A DNA stretch of 64,000 nucleotides, taken from positions 294,156 through 358,155 of the forward strand of contig CAVPSB010000019.1 of NCBI GenBank assembly GCA_963708025.1. Direction: 5' to 3'. The position numbers and the translations under genes are program-made. This document shows positions 1 through 64,000 of the stretch, piece by piece. The notes beneath the pieces were generated by a model. The model was not told the origin of the DNA, made no database searches, and saw nothing but the letters and a program-made list of their open reading frames with translations. Each line of letters opens with the position of its first letter. Positions within the stretch are counted from its first letter, which is position 1. The DNA is from an uncultured Candidatus Rokubacteria bacterium. Lineage in GTDB: Bacteria > Methylomirabilota > Methylomirabilia > Rokubacteriales > DASRDR01.

Positions 1-729
1 CCGCGGGTTGGCATCGTCCCGGATCTGTTCGGTCTGAGCAATCTCTGGCTCCGATCGCGATCGCTGGGCATCTGTCTCACACTCGAGGTGCCCAACAACC
101 TGCTGAGCCCACTGGCACGCTGGACGAAGCGGGTGGCCGACTTGTCGTTGGCCGTGCCGTCGGCGATTCTCGCTGTGCCGGCGGTTCTGGCCGCCGCTCT
201 CACAGTGAAGATCGCCAGCCCCGGCCCGGCATTCTTCGCCCAGGAGCGGGAAGGCGTGAGTGGGCGACGAATCAGGGTGTGGAAGATCCGCACCATGCGG
301 CCCGACGCCGAGGTCTATCTGGACGCTTACCTGAGAGCGAACAGTGGGGCTCGCCACGAATGGGAAAGCCACATGAAGCTTCGGCGGGATCCCCGGGTCA
401 TCCCGGTGGTCGGCCGGTTTCTGCGACGGTTCAGTATCGACGAACTGCCGCAACTCTGGAGCGTCATTCGAGGCGAGATGAGTCTGGTCGGCCCGAGACC
501 CTTCCCCGATTATCATCTCGGACGATTCTCCTCGGAGTTCAGAGACCTGCGCCGCCAGGTTCCACCAGGGATCACGGGGCTCTGGCAGGTTGCCTGTCGA
601 TCCGAGGGTGACCTGGATCTTCAGGAAGAGACTGACTCCTACTATATCCGAAACTGGTCGCTGTGGGTTGACCTGTGGGTCCTGCTGCGGACTGTGCGGG
701 TTGTCTTGAACGGCGCCGGGTCGTACTGA
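1..729 (+). CDS. Priming undecaprenyl-phosphate glycosylphosphotransferase (WbaP/WcaJ-type sugar transferase), 5'-truncated by window edge
   Basis: Frame open from base 1. Bac_transf motifs KRVADL, KIRTM, DPRV, RRFSIDELPQLWSVIRGEMSLVGPRP, PGITGLWQV, YIRNWSLWVD. Confidence 0.92.
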   Translation, partial: PRVGIVPDLFGLSNLWLRSRSLGICLTLEVPNNLLSPLARWTKRVADLSLAVPSAILAVPAVLAAALTVKIASPGPAFFAQEREGVSGRRIRVWKIRTMRPDAEVYLDAYLRANSGARHEWESHMKLRRDPRVIPVVGRFLRRFSIDELPQLWSVIRGEMSLVGPRPFPDYHLGRFSSEFRDLRRQVPPGITGLWQVACRSEGDLDLQEETDSYYIRNWSLWVDLWVLLRTVRVVLNGAGSY

Positions 730-777
730 GTTGGTCCATGTGATCATCGCTCTCGTAGTGTGGGAGTGAGAGCGAAC

Positions 778-936
778 ATGCGACCGGACGTCACGATCGT
801 CCTGCCCGTCCACAACGGAATGCCGTATCTGCTCGAGGCTCTACAGTCCATTCTTCAACAGACCGCTTCGTTGAAGCCGGCTCTGCGCTCGGGGTGGTGC
901 GACCGCCATCTGGTAGGTGGGACGTGCAAGGCTTGA
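778..936 (+). pseudogene. N-terminal fragment of a GT2 glycosyltransferase
   Basis: Manual translation MRPDVTIVLPVHNGMPYLLEALQSILQQT... is a typical GT2 start; similarity is lost after about 29 aa and it stops at 936. Confidence 0.7.
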
Positions 937-944
937 GTCGATGG

Positions 945-2207
945 ATGACGAGCGCCACGGCGGCCTGGGTGAGCCGCAGTACGTGGGCCGTGGCCGATCA
1001 GGCGCTGTTTGCCGGGGCCAACTTCGTTCTGAGCGTTATCACCGCGCGGTGGCTCAGCCGCTCCGAGTATGGTGCATTCGCCGTTGCCTACGCCGTGTTC
1101 CTGCTGGTCGGCGCCTTCCACACCGCGTTGCTCACCGAACCGATGCTGGTGTTCGGCGGCTCCAGGTATCGGGACCGACTCGGGCGATACATTCCGACGC
1201 TGACCAGGTTCCATTGGCTGTTCTCGACCGGCGGGGGTCTTGTGTTGGCCGCCGGCGCCCTCTGGATGGAACTGCACGAGCCCGGCGTGCTGGCCCAGTC
1301 GCTCTTCGCCACGGCCGTGAGCACGCCACCGATTCTGTACCTGTGGCTCCGTAGACGGGTGTGCTACGTGCGACTGGCGCCGAGGCAGGCGACTATTGGC
1401 GGGGCCATCTACCTCTCGGCGTCACTCGCGATCGTGTACGGCACCAACCTGCTCGGGCTGCTGACGCCTGGTCGGGCGGTGATGATCATGGGCGCGTCCA
1501 GCGTGATGGCCGTGCTGGGCATGGGCCCGGTCCTGCCGGGGGGTTCCGGAAGAGTCGATCGGGCGCTGATGGCAGAGGGGCTGCGAGATCACTGGCGGTA
1601 CGGCCGCTGGGCGATCCTGGCGACGACGCTGGCCTGGATTCCCGGCAACATCGGGTACATCCTGCTTCCACTGTGGATGGGGCTGGAGGCGCCGGGAGCG
1701 ATGAGGGCGTTGATGAATCTCGCGCTTCCCATGCTTCATCTCAATACGGCGCTGGGGAGCCTGCTCGTACCGGTCTTTGCCGAGAAGCGTCACGGTGACC
1801 ACTTCGACAAGACCCTCATCAGAGTGTCGGGTGCGATGGGCTGTATGGCGATCGCCTACTGGCTCGGTCTGGCCGTCTTCGGGGCCTGGATCCTTCGGTG
1901 GGCCTACGGTGGCCAGTACGTGGAGTATGCCGGGTGGCTGTGGATGGTTGGAGCGTTGCCGACGTCGGCCGGCATTGTCACCGTCACGAGTAGTGCCCTG
2001 CGTGCGCTGGAGTTGCCGCGCCAGATTGCACTCGTGTACGCGGCGGTGGCGGCCGGCGCCATGACCGCCGGCGTCGTTCTCATCGCATGGCAGGGAGTCG
2101 CCGGCGCCATTGTCGGTCTGTTCGCGTCGTCGTCGCTGACGGCCGTCGGGATGGCGTTCCTGCTCGTGAGGGCCCGGGCCGGCCAGCAGTGCCAACCGGT
2201 GTGTTAA
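945..2207 (+). CDS. Wzx-like polysaccharide flippase
   Basis: Multi-TM hydrophobic protein; DQALFAGANF...ARWLSRSEYGAFA N-terminus typical of Wzx; EPS context. Confidence 0.8.
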   Translation: MTSATAAWVSRSTWAVADQALFAGANFVLSVITARWLSRSEYGAFAVAYAVFLLVGAFHTALLTEPMLVFGGSRYRDRLGRYIPTLTRFHWLFSTGGGLVLAAGALWMELHEPGVLAQSLFATAVSTPPILYLWLRRRVCYVRLAPRQATIGGAIYLSASLAIVYGTNLLGLLTPGRAVMIMGASSVMAVLGMGPVLPGGSGRVDRALMAEGLRDHWRYGRWAILATTLAWIPGNIGYILLPLWMGLEAPGAMRALMNLALPMLHLNTALGSLLVPVFAEKRHGDHFDKTLIRVSGAMGCMAIAYWLGLAVFGAWILRWAYGGQYVEYAGWLWMVGALPTSAGIVTVTSSALRALELPRQIALVYAAVAAGAMTAGVVLIAWQGVAGAIVGLFASSSLTAVGMAFLLVRARAGQQCQPVC

Positions 2208-3490
2208 TAGAAGTGCCCGCGACCCGGCTCGACGAGTTCCTGCACGGACTCGGAGAGTACGCCGTCTTGAAGAACCAGGAGGTCTGGCGGCATTTCGAGA
2301 GCGGTGGCGATCTCGACCTCCTGGTCGAGGACCTGGAGGCCGCGGAGAGGCGTCTGCTGCGGCATCTCGGCATGCCGACCCGGCGACTGGTGAGGTCGTA
2401 CGTGTCGAACTATCACTATCCATGGGGGCAGATCGATCTGCTCGCCCAGTTCGAGTGGCATGGTGCCGTGTTCCTGAGGAAGGAGAACGTGTTCGCTGGG
2501 CTCGGGACTTCGGTGATGGGCTTCTCGGCGCCCCGGCCGGCTCACGAGGCGGTGATCTGCTGGCTGACGAGCCTGCTGTGGGGCGGGTTCTTCAAGGAGC
2601 GGTATCGCGAGAAGATCCTGGCCGCCTGCGGGAGCGACGCGGCGGCCTTGAAGGAGGCGCTGGTCCAGGCGGCCGGCCCCGTCTGTGGCGGGCGGCTGTT
2701 CGACGCGGTCCAATCGGGCCAGCCGGAGCTGACGGTGACAGCGGTCCAGTCGATTCGGCGATCCGTGTGGTGGCGAGCGTTCCGGCTGGATCTTCGTGGC
2801 ACTGTGTCCCGGTGGGTCGCCTTCTGGCTGACCGAGATGCGCCTGCGGATGGTCCGGCAAGTGCCCTGGATCTGCATACTCGGGCCGGACGGTAGCGGCA
2901 AGTCGACCGTCATCGAGCATCTGGCGAGGCGATTGACTCGTCGCCGCGAGGTGTGTGGCGTGGACCTGTATCACTGGAGACCGGAGGTCGTGAGGCCGAC
3001 CGGCGGCGAGCCGGTCACGAATCCTCATGCGTCGCCTCCCCATTCCCGTCTGAAGTCGCTGCTCAAGCTCGCCTTCCTCGCTTGCGACTGGTCGCTGTGG
3101 TACTGGATGCGCCTGGTGCACCGCCAGGCCAAGGGCTATCTTTCCGTGTTCGACCGGGGCTATGCGGACATCCTGGTCGATCCGCACCGGTATCGCTACG
3201 GTGGGCCTCTCTGGCTGGCGAGGCTCGTGGGATTTTGCCTGCCGGCGCCGGACACAACGATCGTGCTTGATGCCAACTCGGAGGTGTTGCGATCGCGAAA
3301 GCAGGAGGTCGCACCGGAGGAGTGTGCTCGCCAGCGGCAGGCATATCTCGACCTAGCGAAACACACTCCGAGCTCTCACGTTGTGGACGCGTCGCAGCCC
3401 ATCGAAGCGGTCGTGGACGAAGTCGAGCGCATTGTTCGCGCCGGAATGGCGTCGGTCGGGCTCCGAGGCCTCGAGACGAGCGTGAGCTGA
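2201..3490 (+). CDS. Nucleotidyltransferase-like domain fused to thymidylate-kinase-like P-loop domain
   Basis: N-terminal GDLDLLV (Pol-beta-fold NTase GDxD motif); C-terminal GPDGSGKST Walker A, FDRGY and lid RSRKQE. Start codon uncertain. Confidence 0.7.
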   Translation: MLIEVPATRLDEFLHGLGEYAVLKNQEVWRHFESGGDLDLLVEDLEAAERRLLRHLGMPTRRLVRSYVSNYHYPWGQIDLLAQFEWHGAVFLRKENVFAGLGTSVMGFSAPRPAHEAVICWLTSLLWGGFFKERYREKILAACGSDAAALKEALVQAAGPVCGGRLFDAVQSGQPELTVTAVQSIRRSVWWRAFRLDLRGTVSRWVAFWLTEMRLRMVRQVPWICILGPDGSGKSTVIEHLARRLTRRREVCGVDLYHWRPEVVRPTGGEPVTNPHASPPHSRLKSLLKLAFLACDWSLWYWMRLVHRQAKGYLSVFDRGYADILVDPHRYRYGGPLWLARLVGFCLPAPDTTIVLDANSEVLRSRKQEVAPEECARQRQAYLDLAKHTPSSHVVDASQPIEAVVDEVERIVRAGMASVGLRGLETSVS

Positions 3491-4519
3491 ATGCTGCCAC
3501 TTGGCGTGGCCCAGTGCCTCCCGCCCGGGACCCGCGCCGTGGCGCTGCCGGCATGGCAAGCGCCCCGACTCGTGCTGTCCCGCGGAGGGTGGCGGTTTCG
3601 CTGGGAGGCGAGTGACTTCTATCCCGCGTTTCGAACCCGGGCACGGGCGTTCAAGGCGGTGATCCGATTGAAGGCGCTGCTGGGGGGCTTCGGCGGGGAG
3701 AGGAACACGCTGGTCGCTTCCCCCGTTTGCGACTTCGTGGCTGGGGCGATTCCATCGGTGGCACGCTGTGCCGTCTTGATTCCCAGCCGTGAACGGGGTG
3801 ACAGGCTGGTTGCGAAGCTGTGGGACCGAGAGGGCCGGGTCACCGGATACGTGAAGTACGCCCGTGACGGGGCTTCGGGGGCGCTGCTCGCTCACGAGCA
3901 CGCAGTCCTGAGCCGAATTCCTGGAGGGCTGGGTCCCAGGGTGCTCCGCTTCGGTGAGCTGGGGGATGGAAAGGCAATGCTCCTCGAGCCGCTGTCGGGA
4001 CGGACGGTGGCGGCCCGGCTACCACCTCCCCCTTCCGCGGTGAAGCTGGCGGAGGCATTGATCGTCGGGGAGCCGCTCGCCATCGAGTGCCATCCGATCC
4101 GTTCGCTGTGGAACGAACGAGGGGGGCCAGCCGCCTGGGCCGGGCTCCTCGGGAACAGGAAGTGGGGGGTGGCGATCCAGCACGGTGACTTTGCTCCCTG
4201 GAATCTCGTCGACGATCGGGACGGTGTGAGAGCGGTCGACTGGGAATCCGGGTGTCTTGAAGGATTTCCCTACCTGGATCTGGCGTTTTTCGTCCTCCAG
4301 GTCGGTGCCCTGATGTACCGGTGGTCACCCGGGAGGGCCGCCGAATTCGCCGCTCGCTGGCTCACTGCACACTTGCCGATCTCGGCGACTGCCACCGAGG
4401 CACGGACGATGGTGCAGATGGCCGCCTATGACTCGTACTCGAGAGATCTCGGCGAGGGGAAGACGGAGGGTCACCCACTCCAACAATGGCGCCGGGCCGT
4501 CTGGAGCGGCACCTGGTGA
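3491..4519 (+). CDS. APH/choline-kinase-like phosphotransferase
   Basis: HGDFAPWN Brenner motif and VDWE Mg-binding motif; YVK ATP-site lysine. Confidence 0.75.
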   Translation: MLPLGVAQCLPPGTRAVALPAWQAPRLVLSRGGWRFRWEASDFYPAFRTRARAFKAVIRLKALLGGFGGERNTLVASPVCDFVAGAIPSVARCAVLIPSRERGDRLVAKLWDREGRVTGYVKYARDGASGALLAHEHAVLSRIPGGLGPRVLRFGELGDGKAMLLEPLSGRTVAARLPPPPSAVKLAEALIVGEPLAIECHPIRSLWNERGGPAAWAGLLGNRKWGVAIQHGDFAPWNLVDDRDGVRAVDWESGCLEGFPYLDLAFFVLQVGALMYRWSPGRAAEFAARWLTAHLPISATATEARTMVQMAAYDSYSRDLGEGKTEGHPLQQWRRAVWSGTW

Positions 4520-5781
4520 GGCGACTGAAGGTCCTGGTCTCTGCCTATGCTTGCCAGCCGCGAAGCGGATCGGAGCCGGGCGTCGGCTGGAACCTGACCC
4601 AGGAGCTGGCCAGACGCCACGACGTCTGGGTGGTGACACGGGCGAACAATCGAGTTGACATCGAGGATGAGCTCAGACGAGCGTCTCCGGCGCCGGTCCA
4701 CTACGTCTACCACGATCTTCCCAACTGGGTGCGCTTCTGGAAGCGCGGGCCACGAGGTGTTCGCGCCTACTACTATCTCTGGCAACTGAGTCTCACGCAG
4801 AGGGTTCGCCGTCTTTTCGACGACGTGAGGTTCGACATCGCACACCATGTGACCTTTGTCCAGTACTGGATGCCCAGTTGCCTCGCAACGCTGCCCACGC
4901 GGTTCGTGTGGGGCCCGGTGGGTGGGGCCGAGGCCGTCCCGAAGGCATTCCGGTGGGATCTCGGAGCGAAGGGAGTCGGGTACGAGACCGCACGCGAGAT
5001 CGCCAAGGCGATCGGTGAACGCGATCCCTTCGTCCGCTTGACCGCCAGGCGATCCTCCATCGCCCTGGCGACGACGCCGGACACAGCGCGCCGACTGCGC
5101 GCGCTGGGAGCCAAGAGGGTGCTGGTACGGTCCGAAGCGGGGCTCTCCGATGCCGAGGTGGAGCAGCTCGGCACGGCCCTGGGGGCGCCCGATGGAAGGA
5201 TGCGCTTCATCAGTATTGGTCGATTGATTCACTGGAAGGGATTCCAGCTGGGACTCGAGGCTTTCCACGCGGCCGGCATGTCGGAGGCCGAGATGTGGCT
5301 GGTGGGCGATGGGCCGGAAAGATCTCGGCTCGAGGCTCGGAGCCGACAGCTGGGTCTCGGGCCTCGGGTGAGATTCCTCGGCCGGTTGTCCAGGGAGGAA
5401 GCGCTTCGGAAGCTCTTGGAGTGCGACGTGCTGATGCATCCGAGTCTCCACGATTCGGGCGGATGGGTGTGTCTGGAGGCGATGGCGGCCGGGAAACCCG
5501 TCATATGCCTCGACTTGGGCGGCCCTGGCTTGCAGGTTACCGACGAGACCGGTGTCAGGGTGGTCGCGCAGTCTCCTGGCCAGGTGGTGGGGGACCTTGC
5601 CGCGGCAATGCGGCGTCTGGGAGCGAGCGCAGACCTTCGGAAGGAGATGGGTCGAAATGGACGGGAGCGGGTCCGAGGACACTTCCGGTGGCCAACCAAG
5701 ATCACCATGCTCGAGGAGATCTACGAACGGGCGATGAGCGGGTCCGACATCGGCATCGATGATTCGGTTGGCCCACGATGA
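4516..5781 (+). CDS. Glycosyltransferase family 4
   Basis: VLVSAYACQP..GSEPGVGW N-terminus; IGRLIHWKG; HDSGGWVCLEAMAAGKPV. Confidence 0.9.
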   Translation: MRRLKVLVSAYACQPRSGSEPGVGWNLTQELARRHDVWVVTRANNRVDIEDELRRASPAPVHYVYHDLPNWVRFWKRGPRGVRAYYYLWQLSLTQRVRRLFDDVRFDIAHHVTFVQYWMPSCLATLPTRFVWGPVGGAEAVPKAFRWDLGAKGVGYETAREIAKAIGERDPFVRLTARRSSIALATTPDTARRLRALGAKRVLVRSEAGLSDAEVEQLGTALGAPDGRMRFISIGRLIHWKGFQLGLEAFHAAGMSEAEMWLVGDGPERSRLEARSRQLGLGPRVRFLGRLSREEALRKLLECDVLMHPSLHDSGGWVCLEAMAAGKPVICLDLGGPGLQVTDETGVRVVAQSPGQVVGDLAAAMRRLGASADLRKEMGRNGRERVRGHFRWPTKITMLEEIYERAMSGSDIGIDDSVGPR

Positions 5782-7061
5782 ATAGTCGGCTGCGGACCGA
5801 GGGCTTTATGATGCCACGGCCTGCTGTTCCGGGCGTTCTCGAGTCGGTACTGTTTCTGCTGCTGGCGAGCGGACCGCCACGGCTTCGCGCTCGCGATCCA
5901 TTCGATTCGATCGCCGGCGAGATCGACTACGTCGTAGTCCTCAATGCCGTGATATGGGCGGCGGGGGCGTTGTGGCTTGGCTTTCAGCTGGCGCGGCGCG
6001 TGGTGGTCGGCGTGCCGTTGCCCAAGCTTCGAAGAGAGCAAATCCTGGCCCTGGTCCTGGCAGTAGCGCTCTTCCTGTCGACTGCTGTCTCGCCGGCTCC
6101 GATGTTGACAGCCTACAAGGTCTGTCAGGTCGCAATCAGTGTTCTGTTCTGCGCATTCTGGTTGAACAGGTTCGGAGAGAGGTCACTCCTACTGCACTTG
6201 TTGTGCAGTTGTTTCGTTCTGAGCAGTGCCATCGCTCTTGCGGCGCTTTTGATGCCGGAACTGGTCTATACGGGTGAACGACTGGCGCTCTTGATCCCGG
6301 AATTCATCTATACCGGCGAACGACTGAGAGGCGACTTTGTAGCGAGCACGGGGGCGGTGGCGGTCATGGGCATCGTGCTGAGTTCCAGCCTGGGCGCTCC
6401 TCGGTCTCGATCCTTGCGATTTAGCCTGTGCGTTGCGTTGCTGGTTCTTCTGGTAATGGCGATGACCCGAGCTGCGTATGCCGCGGCGATCTCGTTCGTT
6501 GGGCTTGCGGCTATTCGACGACCACAGGCTGGGCGGCTGCGCGTGATTGCCATAGGTGTCGGCGTCGTCGTGCTGTCATTGATTGCTCTCGATCTTGAAT
6601 TCAGCGTCATACCGTGGATCGTGCGGGATTCCGAATCGGTTGCGACTCTCAGTGATCGGATACCACTGTGGCAACACACTATTGGCGTGACACTAGAGGA
6701 GTCACCCCTCATAGGGTTGGGCTTCTACGCGAATCGTGCCGTGACCACCGGGTACAATCCGGGCTTGGGCACGTCACACAGCGCGTTTGTCGAGATCCTG
6801 TCGGGTGGTGGACTCCTCTCGGCTAGCGTCTTCCTCTTGCTGATCCTGTTGCTCGGCTGGCGAGCGAGTCGGATGTTGCTGTCGAGGCAGACGACGGTAG
6901 AAGCATTTGCGGCGGCATCGCTTCTGGTGTGTGTGATGCTGTTGGGTGTCGTCTCCGAAGAGATGGTCATTGCCTCGCCGACAGCCTTTGCGTTCTGGGC
7001 GACAGTCTCATTGCTGTCAGATCGGCCTCGCGTGACGTATGGCGGCGTATCCAGAGCATGA
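5778..7061 (+). CDS. O-antigen ligase/Wzy polymerase family membrane protein
   Basis: Multi-TM; TRAA, SDRIPLW, PLIGLGF and HSAFVEIL motifs of the Wzy_C domain. Confidence 0.8.
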   Translation: MNSRLRTEGFMMPRPAVPGVLESVLFLLLASGPPRLRARDPFDSIAGEIDYVVVLNAVIWAAGALWLGFQLARRVVVGVPLPKLRREQILALVLAVALFLSTAVSPAPMLTAYKVCQVAISVLFCAFWLNRFGERSLLLHLLCSCFVLSSAIALAALLMPELVYTGERLALLIPEFIYTGERLRGDFVASTGAVAVMGIVLSSSLGAPRSRSLRFSLCVALLVLLVMAMTRAAYAAAISFVGLAAIRRPQAGRLRVIAIGVGVVVLSLIALDLEFSVIPWIVRDSESVATLSDRIPLWQHTIGVTLEESPLIGLGFYANRAVTTGYNPGLGTSHSAFVEILSGGGLLSASVFLLLILLLGWRASRMLLSRQTTVEAFAAASLLVCVMLLGVVSEEMVIASPTAFAFWATVSLLSDRPRVTYGGVSRA

Positions 7062-7192
7062 ATGGTTCTCAGGGTCCGATCGCACGATTCCACTTAGATG
7101 GCGTTTCCAGTGCGCGAGACCTTGCCTTTCTGCGCCGCTTGGGTGTGATGCGTGACGAAGACGTCGGGCTGGAACAAGTGCATTGCCTATGA
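7058..7192 (+). CDS. Putative 44-aa small protein, translationally coupled in the EPS operon
   Basis: ATGA overlaps at both ends (with Wzy stop and GT2 start); MNGSQGPIARFHLDG...VHCL. Confidence 0.35.
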   Translation: MNGSQGPIARFHLDGVSSARDLAFLRRLGVMRDEDVGLEQVHCL

Positions 7193-8001
7193 GCCAGGTC
7201 GCTGAGGCAACCGATGGGTTCTGCATCGTCACGCCCAGCTACAACCAGGCAAACTTCATCGACGACACGATCCGGAGCGTGCTCACTCAAGAGGGTCCGC
7301 GCCTCAGCCTAGTGATCATGGATGGCGGCTCGACCGACCGCTCTCCAGAGATCATCCGAAGCTACGCGGATCGCCTCGCGTATTGGGAATCGGCTCCCGA
7401 CAAGGGACAGAGCGATGCGATTCACCGCGGTTTTCAGCACGCCTCGGGAAACATTCTCGCGTGGCTGAACTCGGATGACACCTACGAGCCGGGCGCGCTC
7501 GCACGCGTCGCGCGTGCCTTCGCCGAGAAGCCCGACACCGTGCTTGTCTATGGAGACTACTACGTCCTCTATCCTGACGGGAGGAAGGTGCTGAAACCCA
7601 AGGTCAGCTTCGATTTCGGGGTCGCGCTTTACACGTATCTCATGATTCCGCAGCCTTCGGCGTTTTGGCGACGCGAAGTATACGAGACGGTGGGAGGATT
7701 GAATCTGGACCTTCACTACTCGATGGACTGGGACCTGTTCCTGCGCATCGGGCAGCGTTATCCCGGACTGATCGTGCATCTCCCCGAGCCACTCTCCACT
7801 TTCCGCGTGCATGCGGAGTCGAAGTCGGTCTCGAAACGCGAGGCGTTCCGCCAAGAGAACCGTTTCGTCCGCGAACAGTTCACGCGTGATCCCCGTTGGC
7901 TACGCAAGATGAAGGAGAAACTCTACCTCGCGAAGATCGAGTGGAAGTACCTGACCGAGCGGGGTCATTTGGTTCTGAAGAAGGATCGCAGCAAGGCATG
8001 A
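7189..8001 (+). CDS. Glycosyltransferase family 2
   Basis: IVTPSYNQ, MDGGSTD, GQSDAI, WLNSDD, SMDWDL motifs. Confidence 0.92.
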   Translation: MSQVAEATDGFCIVTPSYNQANFIDDTIRSVLTQEGPRLSLVIMDGGSTDRSPEIIRSYADRLAYWESAPDKGQSDAIHRGFQHASGNILAWLNSDDTYEPGALARVARAFAEKPDTVLVYGDYYVLYPDGRKVLKPKVSFDFGVALYTYLMIPQPSAFWRREVYETVGGLNLDLHYSMDWDLFLRIGQRYPGLIVHLPEPLSTFRVHAESKSVSKREAFRQENRFVREQFTRDPRWLRKMKEKLYLAKIEWKYLTERGHLVLKKDRSKA

Positions 8002-8120
8002 GCGGCGACACCCGGCGGAGCCCAGCTGTCTCGCTGCTGCTTGTGGGGATACCCTCGTGAGCCCGCAGACGTCGAGGTCGGCGAGGGAGCAAGTAACATC
8101 TTGGAAGTCGGGCCGCTGAG

Positions 8121-9300
8121 GTGACACGAGTTGTCGTCTGTCATAACCACTACCGGCAACGGAGTGGCGAGGATCAGGTATTTCAGGCAGAGACTGAGCT
8201 TCTTGTAAGGGCCGGAGATCTGGTCGGCGCCTACACTGCTGACAATCTAGACATTGGCGGCAGTGTAAAGGTCGCAATGGCGGCGAAGACCATGTGGAAC
8301 GGACGAGCCCATCGAGAGCTCCGAGCGCTGTTGAGGAAGAGTGGTGCCGCCGTTCTGCACTGTCACAACATATTCCCCTTGATCTCACCGGCCGCCTACT
8401 ACGCGGCCCACTCGGAAGGTGTCGCCGTCGTTCAAACTCTGCACAACTATCGTGTCGCGTGCGTTGCTGGCACGCTGTTTCGCGATGGACGTATCTGTGA
8501 GAGCTGTAGTGGAAAGGTGTTTCCCTGGCCTGGTGTATACCATGCGTGTTACAGGGGGAGCCGTGCAGCGTCGAGCGCGGCCGCTGCGTCGCTATTTGTC
8601 CACCGTTCTCTCGGGACCTGGCAGGCCGGGGTAGACCGATACATTGCCATGAGCAGGTCATCGCGCGAGCAGTTCATAGCGGCGGGACTGCCGAGCGGAG
8701 AAGATCGTCATGAAGCCGCACTTCGTCCATCCGGATCCGGGCATCGGGGGCGGTGAAGGGAACTATGTCTTGTTCGTTGGCCGGCTGTCTTCAGAGAAGG
8801 GGGTTCTGACTCTGCTGGCGAGCCGCCAAGACGCTCGGTCCGAAGGTCAGCGTGAAGATCGTTGGGGATGGGCCGATGGCGGCTGCTGTTCAGGCTCAGA
8901 TGGGAACTTATGCCGTGGGTCGAGTGGCTGGGGCAGCGGTCGCGGAGCGAAGTCGATGCGCTGATCGGAGCCGCCAAGGTCGTGGTGATTCCTTCGGAAT
9001 GGCCGGAAACGTTCGGGCTGGTCGCGATCGAAGCGTTCGCGAGCGGGCACGCCGGTCGTCGCGGCCAGGATTGGCGCGGATCGCGGAGATCGTCGAGAAC
9101 GGAAGAACGGGGCTTCACTTCACGCCCGGTGAGTCGGACGACCTGGCGGTCAAGCTGGATTGGCTGTACTGCGCATGGTCCGGAGCTGGATGGTAATGCG
9201 TGCGGCGAGCCGGGCCGAGTATGAGTCCAAGTACACCGCCGAGAAGAACTACGCGATGTTGGCAGAGATCTATCGAGTCGCGGTGGAATCACGGCGGTGA
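8121..9300 (+). pseudogene. Glycosyltransferase family 4, several frameshifts
   Basis: HNHY..SGED, HNIFPLISP (frame a); FVGRLSSEKG (b); PSEWPETFGLVAIEAFA (c); EIVENGRTGLHF (d); ends EKNYAMLAEIY...TGA 9300. Breaks may be sequencing indels. Confidence 0.8.
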
Positions 9301-9378
9301 TGGCGTGCGCGACCGGTCACGGCGAGACAATGGAATGCGGGCGAACTCGAGGTGCCGTCGATGCGGGCTGACGGGTTG

Positions 9379-10968
9379 ATGACAAGACAGCCGGTGCTGG
9401 CATTGCTGGCGATTGTCTTGATGGCGGTGAGCGGCGGCCTTCTGGAGCCGGCCTCGACCGGCATGGCCGTGATCCATGTCAGCGCGTCGAGTCCTCGGGC
9501 GTCCGATTCGAACCCCGGAACCAACGATCTCGCGCTGCGCACGATCTCAGCCGCCCTGAAGCGTGCGACCGAACTCAACCGGCGAGGCGTTGCATCGAGA
9601 GTCCTGGTCAACTCGGCGTGTATCGCGAGAGTATCTGGCTTTCGGCTGATAGCCAGTCGACAGACGCCCCGATCTACCTCGAAGGGGAGCCAGGTGAGCG
9701 ACCCATCGTGTCGGGGGCCGATCTCTGGGGCGACTGGACGCCGGACGGTCAGAGGCTCGATATACAGGCATTCCTGGCCCTCACAAATGGGGACTCGTTC
9801 CTACCCAAAGAACTGGGAAGGGTGCGTCACGCTCGAACCGATCGTCCGCAGGCGCGAGATGATCATGTCAGACGGTCGGGCTCTGCATCAGGTCACGTCG
9901 TTCGCGAGAGATGAAGGCGGGAACGTTCTTCGTTTCGGAGGACGAAGAGGTTGTGTACATCTGGCGAAGCAGCGGGACCGCCATCGCGAGTGCCAACATC
10001 GAGGTCGGGATCAGATCGGGTCTCTTGATTCTGGACGGGCGGAAGAATGTGACCGTTCGCCACTTTGTGTTCAGAAACGACACGAGCGGGGTTCAGAGTG
10101 CCGCAGTGCGAATCATCAGATCGACCAACGTGGTGTTCGAAGACAACGTCGTGGTCTGGAACAACTGGGGAGGTGCCCATGTGTTCCGGACCGAGGGTGC
10201 GCATTGCGACGGAACGTCTTCAACCACAACGGAGGCGTGGGGTTTGGCGCATTTCAGGTCAAGGGGTTCATCTCGGAAGATGACGAGACATCTTTCAACA
10301 ACTGGCGTGGAGCGAGTGGTGGGTTTCTAGGCTGGGCCGTGGCCGGTGGCAAGTTCGTGAGCGTTCACAACGCCGTGTTTCGTCGGGTGAGAAGTGTGGG
10401 CAATACGGCCCGAGGTATCTGGCTCGACGGAGACAACATCGACGTCTCCGTCGAGGCGTCGGTATTGTGTGGAAATCGAGGTGACGGTGTCTTTTTCGAA
10501 AACATTCCCGGCCCGGTCGCGATGCGCGACTCCGTTGTCTGCAGCAACGAAGGCTATGGGCTGGTAGCTGGCAACGCTGAGAACGTCAGGGTGGAGCGCA
10601 ACCAGATCTACGGGAACCGAGCCGGCCAGATCGTTGTGTCGGGTCGGAGCGGGGGCCGAGTGAGCCTCAACTGGGAGACTCGCGAGAGTGTGTCCACGAG
10701 CCCGGCGAAGGGCTTTGTCCTGCGTGAGAACGTCATAGCCGGATCGCGTGGCGATGGGGTGCTGTTCCGGACGACTCTGGCCGGGCAGGACTGGCGTGTG
10801 TTCATTGCCACGCTGGATTCGGACCGCAACCTCTGGTTCAACGGAGAGACGACGCAGTCGTTTGGTCTGGCGAGGGGTGGTGTGTTGACGCTGGACGGGT
10901 GGCGTGGGTCCACGGGGCAGGACCGGCAGTCGCGCTACGGAGAAGTGCGCCAACTGGCACCGCCGTAA
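9379..10968 (+). pseudogene. Secreted right-handed parallel beta-helix protein (polysaccharide lyase/hydrolase-like), frameshifted
   Basis: Signal peptide, SDSNPGT..LRTISAA (DUF1565-like start), YRESI..GEPGERPIVSGAD in another frame, N/G-rich beta-helix repeats (GIWLDGDN, GVFFEN). Confidence 0.7.
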
Positions 10969-11058
10969 GGTGCGAAGCAAGCGTACCAACTCGTCGTGAG
11001 GCGAGGGTCCGGACGAGAAGGGGCTTCGCGCGAAAGGGTGCGGCTCAGGGGGGAGCGA

Positions 11059-11902
11059 ATGGGACTCGAGGGTGACAGTGGACGGCAGAGGGCAGGCGGA
11101 TCCCCTTCGCGCTTCGTGGTGGGCATCCGAGTGGACGGGACCAGCTATCGCGATGTGGTGCAGCGCGTCCTTTACTGGGCTGTGAATGGTGAGAGCCGGT
11201 ACGTCTGTGTGGCGAACGTCCACGTAGTGATGGAGGCGCGCGACCGTGAGGACGTCCGGGAAGCGGTGAATGGCGCCGACCTGGTCACCCCTGACGGGAT
11301 GCCTTTGGTCTGGCTACTCAGACATCGGGATCTGGCCGGGCAGACTCGGGTGTACGGACCGAACCTCACCGTGCAGTTGTGCGAAGCTGCGGCGGGGTCC
11401 GGTGTTCCCGTCGGCTTCTATGGCGGACGGCCCGATGCGGTAGCGCGTCTCATCGAGCGCTTGACAACAGACTTTCCGGATCTACGGGTGACGTATGCTG
11501 CAAGCCCGCCATTCAGGGAACTGAGCGTGGATGAGGACGAGCAGGTGACGGCGGCCATCAATGCCTCCAAGGCCAGAGTCCTGTTCGTTGGCCTTGGCTG
11601 TCCCAAGCAGGAACGCTGGATGGCAGCGCATCGTGGTCGCATCCGGTCAGTAATGTTGGGTGTCGGAGCGGCGTTCGACTTTGTATCGGGGGTGAAGGCA
11701 CAGGCTCCGATCTGGATGCAGAGTGCCGGACTCGAGTGGCTGTTTCGCCTGGCTACGGAACCCCGGCGGCTGTGTTGAACGCTATGCGATCGGAAACACG
11801 CGGTTTCTGTTCCACGTGGCGCTCGAAGAGTGCCGCAGCGCGGCCGAGGTCTGGAGCAGACGAACTGGGAGCACGGAGGGTCGGAGCACGAGGAACCACT
11901 AG
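11059..11902 (+). CDS. WecB/TagA/CpsF family glycosyltransferase (frameshift near 11775)
   Basis: NVHVV, ADLVTPDGMP, RVYGP, FVGLGCPKQE, GVGAAFDF, GLEWLFRLATEPRRL; C-terminus RYAIGNTRF continues in another frame. Confidence 0.88.
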
Positions 11903-12182
11903 GCATTCTGAAGTGGCGGACGGGCAACGGACGAATCGCATGACTGCGCCGGAGCGTGGGGTCGTTCGCCACGCGGATCCGGAATCTCCCCAGCCGGTTG
12001 TCAGCAAGGAGTTCGTCCGGCTCGCCCGCGAGGCGGGTGGTGCTGACGACCCCTTCAATGAGAGCCAGCTCATCGTCAATGGATCGGGGCGCCCCGGCCT
12101 GTGTCTCGAGGCGAACGTGGACCACTCGAGACGATGAGCTTCAAGGATCCATCGGCTGGCCGCCGAGAAAGGCGAACTATCG

Positions 12183-12554
12183 GTGAACCTCTTGTTCGTG
12201 TGCACTGGTAACCAGGCGCGGAGCCCGATGGCGGAGACGATCTTCCGGGAGCTGGCCGGCGGCGACGGACGGCACGAGGCGCGCTCGGCAGGGCTGGGGC
12301 CCCGGGCGCGCCGGCGGGTCACTGCCCGGGAGCTGGCGTGGGCCGACGTGGTGGCGGTGATGGAGGCCGGGCACGCGGCCGAGATCGAGCGTCAGTGGCC
12401 GGCCCACATCGCGAAGCTGTGGGTCCTCGACGTCCCGGACGACTACGATCCCGAGGAGCCCGAGCTGCGGGCGCTCCTGACCACGAAGGTCCGAGCGCTC
12501 CTCGCCGACCTCCAGCCAGCGCGCTCCCGGCCCCGGGGCCGGCCGGGCGGGTGA
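12183..12554 (+). CDS. Low-molecular-weight protein-tyrosine phosphatase family
   Basis: LFVCTGNQARSPMAE P-loop (CX5RS), RSAG, WADVVAVM, VPDDY. Confidence 0.85.
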   Translation: MNLLFVCTGNQARSPMAETIFRELAGGDGRHEARSAGLGPRARRRVTARELAWADVVAVMEAGHAAEIERQWPAHIAKLWVLDVPDDYDPEEPELRALLTTKVRALLADLQPARSRPRGRPGG

Positions 12555-12618
12555 GGGGCCCGGCCCCCCGTCGAAATTTCTTTGGGGCGGGACCACTACC
12601 CCTGCTAGTGTACGGCTC

Positions 12619-13047
12619 ATGAACAACAAGATGCTGTGCGCAACGGTCCTCGGGGTACTCGTGTTCGCCACCGGCTGTGCCACGATCTCGATGCCCCCGC
12701 TCAAGAGCGAGTTCGGGGACATCCCGGTCATCGAGGGGCTGACCTACCGCCCGGACAGCTCCACCATCATCGAGACGCAGACCATGCGGGCGGCGCGGCT
12801 GCTGTACCGGGGGCGGATGGAGCCCGCCAGCGTCGCCGTCGAGACGCAGAAGGGGCTCGAGTCGAGCGGCTGGCGGATGATCCGCAACAGCTCGGCGGCC
12901 CGGGACGGCATCGTCCAGCTTTACGAGAAGGGCGACGCCTCGCTGCAGGTTCGGGTGTGGGAGGGCGGCTGGTTCGACTACTACACCTACCTGGAGGTCT
13001 CCGGAACGCGGCCGACCATGCGGGCGACGGCGGCGACGAAGCGGTAG
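12619..13047 (+). CDS. Hypothetical lipoprotein
   Basis: Signal MNNKMLCATVLGVLVFATGC with lipobox; good codon usage; extended -10 TGcTAGTGT 7 nt upstream. Confidence 0.7.
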   Translation: MNNKMLCATVLGVLVFATGCATISMPPLKSEFGDIPVIEGLTYRPDSSTIIETQTMRAARLLYRGRMEPASVAVETQKGLESSGWRMIRNSSAARDGIVQLYEKGDASLQVRVWEGGWFDYYTYLEVSGTRPTMRATAATKR

Positions 13048-13123
13048 ATGCGGCGCTGACCGCCCTGTTCTGACGAGGGCCCGAACGGGCACCTCGGGCG
13101 TCGTGGCCGTCGCGAGCGGCGGT

Positions 13124-13163
13124 CTCGGAGGGGGCCCCTTCGATCGGCGGGCGCCCCCTCCGA
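13124..13163. repeat. Palindromic REP-like hairpin, family A (second copy 34422-34458)
   Basis: TCGGAGGGGGC...CGATCG...GCCCCCTCCGA; near-identical in reverse complement to 34422-34458; both lie just after stop codons. Confidence 0.7.
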
Positions 13164-13169
13164 GGAGTT

Positions 13170-13370
13170 CTAGACGGGGTCGAGGCCCTTCCTGTAGCTG
13201 AGCACCCAGTATCTCCCGTCACGCTCCTCGCAGACTGCCGACACGAGATTCGCCTCCACCAGCTCGGTCATCGGGATGTGCTCGGGCACCCATACTTCCT
13301 GCCGGCCGATGCCGATGACCCGGCGCGCGGGGTCGATTCGTCCGATCCGTCCAGCCAGGATGCTGACCAT
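13170..13370 (-). CDS. Small hypothetical beta-rich (OB-fold-like) protein
   Basis: SD GGGAGGG before ATG; MVSILAGRIGRIDPARRVI...VCEERDGRYWVLSY. Confidence 0.55.
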   Translation of the reverse strand: MVSILAGRIGRIDPARRVIGIGRQEVWVPEHIPMTELVEANLVSAVCEERDGRYWVLSYRKGLDPV

Positions 13371-13662
13371 GACCCTCCCTGTCCGCCTCGCCACGGCTCA
13401 TGTGAGATCGACTCGGTACGATGGACGAGGCCGCAACGCAGGAGCAGGATGTGTGAGCGGTGACCGCGGAGCTCGAGAAGGCCAGCAGCATCACCCGGAG
13501 TGTCAGGCCGATCGATCCGTGAGTCAAGTGGAACGTTCGAGATCGCGGCGGCCTTCGGCGACGAGCCTCGGCGGTGACGAGCCTCGGCGGCTTGACGCGA
13601 TGTCACGCGGGGCCATACACTCGGCGCACTCGACGCCTCGGGAGGGAGGCTTGGGTTCCACG

Positions 13663-14097
13663 ATGACGCCCCGGATCCGTCGCCTCGTCCTCGGGTCGCT
13701 CCTCGCGCTGCCGCTCGTCGCCGGGCTGCCGCCGGCGGCCGGGCAGCCCTTCGGGGACTCGGTTCGCATCACTTTCGACGTCGGCGCCATCCGGGTGGCG
13801 CTCGACGCCTACCGGCTGGCGCTCGAGGCGAAGGATCTCGATCGGCTGCGGCAGATCCGTCCCGGCCTGAGCACCCGGGAGATCGAGCGCTTCACGCAGG
13901 CGTTCGATCAGATCGACCGCCTGCAGGTCACCCTGACCGTCGACTCCATCGCGACGTCGGGCGACGGGGCGGTGGTGAAGGGCCTGCGCGAGGACCGGTT
14001 CATCCTGAACGACGGGTCGGTCCTCAACAACGCGGAGCCGTTCGTCTACACGCTGAAGGAGACGCCCGACGGCTGGGTACTCATGTCCACCCGGTAG
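13663..14097 (+). CDS. Secreted NTF2/SnoaL-like protein
   Basis: Signal peptide; IRVALDAYRLALEAKD helix and LKETPDGWVL terminal strand; SD GGAGG. Confidence 0.65.
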   Translation: MTPRIRRLVLGSLLALPLVAGLPPAAGQPFGDSVRITFDVGAIRVALDAYRLALEAKDLDRLRQIRPGLSTREIERFTQAFDQIDRLQVTLTVDSIATSGDGAVVKGLREDRFILNDGSVLNNAEPFVYTLKETPDGWVLMSTR

Positions 14098-14256
14098 GAC
14101 GGCGGCCGCCTGGCCGGCCGGCTCCCCTCGGGAGCCGGTGGCATGATCTAGCCCGGACCGGGCGGGATCCAGGGCTCGGGGATGGGCCCCACCAGGCGCC
14201 CCCCTTTGTAGACGGCGGCGACGTCGGCCATCCGCCGGATGTCGGCCAGCGGGTTC

Positions 14257-14916
14257 CTACCCGCCCAGCAGGCGGTTGGCCTCCTCGCGCGAGCCGACGA
14301 CGCGGTTGAGGACGCGGCTCCAGGCGGGGAAGAACTCGCCGTGACGCGCGGCCTTGAGCGCGGCGATCCGCGCGTAGCAGGCCGTCATGGTGAGCCCGTG
14401 CTCGCACCCGAGCAGGTGATGGAGCTCGTGGCGGAGGACCAGGGCAGGGGGCGCGACGAGTTGATCGAGGCTGGCCGCGCGGGCGACGACGTAGCCGTGC
14501 GTCAGGGCCGTGGCTCCGAGCACTTGGGGTAGGAAGAGCCCCCAGAGCACGTCGCCCGGATGACGGCCGAGGAAGGCCATGATCCGGTCGCAGGGGGGGT
14601 GGAGCCGCTCGCGCGCGAGCGCGGTGAGGATGCCGTCCTTGCCGAACGCCGGGCGCTTCCAGTGGACCGTTCGGACGATCCGGAACGTCACCCCGTAGTC
14701 CGGGCCCTCGTCGCGCCACGCGACGTCGAGGAGCGACGCGGCCTCCTCCGCCGTGATCCCCTCGTCCAGGTACGCGCACAGCGACAGCGCCACGGGGGGC
14801 CCGAGGTCCAGGCGCGCGAGCCCGGTGGGATCGTGGGCGCCAAGCGTCGTGCAGCCGCTCGCGAGTGCCACGACCAGCAGGAGCCAGCATCGCGCCGTGC
14901 CCCCTCGGCGCCGCAC
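14257..14916 (-). CDS. Lipoprotein with metzincin-type zinc motif
   Basis: Lipobox LASGC; HELHHLLGCEH matches HExxHxxGxxH. Start uncertain. Confidence 0.65.
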   Translation of the reverse strand: MRRRGGTARCWLLLVVALASGCTTLGAHDPTGLARLDLGPPVALSLCAYLDEGITAEEAASLLDVAWRDEGPDYGVTFRIVRTVHWKRPAFGKDGILTALARERLHPPCDRIMAFLGRHPGDVLWGLFLPQVLGATALTHGYVVARAASLDQLVAPPALVLRHELHHLLGCEHGLTMTACYARIAALKAARHGEFFPAWSRVLNRVVGSREEANRLLGG

Positions 14917-14969
14917 AGCCGCCGGGTGCGGACAATCAGACAATGTGATTCCTGACGCCGTCGTCACGG

Positions 14970-15146
14970 TCACTTCGACGACAACAGGTGGAACACCACC
15001 AGCGTCAGGACCAGCGCGGCGAGGATCGCGCCCGCATTCCACATCGCGATCTCGGTTCGGGTGGGTTCATGCTCCGGGAACGAGGAGATGAGCGGCTCGG
15101 CCGGATCGAGGGAGACCTCCGACTCGGCATTCCGGGCAGAGTGCAT
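14970..15146 (-). CDS. Small single-pass membrane protein
   Basis: SD AGGAG; C-terminal hydrophobic helix AGAILAALVLTLVVFHLL. Confidence 0.45.
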   Translation of the reverse strand: MHSARNAESEVSLDPAEPLISSFPEHEPTRTEIAMWNAGAILAALVLTLVVFHLLSSK

Positions 15147-15712
15147 GGCCGACTCCTGTCGGATTGGAGAGACTCCGGCGGCTGGGGTGGTGGAGGACCA
15201 CGCGGAAGGTTGCTGCCATTGGTTCCGGGGCATCGAGACTCCGTCGGGACGATGAGTCGGGCGGCGCTAGCGTGGGCCCTTGCTAAAGCCCCGTCAAGAT
15301 GAAAGATTTTGCACACCCGAAGGCGGCCGGTCCACGTGAGCACCGCCCCCGGCATCAGGGTCGTGAGGCCGGCTTCCGTGGACGTGAGGCTCGCAGGTAC
15401 TCGCAGCAGGCTGAGTGCACTGCGCGCCGCTGACCACTGCCCGCAGTAGGCCCCGCCGCGCCCGCACGGACGTATGGGAGGCGCCGGACGCACTCGACCA
15501 ACGCCGGTGAGCAAGGCTCGCCGTGCTGCTGGCGGCGAAAAGGCGTTACGAGGGTTCATGACGCCAGTCGCGCAGCGAAAGGGGGGCTCAGCTCGGCCCG
15601 CAAGTCCGACCCGGTTTCGAGGTCGAAGGATTCCGGTGCTGGCCTGGGGTTCACCGGAGTCTCGTGCGCGGCGCAGAGGCGGTGCCACCCAGCCGGGGCG
15701 GCTGCCAGCCGA

Positions 15713-16057
15713 TCAGTGACGCTCGGACGGTCGCCCCGAGGCCGTCTCCCCCGATGGTGTCCGCTCCCACCACCAGGCGAAGACGAGCGCCTGGAGCAGC
15801 GAGAGCCCGAGGAGGACCAGGTCGTTGGCGAGATAGAGGGAGACGAAGCCCCGGGTGAGCCGGCGCGCGGCCAGGATCGCGAGCATCGCCAGGACGAGGT
15901 TCGCGGCGAAGAAGACGAGCGTCAGGCCGACGCACTCGAGCATCCGGCCGGCCGCCACCCGGAGCCCGCGGCGGGGCAGCCCGAGCCCGCGGGCGCCGAC
16001 CAGGAACGCCACGATGGACGTGCAGGCGACCAGGCCGAGGATGAAGGCGCCGCGCAT
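15713..16057 (-). CDS. Hypothetical membrane protein (3 TM)
   Basis: Hydrophobic helices; co-oriented directly downstream of the YdcF-family gene. Confidence 0.6.
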   Translation of the reverse strand: MRGAFILGLVACTSIVAFLVGARGLGLPRRGLRVAAGRMLECVGLTLVFFAANLVLAMLAILAARRLTRGFVSLYLANDLVLLGLSLLQALVFAWWWERTPSGETASGRPSERH

Positions 16058-16070
16058 GCGCAGTCGGGCG

Positions 16071-16709
16071 TTACGCGAAGCCCACGATCCGGTGGAGGAG
16101 ACGGGCGGCCAGCTCGGCCAGGACCCGCCGCGTGAGGTCCAGCCGGCCCTCGGGGCGCGCGGCCGCGGCGAGGCTGTCGGCGAGGGCCGGGAGGACCTCG
16201 AAGCCGGCCCGCTCGAAGAGCCGCCTCGCCCGGACGAGGTGCTGGGAGTCCGTCACCAGCTGGATGCGCCGGGTGCCGCGGGGGGCGAGGAGGGCCTGGA
16301 CGTGGGCCGCTTCCTCCGCGGTGGTCCAGGCCGTCGCCGTGAGCACCGCCGCCGGCGGGATGCCAGCTCGGCGGCGAGGGCCGCCCGCACGGCCGGCTCG
16401 GCGGGCCGATCGGAGCGGGCAGGCGGCCCCGAGAAGACGGGAAGCGGCGCCAGCTGCCGGCGGTAGAGCCGGAGGCCGTGGATGGCCGAGCGGAGCGAGG
16501 GGGCTGACCAGGGATCTGTCCACCGCGACGTCGGCGCCCAGGATGACGATCGCCTCGGCCGGTGCCAGCCGGGCCGGGATGTCGATCGATCGGGCCAGGA
16601 CGACGGGCAGGGGCGTGAAGGCGGCCGCGGCGAGGCACGCCAGCCCGAGGAGGCCGAGGCCGCGGCAGAACCGCCTCACTCGCGCCGCCGGGACCGTCCT
16701 GCTCCGCAC
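16071..16709 (-). CDS. YdcF/DUF218 family protein (internal compensating frameshifts likely)
   Basis: EAIVILG, TTAEEA, LVTDSQHLVRARRLF motifs; garbled middle segment. Confidence 0.75.
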   Translation of the reverse strand: MRSRTVPAARVRRFCRGLGLLGLACLAAAAFTPLPVVLARSIDIPARLAPAEAIVILGADVAVDRSLVSPLAPLGHPRPPALPPAAGAASRLLGAACPLRSARRAGRAGGPRRRAGIPPAAVLTATAWTTAEEAAHVQALLAPRGTRRIQLVTDSQHLVRARRLFERAGFEVLPALADSLAAAARPEGRLDLTRRVLAELAARLLHRIVGFA

Positions 16710-16896
16710 GGCTTCGTAGCATAGGAGACGGGCCCGGCGTGGCGAAGCGAAATCTGCGGGGCCCGGTCGGACCGGCGATTCAGTTAATTAGGAGTCGGTC
16801 GGAGTAAGCCGTGTCGCGTTCGGAGCGACGTGAGCGCCCGAGCGGCGGCATTGTCGCCGCAACCGAACGGGGGGTATCGGGGGGTCTTCCGAGACC

Positions 16897-18183
16897 CTAG
16901 CCCCAGGAGGGGCGGGGATCGGTCGTCAGGAGCCGGAAGATCGAGTCACGCCCGGCGTCCCCGTGCTGGCTCATCGAGACCAGCCGGCCCTCGGGGATGG
17001 ACAGCCAGGCGTCCACGACGGCCGGGTCGAACTGGCCACCGGCGCCGTCGCGGATCTCCTGGCGCGCCGTCTCGAAGGCGAGGGCACGGCGGTACGGGCG
17101 ATCCGACGTCATCGCGTCGAAGGCGTCGGCGACCGCCACCACCCGGGCCGGCAAGGGAATGTCGGCGCCCGTCAGCCCGTCCGGGTAGCCGCTGCCGTCG
17201 AAGCGCTCGTGGTGACCCTTGACCGCGTCCGATTCGAGGGCCAGGAAGCCGTACGGCTCGAGCAGGGCCGCCGCCGCCACCGGGTGGTGCTTGATGTGCG
17301 TGTACTCGTCCTCGGTGAGCGGGCCCGGCTTGAGGAGGATGCAGTCGGGCGTCGCGAGCTTCCCGAGGTCGTGGAGCAGGCCCGAGCGCCGCGCCACGCA
17401 CACCTCGGCCGTGGAGAAGCCCATCACCCGCGCGATCTCCTCGGCATACAGGGCGACCCGCATGGAGTGGCCCTGCAGGTAGCCGTTCCGGGAGGCCAGG
17501 GCGCTGACGAACGCGGACATCACCTGGGCGCTCTGCCGCTCCACGCTCTCCTGGAGACGGATGCGCTCGATCACCAGCGCGGTCGTCTGAGCGTAGCCGA
17601 GCAGCAGCTCCTTCTCGCGACGGAGGAACGGGTGCCCGTGAGGATCCCGGCCGATGCAGAGGATCACCTGGGCCTGCCCGCGCTCGGGGACCACGGCACC
17701 CAGGACCCCGAGCCCGCGCTCTTCCCCGATCCAGGTCAGCGGCTCCTCGGTTCCGGCCCCGACCATCGCCTGGATGTGGGTTGCGAGCCGGCGCGTCAGG
17801 GTCGGCGAGCCGGCCTGCCGGCGGACCAGGTCCCCGGTGGCGCCCCGGGTGACGAACAGGGCGGCTTCGGCGTCGAGGCTGGTGACGACGGAGTCGAGGA
17901 CGGCGGCGGAGAACGCGCGCCGGTCGGCGGCCTTCAGGCTCAGCTCTCCGATCCGCAGCAGGCCCTGGATCCCGAGAGCCCGTGAGGCGCGCTCGGGGCC
18001 GGAGGTGGTGCGGGTGACGGCGGTGGCGGCGGGCGCTCTCCGCGCGGCACCGTTCACGGGGCCGAGCACCGCTCTCATAGGCGGGTCCGCATGTGGGACG
18101 GCCTCCTCCCGGCCAGGCTCCCGAGGGCCTTCGCGCTTCACCGGCCCGGCGCCGGCTTCGCGCGCAACGCTGGGGCAACGCAA
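16897..18183 (-). CDS. GAF + HD-GYP c-di-GMP phosphodiesterase-like protein
   Basis: GHSMRVA, LLHDLGK, HHERFDGSGYPDGL, AVADAFDAMTSDRPYR. Start uncertain. Confidence 0.88.
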   Translation of the reverse strand: MRCPSVAREAGAGPVKREGPREPGREEAVPHADPPMRAVLGPVNGAARRAPAATAVTRTTSGPERASRALGIQGLLRIGELSLKAADRRAFSAAVLDSVVTSLDAEAALFVTRGATGDLVRRQAGSPTLTRRLATHIQAMVGAGTEEPLTWIGEERGLGVLGAVVPERGQAQVILCIGRDPHGHPFLRREKELLLGYAQTTALVIERIRLQESVERQSAQVMSAFVSALASRNGYLQGHSMRVALYAEEIARVMGFSTAEVCVARRSGLLHDLGKLATPDCILLKPGPLTEDEYTHIKHHPVAAAALLEPYGFLALESDAVKGHHERFDGSGYPDGLTGADIPLPARVVAVADAFDAMTSDRPYRRALAFETARQEIRDGAGGQFDPAVVDAWLSIPEGRLVSMSQHGDAGRDSIFRLLTTDPRPSWG

Positions 18184-18962
18184 TTCGCGTGCCCCCCGCC
18201 ACGGCCGAGGTCACTTTCATTGAAATCACCAGGTTAGGAGGTGGACCCCGTAACGGGCGCGTCCCGGGTGGGAGGGCCTGGTTCGGACGCGGCCGGCGGG
18301 GAGCGGCCCGAGCGGTCCGTTTCTGGGCAGTGCGGCGGTCGCAGGAGCGCGTGCGGGAATCGGTCGCCTGCGATTTGCCGTGCTCCGCCTATCCCAAGAC
18401 TGCGACCGCGGCCCGGCAGCGGAGGACCGTGTAGGCGTCCGGGAGCCTGGGCCAGCCCGACCGTTCATCGACCGTCTCGGTCGGACAGACCTCGACCGGC
18501 AACGCTGTGATCCTCGTCTCTCAGGAGTAACTCGAGCGCCAGTGGACCAACCACGAGCACCGCAGCGCCCAGGCCAGGGCGCTCGAGGAACGCGGCGGCG
18601 AGTACATCCTCCCCGTCAAGGGTGGACAACGCTGCGTTACCCGGAATGCCACCGACCCTCGGCTACGTTCTCGGCACCGGGGAAATCGCCCAGCTCCTCG
18701 TGAAGAAACGCCAAGTATCCTAGATCGGTCTAATCCATGCGGCCCCTCACGCCGTCGATCGCCAACCGTAGTTGTTAAACGACAGACCGGGGCTCTTGCG
18801 GGTGGGGCGACGCTCCGCCCAGGGCACGCTAGATTCCGAACACCCCGGGGACGCACTGCCGCGGTGACGCCAGGCGCCGGCCGGAGGAGCGGGAGGAGCC
18901 GAAAGGTGCTTGGGACGGCCTAGGTTCGCCGCCGCAAGGCGCCCTGTCCGATCGGGCCGCTC

Positions 18963-19319
18963 TTACCCCACCGGCACCAGGACTCGCACTTCGCGGCGCA
19001 GTCGGTCGCCGAGCCGGTCCTTCTCGATCTCGAGATCGTAGCGGGCCTGGAGGTTCAACCAGAAGCGCTCCGAAGTCCCGAAGTGGCGCGCCAACCGCAG
19101 CGCCGTATCCGCCGTCACCGCGCGCTTGCCGTGAACGATCTCGTTGATGCGCCGGGGCGGAACTGTCAGCGCCTTCGCCAGTCGGTACTGGCTGATCCCA
19201 AGCGGCCGCAGGAACTCTTCCTGCAGGATCTCCCCCGGCGACACGGGTGATGGTTTGCGCCCTCGTCCCTGCGCCGATGGCCTAGTGATAGTCGACGATC
19301 TCGACATCCTGCGCGTCAC
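18963..19319 (-). CDS. higA: HigA/VapI antitoxin (HTH)
   Basis: PGEILQEEFL..LGISQYRLAK..RINEIVHGKRAVTADTALRL..FGTSERFWLNLQ. True start may be nearer 19278. Confidence 0.92.
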   Translation of the reverse strand: MTRRMSRSSTITRPSAQGRGRKPSPVSPGEILQEEFLRPLGISQYRLAKALTVPPRRINEIVHGKRAVTADTALRLARHFGTSERFWLNLQARYDLEIEKDRLGDRLRREVRVLVPVG

Positions 19320-19563
19320 CTTCCTTCCAGCGAAAGCACACCCGCCACTGATCGTTGATGCGAATGCTGTGTTGTCCGGCCCGATTCCCGGTCAGCTTCT
19401 CGAGACGGTTCCCGGGTGGCACCCGGAGATCCTCGATCGATTCCGCGGCGTCGAGGAGCACCAACTTGCGCAGTGCGACTCGCCGCACGTCCGGAGGGAG
19501 CTTCCGGACCGGTTCGCGTCGGAACAGCCGCTCCGTCTCGCGGTCCCGGAAGCTCCGGATCAT
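19282..19563 (-). CDS. higB: HigB toxin (RelE/ParE, killer protein family)
   Basis: MIRSFRDRET, LRVPPGNRLEKL, HSIRINDQWRVCFRW, VEIVDYH. Confidence 0.95.
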   Translation of the reverse strand: MIRSFRDRETERLFRREPVRKLPPDVRRVALRKLVLLDAAESIEDLRVPPGNRLEKLTGNRAGQHSIRINDQWRVCFRWKEGDAQDVEIVDYH

Positions 19564-19572
19564 CTATGAGCA

Positions 19573-19609
19573 AGCTTAACGCGTTGCGATCATAACGACA
19601 AGCGTTATG
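19573..19609 (-). promoter_or_regulatory. higBA sigma70 promoter with overlapping inverted-repeat operator
   Basis: Minus strand TTGTCG-N17-TAAGCT, 9 nt before ATG; palindrome CATAACG-N5-CGTTATG (19591-19609) covers the -35. Confidence 0.75.
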
Positions 19610-19695
19610 GTCTGGAGTGACCACGTGGCCGCCTTGGTCTCTGAGGATCCGCTTGGGGAACCCCTGCGTGGCTCGGGCCTCGGCTGGTGGCATTC

Positions 19696-20601
19696 CTAGC
19701 GCTCCCGGTTGACGAGGTAGATGCCCGCCGCCACCAGGGCAGCGCCGCCGGCCAGCACCCCGCTCACCGACTCGTCGAGCAGGAGCGCGCCGGCGGCCAG
19801 GCCCAGCAGCGGCGTCCAGAAGGTGAAGGCGGCCATCTGGGAGGCCGGGTAGCGCGTCAGCAGCCAGAACCAGGCGAGGTAGCTCGCGAAGGCGATGACG
19901 AGCGTCTGGTAGGCGAGCGCGCCGAGGACGAGCGGGGTGGGGCGGGTCAGGCCGGGCTCGCCGGTGAGCGCGGCGAGCCCGAGCAGCGCGATCGCCGAGC
20001 CGGCGAGCTGGTAGAAGAGGGTCTTCGGCGGGCTCACCGACCGGCCGCGCGCCTTGACGACCAGGGTCGTCGCCCCCCACAGGATCGCGCCGACCAGCTC
20101 CATCCCGTCCCCGAGCAGCTCTCGCCGCGAGGGCAGCCGGAGGCCATCGGCGAAGGCGAGGACGATTCCGGCGAAGGCGCACACGAGGCCGAGCACCTTC
20201 GCGCGGTGGAGGCGCTCGCCGGGCAGGAGCCAGTGGGCCCCGAGCGCGACGACGAACGGCGCGGTGTAGATGAACAGCACCGCCCGGGAGGCGGCGGTGT
20301 AGGTGAGACCCCAGTAGATGAAGACGAACTCGAGCGCGAACAGCGCGGCGATGGTGGCGCCGTAGCCGAGGGAGCCGTCACGCCGGAAGAGTGGGATGCC
20401 GCGGGCGGCGGCCCACGCCCACACGCAGAGGGCGGCCCCCGCCGAGCGGATGCCGGCCTGGTAGAGTGGCGAGATCCCGGCGTTGGCGATCTTGATCGAG
20501 ACCTGCCCGAGCCCCCAGAGGGCGCAGAGGCCCAGCAGGAGCGCCATCGCCGGCCAGTCGAGGGCCTCAGGCTTCGTCGCCGGGAGCCGGGTCGGGCGCA
20601 C
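19696..20601 (-). CDS. DMT/EamA family transporter
   Basis: Ten-TM EamA pattern: LWGLGQVSIK, YTAPF, ERL, FWTPL...LLDESVS. Confidence 0.88.
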   Translation of the reverse strand: MRPTRLPATKPEALDWPAMALLLGLCALWGLGQVSIKIANAGISPLYQAGIRSAGAALCVWAWAAARGIPLFRRDGSLGYGATIAALFALEFVFIYWGLTYTAASRAVLFIYTAPFVVALGAHWLLPGERLHRAKVLGLVCAFAGIVLAFADGLRLPSRRELLGDGMELVGAILWGATTLVVKARGRSVSPPKTLFYQLAGSAIALLGLAALTGEPGLTRPTPLVLGALAYQTLVIAFASYLAWFWLLTRYPASQMAAFTFWTPLLGLAAGALLLDESVSGVLAGGAALVAAGIYLVNRER

Positions 20602-20686
20602 GATCCGTCATCATATACCGCCTCGCCGGATTGACAGGCGCGCGAGTCGCGTGGTAAGGCTGGGCCGCGCGCTCGTCGCGCGACCC

Positions 20687-22105
20687 ATGCCAGCGACCGT
20701 CGACCTGATCCTCCACGGCGGCACCATCGTCACCGCCTCCGACGCCTACGAGGCGAGCGTCGCCGTCCACGGCGAGAAGATCGTGGCCATCGGGCCGGCG
20801 TCGATGCTGCCGGACGCCCGGCGCGCCATCGATGTCGGCGGGAAGCTCGTCTTCCCGGGCGCCATCGACTGCCACGTCCACCTGGGCTCCGAGTACGACG
20901 ACTGGCGCGGCGGCCCCATCGCCGCCGCACACGCCGGGCTGACGACCCTGGTGGGCTTCGGCCTCTACGACGACCGGGCCCGGGAGACGCTGCCCCAGGC
21001 GATCGGGCGGCTGCGGGAGGAGACGGGCCGGCAGTCCGTCCTCGACTTCGGCTTCCACTTCATCCTGACCAACCAGCCCTACATCCTGGACGGCATCCCG
21101 GAGGCCATCCGGCTCGGCGTCAGTTCGTTCAAGCTCTTCATGACCTACAAGAAGCGCGGGAACCGGATGTGCTCCGACGACTTCATCTGCCAGGTGATGG
21201 AGCGGGTCGCGGCGCACGGCGGGGTGACCCAGCTCCACTGCGAGAACGGCGACGTCATCGAGTACCTGGAGAACAAGGCGATCGCCGAGGGCCGGGTCCA
21301 GCCCACGGAGTTCCCGGCCACCTGCCCCGACTGGGTGGAGGAGGAGGCGATCAACCGGGCCATCAAGATGGGGGCGCTGACCGGCTCCCCGGTGTACGTG
21401 GTCCACCTCTCGAGCCAGCTCGGGCTGGAGCGGATCAAGCAGGCCCAGGCGACCGGCCAGCGCGTGTGGACGGAGACCTGCCCCCAGTACCTCCTCCTCA
21501 CCGAGAACGAGATGGAGCGCTGGGGGCCGCTGGCCAAGATCGGGCCGCCCCTGCGCCCGGCCGCCGGCCCCGACCGGGAGGCGCTCTGGCGCGGGTCCGC
21601 CCAGGGCTACATCGCGACCGTCGGGAGCGACCACTCGGCGCGCCCGAAGGCGGCCAAGGCGGCCGGGTGGAAGAACATCTTCGTCGACGAGGAGGGCCGC
21701 TCGATCCCGTTCGGCGCCCCCTCGCTGGAGACGATGGTGCCGCTCATGTACAGCGAGGGCGTGGTCAAGCGCGGGCTACCGCTCTCGTGGATGGCGCGCG
21801 TGCTGGCCGAGAACCCGGCCCGGATCTTCGGGCTCTACCCCCGCAAGGGGGCGATCCGCGCCGGCGCCGACGCGGACTTCCTGATCGTCGACCCCGAGGC
21901 GTCGTGGACGATCCGGGTCGTCGACCACCTCGGGGTGGCGGGCTGGACGCTCTACGAGGGCTGGCCGGTGCGGGGGCGCCCGTGGATGACGCTCCTCCGG
22001 GGCCGCGTGCTCCTGAACCAGGGGAAGCTGGAGCAGGTGCCGGGCTACGGCCAGTATCTCGCCCGCACCGGCCCCATCTCGCCCGTCGCCGGCCCGGCCC
22101 GCTGA
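20687..22105 (+). CDS. Cyclic amidohydrolase (dihydropyrimidinase/allantoinase-like)
   Basis: PGAIDCHVH, SFKLFMTY, LHCEN, VVHLS, ETCPQYL, GSDHS, ENPARIFGLYPRKG, DADF. Confidence 0.88.
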   Translation: MPATVDLILHGGTIVTASDAYEASVAVHGEKIVAIGPASMLPDARRAIDVGGKLVFPGAIDCHVHLGSEYDDWRGGPIAAAHAGLTTLVGFGLYDDRARETLPQAIGRLREETGRQSVLDFGFHFILTNQPYILDGIPEAIRLGVSSFKLFMTYKKRGNRMCSDDFICQVMERVAAHGGVTQLHCENGDVIEYLENKAIAEGRVQPTEFPATCPDWVEEEAINRAIKMGALTGSPVYVVHLSSQLGLERIKQAQATGQRVWTETCPQYLLLTENEMERWGPLAKIGPPLRPAAGPDREALWRGSAQGYIATVGSDHSARPKAAKAAGWKNIFVDEEGRSIPFGAPSLETMVPLMYSEGVVKRGLPLSWMARVLAENPARIFGLYPRKGAIRAGADADFLIVDPEASWTIRVVDHLGVAGWTLYEGWPVRGRPWMTLLRGRVLLNQGKLEQVPGYGQYLARTGPISPVAGPAR

Positions 22106-22114
22106 CGGGGAGTC

Positions 22115-23630
22115 GTGACCGGTCACGCCGTGCTCGTCCGGGGCGGGCGCCTCGTGGGGGCCGCCGGCGCGGGGGCGGCGCCCGCCGACGTGCTGATCAC
22201 CGGCGACCGCATCGCCACGGTCGGTCCCGCGCTCGCCGCACCGCCCGGCACGCCCGAGCTGGACGCGTCGGGCTGCCTGGTCCTGCCCGGCCTGGTGAAC
22301 GCGCACACCCACGCCCACAACAACCTGCTCCGCGGGCTCGCCGGGCGCTGGACGCTGGAGGACCTCCTCAGCCACGCGCCGGCCCTCAACGGGGGGCGGA
22401 CCCCCGAGGACCACTACCTCTCGGCCGCCCTCGGGGCGATCGAGATGCTGAAGACCGGGTGCACCGCGGCCTACGACCTCGTCATGGCGGCCCCGGCGCC
22501 GACGGAGGACGACCTCGACGCGGTCGTCCGAGCATACGCGGACGTCGGGCTGCGGGTGGTCGTCGCGCCGGCGCTGGCCGACGGGATCTTCTACCGGACG
22601 GTGCCCGGTCTCCTCGACCGCCTGCCTCCCGGGCTCCGCGCGGCCGTCGAGGGCCTCCGGGCGGCGCCGACCGACGGCCTGCTCCGGCTCACCGACGAGG
22701 CGATCCGCCGGTGGCACGGGGCGGCCGGTGGCCGCGTCCGCGTCGCGGTGGCCCCGACGATTCCCGGGCTGTGCAGCGACGCCTTCCTCGCCGGCTGCGC
22801 GCGGCTGGCCCGCGAGCACGGGGTGAGCGTCCACACCCATCTGCTGGAGTCGAAGGTCCAGGCGGTCTCGGCGAGCCGGCGGTGGGGGCGGAGCGTCGTG
22901 GCCCAGCTCGCCGAGATCGGGCTGCTCGGACCCGGGTTCGTGGGAGCCCACGGGGTGTGGCTGACCGACGAGGACATCCGCCGCCTGGCCGACGCCGGCG
23001 CCGGCATCGCCCACAACCCCGCCAGCAATCTGAAGCTCGGCAGCGGCATCGCCCCCGTGCGGGAGCTGCTCGATCGCGGGGTGACGGTGGGCCTCGGCAC
23101 CGACGGGTCGATGAGCTCGGACAACCAGAACGTCTTCGAGGCGATGCGCTTCGCCGCGCTGCTCGGCTGTGTCCGCTTCCCCCACGACCCGGAGCGCTGG
23201 CTCGACGCCGGCGTGGCGTGGCGGCTGGCCACGGCGGGCGGGGCGCGGCTCCTGGGACTCGCCGACGAGATCGGCGCGATCGAGCCGGGACGGAAGGCCG
23301 ACCTCGTCCTCGTCCGGGCCGACTCCACCTTCCTCCGGCCGCTGAACCACGCGCTCAACGCGCTCGTGTACGCCGAGACCGGAGCCAGCGTCGAACACGG
23401 TCCTCGTGGACGGGCGCGTCGCGCTCGAGCACGGCCGGGTGGTCGGCGTCAACGAGGGGCGAATCCGGCTGCGGGCCCAGGACGCTGCCGATCGACTGCG
23501 AGCGCGAAACCAGGACGCCTGGGCATTCGCCGCCGAGCTTCAGCCCTATCTCGGCGCAGCGTGCCGGGCGGCGGTGGCCGAGCCCTACCCCGTCAACCGC
23601 TACGCGGCCCCATCCAAATGGTGGAGCTGA
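22115..23630 (+). CDS. Amidohydrolase, MTA/SAH deaminase or AtzA-like (frameshift near 23395)
   Basis: PGLVNAHTH, HTHLLES, AHGVWL, HNPASNLKLGSG, GTDG, GRKADL; tail VDGRV... in the next frame. Confidence 0.85.
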
Positions 23631-23680
23631 AGCGCCATCTGGCGTCTCGGTCAAGCCCTCGGCGGCATCTGCCCCGCGGG

Positions 23681-24205
23681 CTAGACCACGGCTTCGCGCA
23701 GTCGGGCCCGGAGCGCCTCGAAGCGCGGCCGGAGCGCGTCGGCGGCGCCCGTGGTCCGGGCCAGGTCCTCGAGGTCGCGGTAGTGCTCCTCGGCCTCCTT
23801 GAGCATCGCCAGGAGCTGGCCCTTGCCCCGGCCGGGGGCGTGGGGCGCGATGAAGAGGACGCGCGGCAGCTCCCCCTCCTCCCAGCGGAGGGCCAGCTCG
23901 ACGGCGTCGCGCTCGGTCAGGTCCGGCCGGGCCGCCTCGGCCTCCAGCGCCCCCAGGGCCTCCGCCTCGCGCGCGAGGTCGTCGGGGTCGGCGGGGACGT
24001 CGGGCTTGGGTCCCGTCCACCGCCACATGTGGGCCCAGTCCAGGCACAGCATGAAGATCGCGTGGTGGCTCGCCTCGGTGTTCATGCACTCGCGCCACAG
24101 CCGGGCGCTCTTGCCGTCGCCGAAGCGCTCCGCCAGGGTCCGGTAGAAGTCGATGCCGCGCCGCTCGAAGCCCCGGAACGCCTCGAGCGCGGCCATGATT
24201 TCCAT
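23681..24205 (-). CDS. Ferritin/rubrerythrin-like protein
   Basis: ERRGIDFY, EASHH, EEHY diiron-type ExxH pattern; TATAAT and SD AAAGGAG upstream. Confidence 0.65.
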   Translation of the reverse strand: MEIMAALEAFRGFERRGIDFYRTLAERFGDGKSARLWRECMNTEASHHAIFMLCLDWAHMWRWTGPKPDVPADPDDLAREAEALGALEAEAARPDLTERDAVELALRWEEGELPRVLFIAPHAPGRGKGQLLAMLKEAEEHYRDLEDLARTTGAADALRPRFEALRARLREAVV

Positions 24206-24273
24206 AGGTGCGCGCTCCTTTCCGTCGGATTATATCCCGGCGCGCGATTGCGCGGCCTCGAGGGGGGACGCCC

Positions 24274-24805
24274 GTGACGATGTCCGACTACATGCGCCGG
24301 CTGCGGGGGAAGATCGGCACGGACCTGGTGCAGCTGCCGTCGGTGACCGTCCTGGCGCGCGACGGCCGGGAGCGCGTGCTCCTGGTCCGGCACGCCGAGA
24401 CGGGCTCGTGGGTCCTCCCGGGCGGCGCGGTCGAGCCCCACGAGGTGCCGGCGGACGCCGCGGTCCGCGAGATGTGGGAAGAGACCGGGATCCGCGTCGA
24501 GCTGCTGCCGCGTCCTCGGAGTCTACGGCGGGCCCGAGTTCCACGTCACCTACGGGAACGGCGACGAGGTCTCGTTCGTCATGACCGCGTTCGAGGGCCG
24601 CCCGGTGAGCGGGGAGCCGCGGGCGGACGGCGAGGAGATCCTGGAGGTCCGCTGGGTCGCGCCGGCCGACGCCGCGCTTCTTTCGATGCCGGCCTGGGTC
24701 GGATTGGTCCTGACCGATGCCCTCGGCGATCGGAGCCGGACGCACTTCCGCGCGCCGACCTGGACCCCACCCGGGCCGGTGACCCCCAGGGATGGGGTCC
24801 CTTGA
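24274..24805 (+). CDS. NUDIX hydrolase (frameshift near 24508)
   Basis: Nudix box GGAVEPHEVPADAAVREMWEETG; continuation YGNGDEVSFVMTAF in another frame. Confidence 0.85.
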
Positions 24806-24830
24806 CACCGGAGGGGGCCGTCAGTAGGGT
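24802..24830 (+). promoter_or_regulatory. sigma70 promoter of the rpiB-glyA-nrdR operon
   Basis: TTGACA-N17-TAGGGT. Confidence 0.7.
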
Positions 24831-24845
24831 GGGGGCGGATCGACG

Positions 24846-25313
24846 ATGATCGCGCTTGGCGCCGACCACGCCGGCTGGCAGCTCAAAGAGGAGATCAAGG
24901 CCTGGCTCCTCGGCCGGAACCTCGAGGTCACCGATCTCGGCACCCACTCCCCCGATCCCGTGGACTACCCCGACTACGCGGCCCAGGTCGCGGAGGCCGT
25001 CGCCTCGGGCAAGGCCGCGCGCGGCATCCTGGTCTGCGGCACCGGGATCGGGACGGCCATGACCGCGAACAAGGTGCCGGGGGTCCGGGCGGCCTTCTGC
25101 CCGGATCTTTTCACCGCGCGCACGAGCCGGGAGCACAACGACGCCAACGTCCTGACCCTCGGCGGCCGGCTGACCGGCACCGAGCTGGCGCTCGAGATCG
25201 TCGAGATGTGGCTCCGGAGCGAGTTCCAGGGTGGGCGTCACAGCCGGCGCCTGGGGAAGATCACCGAGCTGGAGCACCGCTACCGCGGGGGTGGGACGGG
25301 CGGGGAGGCGTAG
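24846..25313 (+). CDS. rpiB: Ribose-5-phosphate isomerase B
   Basis: [43 protein letters not shown]. Confidence 0.96.
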
Positions 25314-25314
25314 C

Positions 25315-26565
25315 ATGCAGCGGCTGGAACAGGTCGACCCGGAGGTGGCGAAGGCGATTCGGCAGGAGACCGAGCGCCAGTCGCGGAACCTCGAGCTGAT
25401 CGCCTCCGAGAACTTCGTCTCCGAGGCCGTCCTGGAGGCGGTGGGCTCGGTCATGACCAACAAGTACGCCGAGGGGTACCCGGGGCGGCGCTACTACGGC
25501 GGGTGCGAGCACGTCGACACGGTCGAGGAGCTGGCGGTCCAGCGGGCCAAGGAGCTGTTCGGCGCCGAGCACGCCAACGTCCAGCCCCACTCGGGCTCCC
25601 AGGCGAACATGGCGGTGTACTTCACGGTGCTCAAGCCGGGGGACACGATCCTGGGCCCGAACCTGGCCCACGGCGGCCACCTCACGATGGGGAGCCCGGT
25701 GAACTTCTCCGGGCCGGCTCTACAAGATCGTGCCCTACGGCGTCCGGCGCGAGGACGAGCGGATCGACCTCGACCAGCTCCGGGCGCTGGCGCGGGAGCA
25801 CCGGCCCAAGCTCATCGTCGCCGGTGGCTCCGCCTTCCCGCGGGCGATCGACTTCAAGCCGTTCCGCGAGATCGCCGACGAGGTCGGCTGCCTCCTCATG
25901 GCCGACATCGCGCACCCCGCCGGGCTGGTCGCGGCCGGTCTTCACCCGAGCCCGATGCCCTACGCGGACTTCGTCACGACCACGACCCACAAGACGCTCC
26001 GCGGGCCCGCGCGGCGGCATGGTGATGTGCCGGCCGGCCCACGCCGCCGACGCTCGACAAGACGGTGATGCCCGGCATGCAGGGCGGGCCCCTCATGCAC
26101 GTCATCGCCGCCAAGGCGGTGGCCTTCCGGGAGGCGCTGACCCCGGAATGGCGGGCCTACCAGCGCCAGGTCGTGGCGAACGCCGCCGCCCTCGCCGCCG
26201 CGCTGGTCCGGCGGGGCCACCGGCTGGTCAGCGGCGGGACCGACACGCACCTGATGCTGGTGGACCTGACCGCACGGGGGCTGACCGGCAAGGACGCCCA
26301 GGAGGCGCTCGACCGGGCCTGGATCACCGTGAACAAGAACACGATCCCGTTCGAGACGCGGAGCCCCATGGTGACGAGCGGGATCCGGATCGGGACGCCG
26401 GCGGTGACGACCCGCGGGATGCGGGAGCCGGAGATGGACGCGATCGCCGGCTTCATCGACCGGGTGCTCGAAGCGCGGGGGGACGCCCGGGCCGAGGCCG
26501 GCGTGCGGGCCGACGTGGCGGCGCTCACGGCCCGGTTCCCGCTGTACCCCGAGCGCCTCGGCTGA
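25315..26565 (+). CDS. glyA: Serine hydroxymethyltransferase (frameshifted in this sequence)
   Basis: [67 protein letters not shown] across three frames. Confidence 0.95.
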
Positions 26566-26625
26566 GAACTCGGGGGGCTCGGAAGATCCCTCGCGGCTCG
26601 GAGCGAGTGCAATGGAGTCTTCCGG

Positions 26626-26680
26626 CCCCCCCTCCCCCCGGTGGGTGGGGGAGGGGGGTTGGGGGGGTGGGCGGGAGGTC
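26626..26680 (+). repeat. G-rich repeat family B (copies 44846-44900 and 44948-45000)
   Basis: CCGGTGGGTGGGGGAGGGGGGTTGGGGGG(A/GT)GGG(T/C)GGGAGGT found three times. Confidence 0.8.
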
Positions 26681-26704
26681 CCGAGAATCCCGGGAGGGAC
26701 GACC

Positions 26705-27196
26705 ATGAAGTGCCCGTTCTGCGGCCACACCGAGGACCGCGTCGTCGATTCCCGGGTCGGACGGGACGGCGAGTTCATCCGGCGCCGGCGCGAGTGCCTG
26801 AAGTGCAGCCGGCGCTACACGACGTACGAGTACATCGAGGATGTCCTCCCGATGGTCGTCAAGCGCGACGGCCGCCGGGAGCCCTTCGACCGGGCGAAGC
26901 TCCGCAACTCCATCCTCAAGGCGTGCGAGAAGCGCTCGGTCGGCGTGCAGGCGGTGGACAACATCGTGGCCGACATCGAGGCCAAGCTCCACGAGCGAGC
27001 CGAGAAGGAGGTCTCCAGCCTCGAGCTGGGCGAGCTGGTGATGGGTCAGCTCCAGCGCCTGGATCAGGTCGCCTACGTGCGGTTCGCCTCCGTCTACCGG
27101 CAGTTCAAGGACATCGCCCAGTTCATGGACGAGGTGAAGGGGCTCATCAAGGGCAAGGAGACCGCCAAGAAGCGCCCGACCAAGACGCGCGGCTGA
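26705..27196 (+). CDS. nrdR: Transcriptional repressor NrdR
   Basis: MKCPFC..VVDSR..IRRRRECLKC..RYTTYE, ATP cone, DQVAYVRFASVYRQF. Confidence 0.97.
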   Translation: MKCPFCGHTEDRVVDSRVGRDGEFIRRRRECLKCSRRYTTYEYIEDVLPMVVKRDGRREPFDRAKLRNSILKACEKRSVGVQAVDNIVADIEAKLHERAEKEVSSLELGELVMGQLQRLDQVAYVRFASVYRQFKDIAQFMDEVKGLIKGKETAKKRPTKTRG

Positions 27197-27199
27197 CCT

Positions 27200-28099
27200 T
27201 CAGCCCTTCCGGGTGGCCAGCACGACGCCGGCGATGACCACGAGGGCGCCGGCCAGGTGGACCCAGGTCAGCGGCTCGTCGAGGAAGAGCCAGGACAGCG
27301 CGATGACCTCGAACGGGAGCAGGTTGACGGTGAGCGACGCCACCGGGGCCGAGACGACCCGGATGCCCCGGTAGAACCAGACGTGGGAGAGCGTGACCAG
27401 GGTGGCCGCGTACAGGACGGCGAGCACGGTGGTCGCGGTGAAGGCGGGCAGGGCGAGCCAGGGCCGCTCGAGCAGGGCCAGCGGGACCAGGAACACGACC
27501 GAGACGACGTAGGAGCCGGTGGTCACCACCACCGGGGAGAACTGCCGGGCGACCTGCCGGGCGTAGACCGAGTACACGGCCCAGATTCCCTGGCCGGCCA
27601 GGATGAAGAAGTCGCCGGGATAGAGGTCGAGGTCCAGGAGCGCCCGGACCGACCCCCGGGTGACCGTGAGCACCACGCCGAGGGACGAGAGCACGATGCC
27701 CGCCAGGTTGGTCCGCGTCAGCCGCTCCCGGAGCCAGTAGGCCGAGAGCAGGGCGACCCAGATGGGGCCCGAGGCCCCCAGGATGGCCGCGTTGACCGCC
27801 AGGGTCCGGGCCAGGCCGTAGTACCAGAGCGTGGTGTTGGTCACCAGCCCGGTGAGCGACAGGATGGCGAAGACCCGGAGGTCGGGCAGGCTGACCGACG
27901 GCCAGGTGTGGTAGCTGAAGCGGACGTACCAGAGGAGCACGATGAGGGCGAGGACGGCCCGGAGGGCGGTGAGGGTCAGCGGGCCAATGACCTGGAGGGC
28001 CAGCTTGCCGGCCAGGAAGTTGCCGGCCCAGATGACGCTGATCAGGAGGAGCAACCCGTAGGCTTGCTCCTCGCGAAGGTCCCGGTCAGGCTTCGCCAT
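27200..28099 (-). CDS. DMT/EamA family transporter
   Basis: IWAGNFLAGK, LRERL, WAVYSVY, NLLPF...FLDEPL. Confidence 0.88.
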   Translation of the reverse strand: MAKPDRDLREEQAYGLLLLISVIWAGNFLAGKLALQVIGPLTLTALRAVLALIVLLWYVRFSYHTWPSVSLPDLRVFAILSLTGLVTNTTLWYYGLARTLAVNAAILGASGPIWVALLSAYWLRERLTRTNLAGIVLSSLGVVLTVTRGSVRALLDLDLYPGDFFILAGQGIWAVYSVYARQVARQFSPVVVTTGSYVVSVVFLVPLALLERPWLALPAFTATTVLAVLYAATLVTLSHVWFYRGIRVVSAPVASLTVNLLPFEVIALSWLFLDEPLTWVHLAGALVVIAGVVLATRKG

Positions 28100-28141
28100 C
28101 CCTCGTCCAAGCCGGCCGGCGGCTTCGGGTCATCAAAGGCG

Positions 28142-28169
28142 CGGAGGCCCCGACGAAGCGGGGCCTCCG
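28142..28169 (-). terminator. Perfect 11-bp hairpin, putative terminator of the microprotein transcript
   Basis: CGGAGGCCCCG-N6-CGGGGCCTCCG; only a short T run follows on the minus strand. Confidence 0.55.
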
Positions 28170-28191
28170 AGTCGGACTGGGTAACCGCGCG

Positions 28192-28227
28192 CTACTTCTT
28201 CTTCTTGGCCGCCTTCTTCTTCGCCAC
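28192..28227 (-). CDS. 11-aa lysine-rich microprotein MAKKKAAKKKK
   Basis: GTG GCG AAG AAG AAG GCG GCC AAG AAG AAG AAG TAG; strong SD GGAGGGGGGGTGA 6 nt upstream; own promoter and downstream hairpin. Confidence 0.65.
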   Translation of the reverse strand: MAKKKAAKKKK

Positions 28228-28302
28228 CGAGCCTCACCCCCCCTCCGTCGTCGCGATCCCTCTCGAGGCGGCGCCCTGGACGCCACGCCTCTTCTCGGCG
28301 CG

Positions 28303-28331
28303 AACGTAGGACAGGCGGCGAACCCTGTCAA
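28303..28331 (-). promoter_or_regulatory. Near-consensus sigma70 promoter upstream of the microprotein
   Basis: Minus strand TTGACA-N17-TACGTT. Confidence 0.75.
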
Positions 28332-28439
28332 GCGGAAAATGCAACGGGCGGGGGGCCCGGGGCGCTCTGGCCCCCAGATGTTGTAGAGACCACCGCTTCC
28401 TCGGGTCCGATCCTCGCGGGAAACGTGGCTCGGGAAGCG

Positions 28440-28468
28440 TTGACACACCCCCACCAGGATGCTACGGT
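28440..28468 (+). promoter_or_regulatory. sigma70 promoter of the radical SAM gene
   Basis: TTGACA-N17-TACGGT with TGn extension. Confidence 0.72.
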
Positions 28469-28526
28469 GGGCTCCGCACACCGACACGGCACATCGCCGG
28501 ACCGCACTATCGTCAGGGAGGTCGGG

Positions 28527-30359
28527 ATGAAGCGAAGCATCAGGAAGATTGTGTTCGTCGAGCCCAAGTCGACCCACCTCCACATCTACAGTCGCGTGTG
28601 CATCCCCCGTCTGGGCTCGGTGCTGCTGGGCACGATCATGCGCAACAAGGGCTACGACGTGCGCGTCTACATCGAGGACATCGGCCCGGTCGACATGAAC
28701 GAGGTGATGAGCGCCGACTTCGTCGGGATCTCCACGCTCACCTCCACGGCGCCCCAGTCGTACCGGCTGGCCGACCGGGTCCGGGCGGCCGGCATCCCGG
28801 TGGCGATCGGCGGGACCCACGTCACCTTCCTCCCCAACGAAGGCCTCCAGCACGCCGACTTCGTGGTGCGGGGCGAGGGGGAGTTCGCCTTCCAGGAGCT
28901 GGTCGACGCCGTCCAGGCTGGCGAGGGATTCGAGAAGGTCCAGAACCTCTCCTACCTCCAGGACGGCACGCCGGTGCACGTCCCGGAGCGGCCGAAGATC
29001 GCGAACCTCGACGTGAACCCGATCCCCGACTACCCGCTGATCCACGGCTGGAAGCCGGGCGGCGTCGTCTCGGTGGCGACCTCCCGCGGCTGCCCCTTCT
29101 CGTGCACCTTCTGCTCGGTGCCCGGCATGTACGGGCACGCCTTCCGGACCCACAGCATCGACCGGGTCATGGAGGAGCTGCGGCTCCACCGGGACTCCGC
29201 CTACATCTTCTTCGCCGACGACATCTTCACGGCGAACAAGAAGCGGGTGAAGGAGTTGCTCTCCCGGATGATCGCGGAAGGGATCACGCCCGAGTGGGGG
29301 GCGCAGGTCCGGAGCGAGACCGTCGACGACCCCGAGCTGCTCAAGCTCATGCGCGACTCCGGCTGCTTCAACGTCTACGTCGGCTTCGAGTCGATCAACC
29401 CGCGGACGCTGAAGCTCTTCCAGAAGAAGCAGGACGTTGACAAGATCAACCGGGCGATCGACCGCTTTCACGAGCACAACATCCGGATCCACGGCATGTT
29501 CGTGGTGGGCTCCGACGAGGACGACGTCGAGACGATCTACGCGACCGCCGACTTCGCCAAGAAGCGGAAGATCGACTCCGTCCAGTTCATGATCCTCACC
29601 CCGATCCCTGGCTCGCCCGACTGGGACACGCTCTACGACAAGGGCAACAAGTACGTCTTCAACACCGACTGGGAGGTCTACGACGGCCATCACGCCGTTC
29701 ACCACCCGCGGCGGATGTCGCCCTACGAGCTGCAGGTGGCCGCCGTGGACGCGATGGCCAAGTTCTACTCCTGGCCCCAGATCATCCGAGGCTTCTTCGG
29801 GAAGGACCGGAAGGACAAGTACTACGCGATGATCCGCTACTGGGGCAAGAAGATGATCAGGGAGTGGTGGAAGCAGAACGGCGAGTACGTCGAGCGCCTG
29901 AAGCGCGAGCTGTACTCGGAGGCCCAGCGGCTCAAGCCCACGGGCTGGCGCCGGGTGGGCGTGCCCGAGGTCTTCATGAAGGACAAGCTCGGCAGCCTCC
30001 TCAAGGCGTTCCTGACCGAGCTGGGCGTGGAGGTGGTCTCGGTCGCCGCCGACGCCCCGGCCGGGAGCTGGCGCCAGAGCTTCGACGCCCTCGTCATGCC
30101 CCACTTCACGGGGCTGTCCAAGCGGGTCGCCAAGGGGCGCGAGGAGCTGGCCCAGACGCTCCAGGAGCTCCAGGCCCAGATCCAGGCCCAGCTCGACCGG
30201 CTGCCCCAGGTGCCGTTCCCGCTCGGGGACGAGCCCGGTCCGCTCTACGAGCCCTTCGCGAAGATCGGCCTCCTGTTCACCTCCAACCTGGAGCGGGTGC
30301 GCCAGGCCTATCGGAAAGCGGGAGCGGCAGAAGGCCTCTGGGAGCCAGTGGAGGCCTAG
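28527..30359 (+). CDS. B12-binding radical SAM protein with C-terminal extension
   Basis: Cobalamin-binding domain (GGTHVT, VVRGEGE); SRGCPFSCTFC (CX3CX2C); FADDIF; VGFES; SD GGAGG. Confidence 0.9.
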   Translation: MKRSIRKIVFVEPKSTHLHIYSRVCIPRLGSVLLGTIMRNKGYDVRVYIEDIGPVDMNEVMSADFVGISTLTSTAPQSYRLADRVRAAGIPVAIGGTHVTFLPNEGLQHADFVVRGEGEFAFQELVDAVQAGEGFEKVQNLSYLQDGTPVHVPERPKIANLDVNPIPDYPLIHGWKPGGVVSVATSRGCPFSCTFCSVPGMYGHAFRTHSIDRVMEELRLHRDSAYIFFADDIFTANKKRVKELLSRMIAEGITPEWGAQVRSETVDDPELLKLMRDSGCFNVYVGFESINPRTLKLFQKKQDVDKINRAIDRFHEHNIRIHGMFVVGSDEDDVETIYATADFAKKRKIDSVQFMILTPIPGSPDWDTLYDKGNKYVFNTDWEVYDGHHAVHHPRRMSPYELQVAAVDAMAKFYSWPQIIRGFFGKDRKDKYYAMIRYWGKKMIREWWKQNGEYVERLKRELYSEAQRLKPTGWRRVGVPEVFMKDKLGSLLKAFLTELGVEVVSVAADAPAGSWRQSFDALVMPHFTGLSKRVAKGREELAQTLQELQAQIQAQLDRLPQVPFPLGDEPGPLYEPFAKIGLLFTSNLERVRQAYRKAGAAEGLWEPVEA

Positions 30360-30382
30360 CCTCCGCGCTGTCTCTTTCCGCT

Positions 30383-30417
30383 CCCTCTCCCTCCCAGGGA
30401 GAGGGTTGGGGTGAGGG
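30383..30417 (+). repeat. CCCTCTCCC...GGGAGAGGG palindromic repeat family C (also 38881-38917; related 36853-36882)
   Basis: CCCTCTCCC-N-GGGAGAGGG-N3-GGGTGAGGG found twice after stop codons. Confidence 0.7.
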
Positions 30418-30564
30418 TCTCTGGCCTCGGAGTCCGTGAACCGATGCCGGGGCTCCGATTCCCACCAGCCCATCGGCTGCCCGCAACCCTCTGGCTCAGG
30501 CCACGCGGCCGCGGTGTTCCACTTCGAGCCGCGGCTTTGCCGCGGCCTCCGAGGGGGGGGCCTC

Positions 30565-30587
30565 GGGGGGGTCTTCCGAACCCCCCC
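30565..30587. repeat. GGGGGTCTTCCGA..CCCCC hairpin family D (also 16879-16897, 26572-26590 reverse, 35597-35619)
   Basis: Same TCTTCCGA loop with G/C stem at four intergenic sites next to stop codons. Confidence 0.7.
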
Positions 30588-30595
30588 GGAGAATC

Positions 30596-31270
30596 TCAGA
30601 GGGGGCGGGTGGCGAACTCCCGGTTCAGCGCCAGGCCTTTCCGGCAGAGGGGACAGTCCTCCGGAGCGTAGGTCGGGAAGTCCCGCTTCACGAGGCTGAA
30701 GACCGGCCTTCCCAGATCGACCTTCGAGTTCCGCTGCCAGAGGCAGGCGATCCCGGTCACCGTGCCCCCCTGGCGCTCGACCAGCTCGATCAGGAGCTTG
30801 AGCGTCTCGCCGGTCGTGATCAGGTCCTCGACGATCAGCACCTTGGTGCCCCGTCCGATGATCCGCTCGAACTCGTCGGGAAGCCGCACGCGACGCTGGG
30901 GCCCGGTCGCGCCCCCCACGCCCTTGGTGGCGTAGACGAGCAGCGGCCGGCCGGGGAGGGCGCGCGCGACGCAGTGGGCGAGGATCAGCGCCCCCAGCCC
31001 GGTCGAGAGGACGACGTCGGTCGGCCACTCGGCGAACTGCTTGGCGATGACGACGCCGAGCCCCTCGGTGAACGACGGCTCGGTCGTCACCAGGGCCTTG
31101 TCGATGAACTCGGGGGCGTGGTGGCCGGAGGGCAGGAGGAAATGATCGCTCCCGCGGTACGCCCCGGTCCGGCGCAGGATCTCCAGGTGGATCTTCTCGC
31201 GGACCTCCGCGTCGGCCAGGGTGGAGACTCGCGGGGCGCGGGGCGGGGTGGCCGGCTTCTCCCGGGACAT
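30596..31270 (-). CDS. Orotate phosphoribosyltransferase-like PRTase
   Basis: HFLLPSGHH, PRPP motif VLIVEDLITTGET, C-terminal CPLC; PyrE-like but divergent. Confidence 0.75.
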   Translation of the reverse strand: MSREKPATPPRAPRVSTLADAEVREKIHLEILRRTGAYRGSDHFLLPSGHHAPEFIDKALVTTEPSFTEGLGVVIAKQFAEWPTDVVLSTGLGALILAHCVARALPGRPLLVYATKGVGGATGPQRRVRLPDEFERIIGRGTKVLIVEDLITTGETLKLLIELVERQGGTVTGIACLWQRNSKVDLGRPVFSLVKRDFPTYAPEDCPLCRKGLALNREFATRPL

Positions 31271-31476
31271 CACGATCTCCTGTGCTGGGGCTCGCCGCGT
31301 GTCCGGGCGCCGAGGAGCGGCGGTCGGGGCCGCGCGTCGCGGACGACCAGCTCCTCGTGGCACGCCGGGCAGACCTCGCGCCCGGCTGACCGGAGGATCT
31401 CCCGGGGTCTCATGTGCTCGTCACACCGCTCGCACGCCGGGTTGTTGCAGAAGCGGACCAGCTCACCGGCGCCCAT
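31270..31476 (-). CDS. Small Zn-ribbon protein
   Basis: CNNPAC...CPAC; TGATG coupling to the PRTase. Confidence 0.55.
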   Translation of the reverse strand: MGAGELVRFCNNPACERCDEHMRPREILRSAGREVCPACHEELVVRDARPRPPLLGARTRGEPQHRRS

Positions 31477-31629
31477 CGCGCGATCCCGGCCCCTCCCGCC
31501 CCCCGGGCGAGGGCGGGGCACGCCCGGCCGGGCAATTTCCGATCATCGTGGCTTGGGCCTCGCCGCTTGTCAACCGAGGCCACCGGCCCGTCGCCGGCGC
31601 CCTTCCGATCGCTGGGCCGGCCGCCTTGC

Positions 31630-31658
31630 TTGACCGTCCCTGGGCGCCCGCGTAGACT
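31630..31658 (+). promoter_or_regulatory. Leaderless-type promoter of tsaB
   Basis: TTGACC-N17-TAGACT, 7 nt before GTG, no SD. Confidence 0.7.
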
Positions 31659-31665
31659 GGCCCGC

Positions 31666-32382
31666 GTGAGAGTCCTCGCCGTGGAAACCTCCACGCTGAC
31701 GGGGGCGGCGGCGCTGCTGGAGGGCGACACGGTCGTCGGGGAGTGCCGGCTGAACGTCGCCGTCACCCACTCCGAGCGGCTCCTCCCCGCCGTTGATCAC
31801 CTGCTTCGAACCGCGGGGCGCACGCTGGCCGACGTCGATGCCCTCGCCGTGGCCCTCGGCCCCGGCTCCTTCACTGGGCTCCGCATCGGCGTCAGCACCA
31901 TGAAGAGCCTGGCCTTCGCGACGGGGAAGCCCCTGGCGGGGGTCCCGACCCTCGACGCGCTGGCCTGGACCCTGCCCTTCGCCCGCCACCCGGTCTGCCC
32001 GATCCTGGACGCCAAGAAGGGCGAGGTCTACGCCGCGCTCTACCGGACCGACGGCGGGCGGCTCGAGCGACTCTGGGAGGACCGGGCCGTCGCCCCCGAG
32101 CGGCTGGCGGCGGCGCTGGCGGCGGAGGTCCCGGGACCGGTCGTCTTCCTCGGCGACGGCGTCGCGCCCTTCGCTCCGCTGCTCCGCCGCCTTCTCGGCG
32201 ACGACGCCTGCCTCGTCCCGCCGGCGAACCGGCTCCCGTCGGCCGCCACCGTGGCGGAGCTGGGGCGGGCGGCCCTCGAACGGGGCGAGAGCGCCGATCC
32301 CGCCGCGCTCGTGCCGCGCTACCTCCGCCGGTCCGAGGCCGAGCTGGTCCGGGAACGTCACCATGCCGGTCCCACGCATTGA
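31666..32382 (+). CDS. tsaB: tRNA threonylcarbamoyladenosine biosynthesis protein TsaB
   Basis: LAVETST, HSERLLP, GPGSFTGLRIG, DAKKGEVY, PRYLR. Confidence 0.95.
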   Translation: MRVLAVETSTLTGAAALLEGDTVVGECRLNVAVTHSERLLPAVDHLLRTAGRTLADVDALAVALGPGSFTGLRIGVSTMKSLAFATGKPLAGVPTLDALAWTLPFARHPVCPILDAKKGEVYAALYRTDGGRLERLWEDRAVAPERLAAALAAEVPGPVVFLGDGVAPFAPLLRRLLGDDACLVPPANRLPSAATVAELGRAALERGESADPAALVPRYLRRSEAELVRERHHAGPTH

Positions 32383-32893
32383 GCCGATGCGGGTCGAGGA
32401 CCTCGACGAGGTGCTCGAGATCGAGCGAGTCTCGTTCCCGCACCCGTGGTCGCGCAACGCCTTCCTCTACGAGCTGCGCGAGAACCGGGTGGCCCGCCTC
32501 TGGGTCGGGCGCACGCCAGATGAGCCCCGGGCCCCGATCGTCGCCTATCTCTGCCTGTGGCTCATCGCCGACGAGGTCCACGTGACGAACTTCGCGGTGC
32601 ACCCGTCCCAGCGCCAGCAGGGGATCGGGCGCCAGCTCCTGGGGACCCTGCTGGAGCTGTACCGGCAACAGGGGGCGACCCGGGCGGCGCTCGAGGTGCG
32701 GCCGGGCAACCACCCGGCCCGGCGGCTCTACGAGGCCTTCGGCTTCCGCCAGGTGGGGCTCCGCCGGGGCTACTACTTCGACACCGGCGAGGACGCCCTG
32801 CTCATGGAAGCCCGGCTCGGTCCGGACGACGGGGCCGCATCGCCCGAGGCCCCGGTCCGCCCGCGCCGCGCGGCCGGGAACCCCCGCCCCTGA
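32363..32893 (+). CDS. rimI: Ribosomal protein alanine N-acetyltransferase RimI
   Basis: IERVSFPHPWS, AVHP..RQQGIG, LEVRPGN, LYEAFGF, RRGYY..GEDAL; follows tsaB. Confidence 0.9.
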   Translation: MPVPRIEPMRVEDLDEVLEIERVSFPHPWSRNAFLYELRENRVARLWVGRTPDEPRAPIVAYLCLWLIADEVHVTNFAVHPSQRQQGIGRQLLGTLLELYRQQGATRAALEVRPGNHPARRLYEAFGFRQVGLRRGYYFDTGEDALLMEARLGPDDGAASPEAPVRPRRAAGNPRP

Positions 32894-33876
32894 TGAGGCG
32901 TTGTTCAAGTAGCGCGGGCATTCCGTCGCCCGTCACGGCGGTCTGTCCGAGCGGTCGCCCCGGACTCCGGGCGGTGGCCCTCGCCGGCCGGCTGGCGGTG
33001 CTGGCGGCGGTCCTGGCGTCGCTGGCCGATCCCGCCAGCGGGCAGGGGAGCCCCGGTGGCGAGCTGGTCGCGCGGGGGAAGTACATCCTGGGCGCCGCGG
33101 CCGGGTGTGGCTGTCACAGCGAGCCGGGGAAGGCGGAGCCGGGCAAGACGCTGAACGCCGGCGGCCGCAAGTACGACGGGCCCTTCGGCACCGTCTACGC
33201 CACCAACATCACGCCGGACAAGCAGGCGGGGATCGGCAACTGGACGGACGACCAGATCATCGCGGCGATCCGGCTGGGCCGCCGGCCGAACGGGGAGCGG
33301 CTGATCCCGGTGCACCCGTACCCCGTCTTCAACGGGATGGCGGAGACCGACCTGCGGGCGCTCGTCGCCTACCTACGCAGCGTCCCGCCGGTGAACCGGC
33401 CGAACACCGCGAAGAAGATCACGATCCCGCTCTTCGAGAGCGTCTTCCTGCCGGCCTGGCTCGCCGCCTTCGCCCCGCGCGAGACGCCGCCGCCGATGGC
33501 CCCGACCGGCGGGCTGGCCCGGGGCGAGTACCTGGTGCGGGCGGTCGGTCACTGCGGCGAGTGCCACACGCCGCGGGGGATGACGAACGCCACCGACAAC
33601 TCGCGGTTCCTGGGTGGGACGGCGAAGGGTCCCGACGGCGATCCGGTGCCGAACATCACGCCGGACAAGGCCACCGGCCTCACCTGGTCGGAGGAGGAGA
33701 TCGCCGACTACATGGAGACCGGCAACAAGCCGGACGGCGACGTGGCCGGCGGGCTGATGGCGGAGGTCATCCAGGGGTCGTCGGCCGGGTACAAGGACCT
33801 GACGAAAGAGGACCGGCTGGCGATCGCGCGGTACCTGAAGACCGTGCCGCCGATCAAGAACAAGGTGTCGAAGTGA
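32893..33876 (+). CDS. Periplasmic diheme c-type cytochrome
   Basis: Signal peptide; ARGKYI..AGCGCHS (atypical CXCH), NITPD..GIGNW, RGEYLV..HCGECHTPR. Start uncertain. Confidence 0.85.
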   Translation: MRRCSSSAGIPSPVTAVCPSGRPGLRAVALAGRLAVLAAVLASLADPASGQGSPGGELVARGKYILGAAAGCGCHSEPGKAEPGKTLNAGGRKYDGPFGTVYATNITPDKQAGIGNWTDDQIIAAIRLGRRPNGERLIPVHPYPVFNGMAETDLRALVAYLRSVPPVNRPNTAKKITIPLFESVFLPAWLAAFAPRETPPPMAPTGGLARGEYLVRAVGHCGECHTPRGMTNATDNSRFLGGTAKGPDGDPVPNITPDKATGLTWSEEEIADYMETGNKPDGDVAGGLMAEVIQGSSAGYKDLTKEDRLAIARYLKTVPPIKNKVSK

Positions 33877-33937
33877 GGCGGTCAACCACAACCCGGACCG
33901 GACCTCCGGGTCCTGTCCACCAACCGAAGGAGGCGGC

Positions 33938-34411
33938 ATGAATCGACGCCGGACCCTGTGGAGTGCCCTGGTCATCGGCCTGCTCGGCTTCGCCGTCGTC
34001 GGCGTCGCCCTCGCCCAGATGGCGAAGATCGGCTCGGGCGACGTGATCGCCGACCGCCAGCGCCTGATGAAGCTCAACGGCGCCAGCTGGAAGGACGTGC
34101 AGGACAAGATCAAGGCCGGCCAGATCGAGGCGGTCGCGGTGAACGCCGAGACCATGGCCCTCAACTCCGCGCACATCACGGCGCTCTTCCCCCAGGGCTC
34201 GACGAGCGACAAGTCCGCCGCCAAGCCGGAGATCTGGCAGAAGTGGACCGAGTTCGAGAGCGCGGCGAAGAACTTCGGGGAGTGGTCGGTCAAGCTCCGC
34301 GACGCCGCCCGCGCCAAGGACGAGGTCCAGGTCCAGGCGATCGCCAAGGACTTCGGCCGCCAGGCCTGCGGGACCTGCCACCAGCCCTTCCGGGTGCCGC
34401 CCAAGTCCTGA
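33938..34411 (+). CDS. Cytochrome c' / c556 (class II)
   Basis: Signal peptide; RQRLMK, LFPQGS, AKPEIW, C-terminal CGTCHQPFR; SD AGGAGG. Confidence 0.9.
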   Translation: MNRRRTLWSALVIGLLGFAVVGVALAQMAKIGSGDVIADRQRLMKLNGASWKDVQDKIKAGQIEAVAVNAETMALNSAHITALFPQGSTSDKSAAKPEIWQKWTEFESAAKNFGEWSVKLRDAARAKDEVQVQAIAKDFGRQACGTCHQPFRVPPKS

Positions 34412-34482
34412 TCCGTCGAGGTCGGAGGGGGCTCCCGATCGAACGGGGCCCCCTCCGAGCCTCCCCGCTTCCGACCCCCGTC

Positions 34483-34854
34483 ATGGCGTCCGCCGAGGCG
34501 ACCCGCCAGGTCGTGGACCGGTTCAACCGGGCGTTCAACGACCACGACGTCGATGCGGTGATGGCGCTCAGCACGGACGACACGGTGCTGGAGACCACGC
34601 TGCCGAGGCCGGACGGCCAGCGTCTGGTCGGCCAGGCCGCGGTCCGCCGGTACTGGGAGGAGTTCTTCCGCGCGTCGCCCACCGCCCGGTTCGAGTCCGA
34701 GGAGATCTTTCCGAGCGAGGACCGGTGCGTCGTGCGCTGGCTCTATCGCTGGGCCGAGGATCGGCCGGACCGGCCCGGTCACGTGCGCGGCGTGGACGTC
34801 TTCCGGGTCCGCGACGGCAAGATCGCCGAGAAGCTCGTCTACGTGAAGGGGTAG
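34483..34854 (+). CDS. SnoaL-like/NTF2 family protein
   Basis: FNRAFNDHDVDAVM, GQAAVRRYW, RGVDVFRVRDGKIAEK. Confidence 0.85.
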   Translation: MASAEATRQVVDRFNRAFNDHDVDAVMALSTDDTVLETTLPRPDGQRLVGQAAVRRYWEEFFRASPTARFESEEIFPSEDRCVVRWLYRWAEDRPDRPGHVRGVDVFRVRDGKIAEKLVYVKG

Positions 34855-34997
34855 CCGCGCCCCGACCAGCCCCGGCGGCCGCTCGCCGGCCGCTCCCTGC
34901 CGGCTCGGTGGTGTCTCAACGCTGCGTCGAATCAGGACAATCCTGCCGGTTCCTCTCTAGTCGTTCCCACCGACTGGCGGTGCTAAGATCGGCGTCA

Positions 34998-35591
34998 GTG
35001 TCGACAGCCGAGGAGACGCCGCAGACTCCCGAGGAACGAGCCCGCCTGCTGGAGGTGCTCCGGAAGATCCTCCAGTCCATCGGCTCGGTCCGTGACGAGT
35101 GGGAGATCTTCGAGACCGCGGTCCGCGAGTCCGCGCGGCAGCTCCGGTACGATTGGGTCAGCCTGGTGCTCGAGGACCTGGACGAGCGGACGGCCCGGGT
35201 CTTCCTCTCGACACCGCCCGGCAGCGGGGCCCTCCGGGTCGGCGAGGTCGTCGACCGTCGCTCCGGCTTCTGGGAGGCGATGCAGACGGGCCGCCCGTTC
35301 ATCCGCGAGTCCCTGGACCGGGGCGGCCCCTTCTGGGAGGACGCCGCCCTGCGCAAGCTGGGCGTCACCGGCTACGCGGCCATCCCCCTGATGCTGCGGG
35401 GCAAGATCATCGGCACCTTCAACATCGGAACCCGCGACGCCGCCGTCTTGCCGGCGAACGTGACCCTCATGACCCTCCTGGCCGAGTTCCTCGCCAACGC
35501 CGTGCTGGCCGCGCGGCTGATCGCCGAGGTGCAGCAGGGGCTGTCGCGGCTCCGCGACAAGGTCGCGACCCCGCCCCCGCCCCAGCTCTGA
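34998..35591 (+). CDS. Stand-alone GAF domain protein
   Basis: YAAIPLMLRGKIIGTFNI; extended -10 TGcTAAGAT 8 nt before GTG. Confidence 0.75.
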   Translation: MSTAEETPQTPEERARLLEVLRKILQSIGSVRDEWEIFETAVRESARQLRYDWVSLVLEDLDERTARVFLSTPPGSGALRVGEVVDRRSGFWEAMQTGRPFIRESLDRGGPFWEDAALRKLGVTGYAAIPLMLRGKIIGTFNIGTRDAAVLPANVTLMTLLAEFLANAVLAARLIAEVQQGLSRLRDKVATPPPPQL

Positions 35592-35643
35592 AAATCGGGG
35601 GGTCTTCCGAGATCCCCCCGAGGCGTGCCACAATCGGCCTGAC

Positions 35644-36828
35644 ATGGCGCGCGCGTTCGCCGGGGTCCGCTTCCTGGACCTGTCCCGACTCCTGCCCGGT
35701 CCGTACTGCTCGCTCCTGTTCGCCGACCTGGGCGCCGAGGTCATCAAGGTCGAGGAGCCCGGCCTCGGCGACTACGCGCGGCAGACGCCCCCCCACTGGG
35801 GGGACTCCGGGATCGGGTCGTACTTCCTCCTCCTCAACCGCAACAAGAAGAGCCTGTCGCTGAACCTCAAGACCGAGGGCGGCAAGGCGGTCTTCCGTCG
35901 CCTGGTCGAGACCGCCGACGTGCTGCTCGAGAGCTTCCGCCCGGGCGTGATGGACCGGCTCGGCCTCGGCTGGGAAACCCTGTCGGCGCTCAACCCGCGG
36001 CTCGTCTACTGCGCGATCACCGGCTACGGCCAGGACGGCCCCTACCGCGACCTGGTGGGTCACGACATCAACTACATGGGCTACGCCGGCGCCCTCTCGC
36101 TGACGGGGCCGCGCGGGGGTGCCCCGCTGATGCCGGGCGTGCAGGTGGCCGACCTCGGCGGCGGCTCGCTCCTGGCCGCGTTCGCCATCGCCGCCGCGCT
36201 CCACCACCGCCACGCGTCGGGCCGGGGGCAGTTCATCGACGCCGCGATGACGGACGGCGTCGTTTCGTGGCTGTCGGCGTATCTCGGCCCCTTCTTCGCC
36301 GCCGGCCGAGTGCCGGAGCGGGGCGAGGAGCGGCTGAACGGCGGCTGGGCGTGCTACCAGGTCTTCGCGGCTGCCGACGGGCGTCACGTGACGCTCGGCG
36401 CGCTGGAGCCGAAGTTCTGGGCCAACTTCTGCCGGCTGGTCGGGCGCGAGGACCTGGTGTCGCTCCAGTACGCGGAAGGCGAGGCGCGCGACCGGGCGGA
36501 GGCCGAGGTGCGGGCAATCTTCCGGACGAAGCCCCGGGACGAGTGGGTGCGGCTCTTGCAGACCGAGGACGTCTGCGCGGGGCCGGTCCTCGAGCTGGAC
36601 GAGATGGTCCGGGATCCGCAGCTCGCCGCGCGGGGTCTCTTCCAGTCCGTGCGTCACCCGCTCCTCGGCGTGATCCCCCAGGTGGCCTTTCCGGTGAAGC
36701 TCTCCGAGACGCCGGGGCGCGTGGACACGCCGCCGCCCGCGCTGGGGGCGGACACGGACGGGATCCTCGCCGAGCTGGGCTACGACGGCGAGGCGGTGGC
36801 CTCGCTCCGGCGCGACGGCGCCATCTGA
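35644..36828 (+). CDS. CoA-transferase family III (CaiB/BaiF)
   Basis: LDLSRLLPGP, LGAEVIKVE, NRNKKS, ESFRPGVMDRLG, GHDINY. Confidence 0.93.
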   Translation: MARAFAGVRFLDLSRLLPGPYCSLLFADLGAEVIKVEEPGLGDYARQTPPHWGDSGIGSYFLLLNRNKKSLSLNLKTEGGKAVFRRLVETADVLLESFRPGVMDRLGLGWETLSALNPRLVYCAITGYGQDGPYRDLVGHDINYMGYAGALSLTGPRGGAPLMPGVQVADLGGGSLLAAFAIAAALHHRHASGRGQFIDAAMTDGVVSWLSAYLGPFFAAGRVPERGEERLNGGWACYQVFAAADGRHVTLGALEPKFWANFCRLVGREDLVSLQYAEGEARDRAEAEVRAIFRTKPRDEWVRLLQTEDVCAGPVLELDEMVRDPQLAARGLFQSVRHPLLGVIPQVAFPVKLSETPGRVDTPPPALGADTDGILAELGYDGEAVASLRRDGAI

Positions 36829-36933
36829 GAGGTGAAGGAATGGGCCCTCCGGCCCCCCCTCCCCCAGTGGGGGGAAGGGGGGCCACAGGCCGAAGGCCGT
36901 CGAAGGATCGGGTAGGAGGGAGGTCCCGAACAA

Positions 36934-37923
36934 ATGGCCGAGCGCGGCCTGGAGCTGGTCGAGCGGATGCTCGGCGGCGATCGTCTCGCCCTCGCCCGCC
37001 TGATCACGCTGGTCGAGAACCGCTCGGCGCTGGTGCCGGAGATCATGCGCCGGATCCACGACCGCACCGGCCGCGCGTACACGGTGGGGATGACGGGGCC
37101 GCCGGGGGCGGGGAAGAGCACCCTGGTCGATGCCCTCACCGCCCGGCTCCGGAAGACGGAGGCGCGGGTCGGGATCGTGGCGGTGGATCCCACCAGCCCC
37201 TTCACCGGCGGTGCCGTGCTCGGCGACCGGATCCGGATGCAGACCCACACGCTGGATGCCGGCGTCTTCATCCGCAGCATGGCCACCCGGGGCAGCCTGG
37301 GCGGGCTCGCGCGGGCCACCGCGTCGGTGCAGAAGCTCCTCGACGCCTTCGGCCACGACTGGATCCTGGTGGAGACGGTGGGGGTGGGCCAGAGCGAGCT
37401 GGACATCATGCGGCTGGCCGACACCACGGTCGTCGTGCTCGTTCCCGAGTCCGGCGACTCGATCCAGACGATGAAGGCCGGCCTCCTGGAGGTGGCCGAC
37501 GTGCTCGTCGTCAACAAGGCGGACCGCGACGGCGCCCACGCGCTGGTCACCGAGCTGCGCTTCATGGTGCACCTCCACCAGCGCGGCCAGCAGGCGGCCC
37601 GGGAGCTGGACTGGGAGGTGCCGGTGCTGGCCACGGTGGCCGCCAGCGGGGTGGGCGTGGACGAGCTGACCGCCGAGATCCAGCGCCACCGGGCCGCCCT
37701 CGAGGCGAGCGGTACGCTCGCGCGGCGCCGCCAGGCCCGCCGGACGCGCGAGCTGCGGGATCTCCTGATGGCCGAGCTGCGCCGGGAGGTGGACGAGGCG
37801 CTCGCCGACGGCGGGCTGCTCGCGCCGCTGCTGGCGGACGTGGAGGCCGGGCGGCTCGACCCCTACTCCGCCGTCGGCGAGATCGTCGAGCGGGTCCGGG
37901 CCCTCCGCCGGGCCCACGACTGA
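36934..37923 (+). CDS. meaB: Methylmalonyl-CoA mutase-associated GTPase MeaB/ArgK
   Basis: GPPGAGKST, VDPTSPFTGGAVLGDRIRM, ETVGVGQSE, NKAD. Confidence 0.92.
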   Translation: MAERGLELVERMLGGDRLALARLITLVENRSALVPEIMRRIHDRTGRAYTVGMTGPPGAGKSTLVDALTARLRKTEARVGIVAVDPTSPFTGGAVLGDRIRMQTHTLDAGVFIRSMATRGSLGGLARATASVQKLLDAFGHDWILVETVGVGQSELDIMRLADTTVVVLVPESGDSIQTMKAGLLEVADVLVVNKADRDGAHALVTELRFMVHLHQRGQQAARELDWEVPVLATVAASGVGVDELTAEIQRHRAALEASGTLARRRQARRTRELRDLLMAELRREVDEALADGGLLAPLLADVEAGRLDPYSAVGEIVERVRALRRAHD

Positions 37924-37948
37924 ACCGGTCCGGCCGCCTGCGGCGTCC

Positions 37949-38869
37949 GTGGCTCCCGTCGTGCTCGCCCGCCAGCTCGTCAAGCGCTACGGCCCGCTCG
38001 AGGCCGTCCGCGGGATCGACTTCGCGGTCGGCGAGCGGGAGTGCTTCGGCTTCCTCGGGCCGAACGGCGCCGGGAAGACGACCACGATGCGGATGATCGC
38101 CTGCGCGTCGCCGCCGACCGCCGGCGCCCTCGCGGTCCTCGGCCAGCCGGTCGCCCGGGCCCGCGAGATCAAGCGGCGCATGGGCGTGGTTCCCCAGGAG
38201 AACAACCTCGACGAGGCGGTCACGGTCCTCGAGAACCTGGTCATCTACGCCCGGTACTTCGACATCCCGCCGCGCCGCTCCCGGCCGAAGGCGGAGGAGC
38301 TGCTCCGCTTCGTCGCCCTCGACGACAAGCGGGACTGGCCCATCCCGCGGCTCTCGGGCGGGATGAAGCGGCGCCTGCTCATCGCCCGGGCGCTCATGAA
38401 CGAGCCGGTGCTCCTGATCCTCGACGAGCCCACGACCGGCCTCGACCCCCAGGCCCGGCACCTGGCCTGGGAGAAGCTCCGCGCGCTCAAGCGCCAGGGC
38501 GTGACCCTCGTGCTGACGACCCACTACATGGAGGAGGCCGCCCAGCTCTGCGACCGGCTGGTGATCATGCACGAAGGGCGCATCCTCGTCGAGGGAGCGC
38601 CGCGGGAGCTGATCGCGCGGGAGACCTCGCCCCAGGTGGTGGAGGTGTTCGAGCCGCCCGCCGACGCGCTGGCCGGGCTGGCCCGCCTCGAGCCGCGGGC
38701 CGAGCGGGTCGAGCGGCTGGCCGACCGCTGGCTCTTCTACACGCGGGACGGCGAGCGGCTGCTGGCCGAGATCCGCGCGGTCGTGCCCGACCGGGGCGCC
38801 GTCTGGCTCCGCGGCGGGACGCTGGAGGACGTCTTTCTGCGCCTGACCGGCCGGGGCCTCCTCGAGTGA
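37949..38869 (+). CDS. ABC exporter ATP-binding subunit (NodI-like)
   Basis: GPNGAGKTT, LSGGMKRR, LDEPTTGLDPQ, THYMEEA. Confidence 0.92.
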   Translation: MAPVVLARQLVKRYGPLEAVRGIDFAVGERECFGFLGPNGAGKTTTMRMIACASPPTAGALAVLGQPVARAREIKRRMGVVPQENNLDEAVTVLENLVIYARYFDIPPRRSRPKAEELLRFVALDDKRDWPIPRLSGGMKRRLLIARALMNEPVLLILDEPTTGLDPQARHLAWEKLRALKRQGVTLVLTTHYMEEAAQLCDRLVIMHEGRILVEGAPRELIARETSPQVVEVFEPPADALAGLARLEPRAERVERLADRWLFYTRDGERLLAEIRAVVPDRGAVWLRGGTLEDVFLRLTGRGLLE

Positions 38870-38909
38870 GAGCCCTCGTTCCCTCTCCCCCTCGGGGGGA
38901 GAGGGCAGG

Positions 38910-39710
38910 GTGAGGGGTCCTCGGGTGGGCGCCCTCCTCCGCTGGCCCGACGTCCGGCTCCGCGCGGCCTGGCGGCTCTGGCAGCGGAACGCCGCCATCT
39001 ACCGGCGGACCTGGATGGTCAACATCCTGCCGAACTTCTTCGAGCCGTTCCTCTACCTCGTCGCGATGGGCCTCGGGCTCGGGATCTACCTCGAGGCGAT
39101 CGACGGCGTTCGCTATCTCGATTTCATCGCGCCGGGGCTCGTGGCGGTGGCCGCCATGAACGGCTCCTCGTTCGAGGTGACCTACAACTGCTTCGTGAAG
39201 ATGCACTTCGGGCGGGTCTACGACGCGGTGCTGGCGACCCCGCTCTCCGTCGAGGACATCGGGCTCGGCGAGCTGCTCTGGGCGACGAGCCGCTCGCTCA
39301 TCTACGGGGTGGTGTTCCTGGGGATCGCCGCGGCGTTCGGGGTGGTGCACACGCCGCTCGTGCTGCTGGCGCCGGTCGCCATCGCCCTCGTCGGGCTCCA
39401 CTTCGCGGTGGTGGGGCTGGCCTTCTCGGCGGCCATCCCGCTGATCGACTACTTCACCTACTACTGGACGATCTTCCTGACGCCGATGTTCCTCTTCGCC
39501 GGGGTCTTCTTCCCGCTCGACCGGCTCCCGCCGTGGGTCGGCGTCGTGGCCTGGTTCATGCCGCTCCACCAGGCGGTGGTCCTGATGCGGGCCCTCATGC
39601 TGACCGGCGACGTGGGCCAGGCGGCCTCGGCGGCGGCCTGGCTGGTCGTCGTCACCGCGGTGCTCTTCCCGCTCCCGCTGGCCCTGCTCCGCCGCCGCCT
39701 CGTCCGCTGA
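38910..39710 (+). CDS. ABC-2 permease (NodJ-like)
   Basis: EPFLYL, YLDFIAPG, TPMFLFAGVFFP..LP. Confidence 0.88.
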   Translation: MRGPRVGALLRWPDVRLRAAWRLWQRNAAIYRRTWMVNILPNFFEPFLYLVAMGLGLGIYLEAIDGVRYLDFIAPGLVAVAAMNGSSFEVTYNCFVKMHFGRVYDAVLATPLSVEDIGLGELLWATSRSLIYGVVFLGIAAAFGVVHTPLVLLAPVAIALVGLHFAVVGLAFSAAIPLIDYFTYYWTIFLTPMFLFAGVFFPLDRLPPWVGVVAWFMPLHQAVVLMRALMLTGDVGQAASAAAWLVVVTAVLFPLPLALLRRRLVR

Positions 39711-39765
39711 TCACCGGGCGCCGAATCCTTGACCGGCGCGGACTTGCGTGCTCTCATACCCGGGT

Positions 39766-41763
39766 ATGCGGCTCGACCAGATCCCCTTCCGCGACACCTT
39801 CTGGAACGTTCCGCCGTGGGCCCAGTTCGTCCTCTACGCGCTCTCGGTCGTGGCCATCGGGGTCTTCGCCCTCGGCCTCTGGCAGCGGGTGACCCTCTGG
39901 CGGGAAGGGAAGCCGGAGAGCCGGTGGGACCGGGTCCCGGAGCGCATCGGCCTGGTCGTGCGCCACGCGCTGCTCCAGGGCCGCACGCTGACCCAGCGCT
40001 ACCCGGGGGTGATGCATGCCCTGATGTTCTGGGGCTTCTGCGTCCTGTTCCTGGGGACGGTGCTGGCGACGATCGACTACGACCTCCTGTGGGCGCCGTT
40101 CGGCGTGAAGCTTCTCAAGGGCCCGTTCTACCTCGTCTACGAGCTGAGCCTCGACGCCTTCGGCCTCTTCTTCGTCCTCGGGCTCGCCATCGCGCTCTTC
40201 CGGCGCTTCGTCCAGCGCCCGAAGCGCATCGACCCGACGCCGCACTTCGCCTTCGTCCTCGGCCTGCTCCTCGTGATCAACGTGACCGGCTTCGTCCTGG
40301 AGGCCTGCCGGCTGGCCGTGGTGGAGCCCTGGTGGGGGCGGTGGTCGCCGGTCGGCTGGGCGCTGGGGCGAGGGTTCCTCGCGCTCGGGCTGAGCGAGCC
40401 GGCCCTCCGCGGGCTCCACCTGGGCACCTGGCTCTTCCACTTCGCCGTCTCGTTCGCGTTCATCGCGATCATCCCGTACACGTACTTCATCCACCTGATC
40501 ACGACGCCGCTCAACATCTTCTTCTCGCGCCTGCGGCCCCAGGGGGAGCTACTCCCCATCCTGAACATCGAGGAGGCGGAGTCCCTCGGCGTGTCGAAGA
40601 TGGAGGAGTTCTCCTGGAAGCGGCGGCTCGACTTCGACGCCTGCACCATGTGCGGGCGCTGCCAGGCCGTCTGCCCGGCGCACCTGGCCGGGACGTCGCT
40701 CAACCCGAAGCAGATCATCCTGAAGCTGCGCGCGCTCATGCATTCTCCGGATGGGGCCAACGGGAAGGCGATCCACGGCGAGACGATCACGCCCGAGGAG
40801 CTGTGGGCCTGCACGACCTGCAACGCGTGCGTGGAGGCCTGCCCGGCCTTCATCGAGATCGTGGACACGATCGTGGACCTCCGCCGCTACCTGTCGCTCT
40901 CCGAGGGGGCGCTCCCGGGCACGGCGGGAACCAGCCTCCAGAACATGCAGCGGGCGGGGAACCCGTGGGGGCTCGCCGCCGCCGACCGGCTCGCCTGGGC
41001 CGAGGGGCTCGACGTCCCGCGCCTCCAGGAGGGCCAGGAGGTCGAGTACCTCTACTGGGTGGGCTGCTCGGCGTCCTACGACCGGCGCAACCAGGCGATC
41101 GCGCGGGCGGTGGTCAAGATCCTCAAGGCGGCCGGCGTCTCCTTCGCGGTGATGCCGGAGGAGAAGTGCAACGGCGACGCCGCCCGGCGGCTCGGCGAGG
41201 AGTACGCCTACCAGACGCTGGCCACCGAGAACGTCGGGAACCTCCAGCGCTACCGCTTCCGGAAGGTCATCACGGCCTGCCCCCACTGCTTCAACACGAT
41301 CGGGAACGAGTACCGGCAGTTCGGCGGCGAGTTCGAGGTGCGGCACCACTCGGTGGTCATCGCCGAGCTGGTGCGGGCCGGCCGGGTCCGGCTCACCCGC
41401 CCGCGCGAGGAGCTGCTCACCTTCCACGACTCCTGCTACCTCGGCCGCTACAACGGGATCTTCGAGGCGCCGCGGGAGACCCTGCGCGCCATCCCCGGCC
41501 TCCAGCTCGTGGAGATGCCGCGGAGCCGGAACAAGGGGCTCTGCTGCGGCGGGGGCGGCGGCCACATGTGGATGGAGGTGCGGGGCGAGCGGCGGATCAA
41601 CGAGATCCGGGTCGAGGAGGCGCTGACCACCCGCGCGAGGACCGTGGGGACCGCCTGCCCGTTCTGCATGGCCATGGTGGACCTCGGCCGGAAGGTCAAG
41701 GGTGTGGAGGAGACGCTCCAGGTGAAGGACATCGCCGAATTGGTCGCGGAGGCGCTCGAATGA
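39766..41763 (+). CDS. FadF/HdrD-like membrane Fe-S oxidoreductase
   Basis: N-terminal TM (NarI-like) region, CTMCGRCQAVCP and CTTCNACVEACP 4Fe-4S motifs, two CCG domains (WVGC, HDSCY, CCGGGGG, ACPFC). Confidence 0.9.
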   Translation: MRLDQIPFRDTFWNVPPWAQFVLYALSVVAIGVFALGLWQRVTLWREGKPESRWDRVPERIGLVVRHALLQGRTLTQRYPGVMHALMFWGFCVLFLGTVLATIDYDLLWAPFGVKLLKGPFYLVYELSLDAFGLFFVLGLAIALFRRFVQRPKRIDPTPHFAFVLGLLLVINVTGFVLEACRLAVVEPWWGRWSPVGWALGRGFLALGLSEPALRGLHLGTWLFHFAVSFAFIAIIPYTYFIHLITTPLNIFFSRLRPQGELLPILNIEEAESLGVSKMEEFSWKRRLDFDACTMCGRCQAVCPAHLAGTSLNPKQIILKLRALMHSPDGANGKAIHGETITPEELWACTTCNACVEACPAFIEIVDTIVDLRRYLSLSEGALPGTAGTSLQNMQRAGNPWGLAAADRLAWAEGLDVPRLQEGQEVEYLYWVGCSASYDRRNQAIARAVVKILKAAGVSFAVMPEEKCNGDAARRLGEEYAYQTLATENVGNLQRYRFRKVITACPHCFNTIGNEYRQFGGEFEVRHHSVVIAELVRAGRVRLTRPREELLTFHDSCYLGRYNGIFEAPRETLRAIPGLQLVEMPRSRNKGLCCGGGGGHMWMEVRGERRINEIRVEEALTTRARTVGTACPFCMAMVDLGRKVKGVEETLQVKDIAELVAEALE

Positions 41764-42662
41764 CCGTCCCGGGCCGATACCCGTCGCGCCGGGTCGTCCT
41801 CGGTCGTCGGCGGGCCTCAACGTATGCGGCATACGCCTCGGCCCGCCTCCTCCCTGCGTCCTACCGGCGCTCGGGTCTCGCCCCGGGACGGCTTCACCGC
41901 TTGGTCACGCTCACTCTTGTCTGGGCGCTGGGGCTGGCGCTGGCCGGGCCGGCCGCCGCTCAGCTCGGGGTCAACGGCGCCAAGGCCTACGACATGGCCC
42001 ACGCGGCCGACGACGCCGCCCGGGTCGCGCAGGAGGAGGGTCTGGAGGTCCTGAGGCAGCTCCAGGACCTGAGAGCCGGGAGCCGCGACGCCGACGCGCT
42101 CAAGCTGCTGCAGGAGCAGGGTGACGCCGCCGCCGAGGCCCTCGGCGGATTCCGGCGACAGACCCAGGCGAGCACGGACGAGACGATGGCGCTCCTGGCC
42201 GAGCTGATGCGCCTCGGGAGCAGCGTCGAGGCGAGCCGCCGGCAGCAGGCGGAGCAGCGCGCACTGCTCAGCGCCTACGAGGCCGCGGTCATGGCCGCCC
42301 GGGCGCGGAGCCAAGCCGAGCGGCTCCGCGCGCTCCACGCCGAGGGGCGCGCGCTGCTCGCCGGGGGCAGTCCCGGCGCGCCGCCGGCCACTGCCCGGGC
42401 GCCCCGCGCGAAGCCCGAGGCGCCGGCGACCGGCGCCGGTCCCAACGACGTCCTGGTCCCGAACGTCGTGGGCGCCCGTCTGGACTCCGCCACCCGCGAG
42501 CTCGAGACGGCCGGGCTCCGGCTCGGGCCGACGACGGGACCGCGCGATGGCTTCGTCGTGAAGCAGACCCCGGCGCCTGGCGCCGTGGCGCCGCGCCAGG
42601 CCGGGGTGAGCCTCACCCTGTCGGCCACCGCGGCGAGCGTGACGGACCTCCCGCCCCGGTGA
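41760..42662 (+). CDS. Exported coiled-coil protein with C-terminal PASTA domain (true start probably near 41901)
   Basis: Signal-like LVWALGLALAGPAAAQ; VPNVVG..LETAGL..VVKQTPAPG..VSLTLS. Confidence 0.7.
   Translation: MTVPGRYPSRRVVLGRRRASTYAAYASARLLPASYRRSGLAPGRLHRLVTLTLVWALGLALAGPAAAQLGVNGAKAYDMAHAADDAARVAQEEGLEVLRQLQDLRAGSRDADALKLLQEQGDAAAEALGGFRRQTQASTDETMALLAELMRLGSSVEASRRQQAEQRALLSAYEAAVMAARARSQAERLRALHAEGRALLAGGSPGAPPATARAPRAKPEAPATGAGPNDVLVPNVVGARLDSATRELETAGLRLGPTTGPRDGFVVKQTPAPGAVAPRQAGVSLTLSATAASVTDLPPR
41764..41891. repeat. 128-bp nested palindromic element with 10-bp terminal inverted repeats (MITE/REP-like)
   Basis: CCGTCCCGGG / CCCGGGACGG ends; inner GGCGGGCC / GGCCCGCC and CGTATG-CGG-CATACG stems. 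Confidence 0.55.
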
Positions 42663-42669
42663 TCCCGGC

Positions 42670-43038
42670 GTGCGCTTCCGGACCCTCCGCGAGCTGGCCT
42701 TCCTCCTCCCGCAGCTCGCCGGGCTGATCGCCCGCCTCGCCGCCGATCCGGGCGTGCCCCGGCGGATCAAGGCGATCCTCGCAGTCACCGCGGTCTTCCT
42801 GGCGAGCCCGATCGACCTCATTCCCGACTTCGTTCCGGTCCTCGGCTACCTCGACGACGTCGTCTTGGTCGCCATCGTCCTCGACGGGCTCCTCAACCAC
42901 GTGAGCCGCGACCTCCTGCTCCGGCACTGGCCGGGCGACGCCGCGAGCCTCGAGCGGACGGCCGCCGCCGCCGCGCGCGTCGCGGCCTGGGTCCCCCGGC
43001 GCTTCAAGGCGCGGGTGTTCGGCGGCGCGACCGGGTGA
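42670..43038 (+). CDS. DUF1232/YkvA family membrane protein
   Basis: SPIDLIPDFVPVLGYLDD. Confidence 0.9.
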   Translation: MRFRTLRELAFLLPQLAGLIARLAADPGVPRRIKAILAVTAVFLASPIDLIPDFVPVLGYLDDVVLVAIVLDGLLNHVSRDLLLRHWPGDAASLERTAAAAARVAAWVPRRFKARVFGGATG

Positions 43039-44816
43039 TGACCCCCGACTGGCTCGACGCGATCGAGGCGCGGCTCGGGGTCCCGCCGGACGAGGGGCCG
43101 GACCGGGTCCTGCCGCTCGCCGAGCTGGTCCGCCGCCACGTCCGGCCCGGCATGAGCCTCCACCTGTCCACCGCGCACGTGCGGGCGAACGCGCTGGTCT
43201 ACGAGCTGGTGCGCCGCTTCCGGGGCGGCGATCCGGGCTTCACGGCGATCGCCCTGGGGCTGACCGGCTCGTGGGTCGCGCTGGTCCACGCCGGCCTCGC
43301 GCGGCGCGTGGTGACCTCCTTCTGCGGCGAGAGCTACCCGAGCCCCGCCCCGAGCCCGCTCGTCGACGCGGCCTGGCGGGAGGGCCGCGTCGAGATCCAG
43401 AACTGGTCGATCCTGACGCTGCCGCTCCGGCTCCTGGCCGGCGCCATGGGCCTCCCGTTCCTCCCGACGCGCTCGCTCCTCGGATCCACGATGGAGGAGG
43501 CGAACCAGCCGGACCTCGTCGTGCAGCGCGAGACCTTCGACGGCACGCCGGTCGCCCTCGTCCGCGCGCTCGTCCCCGACCTCTCGCTCGTCCACGGCCT
43601 CGTCGCCGACCGGGCCGGGAACACGCTGCTGCCCCCGCCGGTCGGCGAGGGCGTCTACGGCGCGCTCGCCGCCCGCGAGGGCGCCCTCGTCACCGTCGAG
43701 CGCATCGTGCCGACCGAGGTGATCCGCCGCCACGCGGGCTTGGTGCGGCTGCCGGCCGCCTACGTGCGCGGCGTCGCCGAGGCGCCGCTCGGCGGCCATC
43801 CCGGCGGCATGGCGAGCCCGCTCGCCCCCGAGGTCCCGGGCTACGCCGAGGACTACGCCTTCGCCCGCGCGCAGCGGGAGGCGTTCGCGACCCCGGCCGG
43901 GGCCGACGCGTGGCTCCGCGAGTGGGTCCTGGACGCGCCGACGCCGGCCGACTTCGTCCACCGGCTCGGGGCGGATCGGGTCGCGGCGCTCCGGGCGGGG
44001 GCCGCGCCCGAGGCGTGGCGGGCCGAGCTGCGCGAGCTCGCGCCGGCGATCCCGGACACCGCGGCGTACAGCCCGGGGGAGATGCTCGCCGTCGCGGCGG
44101 GCCGGCGCGTGGCCGAGCGCGTCCGCGCCGCCGGCCACGCGACGCTCCTCGCCGGCATCGGCGTCTCCAACCTCGCCGCCTGGCTGGCCGCCTACCGGCT
44201 GAAGGGCGAGGGGGTGCCCGTCGAGCTGATGGCGGAGATCGGGATGTTCGGCTACCTGCCGCGCGGCGCCGACCCGTTCATCTTCTCGACCCGCAACCTG
44301 CCGACGGCCAAGTCCCTCAGCGACATCCTGACCGTGATGGGCCAGCTCATGGGCGGGCGGTGGAACCGCTGCCTCGGCGTCCTCGGGGCCGGGCAGGTGG
44401 ACCGCGCCGGCAACCTCAACTCGACGCTCCTGCCCGGGCGCCGGTACCTGACGGGCTCGGGCGGCGCCAACGACGTCGGCTCGACGGCGGCCGAGGTCCT
44501 GGTGGCGGCGAGCCAGGACCGCCACCGCTTCGTGGACAAGGTCGGCTACGTGACCGCGCCGGGGCGCGCCGTGCGGACGGTGGTCTCGCAGCTCGGGATC
44601 TTCGAGAAGGCGGAGGCCCACGGGGACCTCGTCCTGACCGCGTACCTGCCGACGGCGGGCGCGACGGCCGAGGCGGCGGTGGAGGCGATCCGGGCGGCGT
44701 GCGGCTGGGAGCTGCGGGTGGCGCCGGCGCTCGGGGCCGAGCCCCCGCCGACGGCCGAGGAGCTCCGGCTCCTGCGCGCGTTCGATCCCCGGCGCCAATT
44801 CCTCGGACCCCTCTGA
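43035..44816 (+). CDS. Fused family I CoA-transferase (glutaconate CoA-transferase alpha+beta-like)
   Basis: GAMGLPFLPTRSLLGS, ADRAGN; beta part LGAGQVDRAGNLNST, GSGGANDV. Confidence 0.85.
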   Translation: MMTPDWLDAIEARLGVPPDEGPDRVLPLAELVRRHVRPGMSLHLSTAHVRANALVYELVRRFRGGDPGFTAIALGLTGSWVALVHAGLARRVVTSFCGESYPSPAPSPLVDAAWREGRVEIQNWSILTLPLRLLAGAMGLPFLPTRSLLGSTMEEANQPDLVVQRETFDGTPVALVRALVPDLSLVHGLVADRAGNTLLPPPVGEGVYGALAAREGALVTVERIVPTEVIRRHAGLVRLPAAYVRGVAEAPLGGHPGGMASPLAPEVPGYAEDYAFARAQREAFATPAGADAWLREWVLDAPTPADFVHRLGADRVAALRAGAAPEAWRAELRELAPAIPDTAAYSPGEMLAVAAGRRVAERVRAAGHATLLAGIGVSNLAAWLAAYRLKGEGVPVELMAEIGMFGYLPRGADPFIFSTRNLPTAKSLSDILTVMGQLMGGRWNRCLGVLGAGQVDRAGNLNSTLLPGRRYLTGSGGANDVGSTAAEVLVAASQDRHRFVDKVGYVTAPGRAVRTVVSQLGIFEKAEAHGDLVLTAYLPTAGATAEAAVEAIRAACGWELRVAPALGAEPPPTAEELRLLRAFDPRRQFLGPL

Positions 44817-45005
44817 GGAAGCGCCTGAACGAATGAATCTCCGTACCCTCCCTTCCCGCCGGTGGGTGGGGGAGGGGGGTTGGGGGGAGGGTGGGAGGTT
44901 CCGCGGACCGCGCTCTGCGAGCCGTTGAAGGAATAGACCCTCCTCAGCCCCCCCCCCCCCCGGTGGGTGGGGGAGGGGGGTTGGGGGGAGGGTGGGAGGT
45001 TTCGA

Positions 45006-46403
45006 ATGCTCGGCATCACCGGGTTCGGCGTCCACATCCCGCGCTATCGGCTCTCCGGCCAGACCCTGGCGGCCGTCTGGGGCGGGAGCGGCGGCGGCGA
45101 GCGCGCCGTGGCCAACCACGACGAGGACAGCCTCACGATGGCGGTCGAGGCGTCGCTGGCGGCCCTCGCGGGCCGGAGCGGCCAGGAGCTCGGCGGCGTC
45201 CTGCTGGCCACGACGACCCCGCCCTACGCCGAGAAGTCCTCGGCCGCCATCCTGGCGGCCGTCGTCGATGCCGGCCGCGACCTGTTCGTGACCGACCTGG
45301 GCGGGAGCCTGCGCGCCGGCACGACCGGCCTCCGCCTCGCGCTCGACGCCGTGCGAGCCGGCTCGGCGCGCGAGGTGCTGGTCGCCGCCGCCGACATCCG
45401 GCCGGCCCCGCCGGGTGGCGACCTCGAGGCGCTCCTCGGCGACGGCGCGGCGGCGGTGGTCGTCGGCGAGGGCGACGTGCTCGCGCGCTTCGAGGGCGCG
45501 TACTCGCTCACCCACGAGTTCTCGGACGTCTGGCGCAAGGCCGACGCCCGGTTCCCGGAGCAGGGGGATCCCCCCTTCGTCCGCGCCTACGGCTACGAGA
45601 AGCTGATCCCGGAGGCGGTGAGCGGGCTGCTGACCCGGCTCGGGCTCAAGCCGCAGGACGTCGCCCGCGTCGCCTGCTACGCGCCGGACGCCCGGCTGGC
45701 CCCCGGGATCCTCCGCGCGCTGAAGTTCCCGGACACCGCGGTGCTCCGCCTGCCGCTCCTGGCGTCGGTCGGCAACACCGGAACGGCCTCGCCGCTCCTG
45801 GCCCTCGCCGCCGCGCTGGAGGAGGCGCAGGCCGGCGACCGCGTCCTCGTCGTCGGCTACGGCTCCGGCGCCGATGCGCTCCTCTTCCAGGCCACCGAGC
45901 GGATCGAGCGGTGGGACCGCAGCCACGGCGTCACCGCGCAGCTCCGGGCCGGCCGTCCCCTCGTCCACTACGGCAAGCTCCTCCAGTTCCGCCGGCTCGT
46001 GGAGTCCGAGGTGTTGCGGGCGTTCACCAGCCTTCCGGTCATGCAGCGCGAGGAGCGGCAGGATCTTCGCCTCTACGGCCAGAAGTGCGCCGCGTGCGGC
46101 GCCGTCCAGTACCCCCGGCGACACCTCTGCTGGCAGTGCTCCGGCAAGGACCTCGGCGAGTACCGGCTCGGGCGCCGCGGGCGCGTCTTCACGTTCACCC
46201 GCGACCACCTGGTGCCCTCGCCCGACCCGCCGACGGTGATGGTCGCCGCCGACCTCGAGGGCGGCGGCCGGTTCTACACGCAGATGACCGACACCGATCC
46301 CGCCGCCGTGGAGATCGGGACCCCGGTCGAGCTGACCTTCCGCCGCTTCCACGAGGGCGGCGAGCTGGTCAACTACTTCTGGAAGTTTCGCCCGGTCCTC
46401 TGA
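45006..46403 (+). CDS. HMG-CoA synthase-like domain fused to DUF35 Zn-ribbon/OB-fold
   Basis: DEDSLTMAVEA, GDGAAA, VGNTG, GYGSGAD; C-terminal CAAC..CWQC, VELTFRR, YFWK. Confidence 0.85.
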   Translation: MLGITGFGVHIPRYRLSGQTLAAVWGGSGGGERAVANHDEDSLTMAVEASLAALAGRSGQELGGVLLATTTPPYAEKSSAAILAAVVDAGRDLFVTDLGGSLRAGTTGLRLALDAVRAGSAREVLVAAADIRPAPPGGDLEALLGDGAAAVVVGEGDVLARFEGAYSLTHEFSDVWRKADARFPEQGDPPFVRAYGYEKLIPEAVSGLLTRLGLKPQDVARVACYAPDARLAPGILRALKFPDTAVLRLPLLASVGNTGTASPLLALAAALEEAQAGDRVLVVGYGSGADALLFQATERIERWDRSHGVTAQLRAGRPLVHYGKLLQFRRLVESEVLRAFTSLPVMQREERQDLRLYGQKCAACGAVQYPRRHLCWQCSGKDLGEYRLGRRGRVFTFTRDHLVPSPDPPTVMVAADLEGGGRFYTQMTDTDPAAVEIGTPVELTFRRFHEGGELVNYFWKFRPVL

Positions 46404-46584
46404 GCGGGTTGAAAGGCCCAATCTTTCAAGAGGTTATCTTTTTGACCTCTGCCGCCGGTTGCGCCTGGGTTGCGTCCGGTTCCCCCTGGGGCATCCACCG
46501 GGCGTAGACCCGGAAGAGCACGGCGGCGCTCCGCCAGCCCCCCGCGGCTGGACGGAGTTCCCGAAGCCAGGGCCCTGTGCGCTT

Positions 46585-46728
46585 TCCCCCGTAGTCCAGT
46601 CGGATAGAGCAAGGGTTTCCTAAGAAAGAATCCCGCGCGGAGCCCCGCACGACGATTCAGTAATTCCGCGAGGTTGGGCGTCCTGCAGCACCGCCTCAGG
46701 GCGGCCTTGATGTCGCCTCTCGGGGGCA
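46585..46728 (+). pseudogene. Degenerate, interrupted tRNA-Arg(CCT)
   Basis: 5' half TCCCCCG-TA-GTCCAGTCGGATAGAGC-A-AGGGT-TTCCTAA; after about 80 nt, GCCTTGATGTC and the 3' acceptor CCTCT-CGGGGGC-A. D-stem mismatched, T-loop missing. Confidence 0.6.
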
Positions 46729-47408
46729 AACCGTCAAGGTATCGTCAAGGTGGACCGCCGCCGTCCCGCGAGTCCATCGCGGCCCTCACCGGTAACTCCG
46801 TGCCTCGGTGCCTCGCGTTCCAGCGAGGCCCGGACATGGGCCTGCGCCGGCGTCTGGGGTGACTGGGATCGGGATCGCGGCGCACAAGCACCTCTCGGCC
46901 GGACCGCGGGAAGCCCGCCGTCGCCCCGGCCAGACTGCGCATCGCCGGAGTGTAGGCACCTCAGGCAAATCGGCCACGGCCGTGGGGGCCGGCCGGGGCT
47001 CTCTCATCTGGTTCTTCCTGACCTTCGGCCATCGGCGCCTGTCTGATTCTCTACCGGCGTCGCGAGGGGCGCCGGGCGAGCTACATCCGCGGTGAGCGTT
47101 TCCGCGAGGCTGTGTGGGAACGCAGGAGGTGCTAGATGATAGACGAGCGGCGCCTCACCCGCTACTGCCGGCGCAGCCGGGGGTCAGAGGCTCGGCGGCG
47201 CGCAGTCAGCGCGCCGGCGGGAGCGTGAACCAGTCCGCCTGCAACGCGACGCGCGAAAAAGCCTCTTCATCTCGGGCGGGAGGTCGGCCTCGCGCTAGAG
47301 GCGCAAGCCGGCGAAGCGCGAATCCGCGACGTCGTTCTCAGCGGAGGCTTGCCCGACTTCCGCCGCGCCGCCGAATGCCTGGTCTTTGAAGCCTGGCGCT
47401 AAGCCGCC

Positions 47409-47675
47409 TCAGACGCGGGCAAGCTCCATGTCCTCAACCATCTGCCAGAAGCACGTCCAGACGCTGTTGTCGGTTTCGTGCACGCAGCGGCAGAAATCGG
47501 CGCAGCGGACCGACCCCTCGAGGGTGGTGGTGATCTCGCCGCAGGCGAGCAAGCACTCCGAGAGTGCCTTGGGATTCCTCCGCCTCGATGCTTCGATGCC
47601 GCTGGCATCGGCGACCGCAAACGCCTGACCAATATGTATACGGGTAACTCCACCCGCTTGCCTAGGGAGGATCAT
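47409..47675 (-). CDS. Putative RiPP-like precursor: PatE-like leader + GIEAS site + 6-Cys core
   Basis: MILPRQAGGVTR resembles the cyanobactin precursor N-terminus ILPQQGQPVIR; GIEAS resembles PatA site GLEAS/GVEPS; SD AAAGGA; 33 nt after the protease stop. Confidence 0.75.
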   Translation of the reverse strand: MILPRQAGGVTRIHIGQAFAVADASGIEASRRRNPKALSECLLACGEITTTLEGSVRCADFCRCVHETDNSVWTCFWQMVEDMELARV

Positions 47676-47708
47676 GATCGATTCCTTTCTGTGGTTCTTC
47701 GTAGGTCA

Positions 47709-49556
47709 TCAGCGCACATGCCAGGAGCGCACAGGTCCCACCATCACCGGAACCACATCGCTCACGTCGACGGTGAAGCGGTAAACCTTTCGAGACTGCT
47801 CAAACATCCGGTGCGGATTGAAGAACGTGAGCTTCACATCCCAGCAATCCGACTCCGGGCGGCAGATTGGACTCCGCTCGACCTCGATCTTGTCCAGGTC
47901 GAATTCGTCGCGAACCGCGGATGCTAAGACCTCCGCGGCTTGGAACGCATTGGTCGCCGCGTAATTGATGGCCCGATCCTGCGGCGTCAGCCCGAGGTTT
48001 CGAAGTTCGTCGTAGATTCTCCGCAGGAAGTTTGCGACAGCGTCAGAAGAATCGCCAGCCTGTTGGTCCGCCGCACCCGCGAGCGCTGCTGTGGTCCAGC
48101 TATACATGCCGCGCATCGCAGGCCAGATCACCGGAACAGATTGGCCCGTCGACAATCGAGCAGAGCCTGAGACCAGTCCCGGCACCGACACGCGCTCCAC
48201 TTCACCCCGGCTTTGTTCGGCTAAGAATTGGCGCAGCCGTTCGTAAGTCTCTCTTGCAAACGAGCCCTGCGCTCGGATGGCGTAGATGGTCGTTGCGTCC
48301 AGGTTCAACGTCCAGACCAGCGCCGCGGCATCCCACGGATTCCTGTCGAGGTACGCAAGCAATTGCGCAGGATCGTAGGGGTTCGCCGGCGGATCCATGT
48401 TCTGGCGGATCGAGTCGCGCCGCGCTTCCGTGCCGAAGTCGTAGCCGATTTGGCCAAGCGCGAACACCAGCTGCGGGGGCGCTTCAGACGATCCGCACTG
48501 GCAACCCGACGGGCCTGTACCCTGCCGCGGCTCGGCCGCCAGGGACGGAACTTCGTCGCCCGCACTTCGCGGCGGGACTGGCGCCTGAGACTCGGGTGTT
48601 CGAGGAGAATCGGACATAGAGCATCCTTTCAGCACCTGCATCATTGCACCGGGAACATTGAGGCGTCCGGACAAGAGACGTTCGCAATCGTCAACGGGTT
48701 CGCGCTCGCAACCGATTGCCGTTTGCAGCAACGCGTTTCGTACCGACGACGGACTCGGCCGCCCCCCGCGCTGAGATTGCAGACTCAGCAGCAGCGCGGC
48801 CACGCCCGAAACGAGCGGCGTCGCATAGCTTGTACCCGAACGAACGCAAACGCCTCCTCCCGCTCGTGCGCCCGGGATGTTCTCACCCGGTGCCAGGATT
48901 CCATGCTTGCGATACTCGCTGGCCCAGTTGCTCAAACGCATCGGCGCTTGGGACGCATCCATCGCTCCGACGACCAGAACCGATGGATGCGTGGCCGGGA
49001 TGTGAAGGCAATCGCATCCGTCGTTCCCCGCCGCCGCCACGATGAGCACGTCGCGAGCGGCGGCTTTTTCGATCGCGCGCTCCAGCAATGGATGTGCAGT
49101 AGCGCTCTGCGACAACTGCCCGCCGCTGATGTTCACAACGTGAGCGCCGATCGAAATCGCCTGTTCGATCGCTTGCGCCAGTGTCACTTGGGAACATGGG
49201 GCGATGTCACCGTCGGGCGTGTCGCGGAACACCGGGACGAGGACGCCGCGGCACTTCGGCGCAATCCCCTTCAATGGACCCTCATGCTGGCCGAAGATGA
49301 CGCTGGCGACATGCGTGCCGTGCTCGCAAGCCGCACTGGTCACTGTTTCCGTTTCGGCGCCGGAACGCAGAACCGTCAGGTTCGCCCCCGCCAAGCAAGG
49401 ATGTGCCACGTGTACTGGCCCGTCCAGAATCGCGACGAGGATGTCCGGCGAGCCAAGCGTCTCCGCCCAGAGCGGTTCGATACCTGCGAGCGCCGCGACG
49501 GCGCCGTCGAGCAGCGGGATGTGAACCCGGCATGTATCGTGCGCGACTGTCATCAT
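47709..49556 (-). CDS. Cyanobactin maturation protease PatA-like (S8 subtilase + PatA/PatG C-terminal domain)
   Basis: VAILDGPV, HGTHVASVIFGQ, AAAGNDGC, SGTSYATPLVSG; C-terminal LVFALGQIGYDFGTEARRDS, RALNY-like RAINYAATNAFQ, CRPESDCWDVKL, YRFTVDVSDVVPV. Confidence 0.92.
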   Translation of the reverse strand: MMTVAHDTCRVHIPLLDGAVAALAGIEPLWAETLGSPDILVAILDGPVHVAHPCLAGANLTVLRSGAETETVTSAACEHGTHVASVIFGQHEGPLKGIAPKCRGVLVPVFRDTPDGDIAPCSQVTLAQAIEQAISIGAHVVNISGGQLSQSATAHPLLERAIEKAAARDVLIVAAAGNDGCDCLHIPATHPSVLVVGAMDASQAPMRLSNWASEYRKHGILAPGENIPGARAGGGVCVRSGTSYATPLVSGVAALLLSLQSQRGGRPSPSSVRNALLQTAIGCEREPVDDCERLLSGRLNVPGAMMQVLKGCSMSDSPRTPESQAPVPPRSAGDEVPSLAAEPRQGTGPSGCQCGSSEAPPQLVFALGQIGYDFGTEARRDSIRQNMDPPANPYDPAQLLAYLDRNPWDAAALVWTLNLDATTIYAIRAQGSFARETYERLRQFLAEQSRGEVERVSVPGLVSGSARLSTGQSVPVIWPAMRGMYSWTTAALAGAADQQAGDSSDAVANFLRRIYDELRNLGLTPQDRAINYAATNAFQAAEVLASAVRDEFDLDKIEVERSPICRPESDCWDVKLTFFNPHRMFEQSRKVYRFTVDVSDVVPVMVGPVRSWHVR

Positions 49557-49621
49557 CCGTTCGTCAATCCGCTGATGTCGCCGCCACTGCTGCCGGATAA
49601 GGTTACGATCCGAGCAGGGTC

Positions 49622-50122
49622 TTGTCAACCGGAGATCGGTTCACGTTCCTCGCCCCGCGCGCCCGCTGGCGATCGACCATCGTCCCGAAGCCGGCCGCTG
49701 ACGGCGCGCCCGCCGACGCCGGTGGCCGATCCCCGAGACGGTGGACGTGGGCCCGGCTCCTCCGCCGGGTGTTCGCCATCGAGATCTTGGTGTGTGAGCG
49801 CTGCGGGGGCCCGCGCCGTATCCTGGGCGCTGTGACTGAACCCCACGCCGTGCGCCGGCTCCTCGCGGCGCTCGGGCTGGCGCCCCAGCCGCCGCCGGGG
49901 CGGCCCGTCCCCGCCGCCTGACCCCCGCGCGTGATCGCGCCCCTCAGGCCCACCTTCCGACCTTCCTGGGCCCACACGGCCGGGGATGCCGAGACCCCCG
50001 GGCTGCCCGCCTTCGTCATGCAGGACCCGGCCGTCGTGCGGACCCTCCTCGCCCACGACGGACGCGCACGCGCCACGGCGGCGCCGGGCCCCGCCCCACC
50101 CGCCCCGGCCGCGATCGGGTAG
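49622..50122 (+). mobile_element. IS91/ISCR-like transposase C-terminal remnants (two fragments)
   Basis: WARLLRRVFAIEILVCERCGGPRRILGAVTEP..VRRLLAALGL, then QDPAVVRTLLAH...PGPAPPAP. Confidence 0.75.
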
Positions 50123-50386
50123 CCTCGCCGCGATCGGGTAGCCTCGCCGCTCGGCCAGACTCGCGCGGGGTCCCGCTCGCCGGGGCCCGGCCCCGCCCCA
50201 CCCGCCTGCTCCTTGACCGTGCGCCCGCGCCAGCGCAGGATGGCGCAGGGTCAGCCCGCGCTCGCGAGGTTGCCGATTGCCCTCCGCTTGCCCTCGCCCC
50301 CCGAGGCGAACCCACCACGGCGGCCGGGCCGGCTTCGGGGGGGAGACCGGACCTGGCCGGCCGCTTCGCGGAGATGGCGTTAGTCG
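50072..50386 (+). repeat. 3' non-coding end of an IS91/ISCR-like element, copy 1
   Basis: About 300 bp closely similar to 52915-53218; includes a 19-bp tandem duplication CCGCGATCGGGTAGCCTCG. Confidence 0.8.
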
Positions 50387-50705
50387 GATAAGATGAACTC
50401 GGCATTTCAGATTCCGTGTCCACCTGGAGGGGCCGGCTGATCTACCGGCGCAGGCGTCTGACGACCTATGCACGTCTCATTGAGCGGTGGAGAAGGCATG
50501 ACGGCGACATGGCTGACGAGGTGCGTTTCAGCACTCCTCAATCACATGTTCACGACCGTCCAGTTGCGAACGGGGCGGCGACCTCCTAGGGGCCTCAGGA
50601 GAACGGCTTGAGACGGAGGCGGGGAAGGCGTAAGGTGGCGCCGTCCCTCTTCAAGGCGTGGTGAAGTAAGCAAGCCTTATAGTAGACCACGGAACGAACG
50701 AAATC

Positions 50706-52169
50706 ATGAATCCCACACACAGATTCAGCCTCCTGGCTGCCGCCCTCCTTGTCCTGCTGGGCGGCTGCGCGACCCGCCCGATCAATCCGCCGATCGCCCA
50801 GGTCAACACGATAGCGGGATACAGTTTCGAGGCGCGCCACGGAAATGCCAAAGACCAGGACAACCTGGTCATCCTCGCCTTCTCGGGCGGCGGCACGCGT
50901 GCTGCCGCCTTTTCCTACGGGGTATTGGAGTTCCTTCGAAAGACCGAGGTTGTCGGACCGAAGGGCAACAAAGTCCGCTTGCTCGACGCGGTCAACCTCA
51001 TTACCGGCGTGTCAGGTGGCAGTTTCACCGCACTCGCCTATGGCCTCTATGGCGACAAGCTGTTTGCCGACTATGAACAGCGCTTTCTGAAACGCGATGT
51101 ACAGGGCGAGATGCTCGCGCGCCTGTTCAGCCCGAAATACTGGGGCCATCTCTGGTCGTCGGGCTGGGGCCGTTCCGAATTGGCGGCCCAGTTGTACGAC
51201 GAAATCCTGTTCAACGGCGCGACGTTTGACGAGCTCAACCGCGGCGATGGCCCAGTGATCGCGGTATCGGCGACGGATATTTCGACTGGCTCCCGCTTCG
51301 TCTTTACGCAGCGCGTGTTCGACATCATCTGCTCGGACCTCAACGCGGTACCACTGTCCCGCGCCGCGGCGGCCTCGTCGGCCGTACCGGTCGTGCTCTC
51401 GTCCGTCACGATCAACAACTATGGCGGCACCTGCAACAGAGTCGTGCCGGCCTGGGCCGAACCGTTTGTCGAATCCGACAACCCACCGAGACCTGCGGCA
51501 CGGGCCGTCCGCTCGCTCAAGGCCGAGGAAGCTTTCGGCGACAGCGTCCATCGCCCGTATCTCCATCTCGTTGACGGCGGCGTGTCGGACAATGTAGGCA
51601 TGCGTTCTGTGCTCGATGCACTGCAGGTGTTCCAGGCATTGCATGAAGTCGGCGCGCCAACGCCACTCGACAGTGTGCGCAGAATCATTGTGTTCATCGT
51701 CAATTCGCTCTCTTCGCCGCCGACCCACTGGGACGAGTCGGAGAACCCTCCCGGCACCGTGGCCATTCTGCTCAAATCGGCAGGTACCCCGATTGACGCC
51801 TTTTCCTACGAGGCGGTCGAGTTACTGAAAGACACGGCTCAGCAGTGGCAGACGGCGCGCCTGATCCGGGACTCGGCGGCAATGGCGGCCAACAAAGATC
51901 CTGCGGTTGCGGCGGCATTGCGCGTCCCGAACGCCGAGATTTACGCCATCGACGTGTCGTTCTCGGCGCTGAAGGACACGGCTGAACGCGAGTACCTGAA
52001 TCAACTGCCCACGTCGTTCGTGCTTCCCGCCGAGGCGGTCGATCGCCTGCGCGCCGCAGCGGCAATGCTCATCATGGATTCACCGGAATTCAAGCGTCTG
52101 CTGAAAGATGTCGGCGCCAACCTGGTTACGGAACCACCGGCTGCCGAAAGCCCAGGGGCGGCGCAATAG
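50706..52169 (+). CDS. Patatin-like phospholipase lipoprotein
   Basis: Lipobox LGGC; FSGGGTRAAA, GVSGG nucleophile elbow, LVDGGV. Confidence 0.9.
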   Translation: MNPTHRFSLLAAALLVLLGGCATRPINPPIAQVNTIAGYSFEARHGNAKDQDNLVILAFSGGGTRAAAFSYGVLEFLRKTEVVGPKGNKVRLLDAVNLITGVSGGSFTALAYGLYGDKLFADYEQRFLKRDVQGEMLARLFSPKYWGHLWSSGWGRSELAAQLYDEILFNGATFDELNRGDGPVIAVSATDISTGSRFVFTQRVFDIICSDLNAVPLSRAAAASSAVPVVLSSVTINNYGGTCNRVVPAWAEPFVESDNPPRPAARAVRSLKAEEAFGDSVHRPYLHLVDGGVSDNVGMRSVLDALQVFQALHEVGAPTPLDSVRRIIVFIVNSLSSPPTHWDESENPPGTVAILLKSAGTPIDAFSYEAVELLKDTAQQWQTARLIRDSAAMAANKDPAVAAALRVPNAEIYAIDVSFSALKDTAEREYLNQLPTSFVLPAEAVDRLRAAAAMLIMDSPEFKRLLKDVGANLVTEPPAAESPGAAQ

Positions 52170-52349
52170 TGCGGGTGGTGACCACGGCCTGAGATTGACC
52201 TTGCGGCCGCCGCGAGTGTCCACCCCGGCCAGACGAGCAACCCGTTGCGGCGGTACGGGCCTCTCGAGACTCGGAGGCTCCTCAATCTCTCGCCGGTCAA
52301 CGATGAGGATACGGGGGCAAGTGGCAGCTTGGTCATCGCCAAAGGCACC

Positions 52350-52700
52350 CCGCAGGACCTCACTCTCCGAACAGCACCCCACGCCTGCGACGCTCGAGCT
52401 CCTGGGCCATCTCGCGCATCTGCGCCTCGTGCTCGCGCTGCGCACGGGGAGTCGCGGCTGGCCGGCCTCGCCGCGGCGGACTCGGGAGACCTGTTCCCCC
52501 TGGGAGATCAGTCGGCGGAGGTCAGTTGGCTATGGCCCACCCGACCCCCTCAGCGAGACCTCGCCGCTTCTGGCCGGGATCGTCAGGGCGTCCGTCCAGG
52601 GCCGCGTCGCCCTCGGCCCGCGCGCCCGTGCCCGCGTCCGGCGCGACGGTGGCGAGCCGGATCTCGGTCACGTGACCGCCCGGGGCCCTCGCCAGGCCGC
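52350..52700 (+). mobile_element. Internal remnant of an IS91-like transposase
   Basis: DPLSETSPLLAGIVRASVQGRVALGPRARARVRR segment recalled as typical of these transposases. Confidence 0.5.
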
Positions 52701-52914
52701 CGCCCGTCGGAATCCGCGTCAGTAAAGGTCAAAGTCGGGATTCCACGGTTCGCAAGCCCGGTTACCAGCAAGTACATTCGGGTTGCGAGCACCCGACGAT
52801 GAACTACGAGAACGAAACCCTGCGCTGGCCGACCAATCTGGACCGCGCCGCGATCGTTGCGCGCCTCATAGAGGTGCGCAAGCAGGCCGCGGCGGCCGTG
52901 CAGGCCCTCCTTGC

Positions 52915-53218
52915 CCACGGCGGAGGGGCGCGCGCCCCGGCGGCGCCTGGCCCCGCCCCGGCCGCGATCGGGTAGCCTCGCCGCTCGGCCAGACCCGCGC
53001 GGGGTCCCGCTCGCCGGGGCCCGGCCCCGCCCCCTCCGCCTGCTCCTTGACCGTGCGCCCCGCGCCGGCGCAGGATGACGCGGGGTCAGCCGGCGCTCGC
53101 GAGGTCGCCGCTCGCCCTCGCCCCTCGAGGCGGGCCGCCACGGCGGCCAGGGCAGGCTTCGGGGGGAGGCCGGACCTGGCCGGCCGCTTCGCGGAGGTGG
53201 CGTTAATCGTTCCTATGC
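52915..53218 (+). mobile_element. 3' end of an IS91/ISCR-like element, copy 2, with oriIS-like terminus
   Basis: Ends GCGTTAATCGTTCCTATGC, similar to ISCR oriIS GCGTTTGAACTTCCTATAC. Confidence 0.7.
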
Positions 53219-53220
53219 GC

Positions 53221-53524
53221 TCGGTCCGCGTGCGAGGCGCTGGAGGAGTTGGGGGCATGGTGTCCCGACGTGCCGGTGTGGGACATCGAGATGCCCAAAG
53301 AGGATGGGTAGTCGCTGATCCGGAAGGTGCGCGCGCGGGACAAGACGCAGGACGGGAAGACTCCCGCCGTCGCGCTGACCGCGCACGGGCCGCCGGCAGG
53401 ATGGGTGCGCTCGCTGTCTGCCGGTTACAGCATGCACGTGCCGAAGGCGGTGGACCCCGGTGAAGTTCACGACCTCCAACTGGGACGGGAGATACGGCCC
53501 GGGACGCAGGAGCGCGTGACGTGA
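53221..53524 (+). pseudogene. Receiver (REC) domain remnant
   Basis: PDVPVWDIEMPKEDG*SLIRKVR..TPAVALTA..LSAGYSMHVPKAVDP with an in-frame TAG. Confidence 0.7.
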
Positions 53525-56256
53525 GGCGCGACGATCAGGCTCTGCTGGCCGCCATCGTTGACTCGTCCGACGACGCCATCGTCAGCAAGACCGTGGATGG
53601 CATCGTGACCTCGTGGAACTTCGCGGCGGAGCGGATCTTCGGCTACACGGCGGCCGAGATGATCGGCCGCTCCATCACCACGATCTTCCCGCCCGACCGA
53701 GTCGGCGAAGAAGCCGAGTTCCTGCGTCGCCTCGCCCGAGGCGAGCGCATCGACCACTACGAGACCGTGCGGATCCGCAAGGATGGCCGCGCGGTTGACA
53801 TCTCGGTGACGCTGTCGCCGCTCCGTGACGCGACCGGAGTGATCGCCGGAATCTCGAAGATCGCGCGCGACATCACCGAGCGCAAGCGCGCGGCAGCGCT
53901 GCTGCATGAGCAGGCGGAGTCGTGGCGCGTGACGCTGTCGAGCATCGGCGACGCTGTCATCGCGACCGATGCCAAGGGGCGGGTCACGTTCATGAACGCC
54001 GTGGCCGAGACGCTGACCGGCTGGACGGCGGAGGACGCTCGGTCGCGGCCACTCGTCGATTTCTTCCGCATCGTCAACGAGCAGACGCGACTCCCGGTCG
54101 AGAGCCCCGTCGATCGGGCCCTCCGGGATGGAGTGATCATCGGACTCGCTAACCACACGGTGCTGCTGACCCGCGATGGGGCCGAACGGCCAATCGATGA
54201 CAGCGCCGCACCGATGCACGACGCGAGCGGCCAGATCGCTGGCGTAGTCCTCGTCTTTCGTGACGTCACCGAGCGCCGGCGAGCCGAGGCGGACTTGCAT
54301 GAGCGCGAGGCGCGCTTCCGGATCATGGCGGACGCCGCGCCAGTGATGATCTGGATGTCCGGGACCGACGCGGAGCGCGAGTTCTTCAACAAGCCGTGGC
54401 TCGAGTTCACCGGCCGGCGAATGGAAGAGGAGCTCGGCACGGGCTGGGTCGAGGGCGTCCACCCCGAGGATCTGCAGCAGTGCTTGGACGTGTACCTCGC
54501 CGCCTTCAACGACCGCCGGGCCTTCCGCATGGAGTACCGCCTCCGGCGACACGACGGCGAGTATCGCTGGATCCTGGATACCGGTGTGCCGCGCTTCGAC
54601 GCTGACGGGCAGTTCGCGGGGTACATCGGCTCGTGCCTCGATATCGAGGATCGGCGCCGGGCCGAAGACGAGGTGGCCCAGCAACGCGAGTGGCTCCGGG
54701 TCACCCTAGGGAGCATCGGTGACGCGGTCATCGCCACCGATCTCCGGGCCCGTGTGACCTTCATGAACCCGGTCGCGGAGGCGCTGACCGGCTGGAGCGC
54801 GGACGAGGCGATGAGCCGGCCGCTCGCCGACGTCTTCGACATCGTGAACGAGCAGACACGGCGGCGTGCGGAAAGCCCGGTGACGCGCGTGCTGCAGGAG
54901 GGCCTGGTCGTCGGGCTCGCCAACTCGACCGTGCTCATTCGGAAGAATGGCGCCGACCTACCGATCGATGACCGGGCGGCGCCGATCCGGGACCGTCGGG
55001 GCCACATCATCGGCGCGGTGCTCGTTTTCCATGACATCGTGGAGCGGCGGCGCGCCGAGGCCGAGCGGGCCCAGCTGTTCGCAGCGGAACGGGCGGCGCG
55101 AGCGGAAGCCGAGCGGGCCAACCGGGCCAAGGATGAATTCCTAGCGACCCTGTCGCATGAGCTACGCGCTCCGCTCCAGGCGATTCTCGGCTGGACGCGG
55201 CTGCTCCGAGGCGCCTCACTGGACGATGAGAAGCGGCTCCAAGCCGTGGAGGTGATCGAGCGGAACTCACAGCTCCAGGTGCAGCTCATCGAGGATCTGC
55301 TCGACGTCTCTCGGATCGCGACAGGCAAACTCCATCTGGACGTTCACCGGATCGACCTCGCCGCCGTGGTCGACTCCGCGCTCGACCTCGTGCGCGGCAG
55401 TGCGGAGGCGAAACGTCTCCGTCTCGACACCACGATCGACCCCGCCGCCCGCACGTTCATCGGGGGTGCCGCCCGCCTTCCGCAGGTGGTCTGGAACATG
55501 CTCTCGAATGCCATCCGGTTCACGCCCGAGGGCGGACGGATCACCGTGACCGTCACCCGAACGGAGAACCGCGTGCTCCTTACCGTGAGCGACACGGGTC
55601 ACGGCATCAGTCCCGATCTCCTGCCCCACATCTTCGAGCGCTTCCGACAGGGGCACCTCGCGGGCCGCGTCGCGCGTGGGGGCCTCGGGCTCGGGCTCGC
55701 GATCGCGCGCCAGATCGTCGAGCTGCACCGCGGAACGATCGAGGCGCACAGCGACGGCGAGGGCCGGGGCGCCACCTTCGTCGTGAGCCTGCCCCTGACC
55801 GGCCCCGCCCCCACCGTCGAGCCGGCCGTGGCCGACACCGCGCCGCGGCCGGGGTTTCCGTCGCTGACGGGCATCCGCGTCTTGCTCGTCGAGGACGACA
55901 CCGACGGCCGCGCCCTGATGGCGGAGGTCCTGCGGCAATGTGGCAGCGAGGTGGTGGAGGCCGGTTCCACGGGCGAGGCGCTCGCGGTGTTGGACGGGAG
56001 CCGGGTCGACGTGCTCGTGAGCGATATCGGGCTGCCCGACCAGGATGGCTATTACCTCATGCGGACGATCCGCGCGCGCCCGGCAGACCGCGGCGGCAGC
56101 GTGCCGGCGCTCGCCGTCACCGGGTTCGCCAGGGTGGAGGACCGCCGGCGCGCGCTGCTCGCCGGGTTTCAGACGCATGTCTCGAAGCCCGTGGAGCCGC
56201 TCGAGCTGGCCGTGGTCGTCGCCAATCTCCTCGGTCGCGGTCGCGAGAGCCGCTGA
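53521..56256 (+). CDS. Hybrid sensor histidine kinase (4 PAS + HisKA + HATPase + REC)
   Basis: PAS repeats, LSHELRAPL, NMLSNAIRFT, DTGHGI, GLGLGL, LLVEDD..SDIGLP..KPV. Confidence 0.93.
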   Translation: MRRDDQALLAAIVDSSDDAIVSKTVDGIVTSWNFAAERIFGYTAAEMIGRSITTIFPPDRVGEEAEFLRRLARGERIDHYETVRIRKDGRAVDISVTLSPLRDATGVIAGISKIARDITERKRAAALLHEQAESWRVTLSSIGDAVIATDAKGRVTFMNAVAETLTGWTAEDARSRPLVDFFRIVNEQTRLPVESPVDRALRDGVIIGLANHTVLLTRDGAERPIDDSAAPMHDASGQIAGVVLVFRDVTERRRAEADLHEREARFRIMADAAPVMIWMSGTDAEREFFNKPWLEFTGRRMEEELGTGWVEGVHPEDLQQCLDVYLAAFNDRRAFRMEYRLRRHDGEYRWILDTGVPRFDADGQFAGYIGSCLDIEDRRRAEDEVAQQREWLRVTLGSIGDAVIATDLRARVTFMNPVAEALTGWSADEAMSRPLADVFDIVNEQTRRRAESPVTRVLQEGLVVGLANSTVLIRKNGADLPIDDRAAPIRDRRGHIIGAVLVFHDIVERRRAEAERAQLFAAERAARAEAERANRAKDEFLATLSHELRAPLQAILGWTRLLRGASLDDEKRLQAVEVIERNSQLQVQLIEDLLDVSRIATGKLHLDVHRIDLAAVVDSALDLVRGSAEAKRLRLDTTIDPAARTFIGGAARLPQVVWNMLSNAIRFTPEGGRITVTVTRTENRVLLTVSDTGHGISPDLLPHIFERFRQGHLAGRVARGGLGLGLAIARQIVELHRGTIEAHSDGEGRGATFVVSLPLTGPAPTVEPAVADTAPRPGFPSLTGIRVLLVEDDTDGRALMAEVLRQCGSEVVEAGSTGEALAVLDGSRVDVLVSDIGLPDQDGYYLMRTIRARPADRGGSVPALAVTGFARVEDRRRALLAGFQTHVSKPVEPLELAVVVANLLGRGRESR

Positions 56257-56350
56257 GCCGGGGCACGGATCTTCGAAGCGGACGAGCTAAAGCGTGTGTT
56301 CGACTCTGTGGCCCCGGACCCCCCCTTTCGGGTACTGCGCCGCTCGCCGC

Positions 56351-57178
56351 TCAGAACGGGAAGCCGAAGCTCACGCGCACGCCGTAGAGCCCGTCGCCGA
56401 AGCGGTAGCTCACGCCGAGTCGCGGGTTGTCGATGAGACCCAGCAGCTTGAACGGGCCGGCCGTCCCCACCGTGGCGCCGATCTCGAGCTGGTCGGTGAC
56501 CTCGAGCGGCGCCCGGCCCGGCCGCGAGAACGTCGCGGCCGGGAGGAAGTGGTAGTGGACGAGGAACACCCCCACGTCGGGCGCGACGCCCCGGATCGTG
56601 AACCCGAGCGGGTGGCGGACCTCGACGCCGGTGTTGATGGTGGCGTAGGCCTCCTGCTGGGTACCGCTCTGGAACGCGTCGTTGCCCGCCCACGCCACCG
56701 CGTGTCCGAAGCTCACCCGCGAGTCGCCGAGCTGGAGCTCGAACAGGTTGGTGAGGCCGGCCGTGTACGTGTAGAGGACCACGTCGCCGGAGAACGTCGT
56801 GCCGAGGCCGACCTCCCCGTACGGCTTGAGCTTCCACCAGCGCCGGATCGGGATGACCAGCTCGGCGCCCGCCGAGCCGACGAGGAAGTCGGCCGAGGCC
56901 TGGACCCGGCCGAGCTCGGGGACGACGATGTCGAGACTGGCGTGCCCGTAGGTCAACGCGCCGGTCACGTTGACCTGCCACGGGTCGTCCCCCGGGGTCA
57001 GGTCGATGGGATGGGTGTAGGGCACCTGAAAGACGTCCACGTCGAGGCCGCCGATCTCGTAGGAGCCGAGCCCGAACTGCAGGGCGTAGACCACGTTGAC
57101 GAACGCGCCCTCCGGAGCACCCTGGCGCCGCTGGGCAAGGGCGGCGCCCGGCCAGAGGCCGGCGGCCAGGAGGAGCAC
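56351..57178 (-). CDS. Outer-membrane beta-barrel-like protein
   Basis: Signal peptide, alternating amphipathic strands, C-terminal VRVSFGFPF. Confidence 0.65.
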   Translation of the reverse strand: MLLLAAGLWPGAALAQRRQGAPEGAFVNVVYALQFGLGSYEIGGLDVDVFQVPYTHPIDLTPGDDPWQVNVTGALTYGHASLDIVVPELGRVQASADFLVGSAGAELVIPIRRWWKLKPYGEVGLGTTFSGDVVLYTYTAGLTNLFELQLGDSRVSFGHAVAWAGNDAFQSGTQQEAYATINTGVEVRHPLGFTIRGVAPDVGVFLVHYHFLPAATFSRPGRAPLEVTDQLEIGATVGTAGPFKLLGLIDNPRLGVSYRFGDGLYGVRVSFGFPF

Positions 57179-57664
57179 CGCGGCGACCGCGCGGGCCCGG
57201 GTCCGCCGGGGCGAGGGGTGATCGGGGGCCCGCCTCGCGGGGCCGCCACGGGAGGGATCGCCGGCGACCGCTAGACCCAGGGGGAGTGGCTCTGGGAGGC
57301 CCCGAAGGTCTTCCCGGCGGCGTAGCGCGAGAGCGCGAACGGCTCCAGCTCGGCCACGCGGTCGCCCATCAGGTAGCGACGACGTAGGAAGCGGAATCGG
57401 GCAGGTCGCTCATGACGGGATCTCCTCTCGGGCGGGGTGCCGCGCACCCTACCGTACCCACCCGCGCCCGCCACCGTCAAGGCCACCGGGCGCATGCTGG
57501 CCGCCGATGTGGGGGCGGCGGAACACTCCTTTGGATCACGGTGATCCGGGGACAGTTGACGGGGGCACTTCTTCGCACAATGTGACCCGAAAGGACGGCC
57601 CAGACACGGGTCGTTTTGCATTGCACCCGGAGGCTGAGGATAGACGAAGGCCAAATTCGAGACC

Positions 57665-58012
57665 GTGCCGATCAGGGAGCTCAAGCACCGACTCCCGGCC
57701 AAGCTCCTGCCGCTGGTCGAGGAGTACAAGGACAAGCTCGAGAAGCTTCCGGCGGACCAGGGCGGCCGGCTGACCCTTGAGAAGGGCGATGACCCGAAGG
57801 AACTCCGGCGGGCGCTCAAGGCGGCGGCGACCTCGCTCAACCGGCGGATCCGGTTCCCGTTCCGTGGGGAGGAGGGGTCTCTGAGCTTCTACCTGGAAGG
57901 CCAGAGGGGAAGGCGGCGGCGGAAGGCCGGGGCCGAAGGGGAGGGGCGGAGGCGCCGAAGCGCCGAAGCGCCGAAGCGCAGACGGGGACGGCCGAGGAAG
58001 AGCGCGGCGTAG
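57665..58012 (+). CDS. Small basic protein with C-terminal AT-hook (putative DNA-binding)
   Basis: Ends KRRRGRPRKSAA; strong codon bias; frame extends to an ACG at 57644. Confidence 0.65.
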   Translation: MPIRELKHRLPAKLLPLVEEYKDKLEKLPADQGGRLTLEKGDDPKELRRALKAAATSLNRRIRFPFRGEEGSLSFYLEGQRGRRRRKAGAEGEGRRRRSAEAPKRRRGRPRKSAA

Positions 58013-58068
58013 AGCATGCCAATTGAGCAGGCTCTATGTGTGTCGGCAGAGTTCCAGAACGGGTGCCG

Positions 58069-58881
58069 ATGAGGCAAGCGGAAGCAGGGGTGCGATTCGC
58101 GAGGATACGCCTCGCGACGGGTCCAGAGCTTCACTATGCGGAGCAAGGCGATTCCGCGGGGGAGGCCATCCTCTTTCTCCACGGGTGGCCCGACTCCTGG
58201 TTCTCGTTTAGCAGAGTCCTCCCGCTACTACCTCACCGCTATCGGGCGTTCGCTTTGGACCAGCGAGGGTTCGGCGATTCAGAGCGTCCTGCCTCCGGCT
58301 ACGGGATCGACGACCTGGCCTCCGACGCAGTCGCGTTCCTGGACGCCGTATCGGTGCAGCAAGCCACCGTGGTGGGGCACTCGCTAGGAAGCTTCATTGC
58401 GAGGCGGGTCGCAGAGGTCAAGCCGAAGCGCGTCGCGAGGCTGGCGCTCATTGGCTCTGCCGAGTCGCCAGTCAACGATGTGACACTGGAGGTGCAGCGA
58501 AACGTGCGGACCCTGGCGGACCCGGTGGCGGTGGAGTTCGCTCGTGAGTTCCAGGCGGGGACGGTCCACGTCCCGCTCCCTGTAGAGTTCTTCGACGGAC
58601 TCGTCGCCGAGAGTCTCAAGCTGCCAGCCCGCCTCTGGCGTGAGGTGCTCGACGGCCTGCTGGCATTTGACGACGCGGCCGATCTGAGGCGGATCTCGGC
58701 GCCGACGCTCATCATGTGGGGGGAGCGGGACGCTCTGTTTGCACGGGACGAGCAGCCGCGCCTGGTGGCCGCCATTCCGGGCGCCAAGCTGATCGTGTAC
58801 GCGGAAACCGGCCACTGCCCGAACTGGGAGCGTCCGGAACGGGTTGCCGCGGACCTCGGCACGTTCATGCAGCAGACCTGA
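58069..58881 (+). CDS. Alpha/beta hydrolase
   Basis: FLHGWPD, DQRGFGDS, GHSLG, WGERD, GHCPNWE. Confidence 0.9.
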   Translation: MRQAEAGVRFARIRLATGPELHYAEQGDSAGEAILFLHGWPDSWFSFSRVLPLLPHRYRAFALDQRGFGDSERPASGYGIDDLASDAVAFLDAVSVQQATVVGHSLGSFIARRVAEVKPKRVARLALIGSAESPVNDVTLEVQRNVRTLADPVAVEFAREFQAGTVHVPLPVEFFDGLVAESLKLPARLWREVLDGLLAFDDAADLRRISAPTLIMWGERDALFARDEQPRLVAAIPGAKLIVYAETGHCPNWERPERVAADLGTFMQQT

Positions 58882-58999
58882 TTGCTCCAGATTGCGGATT
58901 CGGGCGATGGCGGGGGCACCGATACGGAAGTCCCTAGAAGCGGGCGTTCCAGGTAGTGACATCCAATCGCAACGAACGGCCGTGAGCGACAACCGGTCG

Positions 59000-59380
59000 T
59001 CAGAGACTCTCTGCCTCGTCGGCTGGATAATGATCCGGTTGATCTTGATGGTCCTTGTCGGTCCACCCCGTGTCAACGCTTCCCCGAATCTTTGCTCCGG
59101 CATTCACCTGCACAGTGGGGGCTTTGATCTCGCCGACTACCGATGCGGATCCAGAGAGTTCTATTGCTGACGCTGCCAGGATATTGGCCTTCGCATGACC
59201 GGCGATTCGGACCCGGTCGGCTTTCACGTCACCCTCGATCGCGCCATCAGGATCAACGGTGACATCACCGGTGATGACGACTTGGCCTTTTAGCCGACCA
59301 GCGAGGCGGATGCTGCCATTGCCCTCGAACTTTCCCTCGATGACTAGGCCTTGACCCACGATCGACTCCGCAGGCTTCAT
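59000..59380 (-). CDS. Bactofilin (polymer-forming cytoskeletal protein)
   Basis: SIVGQGLVIEGK..IRLAG..G.VV..DVTV..IEGDVKA..VVGEIKAP..GAKIRG; SD GGGAGGG. Confidence 0.85.
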   Translation of the reverse strand: MKPAESIVGQGLVIEGKFEGNGSIRLAGRLKGQVVITGDVTVDPDGAIEGDVKADRVRIAGHAKANILAASAIELSGSASVVGEIKAPTVQVNAGAKIRGSVDTGWTDKDHQDQPDHYPADEAESL

Positions 59381-59612
59381 GCTGTCCCTCCCGTGTTGAT
59401 GCTCTCCTCAGACCCATCGCCTCAAGTCAGGAGGTCAGGATACCGCGCCTCCTGCAGTCAGCCGAAGCTTTCGCGGAGGCCAAGAACGGCAGAGGCTACG
59501 GGACGATAGGAGCTCAGGTGGAAGTGTACAGGTGGCAGCGAGGGGTGGCGGCGTGGGATAACGATGTAGACGATGCCCCTCGAAGCTGATATAGATGCCG
59601 AGAGTCGGCGCT

Positions 59613-60137
59613 ATGACGCCTCCAGACTTTCTCGATCTAAAGAATCAGGTGGCGGTTGCGCTCGTCGAGTCGATTTTTCGTCGGGCAGGGTATGGCCTTA
59701 CGGTCTTTCGCGATCATGACATACCGCCCCATCTCGGCCGAGAAGATATTCCTGATTTCAGGGCGGTGCCACCCACTACGAGGGAAGAGATCGGATCTAG
59801 GCCCGTGAAGGTTCGGTACCGGCGGCACGTTGGTCAGTACTTGACAGTCGAGGTTCGGCGAGGTGCTCGTTCGTTCTTTGCCCTCGCGAAGCAACACTGG
59901 CCAGGCCTTGTAGTCGTCTTCGTCACCGATGAACCGGAGCCAGGTCGTTCGTGTTTCCGGGTGCTCGATCTCGCGACGTGGAGCCAAGCCGACGCGCCGG
60001 CGTTGGTCGATCTGTCTGCGCATCCCAGCCTGAACATCTATCAACTCAATGTCGAGGAGCATGAGGCGCTGGCCCGCCGCATCCTGGCCCTGCTCTCGAT
60101 GCGGCGCGCGCATTCGGCCGAGGAGAGCACCGGATAG
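59613..60137 (+). CDS. Hypothetical protein, PD-(D/E)XK-like fold
   Basis: LVESIFRRAGY helix, IPDF, VKVRYR. Confidence 0.45.
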   Translation: MTPPDFLDLKNQVAVALVESIFRRAGYGLTVFRDHDIPPHLGREDIPDFRAVPPTTREEIGSRPVKVRYRRHVGQYLTVEVRRGARSFFALAKQHWPGLVVVFVTDEPEPGRSCFRVLDLATWSQADAPALVDLSAHPSLNIYQLNVEEHEALARRILALLSMRRAHSAEESTG

Positions 60138-60285
60138 GCATTAATCCCCAGGCGGCACGGGGTTCATTGCCGAGCTGACGGCCCTGGACGAGAGCGTTTG
60201 GGGGAAGTTTATAGAGTGGACCAGACGAGGCGGGAGGTCGGTCGGGTCGAGACGATGCCTGAGATGCCCCCGAAGGAGAGACAAC

Positions 60286-60496
60286 ATGGCGAGAGAGATT
60301 GAGATCGACACCAACAAAGCTCCATGGACACCCACACAGTGGCCGGGCATCTCCCGAAAAGCACTCCGGAGAGATGAGCAAACAGGGGCGCGGGCCGGCC
60401 TCCTCAAGTTCGAACCCAACTCCCACTTGCCGCGGCACATGCACCCCGCCGGCGAGGAGGTGTTCGTCTTGGAAGGCCGAGTGCGTTTCGAAGACT
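60286..60496 (+). pseudogene. ChrR-like cupin truncated by an IS end
   Basis: SD AAGGAG; HMHPAGEEVFVLEG cupin motif 1, then the IS inverted repeat starts at 60497. Confidence 0.7.
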
Positions 60497-61820
60497 TGTC
60501 CTTCGCCACAACCTCATCCGCCTCCGTTGACGACGGCCGATGCTCTGATGACAGGCCGGGGAACGCCAGGAGAGTCTGGACAAGGGTGATGGGAAGTAGC
60601 GTGGTTGGCGGCTGGGGGTCCGTCGGGCCCGCCAGGGAAAGAGAAGAGTGTGGACTGTCGGACGGCGAGCGGCCGAAGGGCGGAGGGTCCCGGGCGTGGC
60701 GAACTGCTCGAGGGTGACTCAGGCCGCGCGCCGGGCGTAGCGATGATGCAGGCCACCGACTTCGGATATCGGGATGACCGGGCCGAGTTCCGGCGGCTCA
60801 ATTGGCCGCGCGTCGGGGGCATCCTTGTCGAGCGAAAGGTGCGTGCGCGCCCGGTGATAGTACCCGAAGTAGCGGGTGAGGATGCGGCGCAGGTGGCGTT
60901 CGCTCAGCACGAGGACATGATCGAGGCACTCGCGGCGGATCGAGCCGATGAGCCGCTCCGCGAAGGGGTTCTGCCACGGGCTGGAGGGCGCGGTCAGGAC
61001 TTCACGGATTCCCATACCCTTCACGCGGTGCCGGAACGCGGCGCCGTAAACCGTGTCGCGATCGCGGAGGAGGGCAGAGGGCGCGGTGTCGTTCGGGAAG
61101 GCCTCCACGATCTGCTGAGCGGTCCAGTGGGCGGTGGGGTGCTCGGTCACGTTGAAGTGGACGACGCGCCGGCGGTGGTGGGCGAGGACGACGAGGACGA
61201 AGAGGACGCGGAGGCGAGCGGTGGGCACGGTGAAGAAGTCGATGGAGACCAAGTCGCGGACGTGGTTGGCGAGGAACGTCCGCCAGGTCTGAGAGGGCTG
61301 GGGGCGCCATTTCGGCAGGAGCCTGGAGACGGTGCGCTCGGCGATGTCGATGCCGAGCTTCAGGAGCTCCCCGTGGATGCGGGGAGCACCCCACAAGGGA
61401 TTCGCCGCGGCCATTTTCCTGACGAGGGCGGCGATTTCGGGATCGACCGGAGGGCGGCCTCGGTGGGCCGGCCCGAGAGCTGGGTCCAGTACTCGCGGAA
61501 GCGTCGGCGCTGCCATCGCAAGACGGTGTCGGGCGACACGACGAGCAGAGCCTGCCTCCAGCCGGTCCAGATTCTGGCCAGCCCGACCCAGAATAGACGA
61601 TCCATCGTGCGGAGCCTCGGCCGGGGGGCTGTTCGCTTGTAGACGGCAAGCTGCTGGCGCAGGGCCAGGTTCTCGAGGGCGAGCTGGCGGTGGCCGCCGA
61701 CGAGGAAGGGGAGGAGCCGGAACAGGTGGAGCAGGAGAGTGATCATCGAGCCGCGATTGTGGCCGACCAGGGCCGACAGATCAACCATTTCGCTGCCGGA
61801 TGAGGTTTTGGCGACGGACA
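60497..61820 (-). mobile_element. IS481-like insertion sequence with rve (DDE) transposase
   Basis: Imperfect 24-bp TIRs TGTCCTTCGCCACAACCTCATCCG / CGGATGAGGTTTTGGCGACGGACA (TGT...ACA ends). Confidence 0.8.
60719..61746 (-). CDS. Integrase-core (rve) transposase, frameshift near 61460
   Basis: ENLALRQQL, TVLRWQR, WGAPRIHGELLKLG, IDFF, LRDRD, PWQNPFAERLIGSIRRECLD, GGLHHRY. Confidence 0.9.
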
Positions 61821-61998
61821 CCATTGTGTTGACTACCCTCACTCGAACAGGCGTCCTGCTCGGTGGTCGTCATCGACGCGTTCGTGCCAGAAGGCGCGAT
61901 CGACCCGGTCGGCGGCCCCCGGCGGTGGCTCGGCGGCCAGGCCGAGCGCCGCGAGGAGCCGGTGAGGCAATGGCCTTCAAACATGAATGGAGGGTTCG

Positions 61999-63702
61999 AT
62001 GCCGTGGCAGAAACTTACGAACAAGGCTCAAGTCCTCGCCGTCCACGCGGCGTATATGGGTTTCGGTCAGATCCTGTACTTCGGCGGCGACGAATTTGAC
62101 GCCGATCACAACAAGCATCACCAGTTCGACGCCACGCGCCTATTCGATTGCAACGCCCTGACGGTCAAGACGCTGTCGTCACCGCCGTTCGATACGTTCT
62201 GTTGTGGGCACGCATTCGTGACCGCGGTGAACCAAGCCAGGCTGTTGGTCGCCGGCGGAACCGAGCAGCATTATCTCGCGAGCGGCTATCATCAGCACCA
62301 CTTCCCCGGCCTGCGTGACGCTGCGATTTTCAACTCGCCGCTGGTGAGCAACCCGACCGGTCCTTGGGATTGGACCAAAGCCGACCGCATGAACCCGGGC
62401 ATGCCGGTCAGCCCTGGGTCGATTCCGCCGGGGACGCAGATGCCCGACCCCAATCTCAACGGTGGGCGCTGGTATCCAACACTGACCACGATGGCGACCG
62501 GCGACGTGATCGCCTTTGCCGGGCACCCGGGCTCGGGCGATCTCAATCACGACAACGACATCCCGGAAGTCTACTCGCCGAAGCCGGGGCCGCTCGGCAA
62601 ATGGCGACAGCTCGCGCCGTACAACAACGGACCCGCCCGCGAGTACTACCAGAACCATTCGATGGTACTGTATCCGCGGGTGCATCTGGTGCCATCCGGG
62701 CATTTCATTTTCAGTTCGCCGCAAGGCCGCCAGACCCTCGCGTTCCGCCCGGACGTTGGGGCCTTCGGCGGCACGTTCGATCTCGTCTGCATTTTTCCGC
62801 GCGACGTCAACGAGAACTACAGCTATCCGAACTCTCCGTACCACTGGAATTCGGTCCTGTTGCCACTCGGCTTCAGGCGCAATCACAACCAATGGGACTC
62901 GCTGCCGACTCGCATTCTGATCTGTGGGGGCACCAGCGAGCGCGCGCATGTCCTCGACGTCACCAAATGGCCAACATCACCGACGGAGTGGAAGGCGACC
63001 GGAGCGCGCGCCATTTCCAAAGCGCGGTTGAACTCCAACGCCACAATCCTTCCGACGGGTGAGATTTTCGTCAACGGCGGCGTCAACATCTCGGAAGACG
63101 AACTGACCCGTCAGCTCCCAACCCTCGATTCGCGCGGCACGAATGAGCCGGAGATCTACAATCCCTACACCAACAAATGGACGGTGCTGAGCCAGCCGAA
63201 CGAGAGGGCTTCGGTGCCGCGCAACTATCATTCCGTGTCGCTTCTGATGCCCGACGGCCGCGTCTGGACGGCGGGCTCAAGCAAGAACAGTGCAGCTGGA
63301 ATTGCGACCCGCAATCTCGACATCGAGATCTTTGAACCTTGGTACTGGGGAAATCCCGATCGACCCTACATTAACGATGCGCCGAGCCTTGCCTATCCCG
63401 GCACCAAGATTCAAATCTCAAGCACGTTCGCCAACGAGATCGAGCGGGTGGTGGTCCTGCGCGCCGGCTCCTGCACGCACTCCTTCAATCCCGATCAGCG
63501 GATGGTCGAGCTGAAATTCCGCCACCTCGGCGGCGACAAACTGGAGGTCGATATGCCCGCCGACAACTACATCTATCCGCCGGGGCACTATCTCATCTAC
63601 ACAATCCGTCATCACGCCGGAACGCTCGGCTTGCCGTCGTTTGGAACAGACATCCATGTCGTCACGGAGCGGGAAGCGAAGGAAGCCGGCCATGGCCACT
63701 AG
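61999..63702 (+). CDS. Copper-radical oxidase (galactose/glyoxal oxidase AA5-like; Kelch + DUF1929)
   Basis: FCCGH, GRWYPT, LYPR, RNYHSVSLLMPDGRV, CTHSFN..QR, PPGHYL; SD GGAGGG. Confidence 0.85.
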   Translation: MPWQKLTNKAQVLAVHAAYMGFGQILYFGGDEFDADHNKHHQFDATRLFDCNALTVKTLSSPPFDTFCCGHAFVTAVNQARLLVAGGTEQHYLASGYHQHHFPGLRDAAIFNSPLVSNPTGPWDWTKADRMNPGMPVSPGSIPPGTQMPDPNLNGGRWYPTLTTMATGDVIAFAGHPGSGDLNHDNDIPEVYSPKPGPLGKWRQLAPYNNGPAREYYQNHSMVLYPRVHLVPSGHFIFSSPQGRQTLAFRPDVGAFGGTFDLVCIFPRDVNENYSYPNSPYHWNSVLLPLGFRRNHNQWDSLPTRILICGGTSERAHVLDVTKWPTSPTEWKATGARAISKARLNSNATILPTGEIFVNGGVNISEDELTRQLPTLDSRGTNEPEIYNPYTNKWTVLSQPNERASVPRNYHSVSLLMPDGRVWTAGSSKNSAAGIATRNLDIEIFEPWYWGNPDRPYINDAPSLAYPGTKIQISSTFANEIERVVVLRAGSCTHSFNPDQRMVELKFRHLGGDKLEVDMPADNYIYPPGHYLIYTIRHHAGTLGLPSFGTDIHVVTEREAKEAGHGH

Positions 63703-64000
63703 AAGCGCCGAATCCTTGGATCGTGGTGACATCGGCGCTGCGGGCTACGGTTTCCCAGCGCCGCTCGGCTGAACACTCATCGTCCTGCCGTCCGGGGCGG
63801 GTCGCCACAGCCAATGGCCGTTACCGCGACGGCCGCCAGCATTCCGGCGAACGTGGCGGATAACGAGCGGGCGATCGTCACGGCAGGATTGGCGAACGAC
63901 GTGGACGCCGTGAACCAATAGGCCGACGGGATGTAGAGCCCGACTGCCGTAGTGTCCGAGAACTCCGGCCATGCTCAGGCTGCGCGGATCGCGGGCTAGA

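What the first reader, a model, noticed from the sequence alone, without database searches (positions are those of the whole stretch)
28142..28331. Stand-alone transcription unit for an 11-aa lysine-rich microprotein MAKKKAAKKKK
Seen on the minus strand, in order: TTGACA-N17-TACGTT promoter; a roughly 70-nt leader with a stem (GAGGCG...CGCCTC); very strong SD GGAGGGGGGGTGA; GTG-started ORF using only preferred codons (AAG, GCG, GCC); TAG; then a perfect 11-bp hairpin. It is too small for the ORF track. Inference: a highly expressed polycationic peptide. It could be a tiny ribosome-associated protein (compare eL41/bTHX-type basic peptides), a protamine/H1-like nucleoid peptide, or a Lys-sensing leader for the downstream DMT transporter.
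Basis: partly seen in the sequence, partly recalled or inferred. Interest (0 to 1): 0.75.

Follow-up and report, generated by a model that had tools for sequence, protein, structure and literature searches.

The report
Conserved tiny oligolysine peptide gene
This is a real, strongly conserved but unannotated gene for an 11-residue, almost pure-lysine peptide with its own promoter and terminator, present in several copies per genome and in many soil bacteria; what the peptide does is still unknown.

Summary
On the minus strand lie a TTGACA-N17-TACGTT promoter, an extended Shine-Dalgarno site, GTG-MAKKKAAKKKK-TAG (28227..28192) and an 11-bp hairpin.

It is not a chance ORF.
- The 8.17-Mb genome has only four such lysine-rich tiny ORFs. 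The other three lie in tandem on another contig.
- A degenerate pattern finds the ORF in 164 of 183 genomes of the order. Its reversed control finds none.
- 26 syntenic orthologues all keep a start, a stop and 11-12 codons. Their changes are synonymous or conservative, including K to R by three different codons.
- A truncated scan of all species genomes gave 123 matches. 103 are ORFs of at most 16 codons and 97 of these have a Shine-Dalgarno site. Most are in Acidobacteriota and Rokubacteria-labelled records.

The Lys-sensing-leader reading fails. The transporter gene is missing downstream in 9 of 9 loci of the sister family and in all 25 tandem loci.

Best reading: a stand-alone, probably highly expressed gene for an oligolysine polycation that binds RNA or DNA. 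The function is inferred, not shown. I found no family, Rfam or literature match.

The parts
28332..28345 (-). A+T-rich UP-element-like stretch (GTTGCATTTTCCGC) directly upstream of the -35 hexamer
   Evidence: Conserved as GCATTTT or GGATTTT in the 17 loci of the window's family and the 9 syntenic loci of the sister family. It is one of only 11 sites in the genome that combine such a stretch with TTGACA-N16-18-TANNNT. Its role as an UP element is inferred.
28326..28331 (-). -35 hexamer TTGACA
   Evidence: Read. Invariant in 17 of 17 family loci and present in 9 of 9 sister-family loci.
28303..28308 (-). -10 hexamer TACGTT, 17 nt after the -35 hexamer
   Evidence: Read. Relatives have TAGCAT, TACCTT or TAACGT at the same place, keeping T1, A2 and T6. 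The consensus scanner did not call it.
28228..28296 (-). 5' leader of about 69 nt, with a local stem near its 5' end; the start point is predicted, not mapped
   Evidence: Variable in sequence and length among relatives. No excess structure. No Rfam match.
28234..28246 (-). Extended Shine-Dalgarno site GGAGGGGGGGTGA; relatives have GGAGGTGA
   Evidence: GGTGA lies 4-7 nt before the start codon in 26 of 26 syntenic orthologues. Pairing with the 16S rRNA 3' end is from general knowledge, not tested here.
28192..28227 (-). 11-codon ORF GTG..TAG encoding MAKKKAAKKKK
   Evidence: The start, the stop and a whole-codon length are kept in 26 of 26 orthologues.
28142..28169 (-). 11-bp G+C-rich hairpin with a 6-nt loop, followed by CGCCTTTG; a likely terminator with a weak T tract
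   Evidence: z -3.3. The stem is conserved with a variable loop in 17 family loci. One locus (L021) has a change on both sides of a pair, G-C to A-T.
27200..28099 (-). Flank: EamA/DMT transporter gene downstream on the same strand; not part of the unit
   Evidence: Pfam EamA 1.1e-40. Missing at this place in the sister family.
28527..30359 (+). Flank: divergent B12-binding radical SAM gene
   Evidence: Pfam B12-binding and Radical_SAM. Below every NCBIfam equivalog cut-off. It is the divergent neighbour in 26 of 26 context-A loci.

Best explanation
This is a stand-alone protein-coding micro-gene. A sigma-70-type promoter with an A+T-rich upstream stretch drives a transcript of roughly 150 nt. 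An extended Shine-Dalgarno site loads ribosomes onto an 11-codon ORF, and a G+C-rich hairpin ends the unit. The product is MAKKKAAKKKK, probably AKKKAAKKKK after removal of Met before Ala (general knowledge). With eight lysines it is a short soluble polycation.

Shown here: the unit's anatomy; its conservation as an intact ORF; selection on the residues rather than the bases; its independence from any one neighbouring gene; several copies per genome; and the same architecture in other phyla.

Inferred: that it is highly expressed, and that the peptide works by binding the phosphate backbone of RNA or DNA. It could sit in an rRNA pocket, as the tiny basic ribosomal proteins bL37, eL41 and bTHX do, or act as a nucleoid or RNA counter-ion, like a genetically encoded polyamine. 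The conserved layout of three Lys, one or two small residues, then four or five Lys, and the fixed C-terminal His in Acidobacteriota, suggest a defined binding site rather than charge alone.
For: Anatomy.

Rarity: 4 Lys-rich tiny ORFs in 8.17 Mb, all with a Shine-Dalgarno site. Three lie in tandem at G000:C25:176525-176785.

Conservation:
- The pattern occurs in 164 of 183 genomes of the order, and in 66 of 77 of high quality. The reversed control gives 0.
- 19 genomes lacked the pattern. I checked 6 of them, chosen because one search gave them BLAST hits. All 6 have variants with a Shine-Dalgarno site, such as MKKKAAKKKKK and MAKKKAAKKKRK.

Coding signature in 26 orthologues defined by synteny:
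- Start GTG 20, ATG 6. Stop TAG 17, TAA 9. Length 11 codons (14 loci) or 12 (12 loci).
- Changes are GCG/GCC/GCA, AAG/AAA and ACG/ACC; Ala to Thr or Gly; and Lys to Arg through AGG, CGC and CGG in three lineages.

Features that the search pattern did not ask for: 123 of 123 global matches start at ATG, GTG or TTG; 103 stop within 16 codons; 97 of those 103 have a Shine-Dalgarno site; no stop is TGA.

Codons follow genome composition while the peptide stays. The AAA share of Lys codons is 0.03, 0.32 and 0.43 in loci of high, middle and low G+C. The terminal His uses CAC 44 times and CAT 9 times.

Stand-alone unit:
- The promoter is conserved across two families while the leader is not.
- Among 101 global tiny ORFs with full flanks, 63 have TTGAC[AT] upstream (control 5) and 79 have a hairpin of at least 8 bp downstream (shuffled 14).
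- Two Acidobacteriota-labelled loci show an UP-like stretch, TTGAC, a Shine-Dalgarno site, the ORF and a canonical terminator.

Expression hints:
- The promoter is one of 11 of its kind in the genome. Others precede a tRNA, a cold-shock-domain gene and mraZ.
- Contigs from 4 of 4 RNA libraries carry units of this family. This is a weak hint only; see the Against line.
Against: There is no direct evidence of translation or of the peptide: no Ribo-seq, no mass spectrometry, no raw RNA reads. The RNA-library data are assembled contigs. Their depths pool many organisms, DNA carry-over is possible, and the tool warns against ranking genes by them.

Within the G+C-rich order the ORF is nearly invariant at the base level. 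There the coding signature rests on few substitutions, and the search pattern itself fixes first and second codon positions.

The sequence is of low complexity. The look-alikes in other phyla and in archaea may be convergent rather than related.

Against a ribosomal role: ribosomal protein genes are usually single-copy and sit in ribosomal operons, whereas this gene has 2 loci and up to 3 tandem copies. Its only ribosomal neighbour, rpmB, is convergent and not co-transcribed.

No vacancy is evident. HU (4 matches), spermidine-synthase-like genes (4), bS21 (1) and bL36 (1) are all present in the genome.

The function is inferred from composition alone.
Confidence: 0.6

Rival explanations
1. The act of translation, or the RNA, is what matters, and the peptide is a by-product. 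On this reading the unit is a small RNA with a very strong ribosome-binding site and an unstructured purine-rich stretch. It would serve as a sink or sensor for 30S subunits or lysyl-tRNA, or as a base-pairing regulatory RNA that translation stabilises.
For: The Shine-Dalgarno site is unusually long: GGAGGTGA, and in some loci GGAGGTGAT. The ORF region is predicted to be unpaired. The ORF is nearly invariant at the base level within the order. Tandem copies would multiply binding sites.
Against: The peptide is kept while the bases change. AAA replaces AAG in A+T-rich genomes. Lys to Arg occurs through G+C-rich CGC and CGG as well as AGG. A terminal His is kept with both of its codons. Start and stop codons are always kept. 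There is no Rfam match and no excess structure.
Confidence: 0.12
2. The peptide is the substrate of the divergently transcribed B12-binding radical SAM enzyme and is modified after translation. That would make it a minimal ribosomally made natural-product precursor, comparable to the seven-codon mccA gene (recalled).
For: The radical SAM gene is the divergent neighbour in 26 of 26 context-A loci across two families. Its best NCBIfam matches include RiPP C-methyltransferase-type models, but all are far below their cut-offs.
Against: No radical SAM gene showed in the 25 tandem-type loci (which searched only for the window's own enzyme), in the twelve Rokubacteria-type loci scanned with Pfam, or in the six Acidobacteriota-labelled and seven archaeal loci. 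I saw no peptidase, transporter or recognition-element gene in the ORFs I scanned at window 22-37 kb; the neighbours there are rpiB, glyA, nrdR, a phosphoribosyltransferase and a TsaD-family gene. There is no leader-core layout in 11 residues. The same enzyme class also matches hopanoid, lipid and chlorophyll enzymes equally well.
Confidence: 0.07
3. It is a lysine-sensing leader peptide that controls read-through into the downstream EamA/DMT transporter gene.
For: 8 of 11 codons are Lys. A hairpin lies between the ORF and the EamA gene. EamA follows on the same strand in 17 of 17 loci of the window's family.
Against: EamA was not found within about 1.5 kb in 9 of 9 syntenic loci of the sister family, where the ORF converges on nrdR. 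It was also not found in the 25 tandem-type loci, where the ORFs converge on rpmB. The Acidobacteriota-labelled units end in canonical terminators. The hairpin starts 22 nt after the stop codon, and no alternative pairing with the ORF end is predicted. The promoter and ORF are conserved, but the leader is not.
Confidence: 0.04
4. It is a chance ORF or a repeat fragment with no function.
For: It is very short and of low complexity, and no annotation pipeline would call it.
Against: The reversed-pattern control finds nothing in 183 genomes, against matches in 164. Synteny holds at two loci across an order. The promoter, Shine-Dalgarno site, start and stop are all conserved.
Confidence: 0.02

Closest known systems
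bL37, a 24-residue ribosomal protein of Actinobacteria found by cryo-EM (PMC5876184, passages read)
   Same: It is tiny, very basic, lineage-restricted and was missed by annotation until seen in a structure. It lies buried in an rRNA pocket. This is the best precedent for what such a peptide could be.
   Different: bL37 is more than twice as long and has a helix plus a loop. I found no sequence relation: 7 longer relatives of the present family matched no Pfam, NCBIfam or PDB entry. The present gene is multi-copy, and no ribosome association is shown.
eL41, called the smallest ribosomal protein (abstract of PMC13485352, seen), and bTHX of Thermus (recalled)
   Same: Both are short polybasic peptides that fill rRNA cavities or bridges.
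   Different: They are about 25-27 residues, rich in Arg, and have specific motifs (recalled). The present peptide has 10-14 residues, is Lys/Ala only, and was not tested for ribosome binding.
Amino-acid leader peptides of attenuators, such as those of the his, thr and phe operons (recalled)
   Same: Each is a very short ORF enriched in one amino acid's codons, followed by a hairpin.
   Different: No regulated downstream gene is conserved. No alternative structures are predicted. The unit has its own conserved promoter and terminator.
Lys/Ala-rich histone-H1-like bacterial proteins (recalled; long examples appear among the pattern hits L075, L123 and L172)
   Same: The composition and the N-terminal MA(K)KKKA start are the same, and DNA binding through lysine charge is plausible for both.
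   Different: Those proteins are tens to hundreds of residues with many repeats. The present family stops after one KKK-A-KKKK unit in 103 of 123 matches.
Earlier finding e1-2049393 of this scan: a 27-codon polylysine, cysteine-tailed microprotein in Omnitrophota
   Same: It is an unannotated, conserved, lysine-rich micro-gene.
   Different: It has a cysteine tail, sits at the end of a metal-transporter operon and is 27 codons long. I did not test any relation. One archaeal locus here (L193) has a second ORF beginning MAKKKKTTKKKSSCC directly after the oligolysine ORF.

Membership tests
Attenuator leader peptide | Lies upstream of, and in one transcript with, a conserved regulated gene for the sensed amino acid | tested here: not met
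   EamA lies downstream in 17 of 17 loci of the window's family, but was not found within the fetched loci in 0 of 9 sister-family loci or 0 of 25 tandem loci.
Attenuator leader peptide | Alternative terminator and antiterminator pairings that overlap the end of the ORF | tested here: not met
   A single hairpin starts 22 nt after the stop. The fold shows no competing pairing with the ORF end. The leader is not conserved.
Attenuator leader peptide | Run of codons for one amino acid | tested here: met
   8 of 11 codons are Lys.
Tiny basic ribosomal proteins (bL37, bS22, bTHX, eL41) | Short, strongly basic, separately encoded peptide | tested here: met
   11 residues, 8 of them Lys, with its own promoter and terminator.
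Tiny basic ribosomal proteins (bL37, bS22, bTHX, eL41) | Sequence match to one of these families | tested here: inconclusive
7 relatives of 20-26 residues gave 0 matches in NCBIfam and Pfam, and one of them gave 0 in PDB.
Tiny basic ribosomal proteins (bL37, bS22, bTHX, eL41) | Physical presence in purified ribosomes or in a ribosome structure | not testable with these tools
   This needs ribosome preparation, mass spectrometry or cryo-EM from a carrier organism.
Histone-H1-like Lys/Ala-rich nucleoid proteins | Many tandem Lys/Ala repeats in a protein of tens to hundreds of residues | tested here: not met
   The stop comes after 10-16 residues in 103 of 123 matches.
Described non-coding RNA families (Rfam 15) | Match at or near a family's gathering score | tested here: not met
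   The best match at the unit scores 16.8 bits against a gathering score of 50, and covers only the hairpin.
RiPP precursor peptide | Always encoded beside its modifying enzyme, with export or processing genes | tested here: not met
   The radical SAM gene is beside 26 of 26 context-A loci, but the window's enzyme was not found in any of the 25 context-B loci. No radical SAM domain showed in the Acidobacteriota-labelled or archaeal loci. No peptidase or transporter cluster showed in the window ORFs scanned.

The most novel reading that the evidence does not exclude
There may be a widespread class of independently transcribed genes of 10-14 codons that no annotation pipeline sees. They occur in Rokubacteria-like bacteria and Acidobacteriota, with look-alikes in other bacterial phyla and in DPANN archaea. 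On this reading each makes a defined oligolysine peptide that is either the smallest ribosomal or nucleoid component yet found, or a genetically encoded, polyamine-like counter-ion for RNA and DNA. It would be kept at high dosage through strong promoters and tandem copies.
Probability: 0.35. Interest if true: 0.85.

Novelty: new variant of a known kind. Interest (0 to 1): 0.78.

Why it matters
Genes this short fall below the floor of gene callers and of systematic small-ORF surveys. The abstract of one large survey, seen (PMC11188072), states a range of 15-70 codons. A core gene of an entire order could therefore go unseen. This one is kept in nearly every genome of the order, at two fixed places, and often in tandem. 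That implies a housekeeping role for a peptide that is little more than eight positive charges.

If the peptide sits in the ribosome or on the nucleoid, it adds a component to machinery thought to be fully catalogued. If it acts as a free polycation, it would be a ribosomally made counterpart of the polyamines.

The question is directly testable. The same units occur in Acidobacteriota-labelled genomes, a phylum that has cultured members (recalled). Whether any cultured strain carries the gene was not checked here.

Tried and rejected
The large protein databases therefore say nothing about this family.
- An Rfam scan of 27500-29000 at E up to 10 gave only chance-level matches.
- The consensus promoter and terminator scanner called neither the promoter nor the hairpin. 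I rely on conservation instead.
- Earlier findings of this scan: nothing by place or by sequence. One loosely related note came up by words.
- Literature: six peptide strings were searched inside words and gave 0 papers. Concept searches listed nothing on such a gene. For those I saw listings and abstracts only. Subscription journals and preprint supplements are not covered.
- The idea that the peptide replaces a missing basic component was rejected for this genome. HU, spermidine-synthase-like genes, bS21 and bL36 are all present.
- Gene neighbourhood as a guide to function led nowhere. Neighbours differ by lineage: radical SAM, nrdR and EamA; an AbiEi_2-like gene and rpmB; a MerR gene or a nuclease-helicase and thiolase pair in Acidobacteriota-labelled loci; a class II aminoacyl-tRNA synthetase in 3 of 7 archaeal loci.
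- RNA-library contigs. The bin holding the ORF has summed depths of 4201, 409, 1645 and 93 in runs X17-X20, while the two adjacent bins are under 4. However, the contigs match only the ORF and then diverge, so they come from other loci and organisms. Depth cannot rank genes, and DNA carry-over is not excluded. The parts of the window without cover prove nothing.
- Whole-transcript folding showed no excess structure.

Full report
**The observation.** On the minus strand of the window lie, in order:
- an A+T-rich stretch, 28345..28332
- TTGACA, 28331..28326
- a 17-nt spacer
- TACGTT, 28308..28303
- a leader of about 69 nt
- GGAGGGGGGGTGA, 28246..28234
- the ORF GTG GCG AAG AAG AAG GCG GCC AAG AAG AAG AAG TAG, 28227..28192, which reads MAKKKAAKKKK
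- a hairpin at 28169..28142

The hairpin has 11 perfect pairs and a 6-nt loop. It folds at -25.4 kcal/mol, z -3.3, and none of 200 shuffles folds as well. The consensus scanner called neither the promoter nor a terminator: TACGTT is a poor match to TATAAT, and only three T follow the hairpin. The whole transcript is no more structured than its shuffles (z +0.57). Rfam gives only chance-level matches.

The unit lies between an EamA transporter gene (27200..28099, minus strand) and a divergent B12-binding radical SAM gene (28527..30359, plus strand). nrdR lies beyond the transporter. Two long ORFs overlap the unit, 28086..31028 on the minus strand and 27257..28309 on the plus strand. Both run antisense to genes with Pfam support and are the spurious frames usual in 71% G+C DNA.

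**It is not a chance ORF.** I scanned the window's whole genome (8,166,589 bases, 71.2% G+C) for ORFs of at most 30 codons with at least 55% Lys. Four turned up. One is the ORF in the window. The other three lie in tandem on contig C25 and encode MATKKKAKKKK, MAKKKAAKKKK and MAKKKAAKKKKK. Each has a GGGAGGTGAGA-type Shine-Dalgarno site, and two are followed by a hairpin.

A BLAST search with the intergenic region hit the Shine-Dalgarno-plus-ORF part repeatedly in the nearest relatives, often as tandem pairs. A degenerate pattern for the ORF matched 164 of 183 genomes of the order. Among genomes at least 90% complete and at most 5% contaminated it matched 66 of 77, and it matched 51 of 58 genera. 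The same pattern read backwards matched none.

19 genomes lacked the pattern. I looked at six of them, chosen because one search had given them BLAST hits. All six carry variants preceded by a Shine-Dalgarno site, such as MKKKAAKKKKK or MAKKKAAKKKRK. Across the phylum, at 90% completeness or more, the pattern is in 89 of 135 genomes: 12 of 13 and 73 of 83 in the two main families of the order, but only 3 of 38 in the other families.

These counts include genomes flagged as unpublished. All of them matched, so without them the figures are 161 of 180 and 85 of 131.

**Two fixed places in the genome.** I classified 51 loci from the order by tblastn with the window's own neighbouring proteins.
- Context A has 26 loci. 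The micro-ORF is divergent from the radical SAM gene. In the 17 loci of the window's family, EamA follows it. In the 9 loci of the sister family there is no EamA, and the ORF runs head-on into the 3' end of nrdR.
- Context B has 25 loci. One to three tandem micro-ORFs follow a 349-residue gene with weak AbiEi_2 and winged-helix matches. In 24 of the 25 they converge on rpmB.
- Two context-B loci, L027 and L032, come from unpublished genomes. Without them rpmB is present in 23 of 23.

The conserved partner is therefore never a gene downstream in the same transcript. This removes the lysine-sensing-leader reading as the family's role.

**The promoter.** Alignment of the 17 family loci shows an invariant CTTGACA, an upstream GCATTTT stretch, and a -10 element that keeps T1, A2 and T6 (TAGCAT in most, TACGTT here). 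The leader differs in sequence and length. GGAGGTGA, the ORF and the hairpin stem are conserved, while the loop varies. One locus has a pair changed on both sides.

The 9 sister-family loci have the same layout: GGATTTT, TTGACA, a spacer of about 17 nt, then TAGCAT. In the window's genome, 190 sites fit TTGACA-N16-18-TANNNT, and only 11 of these also have the T-rich upstream stretch. Those 11 include this unit and the promoter of the AbiEi_2-like gene that precedes the three tandem copies. Others among the 11 precede a tRNA gene, a cold-shock-domain gene, mraZ, and genes with DAHP-synthase, FBPase_3, GHMP-kinase, HTH_3 and TPR domains. This fits a strong promoter but does not measure strength.

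**Evidence for translation.** The 26 context-A orthologues were defined by synteny, not by their peptide.
- All keep a start codon (GTG 20, ATG 6) and an in-frame stop (TAG 17, TAA 9).
- The ORF has 11 codons in 14 loci and 12 codons in 12 loci.
- GGTGA lies 4-7 nt before the start.
- Changes are synonymous (GCG/GCC/GCA, AAG/AAA, ACG/ACC), or exchange small residues (Ala, Thr, Gly), or turn Lys into Arg.
- The Lys-to-Arg change occurs through AGG, CGC and CGG in three lineages. That points to selection for charge rather than for bases.

A caveat applies. Within this G+C-rich order the ORF is almost invariant, and my wider tallies come from ORFs selected by peptide pattern.

**Beyond the order.** It held 123 matches.
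- All 123 have ATG (115), TTG (5) or GTG (3) at the expected place.
- 103 end within 16 codons, 13 within 17-30 codons, and 7 are longer or run off the locus.
- 97 of the 103 tiny ORFs have a Shine-Dalgarno-like site.
- Their stops are TAA 84, TAG 19 and TGA 0.

The pattern required none of these features.

By my hand count of the record titles, 59 loci are labelled Acidobacteriota or its subgroups, 19 Methylomirabilota or Rokubacteria, 13 archaea (mostly DPANN groups) and 29 other. The Rokubacteria-labelled records share the window's Shine-Dalgarno site and ORF. From that I infer that the window comes from that group.

Typical Acidobacteriota forms are MATKKKAKKKKH and MATKKKAAKKKKH. The terminal His uses CAC 44 times and CAT 9 times. 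The Thr uses ACC 36, ACG 14 and ACA 1. The share of AAA among Lys codons rises from 0.03 in loci of at least 60% G+C to 0.32 and then 0.43 in loci below 45%. Archaeal loci of 30-40% G+C encode MAKKKAAKKKKR largely with AAA. The peptide is thus kept while the bases follow genome composition.

In an evenly drawn sample of the order around one Acidobacteriaceae-labelled genome, only 13 of 101 genomes match the strict pattern. There the gene is patchy, or more varied than the pattern allows. Whether the forms in different phyla are related or convergent cannot be settled for so simple a sequence.

**The stand-alone architecture is general.** 101 of the global tiny ORFs have full flanks.
- 63 have TTGAC[AT] 36-150 nt upstream, against 5 on the reverse complement of the same stretches.
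- 79 have a hairpin of at least 8 pairs within 90 nt downstream, against 14 in shuffled flanks.

Two Acidobacteriota-labelled loci, read in full, show a T-rich stretch, TTGAC, a leader, a Shine-Dalgarno site, the ORF, and a canonical hairpin-plus-T-run terminator.

**Expression.** Only assembled contigs of four RNA libraries were on offer. The 167-base bin holding the ORF has summed depths of 4201, 409, 1645 and 93, and the two adjacent bins are under 4. Single contigs that carry tandem copies reach depths of 68-236 in run X17.

However, the loose ends show that these contigs match only the ORF and then diverge into other Shine-Dalgarno sites and flanks. They therefore come from other loci and organisms. 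The depths pool them, DNA carry-over is not excluded, and the tool warns against ranking genes this way. I count this as a weak hint that members of the family are present in RNA preparations.

**What it most likely is.** It is a real micro-gene whose product is an oligolysine peptide. The anatomy, conservation, coding signature and independence from neighbours are shown. High expression and the mode of action are inferred.

A peptide with eight lysines in ten or eleven residues should bind nucleic-acid backbones (general knowledge). The fixed layout of three Lys, one or two small residues, then four or five Lys, and the fixed terminal His in one phylum, suggest a defined site.

The best precedent is the set of tiny basic ribosomal proteins that were missed until structures showed them. 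One is the 24-residue bL37, which lies in an rRNA pocket (PMC5876184, passages read). Another is eL41 (abstract of PMC13485352).

Several things count against a ribosomal role: the multiple copies, the lack of a ribosomal operon context, and the absence of any sequence match. Seven longer relatives of 20-26 residues matched nothing in NCBIfam or Pfam, and one of them matched nothing in the PDB. The idea that the peptide fills in for a missing basic component also fails for this genome, which has HU, spermidine-synthase-like genes, bS21 and bL36.

**Rivals.**
- A translation-dependent RNA role cannot be excluded, but it fits poorly with the retention of the peptide across changing bases.
- A role as substrate of the neighbouring radical SAM enzyme fits the 26 of 26 adjacency. 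It does not fit the tandem loci, the other phyla, or the lack of any processing genes.
- The leader-peptide reading and the chance reading are contradicted, as shown above.

**Novelty.** Six peptide strings gave no paper. Concept searches listed nothing on such a gene (listings and abstracts only). The protein databases could not be asked, because the peptide is under their minimum length. One large survey of bacterial small ORFs states a lower bound of 15 codons in its abstract (PMC11188072). That may explain why an 11-codon gene has gone unseen. The search library omits most subscription journals, so prior description elsewhere cannot be ruled out.

Noticed in passing
G000:C25:175336-176790 (loci L002, L028): A 349-residue gene with weak AbiEi_2 and winged-helix matches has its own T-rich-stretch plus TTGACA promoter. 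The three tandem oligolysine ORFs follow it within about 75 nt. The pairing of this gene with the micro-ORFs holds in 25 of 25 tandem-type loci of the order, which suggests one operon.
   Followed up: partly
window 28527..30359 (+): This B12-binding radical SAM gene matches no NCBIfam equivalog above its cut-off; the best matches are HpnJ, BchE and PhpK-type models. It is the fixed divergent neighbour of the micro-gene in 26 of 26 loci across two families. Its substrate is unknown.
   Followed up: partly
L193 (archaeal genome G189, contig C43), directly after the oligolysine ORF: A second short ORF begins 11 nt after the stop and starts MAKKKKTTKKKSSCC. This lysine run with a cysteine tail recalls the cysteine-tailed polylysine microprotein of earlier finding e1-2049393.
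   Followed up: no
L187, L188, L192 (DPANN archaeal loci): In 3 of 7 archaeal loci the oligolysine ORF sits about 140 nt after a class II aminoacyl-tRNA synthetase gene on the same strand. It has a GAGGTGA-type ribosome-binding site and a T-rich tail.
   Followed up: partly
L179, L181, L182, L186: In four Acidobacteriota-type loci a MerR-family regulator gene follows the micro-gene on the same strand, beyond the terminator. YggX-like and ferritin-like genes lie nearby in two of them.
   Followed up: no
G000:C31:376269, C31:373540 and C44:98855 (loci L207, L208, L206): Three of the 11 strong-looking promoters in this genome are followed shortly after the -10 element by TTTAGCCC (TTTTAGCCC in two of the three). 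They precede a tRNA, a DAHP synthase gene and a cold-shock gene. This could be a shared start-region motif.
   Followed up: no
window 28086..31028 (-) and 27257..28309 (+): Two long open frames, of 980 and 350 codons, cross the unit. They run antisense to the radical SAM and EamA genes. They are artefacts of high G+C and could mislead gene callers.
   Followed up: yes

Follow-up and report, generated by a model that had tools for sequence, protein, structure and literature searches.

A PatA-type protease and the leader-bearing, cysteine-rich ORF behind it in a Rokubacteria genome: a candidate two-gene pro-peptide system

The analysed DNA, a stretch of 64,000 nucleotides from an uncultured Candidatus Rokubacteria bacterium (the window), encodes on its reverse strand a PatA-type protease of the cyanobactin maturation family followed after 33 nt by an ORF of 88 codons that combines a cyanobactin-like leader with a six-cysteine core. 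The most probable reading, to which a probability of roughly 0.6 is assigned, is a horizontally acquired two-gene leader-peptide system in which the protease frees a Cys-rich mini-protein from its leader-bearing precursor. The original prediction had proposed the pairing of a PatA-type protease with a long Cys-rich precursor of this kind, and conserved synteny supports it, with a leader ORF lying downstream of the protease in 65 of 71 assessable related loci.

In the proposed mechanism the 88-residue product would be a precursor with a disordered 30-residue leader, in which an L-P-x-Q-x-x-(P/G)-V-x-R motif would be recognized by the protease and a G-I-E-A-S sequence at the leader end would be cut after Ser30. 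The PatA-type subtilase, encoded 33 nt upstream and presumably cytoplasmic, would take off the leader and leave a linear mini-protein of 58 residues and three helices, which its six invariant cysteines would stabilize, most likely through three disulfides formed after export, with metal coordination as the alternative arrangement. Heterocyclization, prenylation and macrocyclization would play no part. The freed peptide would most likely act outside the producer, in a bacteriocin-like or signalling role. The features of the locus are as follows.

47709–49556, (−) strand: A-type (PatA-like) cyanobactin-family maturation protease, 615 residues from ATG
47676–47708, (−) strand: intergenic spacer of 33 nt with Shine–Dalgarno sequence AAAGGA, from direct sequence reading
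47586–47675, (−) strand: precursor leader, residues 1–30, from the leader HMM match and motifs
47412–47585, (−) strand: predicted core, residues 31–88, 58 residues with six Cys, from homologues and AlphaFold2
47409–47411, (−) strand: precursor stop codon
49622–49921, (+) strand: C-terminal fragment of an IS91/ISCR-family transposase, partial match to NF052416
50017–50386, strand not given: direct repeat (~370 nt), left copy
50706–52169, (+) strand: patatin-like phospholipase with a lipoprotein-type N-terminus (Pfam Patatin, E 8.7e-19)
52879–53209, strand not given: right copy of the direct repeat

The protease and the small ORF

Pfam, TIGR03895 and a family alignment agree with the original assignment of the larger gene as an S8 protease with intact D/H/S motifs and the PatA/PatG C-terminal domain. 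Its score against the NCBIfam model of the PatA/PatG cyanobactin maturation protease (TIGR03895) is 677.1 bits, where the cut-off is 421.05, and 677.7 bits in the whole-genome search. The Peptidase_S8 catalytic domain (E 3.7e-31) occupies residues 38–280 (nt 48717–49445) and is followed by PatG_D (PF18047; E 2e-12, residues 364–459, nt 48180–48467) and PatG_C (PF18065; E 1.1e-42, residues 498–612, nt 47721–48065); the protein also matches 4uvq, the C-terminal cyanobactin DUF, with E 1.6e-63. The catalytic triad (Asp45, His79 and Ser243) and the oxyanion-hole residue Asn178 are kept in all 24 aligned sequences (alignment A3). Scores of 294–307 bits against the solved A-type structures 4h6w, 4h6v and 3zxx (best 4h6w, 307), compared with 159–162 bits against the PatG macrocyclase domains 4aks, 4akt and 4h6x (162 for 4aks), indicate that the enzyme is an A-type leader protease and not a G-type macrocyclase. 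No N-terminal signal peptide is recognizable in it by eye. PADLOC returned generic subtilase and phospholipase models only and assigned no defence system.

The protease frame, which allows a TTG extension up to 49628, ends with a stop codon at 47709–47711. The 88-codon ORF (47409–47675) starts 33 nt 3′ of it on the same strand with an ATG at 47673–47675, and AAAGGA at 47683–47688 stands 7 nt ahead of this start; both ORFs, the gap and the ribosome-binding site are thus as first described. An Rfam scan of 45000–54000 gave no match, a scan of 47000–50000 for promoter-like sites found none, and the two terminator-like sites in the same interval equal the chance level (2.0 expected). Contigs from the RNA libraries of two studies cover 47680–47877 and 47615–47763, one of them bridging the junction between protease and precursor; genomic DNA carry-over is possible, and these contigs give a weak hint that the locus is transcribed.

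The leader of the 88-residue product begins with the motif L-P-x-Q-x-x-G-V-x-R and carries G-I-E-A-S at residues 26–30 (nt 47586–47600), which, as a pattern match, fits the consensus that the accessible text of PMC10885120 gives for recognition by PatA, G(L/V)E(A/P)S. Cysteines are found at positions 41, 45, 58, 62, 64 and 75 (CX3C-X12-CX3C-X-C). Cysteine positions and both motifs coincide exactly with those first reported, and the LAELSEEAL-type and AYDG-type motifs are absent from the 88-residue sequence, as had been stated. Against NCBIfam the ORF has no match at E <= 0.1, including TIGR03678, TIGR04446, NF042906 and TIGR04220.

A leader HMM built from other loci only, with the window ORF excluded, recovers this ORF as its sole match among the 1,242 stop-to-stop segments of the window (E about 1e-3 for window segments alone; 0.029, 0.057 and 0.011 over three rounds with 24,949 segments). 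The score is modest, at 15–17 bits, and this counts against the precursor reading. In a search of the whole genome (126,434 segments) the ORF ranks second with E 0.15; the first-ranking match, on contig C22, is of low complexity, lacks both a start codon and the motif, and was discarded.

A word-based search found only the 88-residue sequence itself, and relatives emerged with full phmmer against 1.84 billion proteins, which yielded eight true, distant homologues (E 2e-24 to 8e-4); a 705-residue repeat protein in the same list was spurious and was dropped. All six cysteines, Asn70 and Asp82 are invariant among the eight. Five of the six sequences with a PatA-type leader, the query included, retain G-(I/V)-x-(A/L)-S where leader and core meet. 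Three of the core homologues (P0005, P0006 and P0010) have another N-terminus and no G-x-x-A-S site, so the core can exist outside a PatA-type leader, which also counts against the precursor reading. A metagenome scan (alignment A2) found one locus on an independent contig, in which a PatA-type C-terminus is followed, after a gap of 22 nt, by a precursor 49% identical to that of the window. The GC content at the three codon positions of the precursor frame (0.57/0.52/0.76) matches the pattern of the protease. On sequence evidence the ORF is a real gene.

Recurrence of the pair and the PatB family

The window pair belongs to a large family and is not a one-off 'minimal' oddity. Leader ORFs lie downstream of the protease, on the same strand and within 2.5 kb, in 65 of 71 assessable loci of related proteases when HMM and regular-expression matches are combined, and in 55 of 71 by the HMM alone, so that the expectation of leader ORFs beside other PatA-like genes was borne out. 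Nearly all leader-HMM matches (101/103) fall on the protease strand, and in the first HMM round every same-strand match except one was downstream of the protease. Loci with leader ORFs hold one to several of them, and a second, PatG-like protease is present in only three of 78 loci.

The family leader reads M-x-L-P-x-Q-x-x-(P/G)-V-x-R; after it there is usually a G(V/I)x(P/A)S-like site, and the core that comes next varies and is in most cases Cys-rich. Among 104 unique peptides the strict form G[ILVM]x[AP]S is found in 39 and a looser form in 40; six cysteines is the commonest core count (44 peptides), and 81 have an even non-zero number, which is 81 of the 93 that contain cysteine. Two loci (L056 and L076) encode Cys-free, amphipathic-looking cargoes, and a cargo in a third (L058) is PLA2-like by a sub-threshold match. 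Glycine precedes the valine of the leader motif in 8 of 17 leaders of the window clade, in 4 of 7 of a planctomycete-rich clade and in 2 of 86 elsewhere; the leader variant tracks the protease clade.

Acidobacteriota, Planctomycetota, Pseudomonadota and Cyanobacteriota are among the phyla in which the loci occur, and record labels name at least eight bacterial phyla and one archaeal MAG; since many related loci come from MAGs, these labels may include binning errors. Neighbour clustering of the 78 loci and the window revealed no conserved exporter, thiol-disulfide oxidoreductase or immunity gene, and none of these stands beside the window pair, a point that weighs against the proposed system. 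Apart from the protease, antisense shadow frames and genus-level synteny, one neighbour family recurs (AAA_35/GAF-type, 15 loci), and it is absent from the window. Neither Pfam nor NCBIfam has a model naming the small Cys-rich peptides of these loci. In the literature consulted no account of PatA-only loci with Cys-rich precursors was found, and earlier genome surveys or subscription papers may mention such loci; the two-gene pair, spread across many phyla, seems to be previously undescribed.

The small ORF could instead encode an accessory or regulatory partner like PatB that is never cleaved and, for example, docks on the C-terminal DUF through its N-terminal motif. ORFs of the PatB/AcyB/McaB family (TIGR04220, 108–124 bits) fill the same slot directly after PatA in canonical loci, start with an L/F-P-K-Q-x-P-P-V-K-R motif and are detected by the leader HMM. 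Because PatB carries the motif, the motif is not exclusive to precursors and may mean something other than 'leader'. PatB proteins are not known to be substrates. A 2015 review (PMC4663559), in its accessible part, describes the B and C proteins as conserved, of unidentified function and non-essential. According to the accessible text of PMC4259220, the DUF domain of PatG did not bind PatE in vitro, which counts against the precursor reading. The PatB body is conserved and Cys-free and shows no visible G-x-x-(A/P)-S boundary, whereas the window ORF has both cysteines and the boundary; neither this ORF nor the genome matches TIGR04220. In the Cys-rich ORFs, moreover, the leader is conserved while the core behind it varies, a locus has from one to several paralogues in tandem, and leader and core meet at a G(V/I)x(P/A)S-type site; these are hallmarks of precursor peptides and not of a conserved accessory protein. 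A PatB-like role is accordingly considered unlikely.

Predicted fold and fate of the core

AlphaFold2 predicts three helices in the core (residues 35–48, 52–67 and 72–87; pLDDT 72–80 over residues 35–87) and a disordered leader (pLDDT about 46–50). The original prediction of an alpha-hairpinin-like helical hairpin holds in so far as the core is predicted to be helical, but the model adds a third helix, and the alpha-hairpinin rows of a Foldseek search are non-significant (E 6.4–9.3 over 32–37 aligned residues). The plant alpha-hairpinins (2lqx, BWI-2c; 2nb2, nigellin) resemble the core in presenting CX3C-X12-CX3C on two predicted antiparallel helices; the core has in addition a third helix and a third cysteine pair (Cys64 and Cys75), and it has no sequence relationship to them. 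Foldseek with the core model found nothing in the PDB at E <= 0.001, VIA-align wide gave generic helical rows only (best Z 5.8), and the ESM Atlas held no usable match to the core. Complex prediction from paired protease and precursor alignments made no call (scores 0.11 and 0.06; mark 0.32). The core represents a new conserved family of six-cysteine, predicted three-helix peptides of no assigned function.

Counted by eye, the core has seven basic and nine acidic residues and is net acidic, unlike typical antimicrobial peptides, which are cationic; this weighs against the proposed reading. A reading of the leader as a signal peptide was also considered and was rejected by eye, the hydrophobic stretch being weak and most family leaders being polar.

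The processed peptide could stay in the cytoplasm as a metal-binding (Zn, Cu or Fe) peptide in place of being exported as a disulfide-bonded effector. Six invariant cysteines in CX3C/CX3CXC spacing would suit such a role, neither protein has a signal peptide, no exporter is conserved, and PMC13266932, in its accessible part, argues that patellamides have a role connected with metals. Even cysteine counts nevertheless dominate across very different cores (81/93), as in disulfide-rich secreted peptides, and the Cys-free cargoes together with the sub-threshold PLA2-like one point to effector roles and not to metal handling. The probability of a retained metal-binding peptide is therefore regarded as low.

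Host genome, relation to cyanobactins and implications

The host genome is 99.67% complete and has a GC content of 71.2%. It contains a single locus at the level of TIGR03895, the only other match being a generic S8 protease at 38 bits, and no second PatG-like protease or macrocyclase. A whole-genome search for YcaO (PF02624) gave no match, with controls detected; the same holds for prenyltransferases of the LynF/TruF/PatF family (TIGR04445), for which the positive control was found in two of five canonical-clade genomes, and for PatB (TIGR04220), in a search that had no positive control. The absence of YcaO, PatG and PatF, first noted for the window, thus extends to the entire genome, and a full cyanobactin cluster elsewhere in it was looked for and is not present. 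The host was taken to be non-cyanobacterial, and this is upheld by its GC content and by the lack of any phycobilisome match in a search whose Synechococcus control was positive.

The pair lies on what by sequence criteria is an island of foreign DNA with IS debris alongside. The transposase fragment adjoins the 5′ end of the protease gene, covers positions 400–486 of the 509 of NF052416 at 41.6 bits, far under the full-length cut-off, and has related copies on other contigs. The direct repeats bracket the patatin-like gene and belong to families (D1–D5, 82–100% identity) that are multi-copy in the genome. GC3 is 0.71–0.76 in the island and 0.87–0.99 in flanking genes; the patatin-like gene (0.75) shares the atypical codon usage of the island and is not a conserved neighbour in the 78 related loci. 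A PatA-level match occurs in none of 40 relatives, one of them (G038) an unpublished genome. The proposal of a mobile region is thus supported in part, by the transposase fragment, the repeats and the low GC3, but the window contains no intact mobility gene and no tRNA.

That the pair remains from a once complete cyanobactin cluster that has decayed, with a degenerate or chance frame as the small ORF, could be read from the foreign island beside IS debris and from the missing PatA-level match in all 40 relatives, but it is very improbable and is contradicted by two intact genes, by a core with eight homologues and invariant cysteines, by a two-gene arrangement that recurs without PatG in most related loci with no other gene family common across them, and by the lack of YcaO, PatG, PatF-family or PatB matches in the genome.

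The proposed two-gene system shares with canonical cyanobactins (the patellamide pat cluster and its relatives, which have PatA, PatG and PatE and in some cases PatD and PatF) both an A-type S8 protease carrying a C-terminal DUF and a precursor that combines an N-terminal (L/T/S)-P-x-x-x-Q-P-V-x-R-type motif with a G(L/V)E(A/P)S-type site. Canonical E-peptides, which match TIGR03678 at 39–44 bits, are present in four of the related loci (L059, L066, L071 and L073). Canonical clusters have a PatG macrocyclase, whereas the window system lacks PatG, heterocyclase and prenyltransferase; their cores have 6–20 residues and that of the window 58 with six cysteines; and their precursors carry LAELSEEAL-type and AYDG-type recognition sequences, neither of which is found here. 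Their hosts are cyanobacteria, which that of the window is not. The 2015 review (PMC4663559), as far as its accessible text goes, defines such clusters by two proteases and states that they had been reported from cyanobacteria alone and that both proteases are encoded in every active one.

The linear cyanobactins (aeruginosamides, viridisamide and muscoride) are, according to the accessible parts of PMC4663559 and PMC10885120, linear products released from cyanobactin-type leaders, as would be the case here. Those products have 3–5 residues and are heterocyclized, prenylated and methylated, and their clusters keep YcaO and further tailoring enzymes, in contrast to the window, where the product would be an unmodified 58-residue mini-protein. 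Leader-guided bacteriocins, with double-glycine leaders cut by C39 peptidase–ABC exporters, and the Nif11/NHLP leader families follow the same logic of a conserved leader, variable and often tandem cores and a dedicated leader protease. They use C39 with a transporter, whereas here the protease is a subtilase of family S8 that carries a cyanobactin DUF and has no fused or adjacent transporter.

A broader reading, put forward tentatively and thought doubtful, is that a PatA-type protease with an L-P-x-Q-x-x-P-V-x-R leader is an old, horizontally mobile and general pro-peptide module, of which canonical cyanobactins would be one cyanobacterial offshoot that added PatG, PatD and PatF. The cargoes of such a module would be very diverse, from disulfide-rich mini-proteins of several families to Cys-free amphipathic peptides and even a PLA2-like domain, and PatB would be a cargo or a partner retained from the ancestral system.

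Cyanobactins are a model RiPP family, and the present data point to a larger and simpler system that needs the A-type protease only, occurs in bacteria of soil, sediment and water and codes for many families of small Cys-rich peptides. If the protease truly releases the peptides, these loci would give access to a large, so far unused stock of disulfide-rich peptides from bacteria, which may be bacteriocins, signals or inhibitors, and one portable enzyme with its leader would be usable for making them. Such a system would also suggest a testable role for the N-terminal stretch that cyanobactin leaders conserve, and perhaps for PatB and the DUF domain, and would offer a scenario for the origin of cyanobactin pathways.

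Protease and precursor genes

The two co-directional genes of the pair are

47709-49556, minus strand: protease, 615 aa from its ATG
47409-47675, minus strand: 88-aa ORF, second gene of the pair, with a leader (residues 1-30) and a predicted core (residues 31-88)

The protease matches Pfam Peptidase_S8, PatG_D and PatG_C and scores 677 bits against NCBIfam TIGR03895 (PatA/PatG cyanobactin maturation protease; cut-off 421). Aligning the protease with 23 relatives showed no variation at Asp45, His79, Ser243 or the oxyanion-hole Asn178. The catalytic domain scores 307 bits against the solved A-type leader protease 4h6w and about 295 bits against 4h6v and 3zxx, with the scores against PatG macrocyclase domains (159-162 bits) lying far below; the C-terminal half matches the PatG DUF (4uvq). 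By these matches, the protease is assigned to the PatA family.

The gene junction is as described in the original prediction: the protease stop (47709-47711) is separated by 33 nt from the ATG of the 88-aa ORF (47673-47675), which AAAGGA precedes by 7 nt. The expected N-terminal motif is present, G-I-E-A-S occupies residues 26-30 and the six cysteines lie at the predicted positions (41, 45, 58, 62, 64 and 75). No Pfam or NCBIfam model names the ORF, and a word-based homologue search returned only the ORF itself. A phmmer search of 1.84 billion representatives produced ten proteins at E <= 0.001, including the ORF; a 705-aa repeat protein among them is spurious and was set aside, and eight are true homologues (81-111 aa, 31-65% identity). 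Met1, the six cysteines, Asn70 and Asp82 are invariant in the alignment of the ORF with its homologues. GC by codon position (0.57/0.52/0.76) follows the same pattern as in the protease (0.67/0.52/0.71), a pattern missing from the overlapping alternative frames. On an independent 1,181-nt metagenome contig (L082), a gap of 22 nt separates a precursor homologue from the PatA-type protease that ends upstream of it, and the C-terminus of this protease closely resembles that of the window protease. The homologues, the invariant residues, the codon-position GC and the pairing in L082 establish the 88-aa ORF as a real gene.

The AlphaFold2 model of the precursor (nine-sequence alignment, mean pLDDT 66.9) contains a disordered leader (pLDDT blocks 46-50) and three helices (residues 35-48, 52-67 and 72-87; pLDDT 72-80). 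The CX3C-X12-CX3C pairs lie on helices 1 and 2, with Cys64 and Cys75 on helices 2 and 3. The suggested likeness to alpha-hairpinins would lie in the CX3C pairs on two predicted helices, and the predicted third helix is a difference; fold searches gave nothing significant, alpha-hairpinin entries appearing only in non-significant Foldseek rows. The locus stretch is also found in public runs, and four RNA libraries, drawn from two studies, have contigs that map to it: three contigs, from X10, X12 and X13, cover the protease and the intergenic spacer at 100% identity, and two from X20, with three differences each, cover 47395-47530 and 47615-47763. The second X20 contig spans the protease-precursor junction, reaching more than 31 nt beyond it in both directions, and, with codons read by eye, its two substitutions alter residues 7 and 8, both variable in the leader. 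Since DNA can be present in such libraries, these contigs hint only weakly at transcription.

A foreign insertion in a non-cyanobacterial genome

The source genome (8.17 Mb in 49 contigs, 99.67% complete, contamination 8.18%) has a GC content of 71.2% and no phycobilisome match (Synechococcus control positive), in agreement with a non-cyanobacterial host. Two stretches, 47.6-49.6 kb and 50.4-52.4 kb, have a GC content of only 58-66% in surroundings of 70-80%; the protease, the precursor and a patatin-like gene have a GC3 of 0.71-0.76, compared with 0.87-0.99 in the flanking genes. A C-terminal fragment of an IS91/ISCR transposase adjoins the protease gene, and direct repeats of about 370 nt (50017-50386 and 52879-53209, 82-100% identity) flank the patatin-like gene; repeat and transposase sequences also occur on other contigs of the genome. 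The proposed mobile region is partly borne out by composition, repeats and transposase sequence, the transposase being a fragment. The patatin-like phospholipase (50706-52169, plus strand), with a lipoprotein-type N-terminus and island-like codon usage, matches CBASS or defence phospholipase effectors weakly (25.8 and 30.4 bits). Elsewhere in the window, a 977-aa ORF (39729-42662, plus strand) ends in a PASTA domain, a feature that may help to indicate the type of high-GC host.

The absence of YcaO, PatG and PatF from the window extends to the whole source genome, which has no YcaO, a single TIGR03895-level locus and no LynF/TruF/PatF-family match in a search whose control was positive in two of five canonical-clade genomes. 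PatB likewise has no match in the source genome, and none of 40 relatives from the same family or order (one, G038, unpublished) reaches the TIGR03895 cut-off. Foreign codon usage and GC, mobile debris and the lack of other cluster genes therefore identify the pair as a foreign insertion in a high-GC genome; the alternative that it is the remains of a full cyanobactin cluster is rejected, as YcaO, PatG, PatF-family and PatB matches are all missing.

Recurrence of the protease-leader pair

A search with the window protease, in which each GTDB species was represented by one genome, matched 146 stretches; of these, 133 were confirmed, leaving 78 distinct related loci for comparison. In many of them, a leader-motif regex picked out small ORFs immediately after the protease. 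A leader HMM was built from 71 regex-found segments, none of them from the window, and run against 24,949 stop-to-stop segments from the 78 loci and the window. Three rounds at E < 0.01 gave 90, 100 and 103 matches in 47, 55 and 56 loci, all on the protease strand except two in one locus (L056); in round one the distance from the end of the protease to the match downstream is 30-3,400 nt, with L065 the sole exception. Among the 1,242 segments of the window, the 88-aa ORF is the only match (E = 0.029, 0.057 and 0.011 in the three rounds).

Seventy-one loci were assessable, having the protease C-terminus and at least 300 nt after it; the other seven have contig ends or split protease matches. 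An HMM match is present in 55 of the 71, and an HMM or relaxed-regex leader in 65, so that the search proposed originally, for leader-bearing small ORFs beside PatA-like genes, was positive. The six exceptions are L037, L044, L054, L059, L063 and L066; L059 and L066 have canonical E-peptides instead, and L044 has a variant leader visible by eye.

A second PatA/G-like match occurs within 6 kb in three of the 78 loci (L038, L048 and L067). When ORFs of 90 aa or more from the 78 loci and the window were clustered all against all, the protease appeared in all 79, and three further clusters were antisense shadow frames within its gene. The only other family beyond genus-level synteny is that of AAA_35/GAF-type proteins (15 loci), and most remaining clusters are Janthinobacterium synteny. 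The clustering revealed no conserved exporter, oxidoreductase, immunity gene or modifying enzyme beside the protease; the conserved unit is therefore the protease and its leader-bearing peptides. The AAA_35 proteins, which are large and in some cases have GAF domains, neighbour the protease in loci of cyanobacteria and planctomycetes, and the window has none. Examples are

L013, 11703-13844, minus strand: AAA_35-type protein
L017, 2333-5743: AAA_35-type protein
L055, 8246-11935, minus strand: AAA_35-type protein

PatA-type proteases also occur on MAG contigs labelled Nitrososphaerales (L010), Clostridia (L039), Ca. Doudnabacteria (L047) and Solirubrobacterales (L052/L057), taxa taken from record titles and subject to possible binning errors. 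The archaeal, Bacillota and Actinomycetota bins (L010, L039 and L052/L057) all have leader ORFs; the contig of the CPR bin (L047) is too short.

A quick IQ-TREE tree of the protease (59 rows, SH-aLRT support, midpoint root for drawing only) omits 20 of the 78 loci because of split or truncated tblastn matches. A single cyanobacterial clade of eight rows (support 99) holds the loci that have E-peptides, PatB or a second protease, whereas the window and the 50 other loci have a lone protease. The window protease falls in a group (support 91) whose labels are Competibacteraceae, Granulosicoccaceae, Lacipirellulaceae, Acidobacteriota and a Nitrososphaerales MAG, the best identity to it being 60%. 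The thorough mixing of taxa is consistent with horizontal spread; the tree has no outgroup, and the MAG labels may include binning errors. Gly precedes the conserved Val in eight of 17 leaders of the window clade, four of seven of a planctomycete-rich clade and two of 86 elsewhere, where Pro dominates (62/86). Leader variants thus track protease clades, in a descriptive rather than statistical sense, since related sequences carry common labels.

Across 104 unique peptides, including that of the window, the leader reads M-x-L-P-x-Q-x-x-(P/G)-V-x-R, and 10-25 variable residues come after it. The site beyond this stretch is a strict G[ILVM]x[AP]S in 39 peptides and a looser form in 40; the heuristic found none in 25. 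The predicted cores span 7-99 aa (median 33 aa) and contain 0 (11 peptides), 1 (1), 2 (8), 3 (5), 4 (11), 5 (5), 6 (44), 7 (1), 8 (12) or 10 (6) cysteines, some odd counts being artefacts of the crude core-boundary rule. No Pfam or NCBIfam model covers the 15 Cys-rich members sampled, whose matches to the N-termini of cyanobactin precursors and PatB all stay below threshold. Tandem matches are frequent, up to six per locus, and several core types recur across phyla, which suggests that leader-core cassettes are mobile between lineages. At least two families cross phyla, one with 8-10 cysteines and the ending C-x-D-C-(F/L/I) and a six-Cys type with C-x-L-C...T-V-C (L005, L033, L049, L061, L064 and L075; and L011, L019, L028, L045 and L069). 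In three phmmer homologues (P0005, P0006 and P0010), the window-type six-Cys core apparently follows another type of leader, with the conserved N-terminus M-N-(L/M)-P-x-F-T-A-E-x-S-L and no G-x-x-A-S site; this motif was found in none of the 78 loci and not in the source genome.

Seven of the 11 Cys-free matches are PatB-like ORFs of canonical loci; the three scanned score 108-124 bits against TIGR04220 and directly follow PatA (L048, 8257-8457; L071, 7938-8153; L073, 6898-7122). The ORFs after PatA in L053, L067 and L068 look PatB-like by eye. The (L/F)-P-K-Q-x-P-P-V-K-R start of PatB ORFs is common to the Cys-rich peptides and E-peptide leaders, and may be a clue to PatB function. Three remaining Cys-free matches are Gly/Ala-rich and amphipathic-looking, with Gly/Ala/Val-rich cores resembling linear membrane-active peptides (L056, 8318-8581; L076, 8549-8719 and 8796-8954). 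In the planctomycete locus L058, an ORF of 185 aa (8075-8632) lies downstream of the PatA-type protease and has the leader motif followed by a phospholipase A2-like domain (PF00068, 23.8 bits, below the cut-off of 32.1); here the leader may carry an enzyme-sized cargo.

Proposed mechanism and relation to cyanobactins

G(L/V)E(A/P)S is the site after which PatA-type enzymes cleave (PMC10885120). In the most economical reading, the protease would remove the 30-residue leader and yield a linear 58-residue Cys-stabilized helical peptide; we consider leader removal by the protease probable (about 0.6). The N-terminal motif would have a role in protease-leader pairing, since it is conserved, is common to canonical E-peptides and PatB and has variants that track protease clades. 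The protease DUF is a candidate docking site for the leader, but PatG-DUF did not bind PatE in vitro (PMC4259220). An extracellular antimicrobial or signalling role of the candidate peptide is less probable than the cleavage itself. Several observations count against the full cleavage-release story: no exporter or oxidase is linked to the pairs, the predicted core is net acidic, the cores of P0005, P0006 and P0010 have a different N-terminus, and PatB carries the motif yet is not a known substrate.

According to a 2015 review, cyanobactin clusters were known only from cyanobacteria, and every active cluster encodes E, B and C besides both proteases, A and G (PMC4663559). The window system differs in lacking PatG, a match to the E-type precursor model, the RSI and RSIII recognition sequences and a cyanobacterial host. 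As a whole it falls outside the definition of a cyanobactin cluster, although its protease is of the PatA type. It would amount to the leader-protease step of cyanobactin pathways in a reduced, linear form and is similar in logic to leader-guided bacteriocins. The literature searched contains no description of PatA-only pairs with Cys-rich peptides, and a prior mention in genome surveys is possible. The family is large and taxonomically wide, has no name in protein family libraries and is directly testable.
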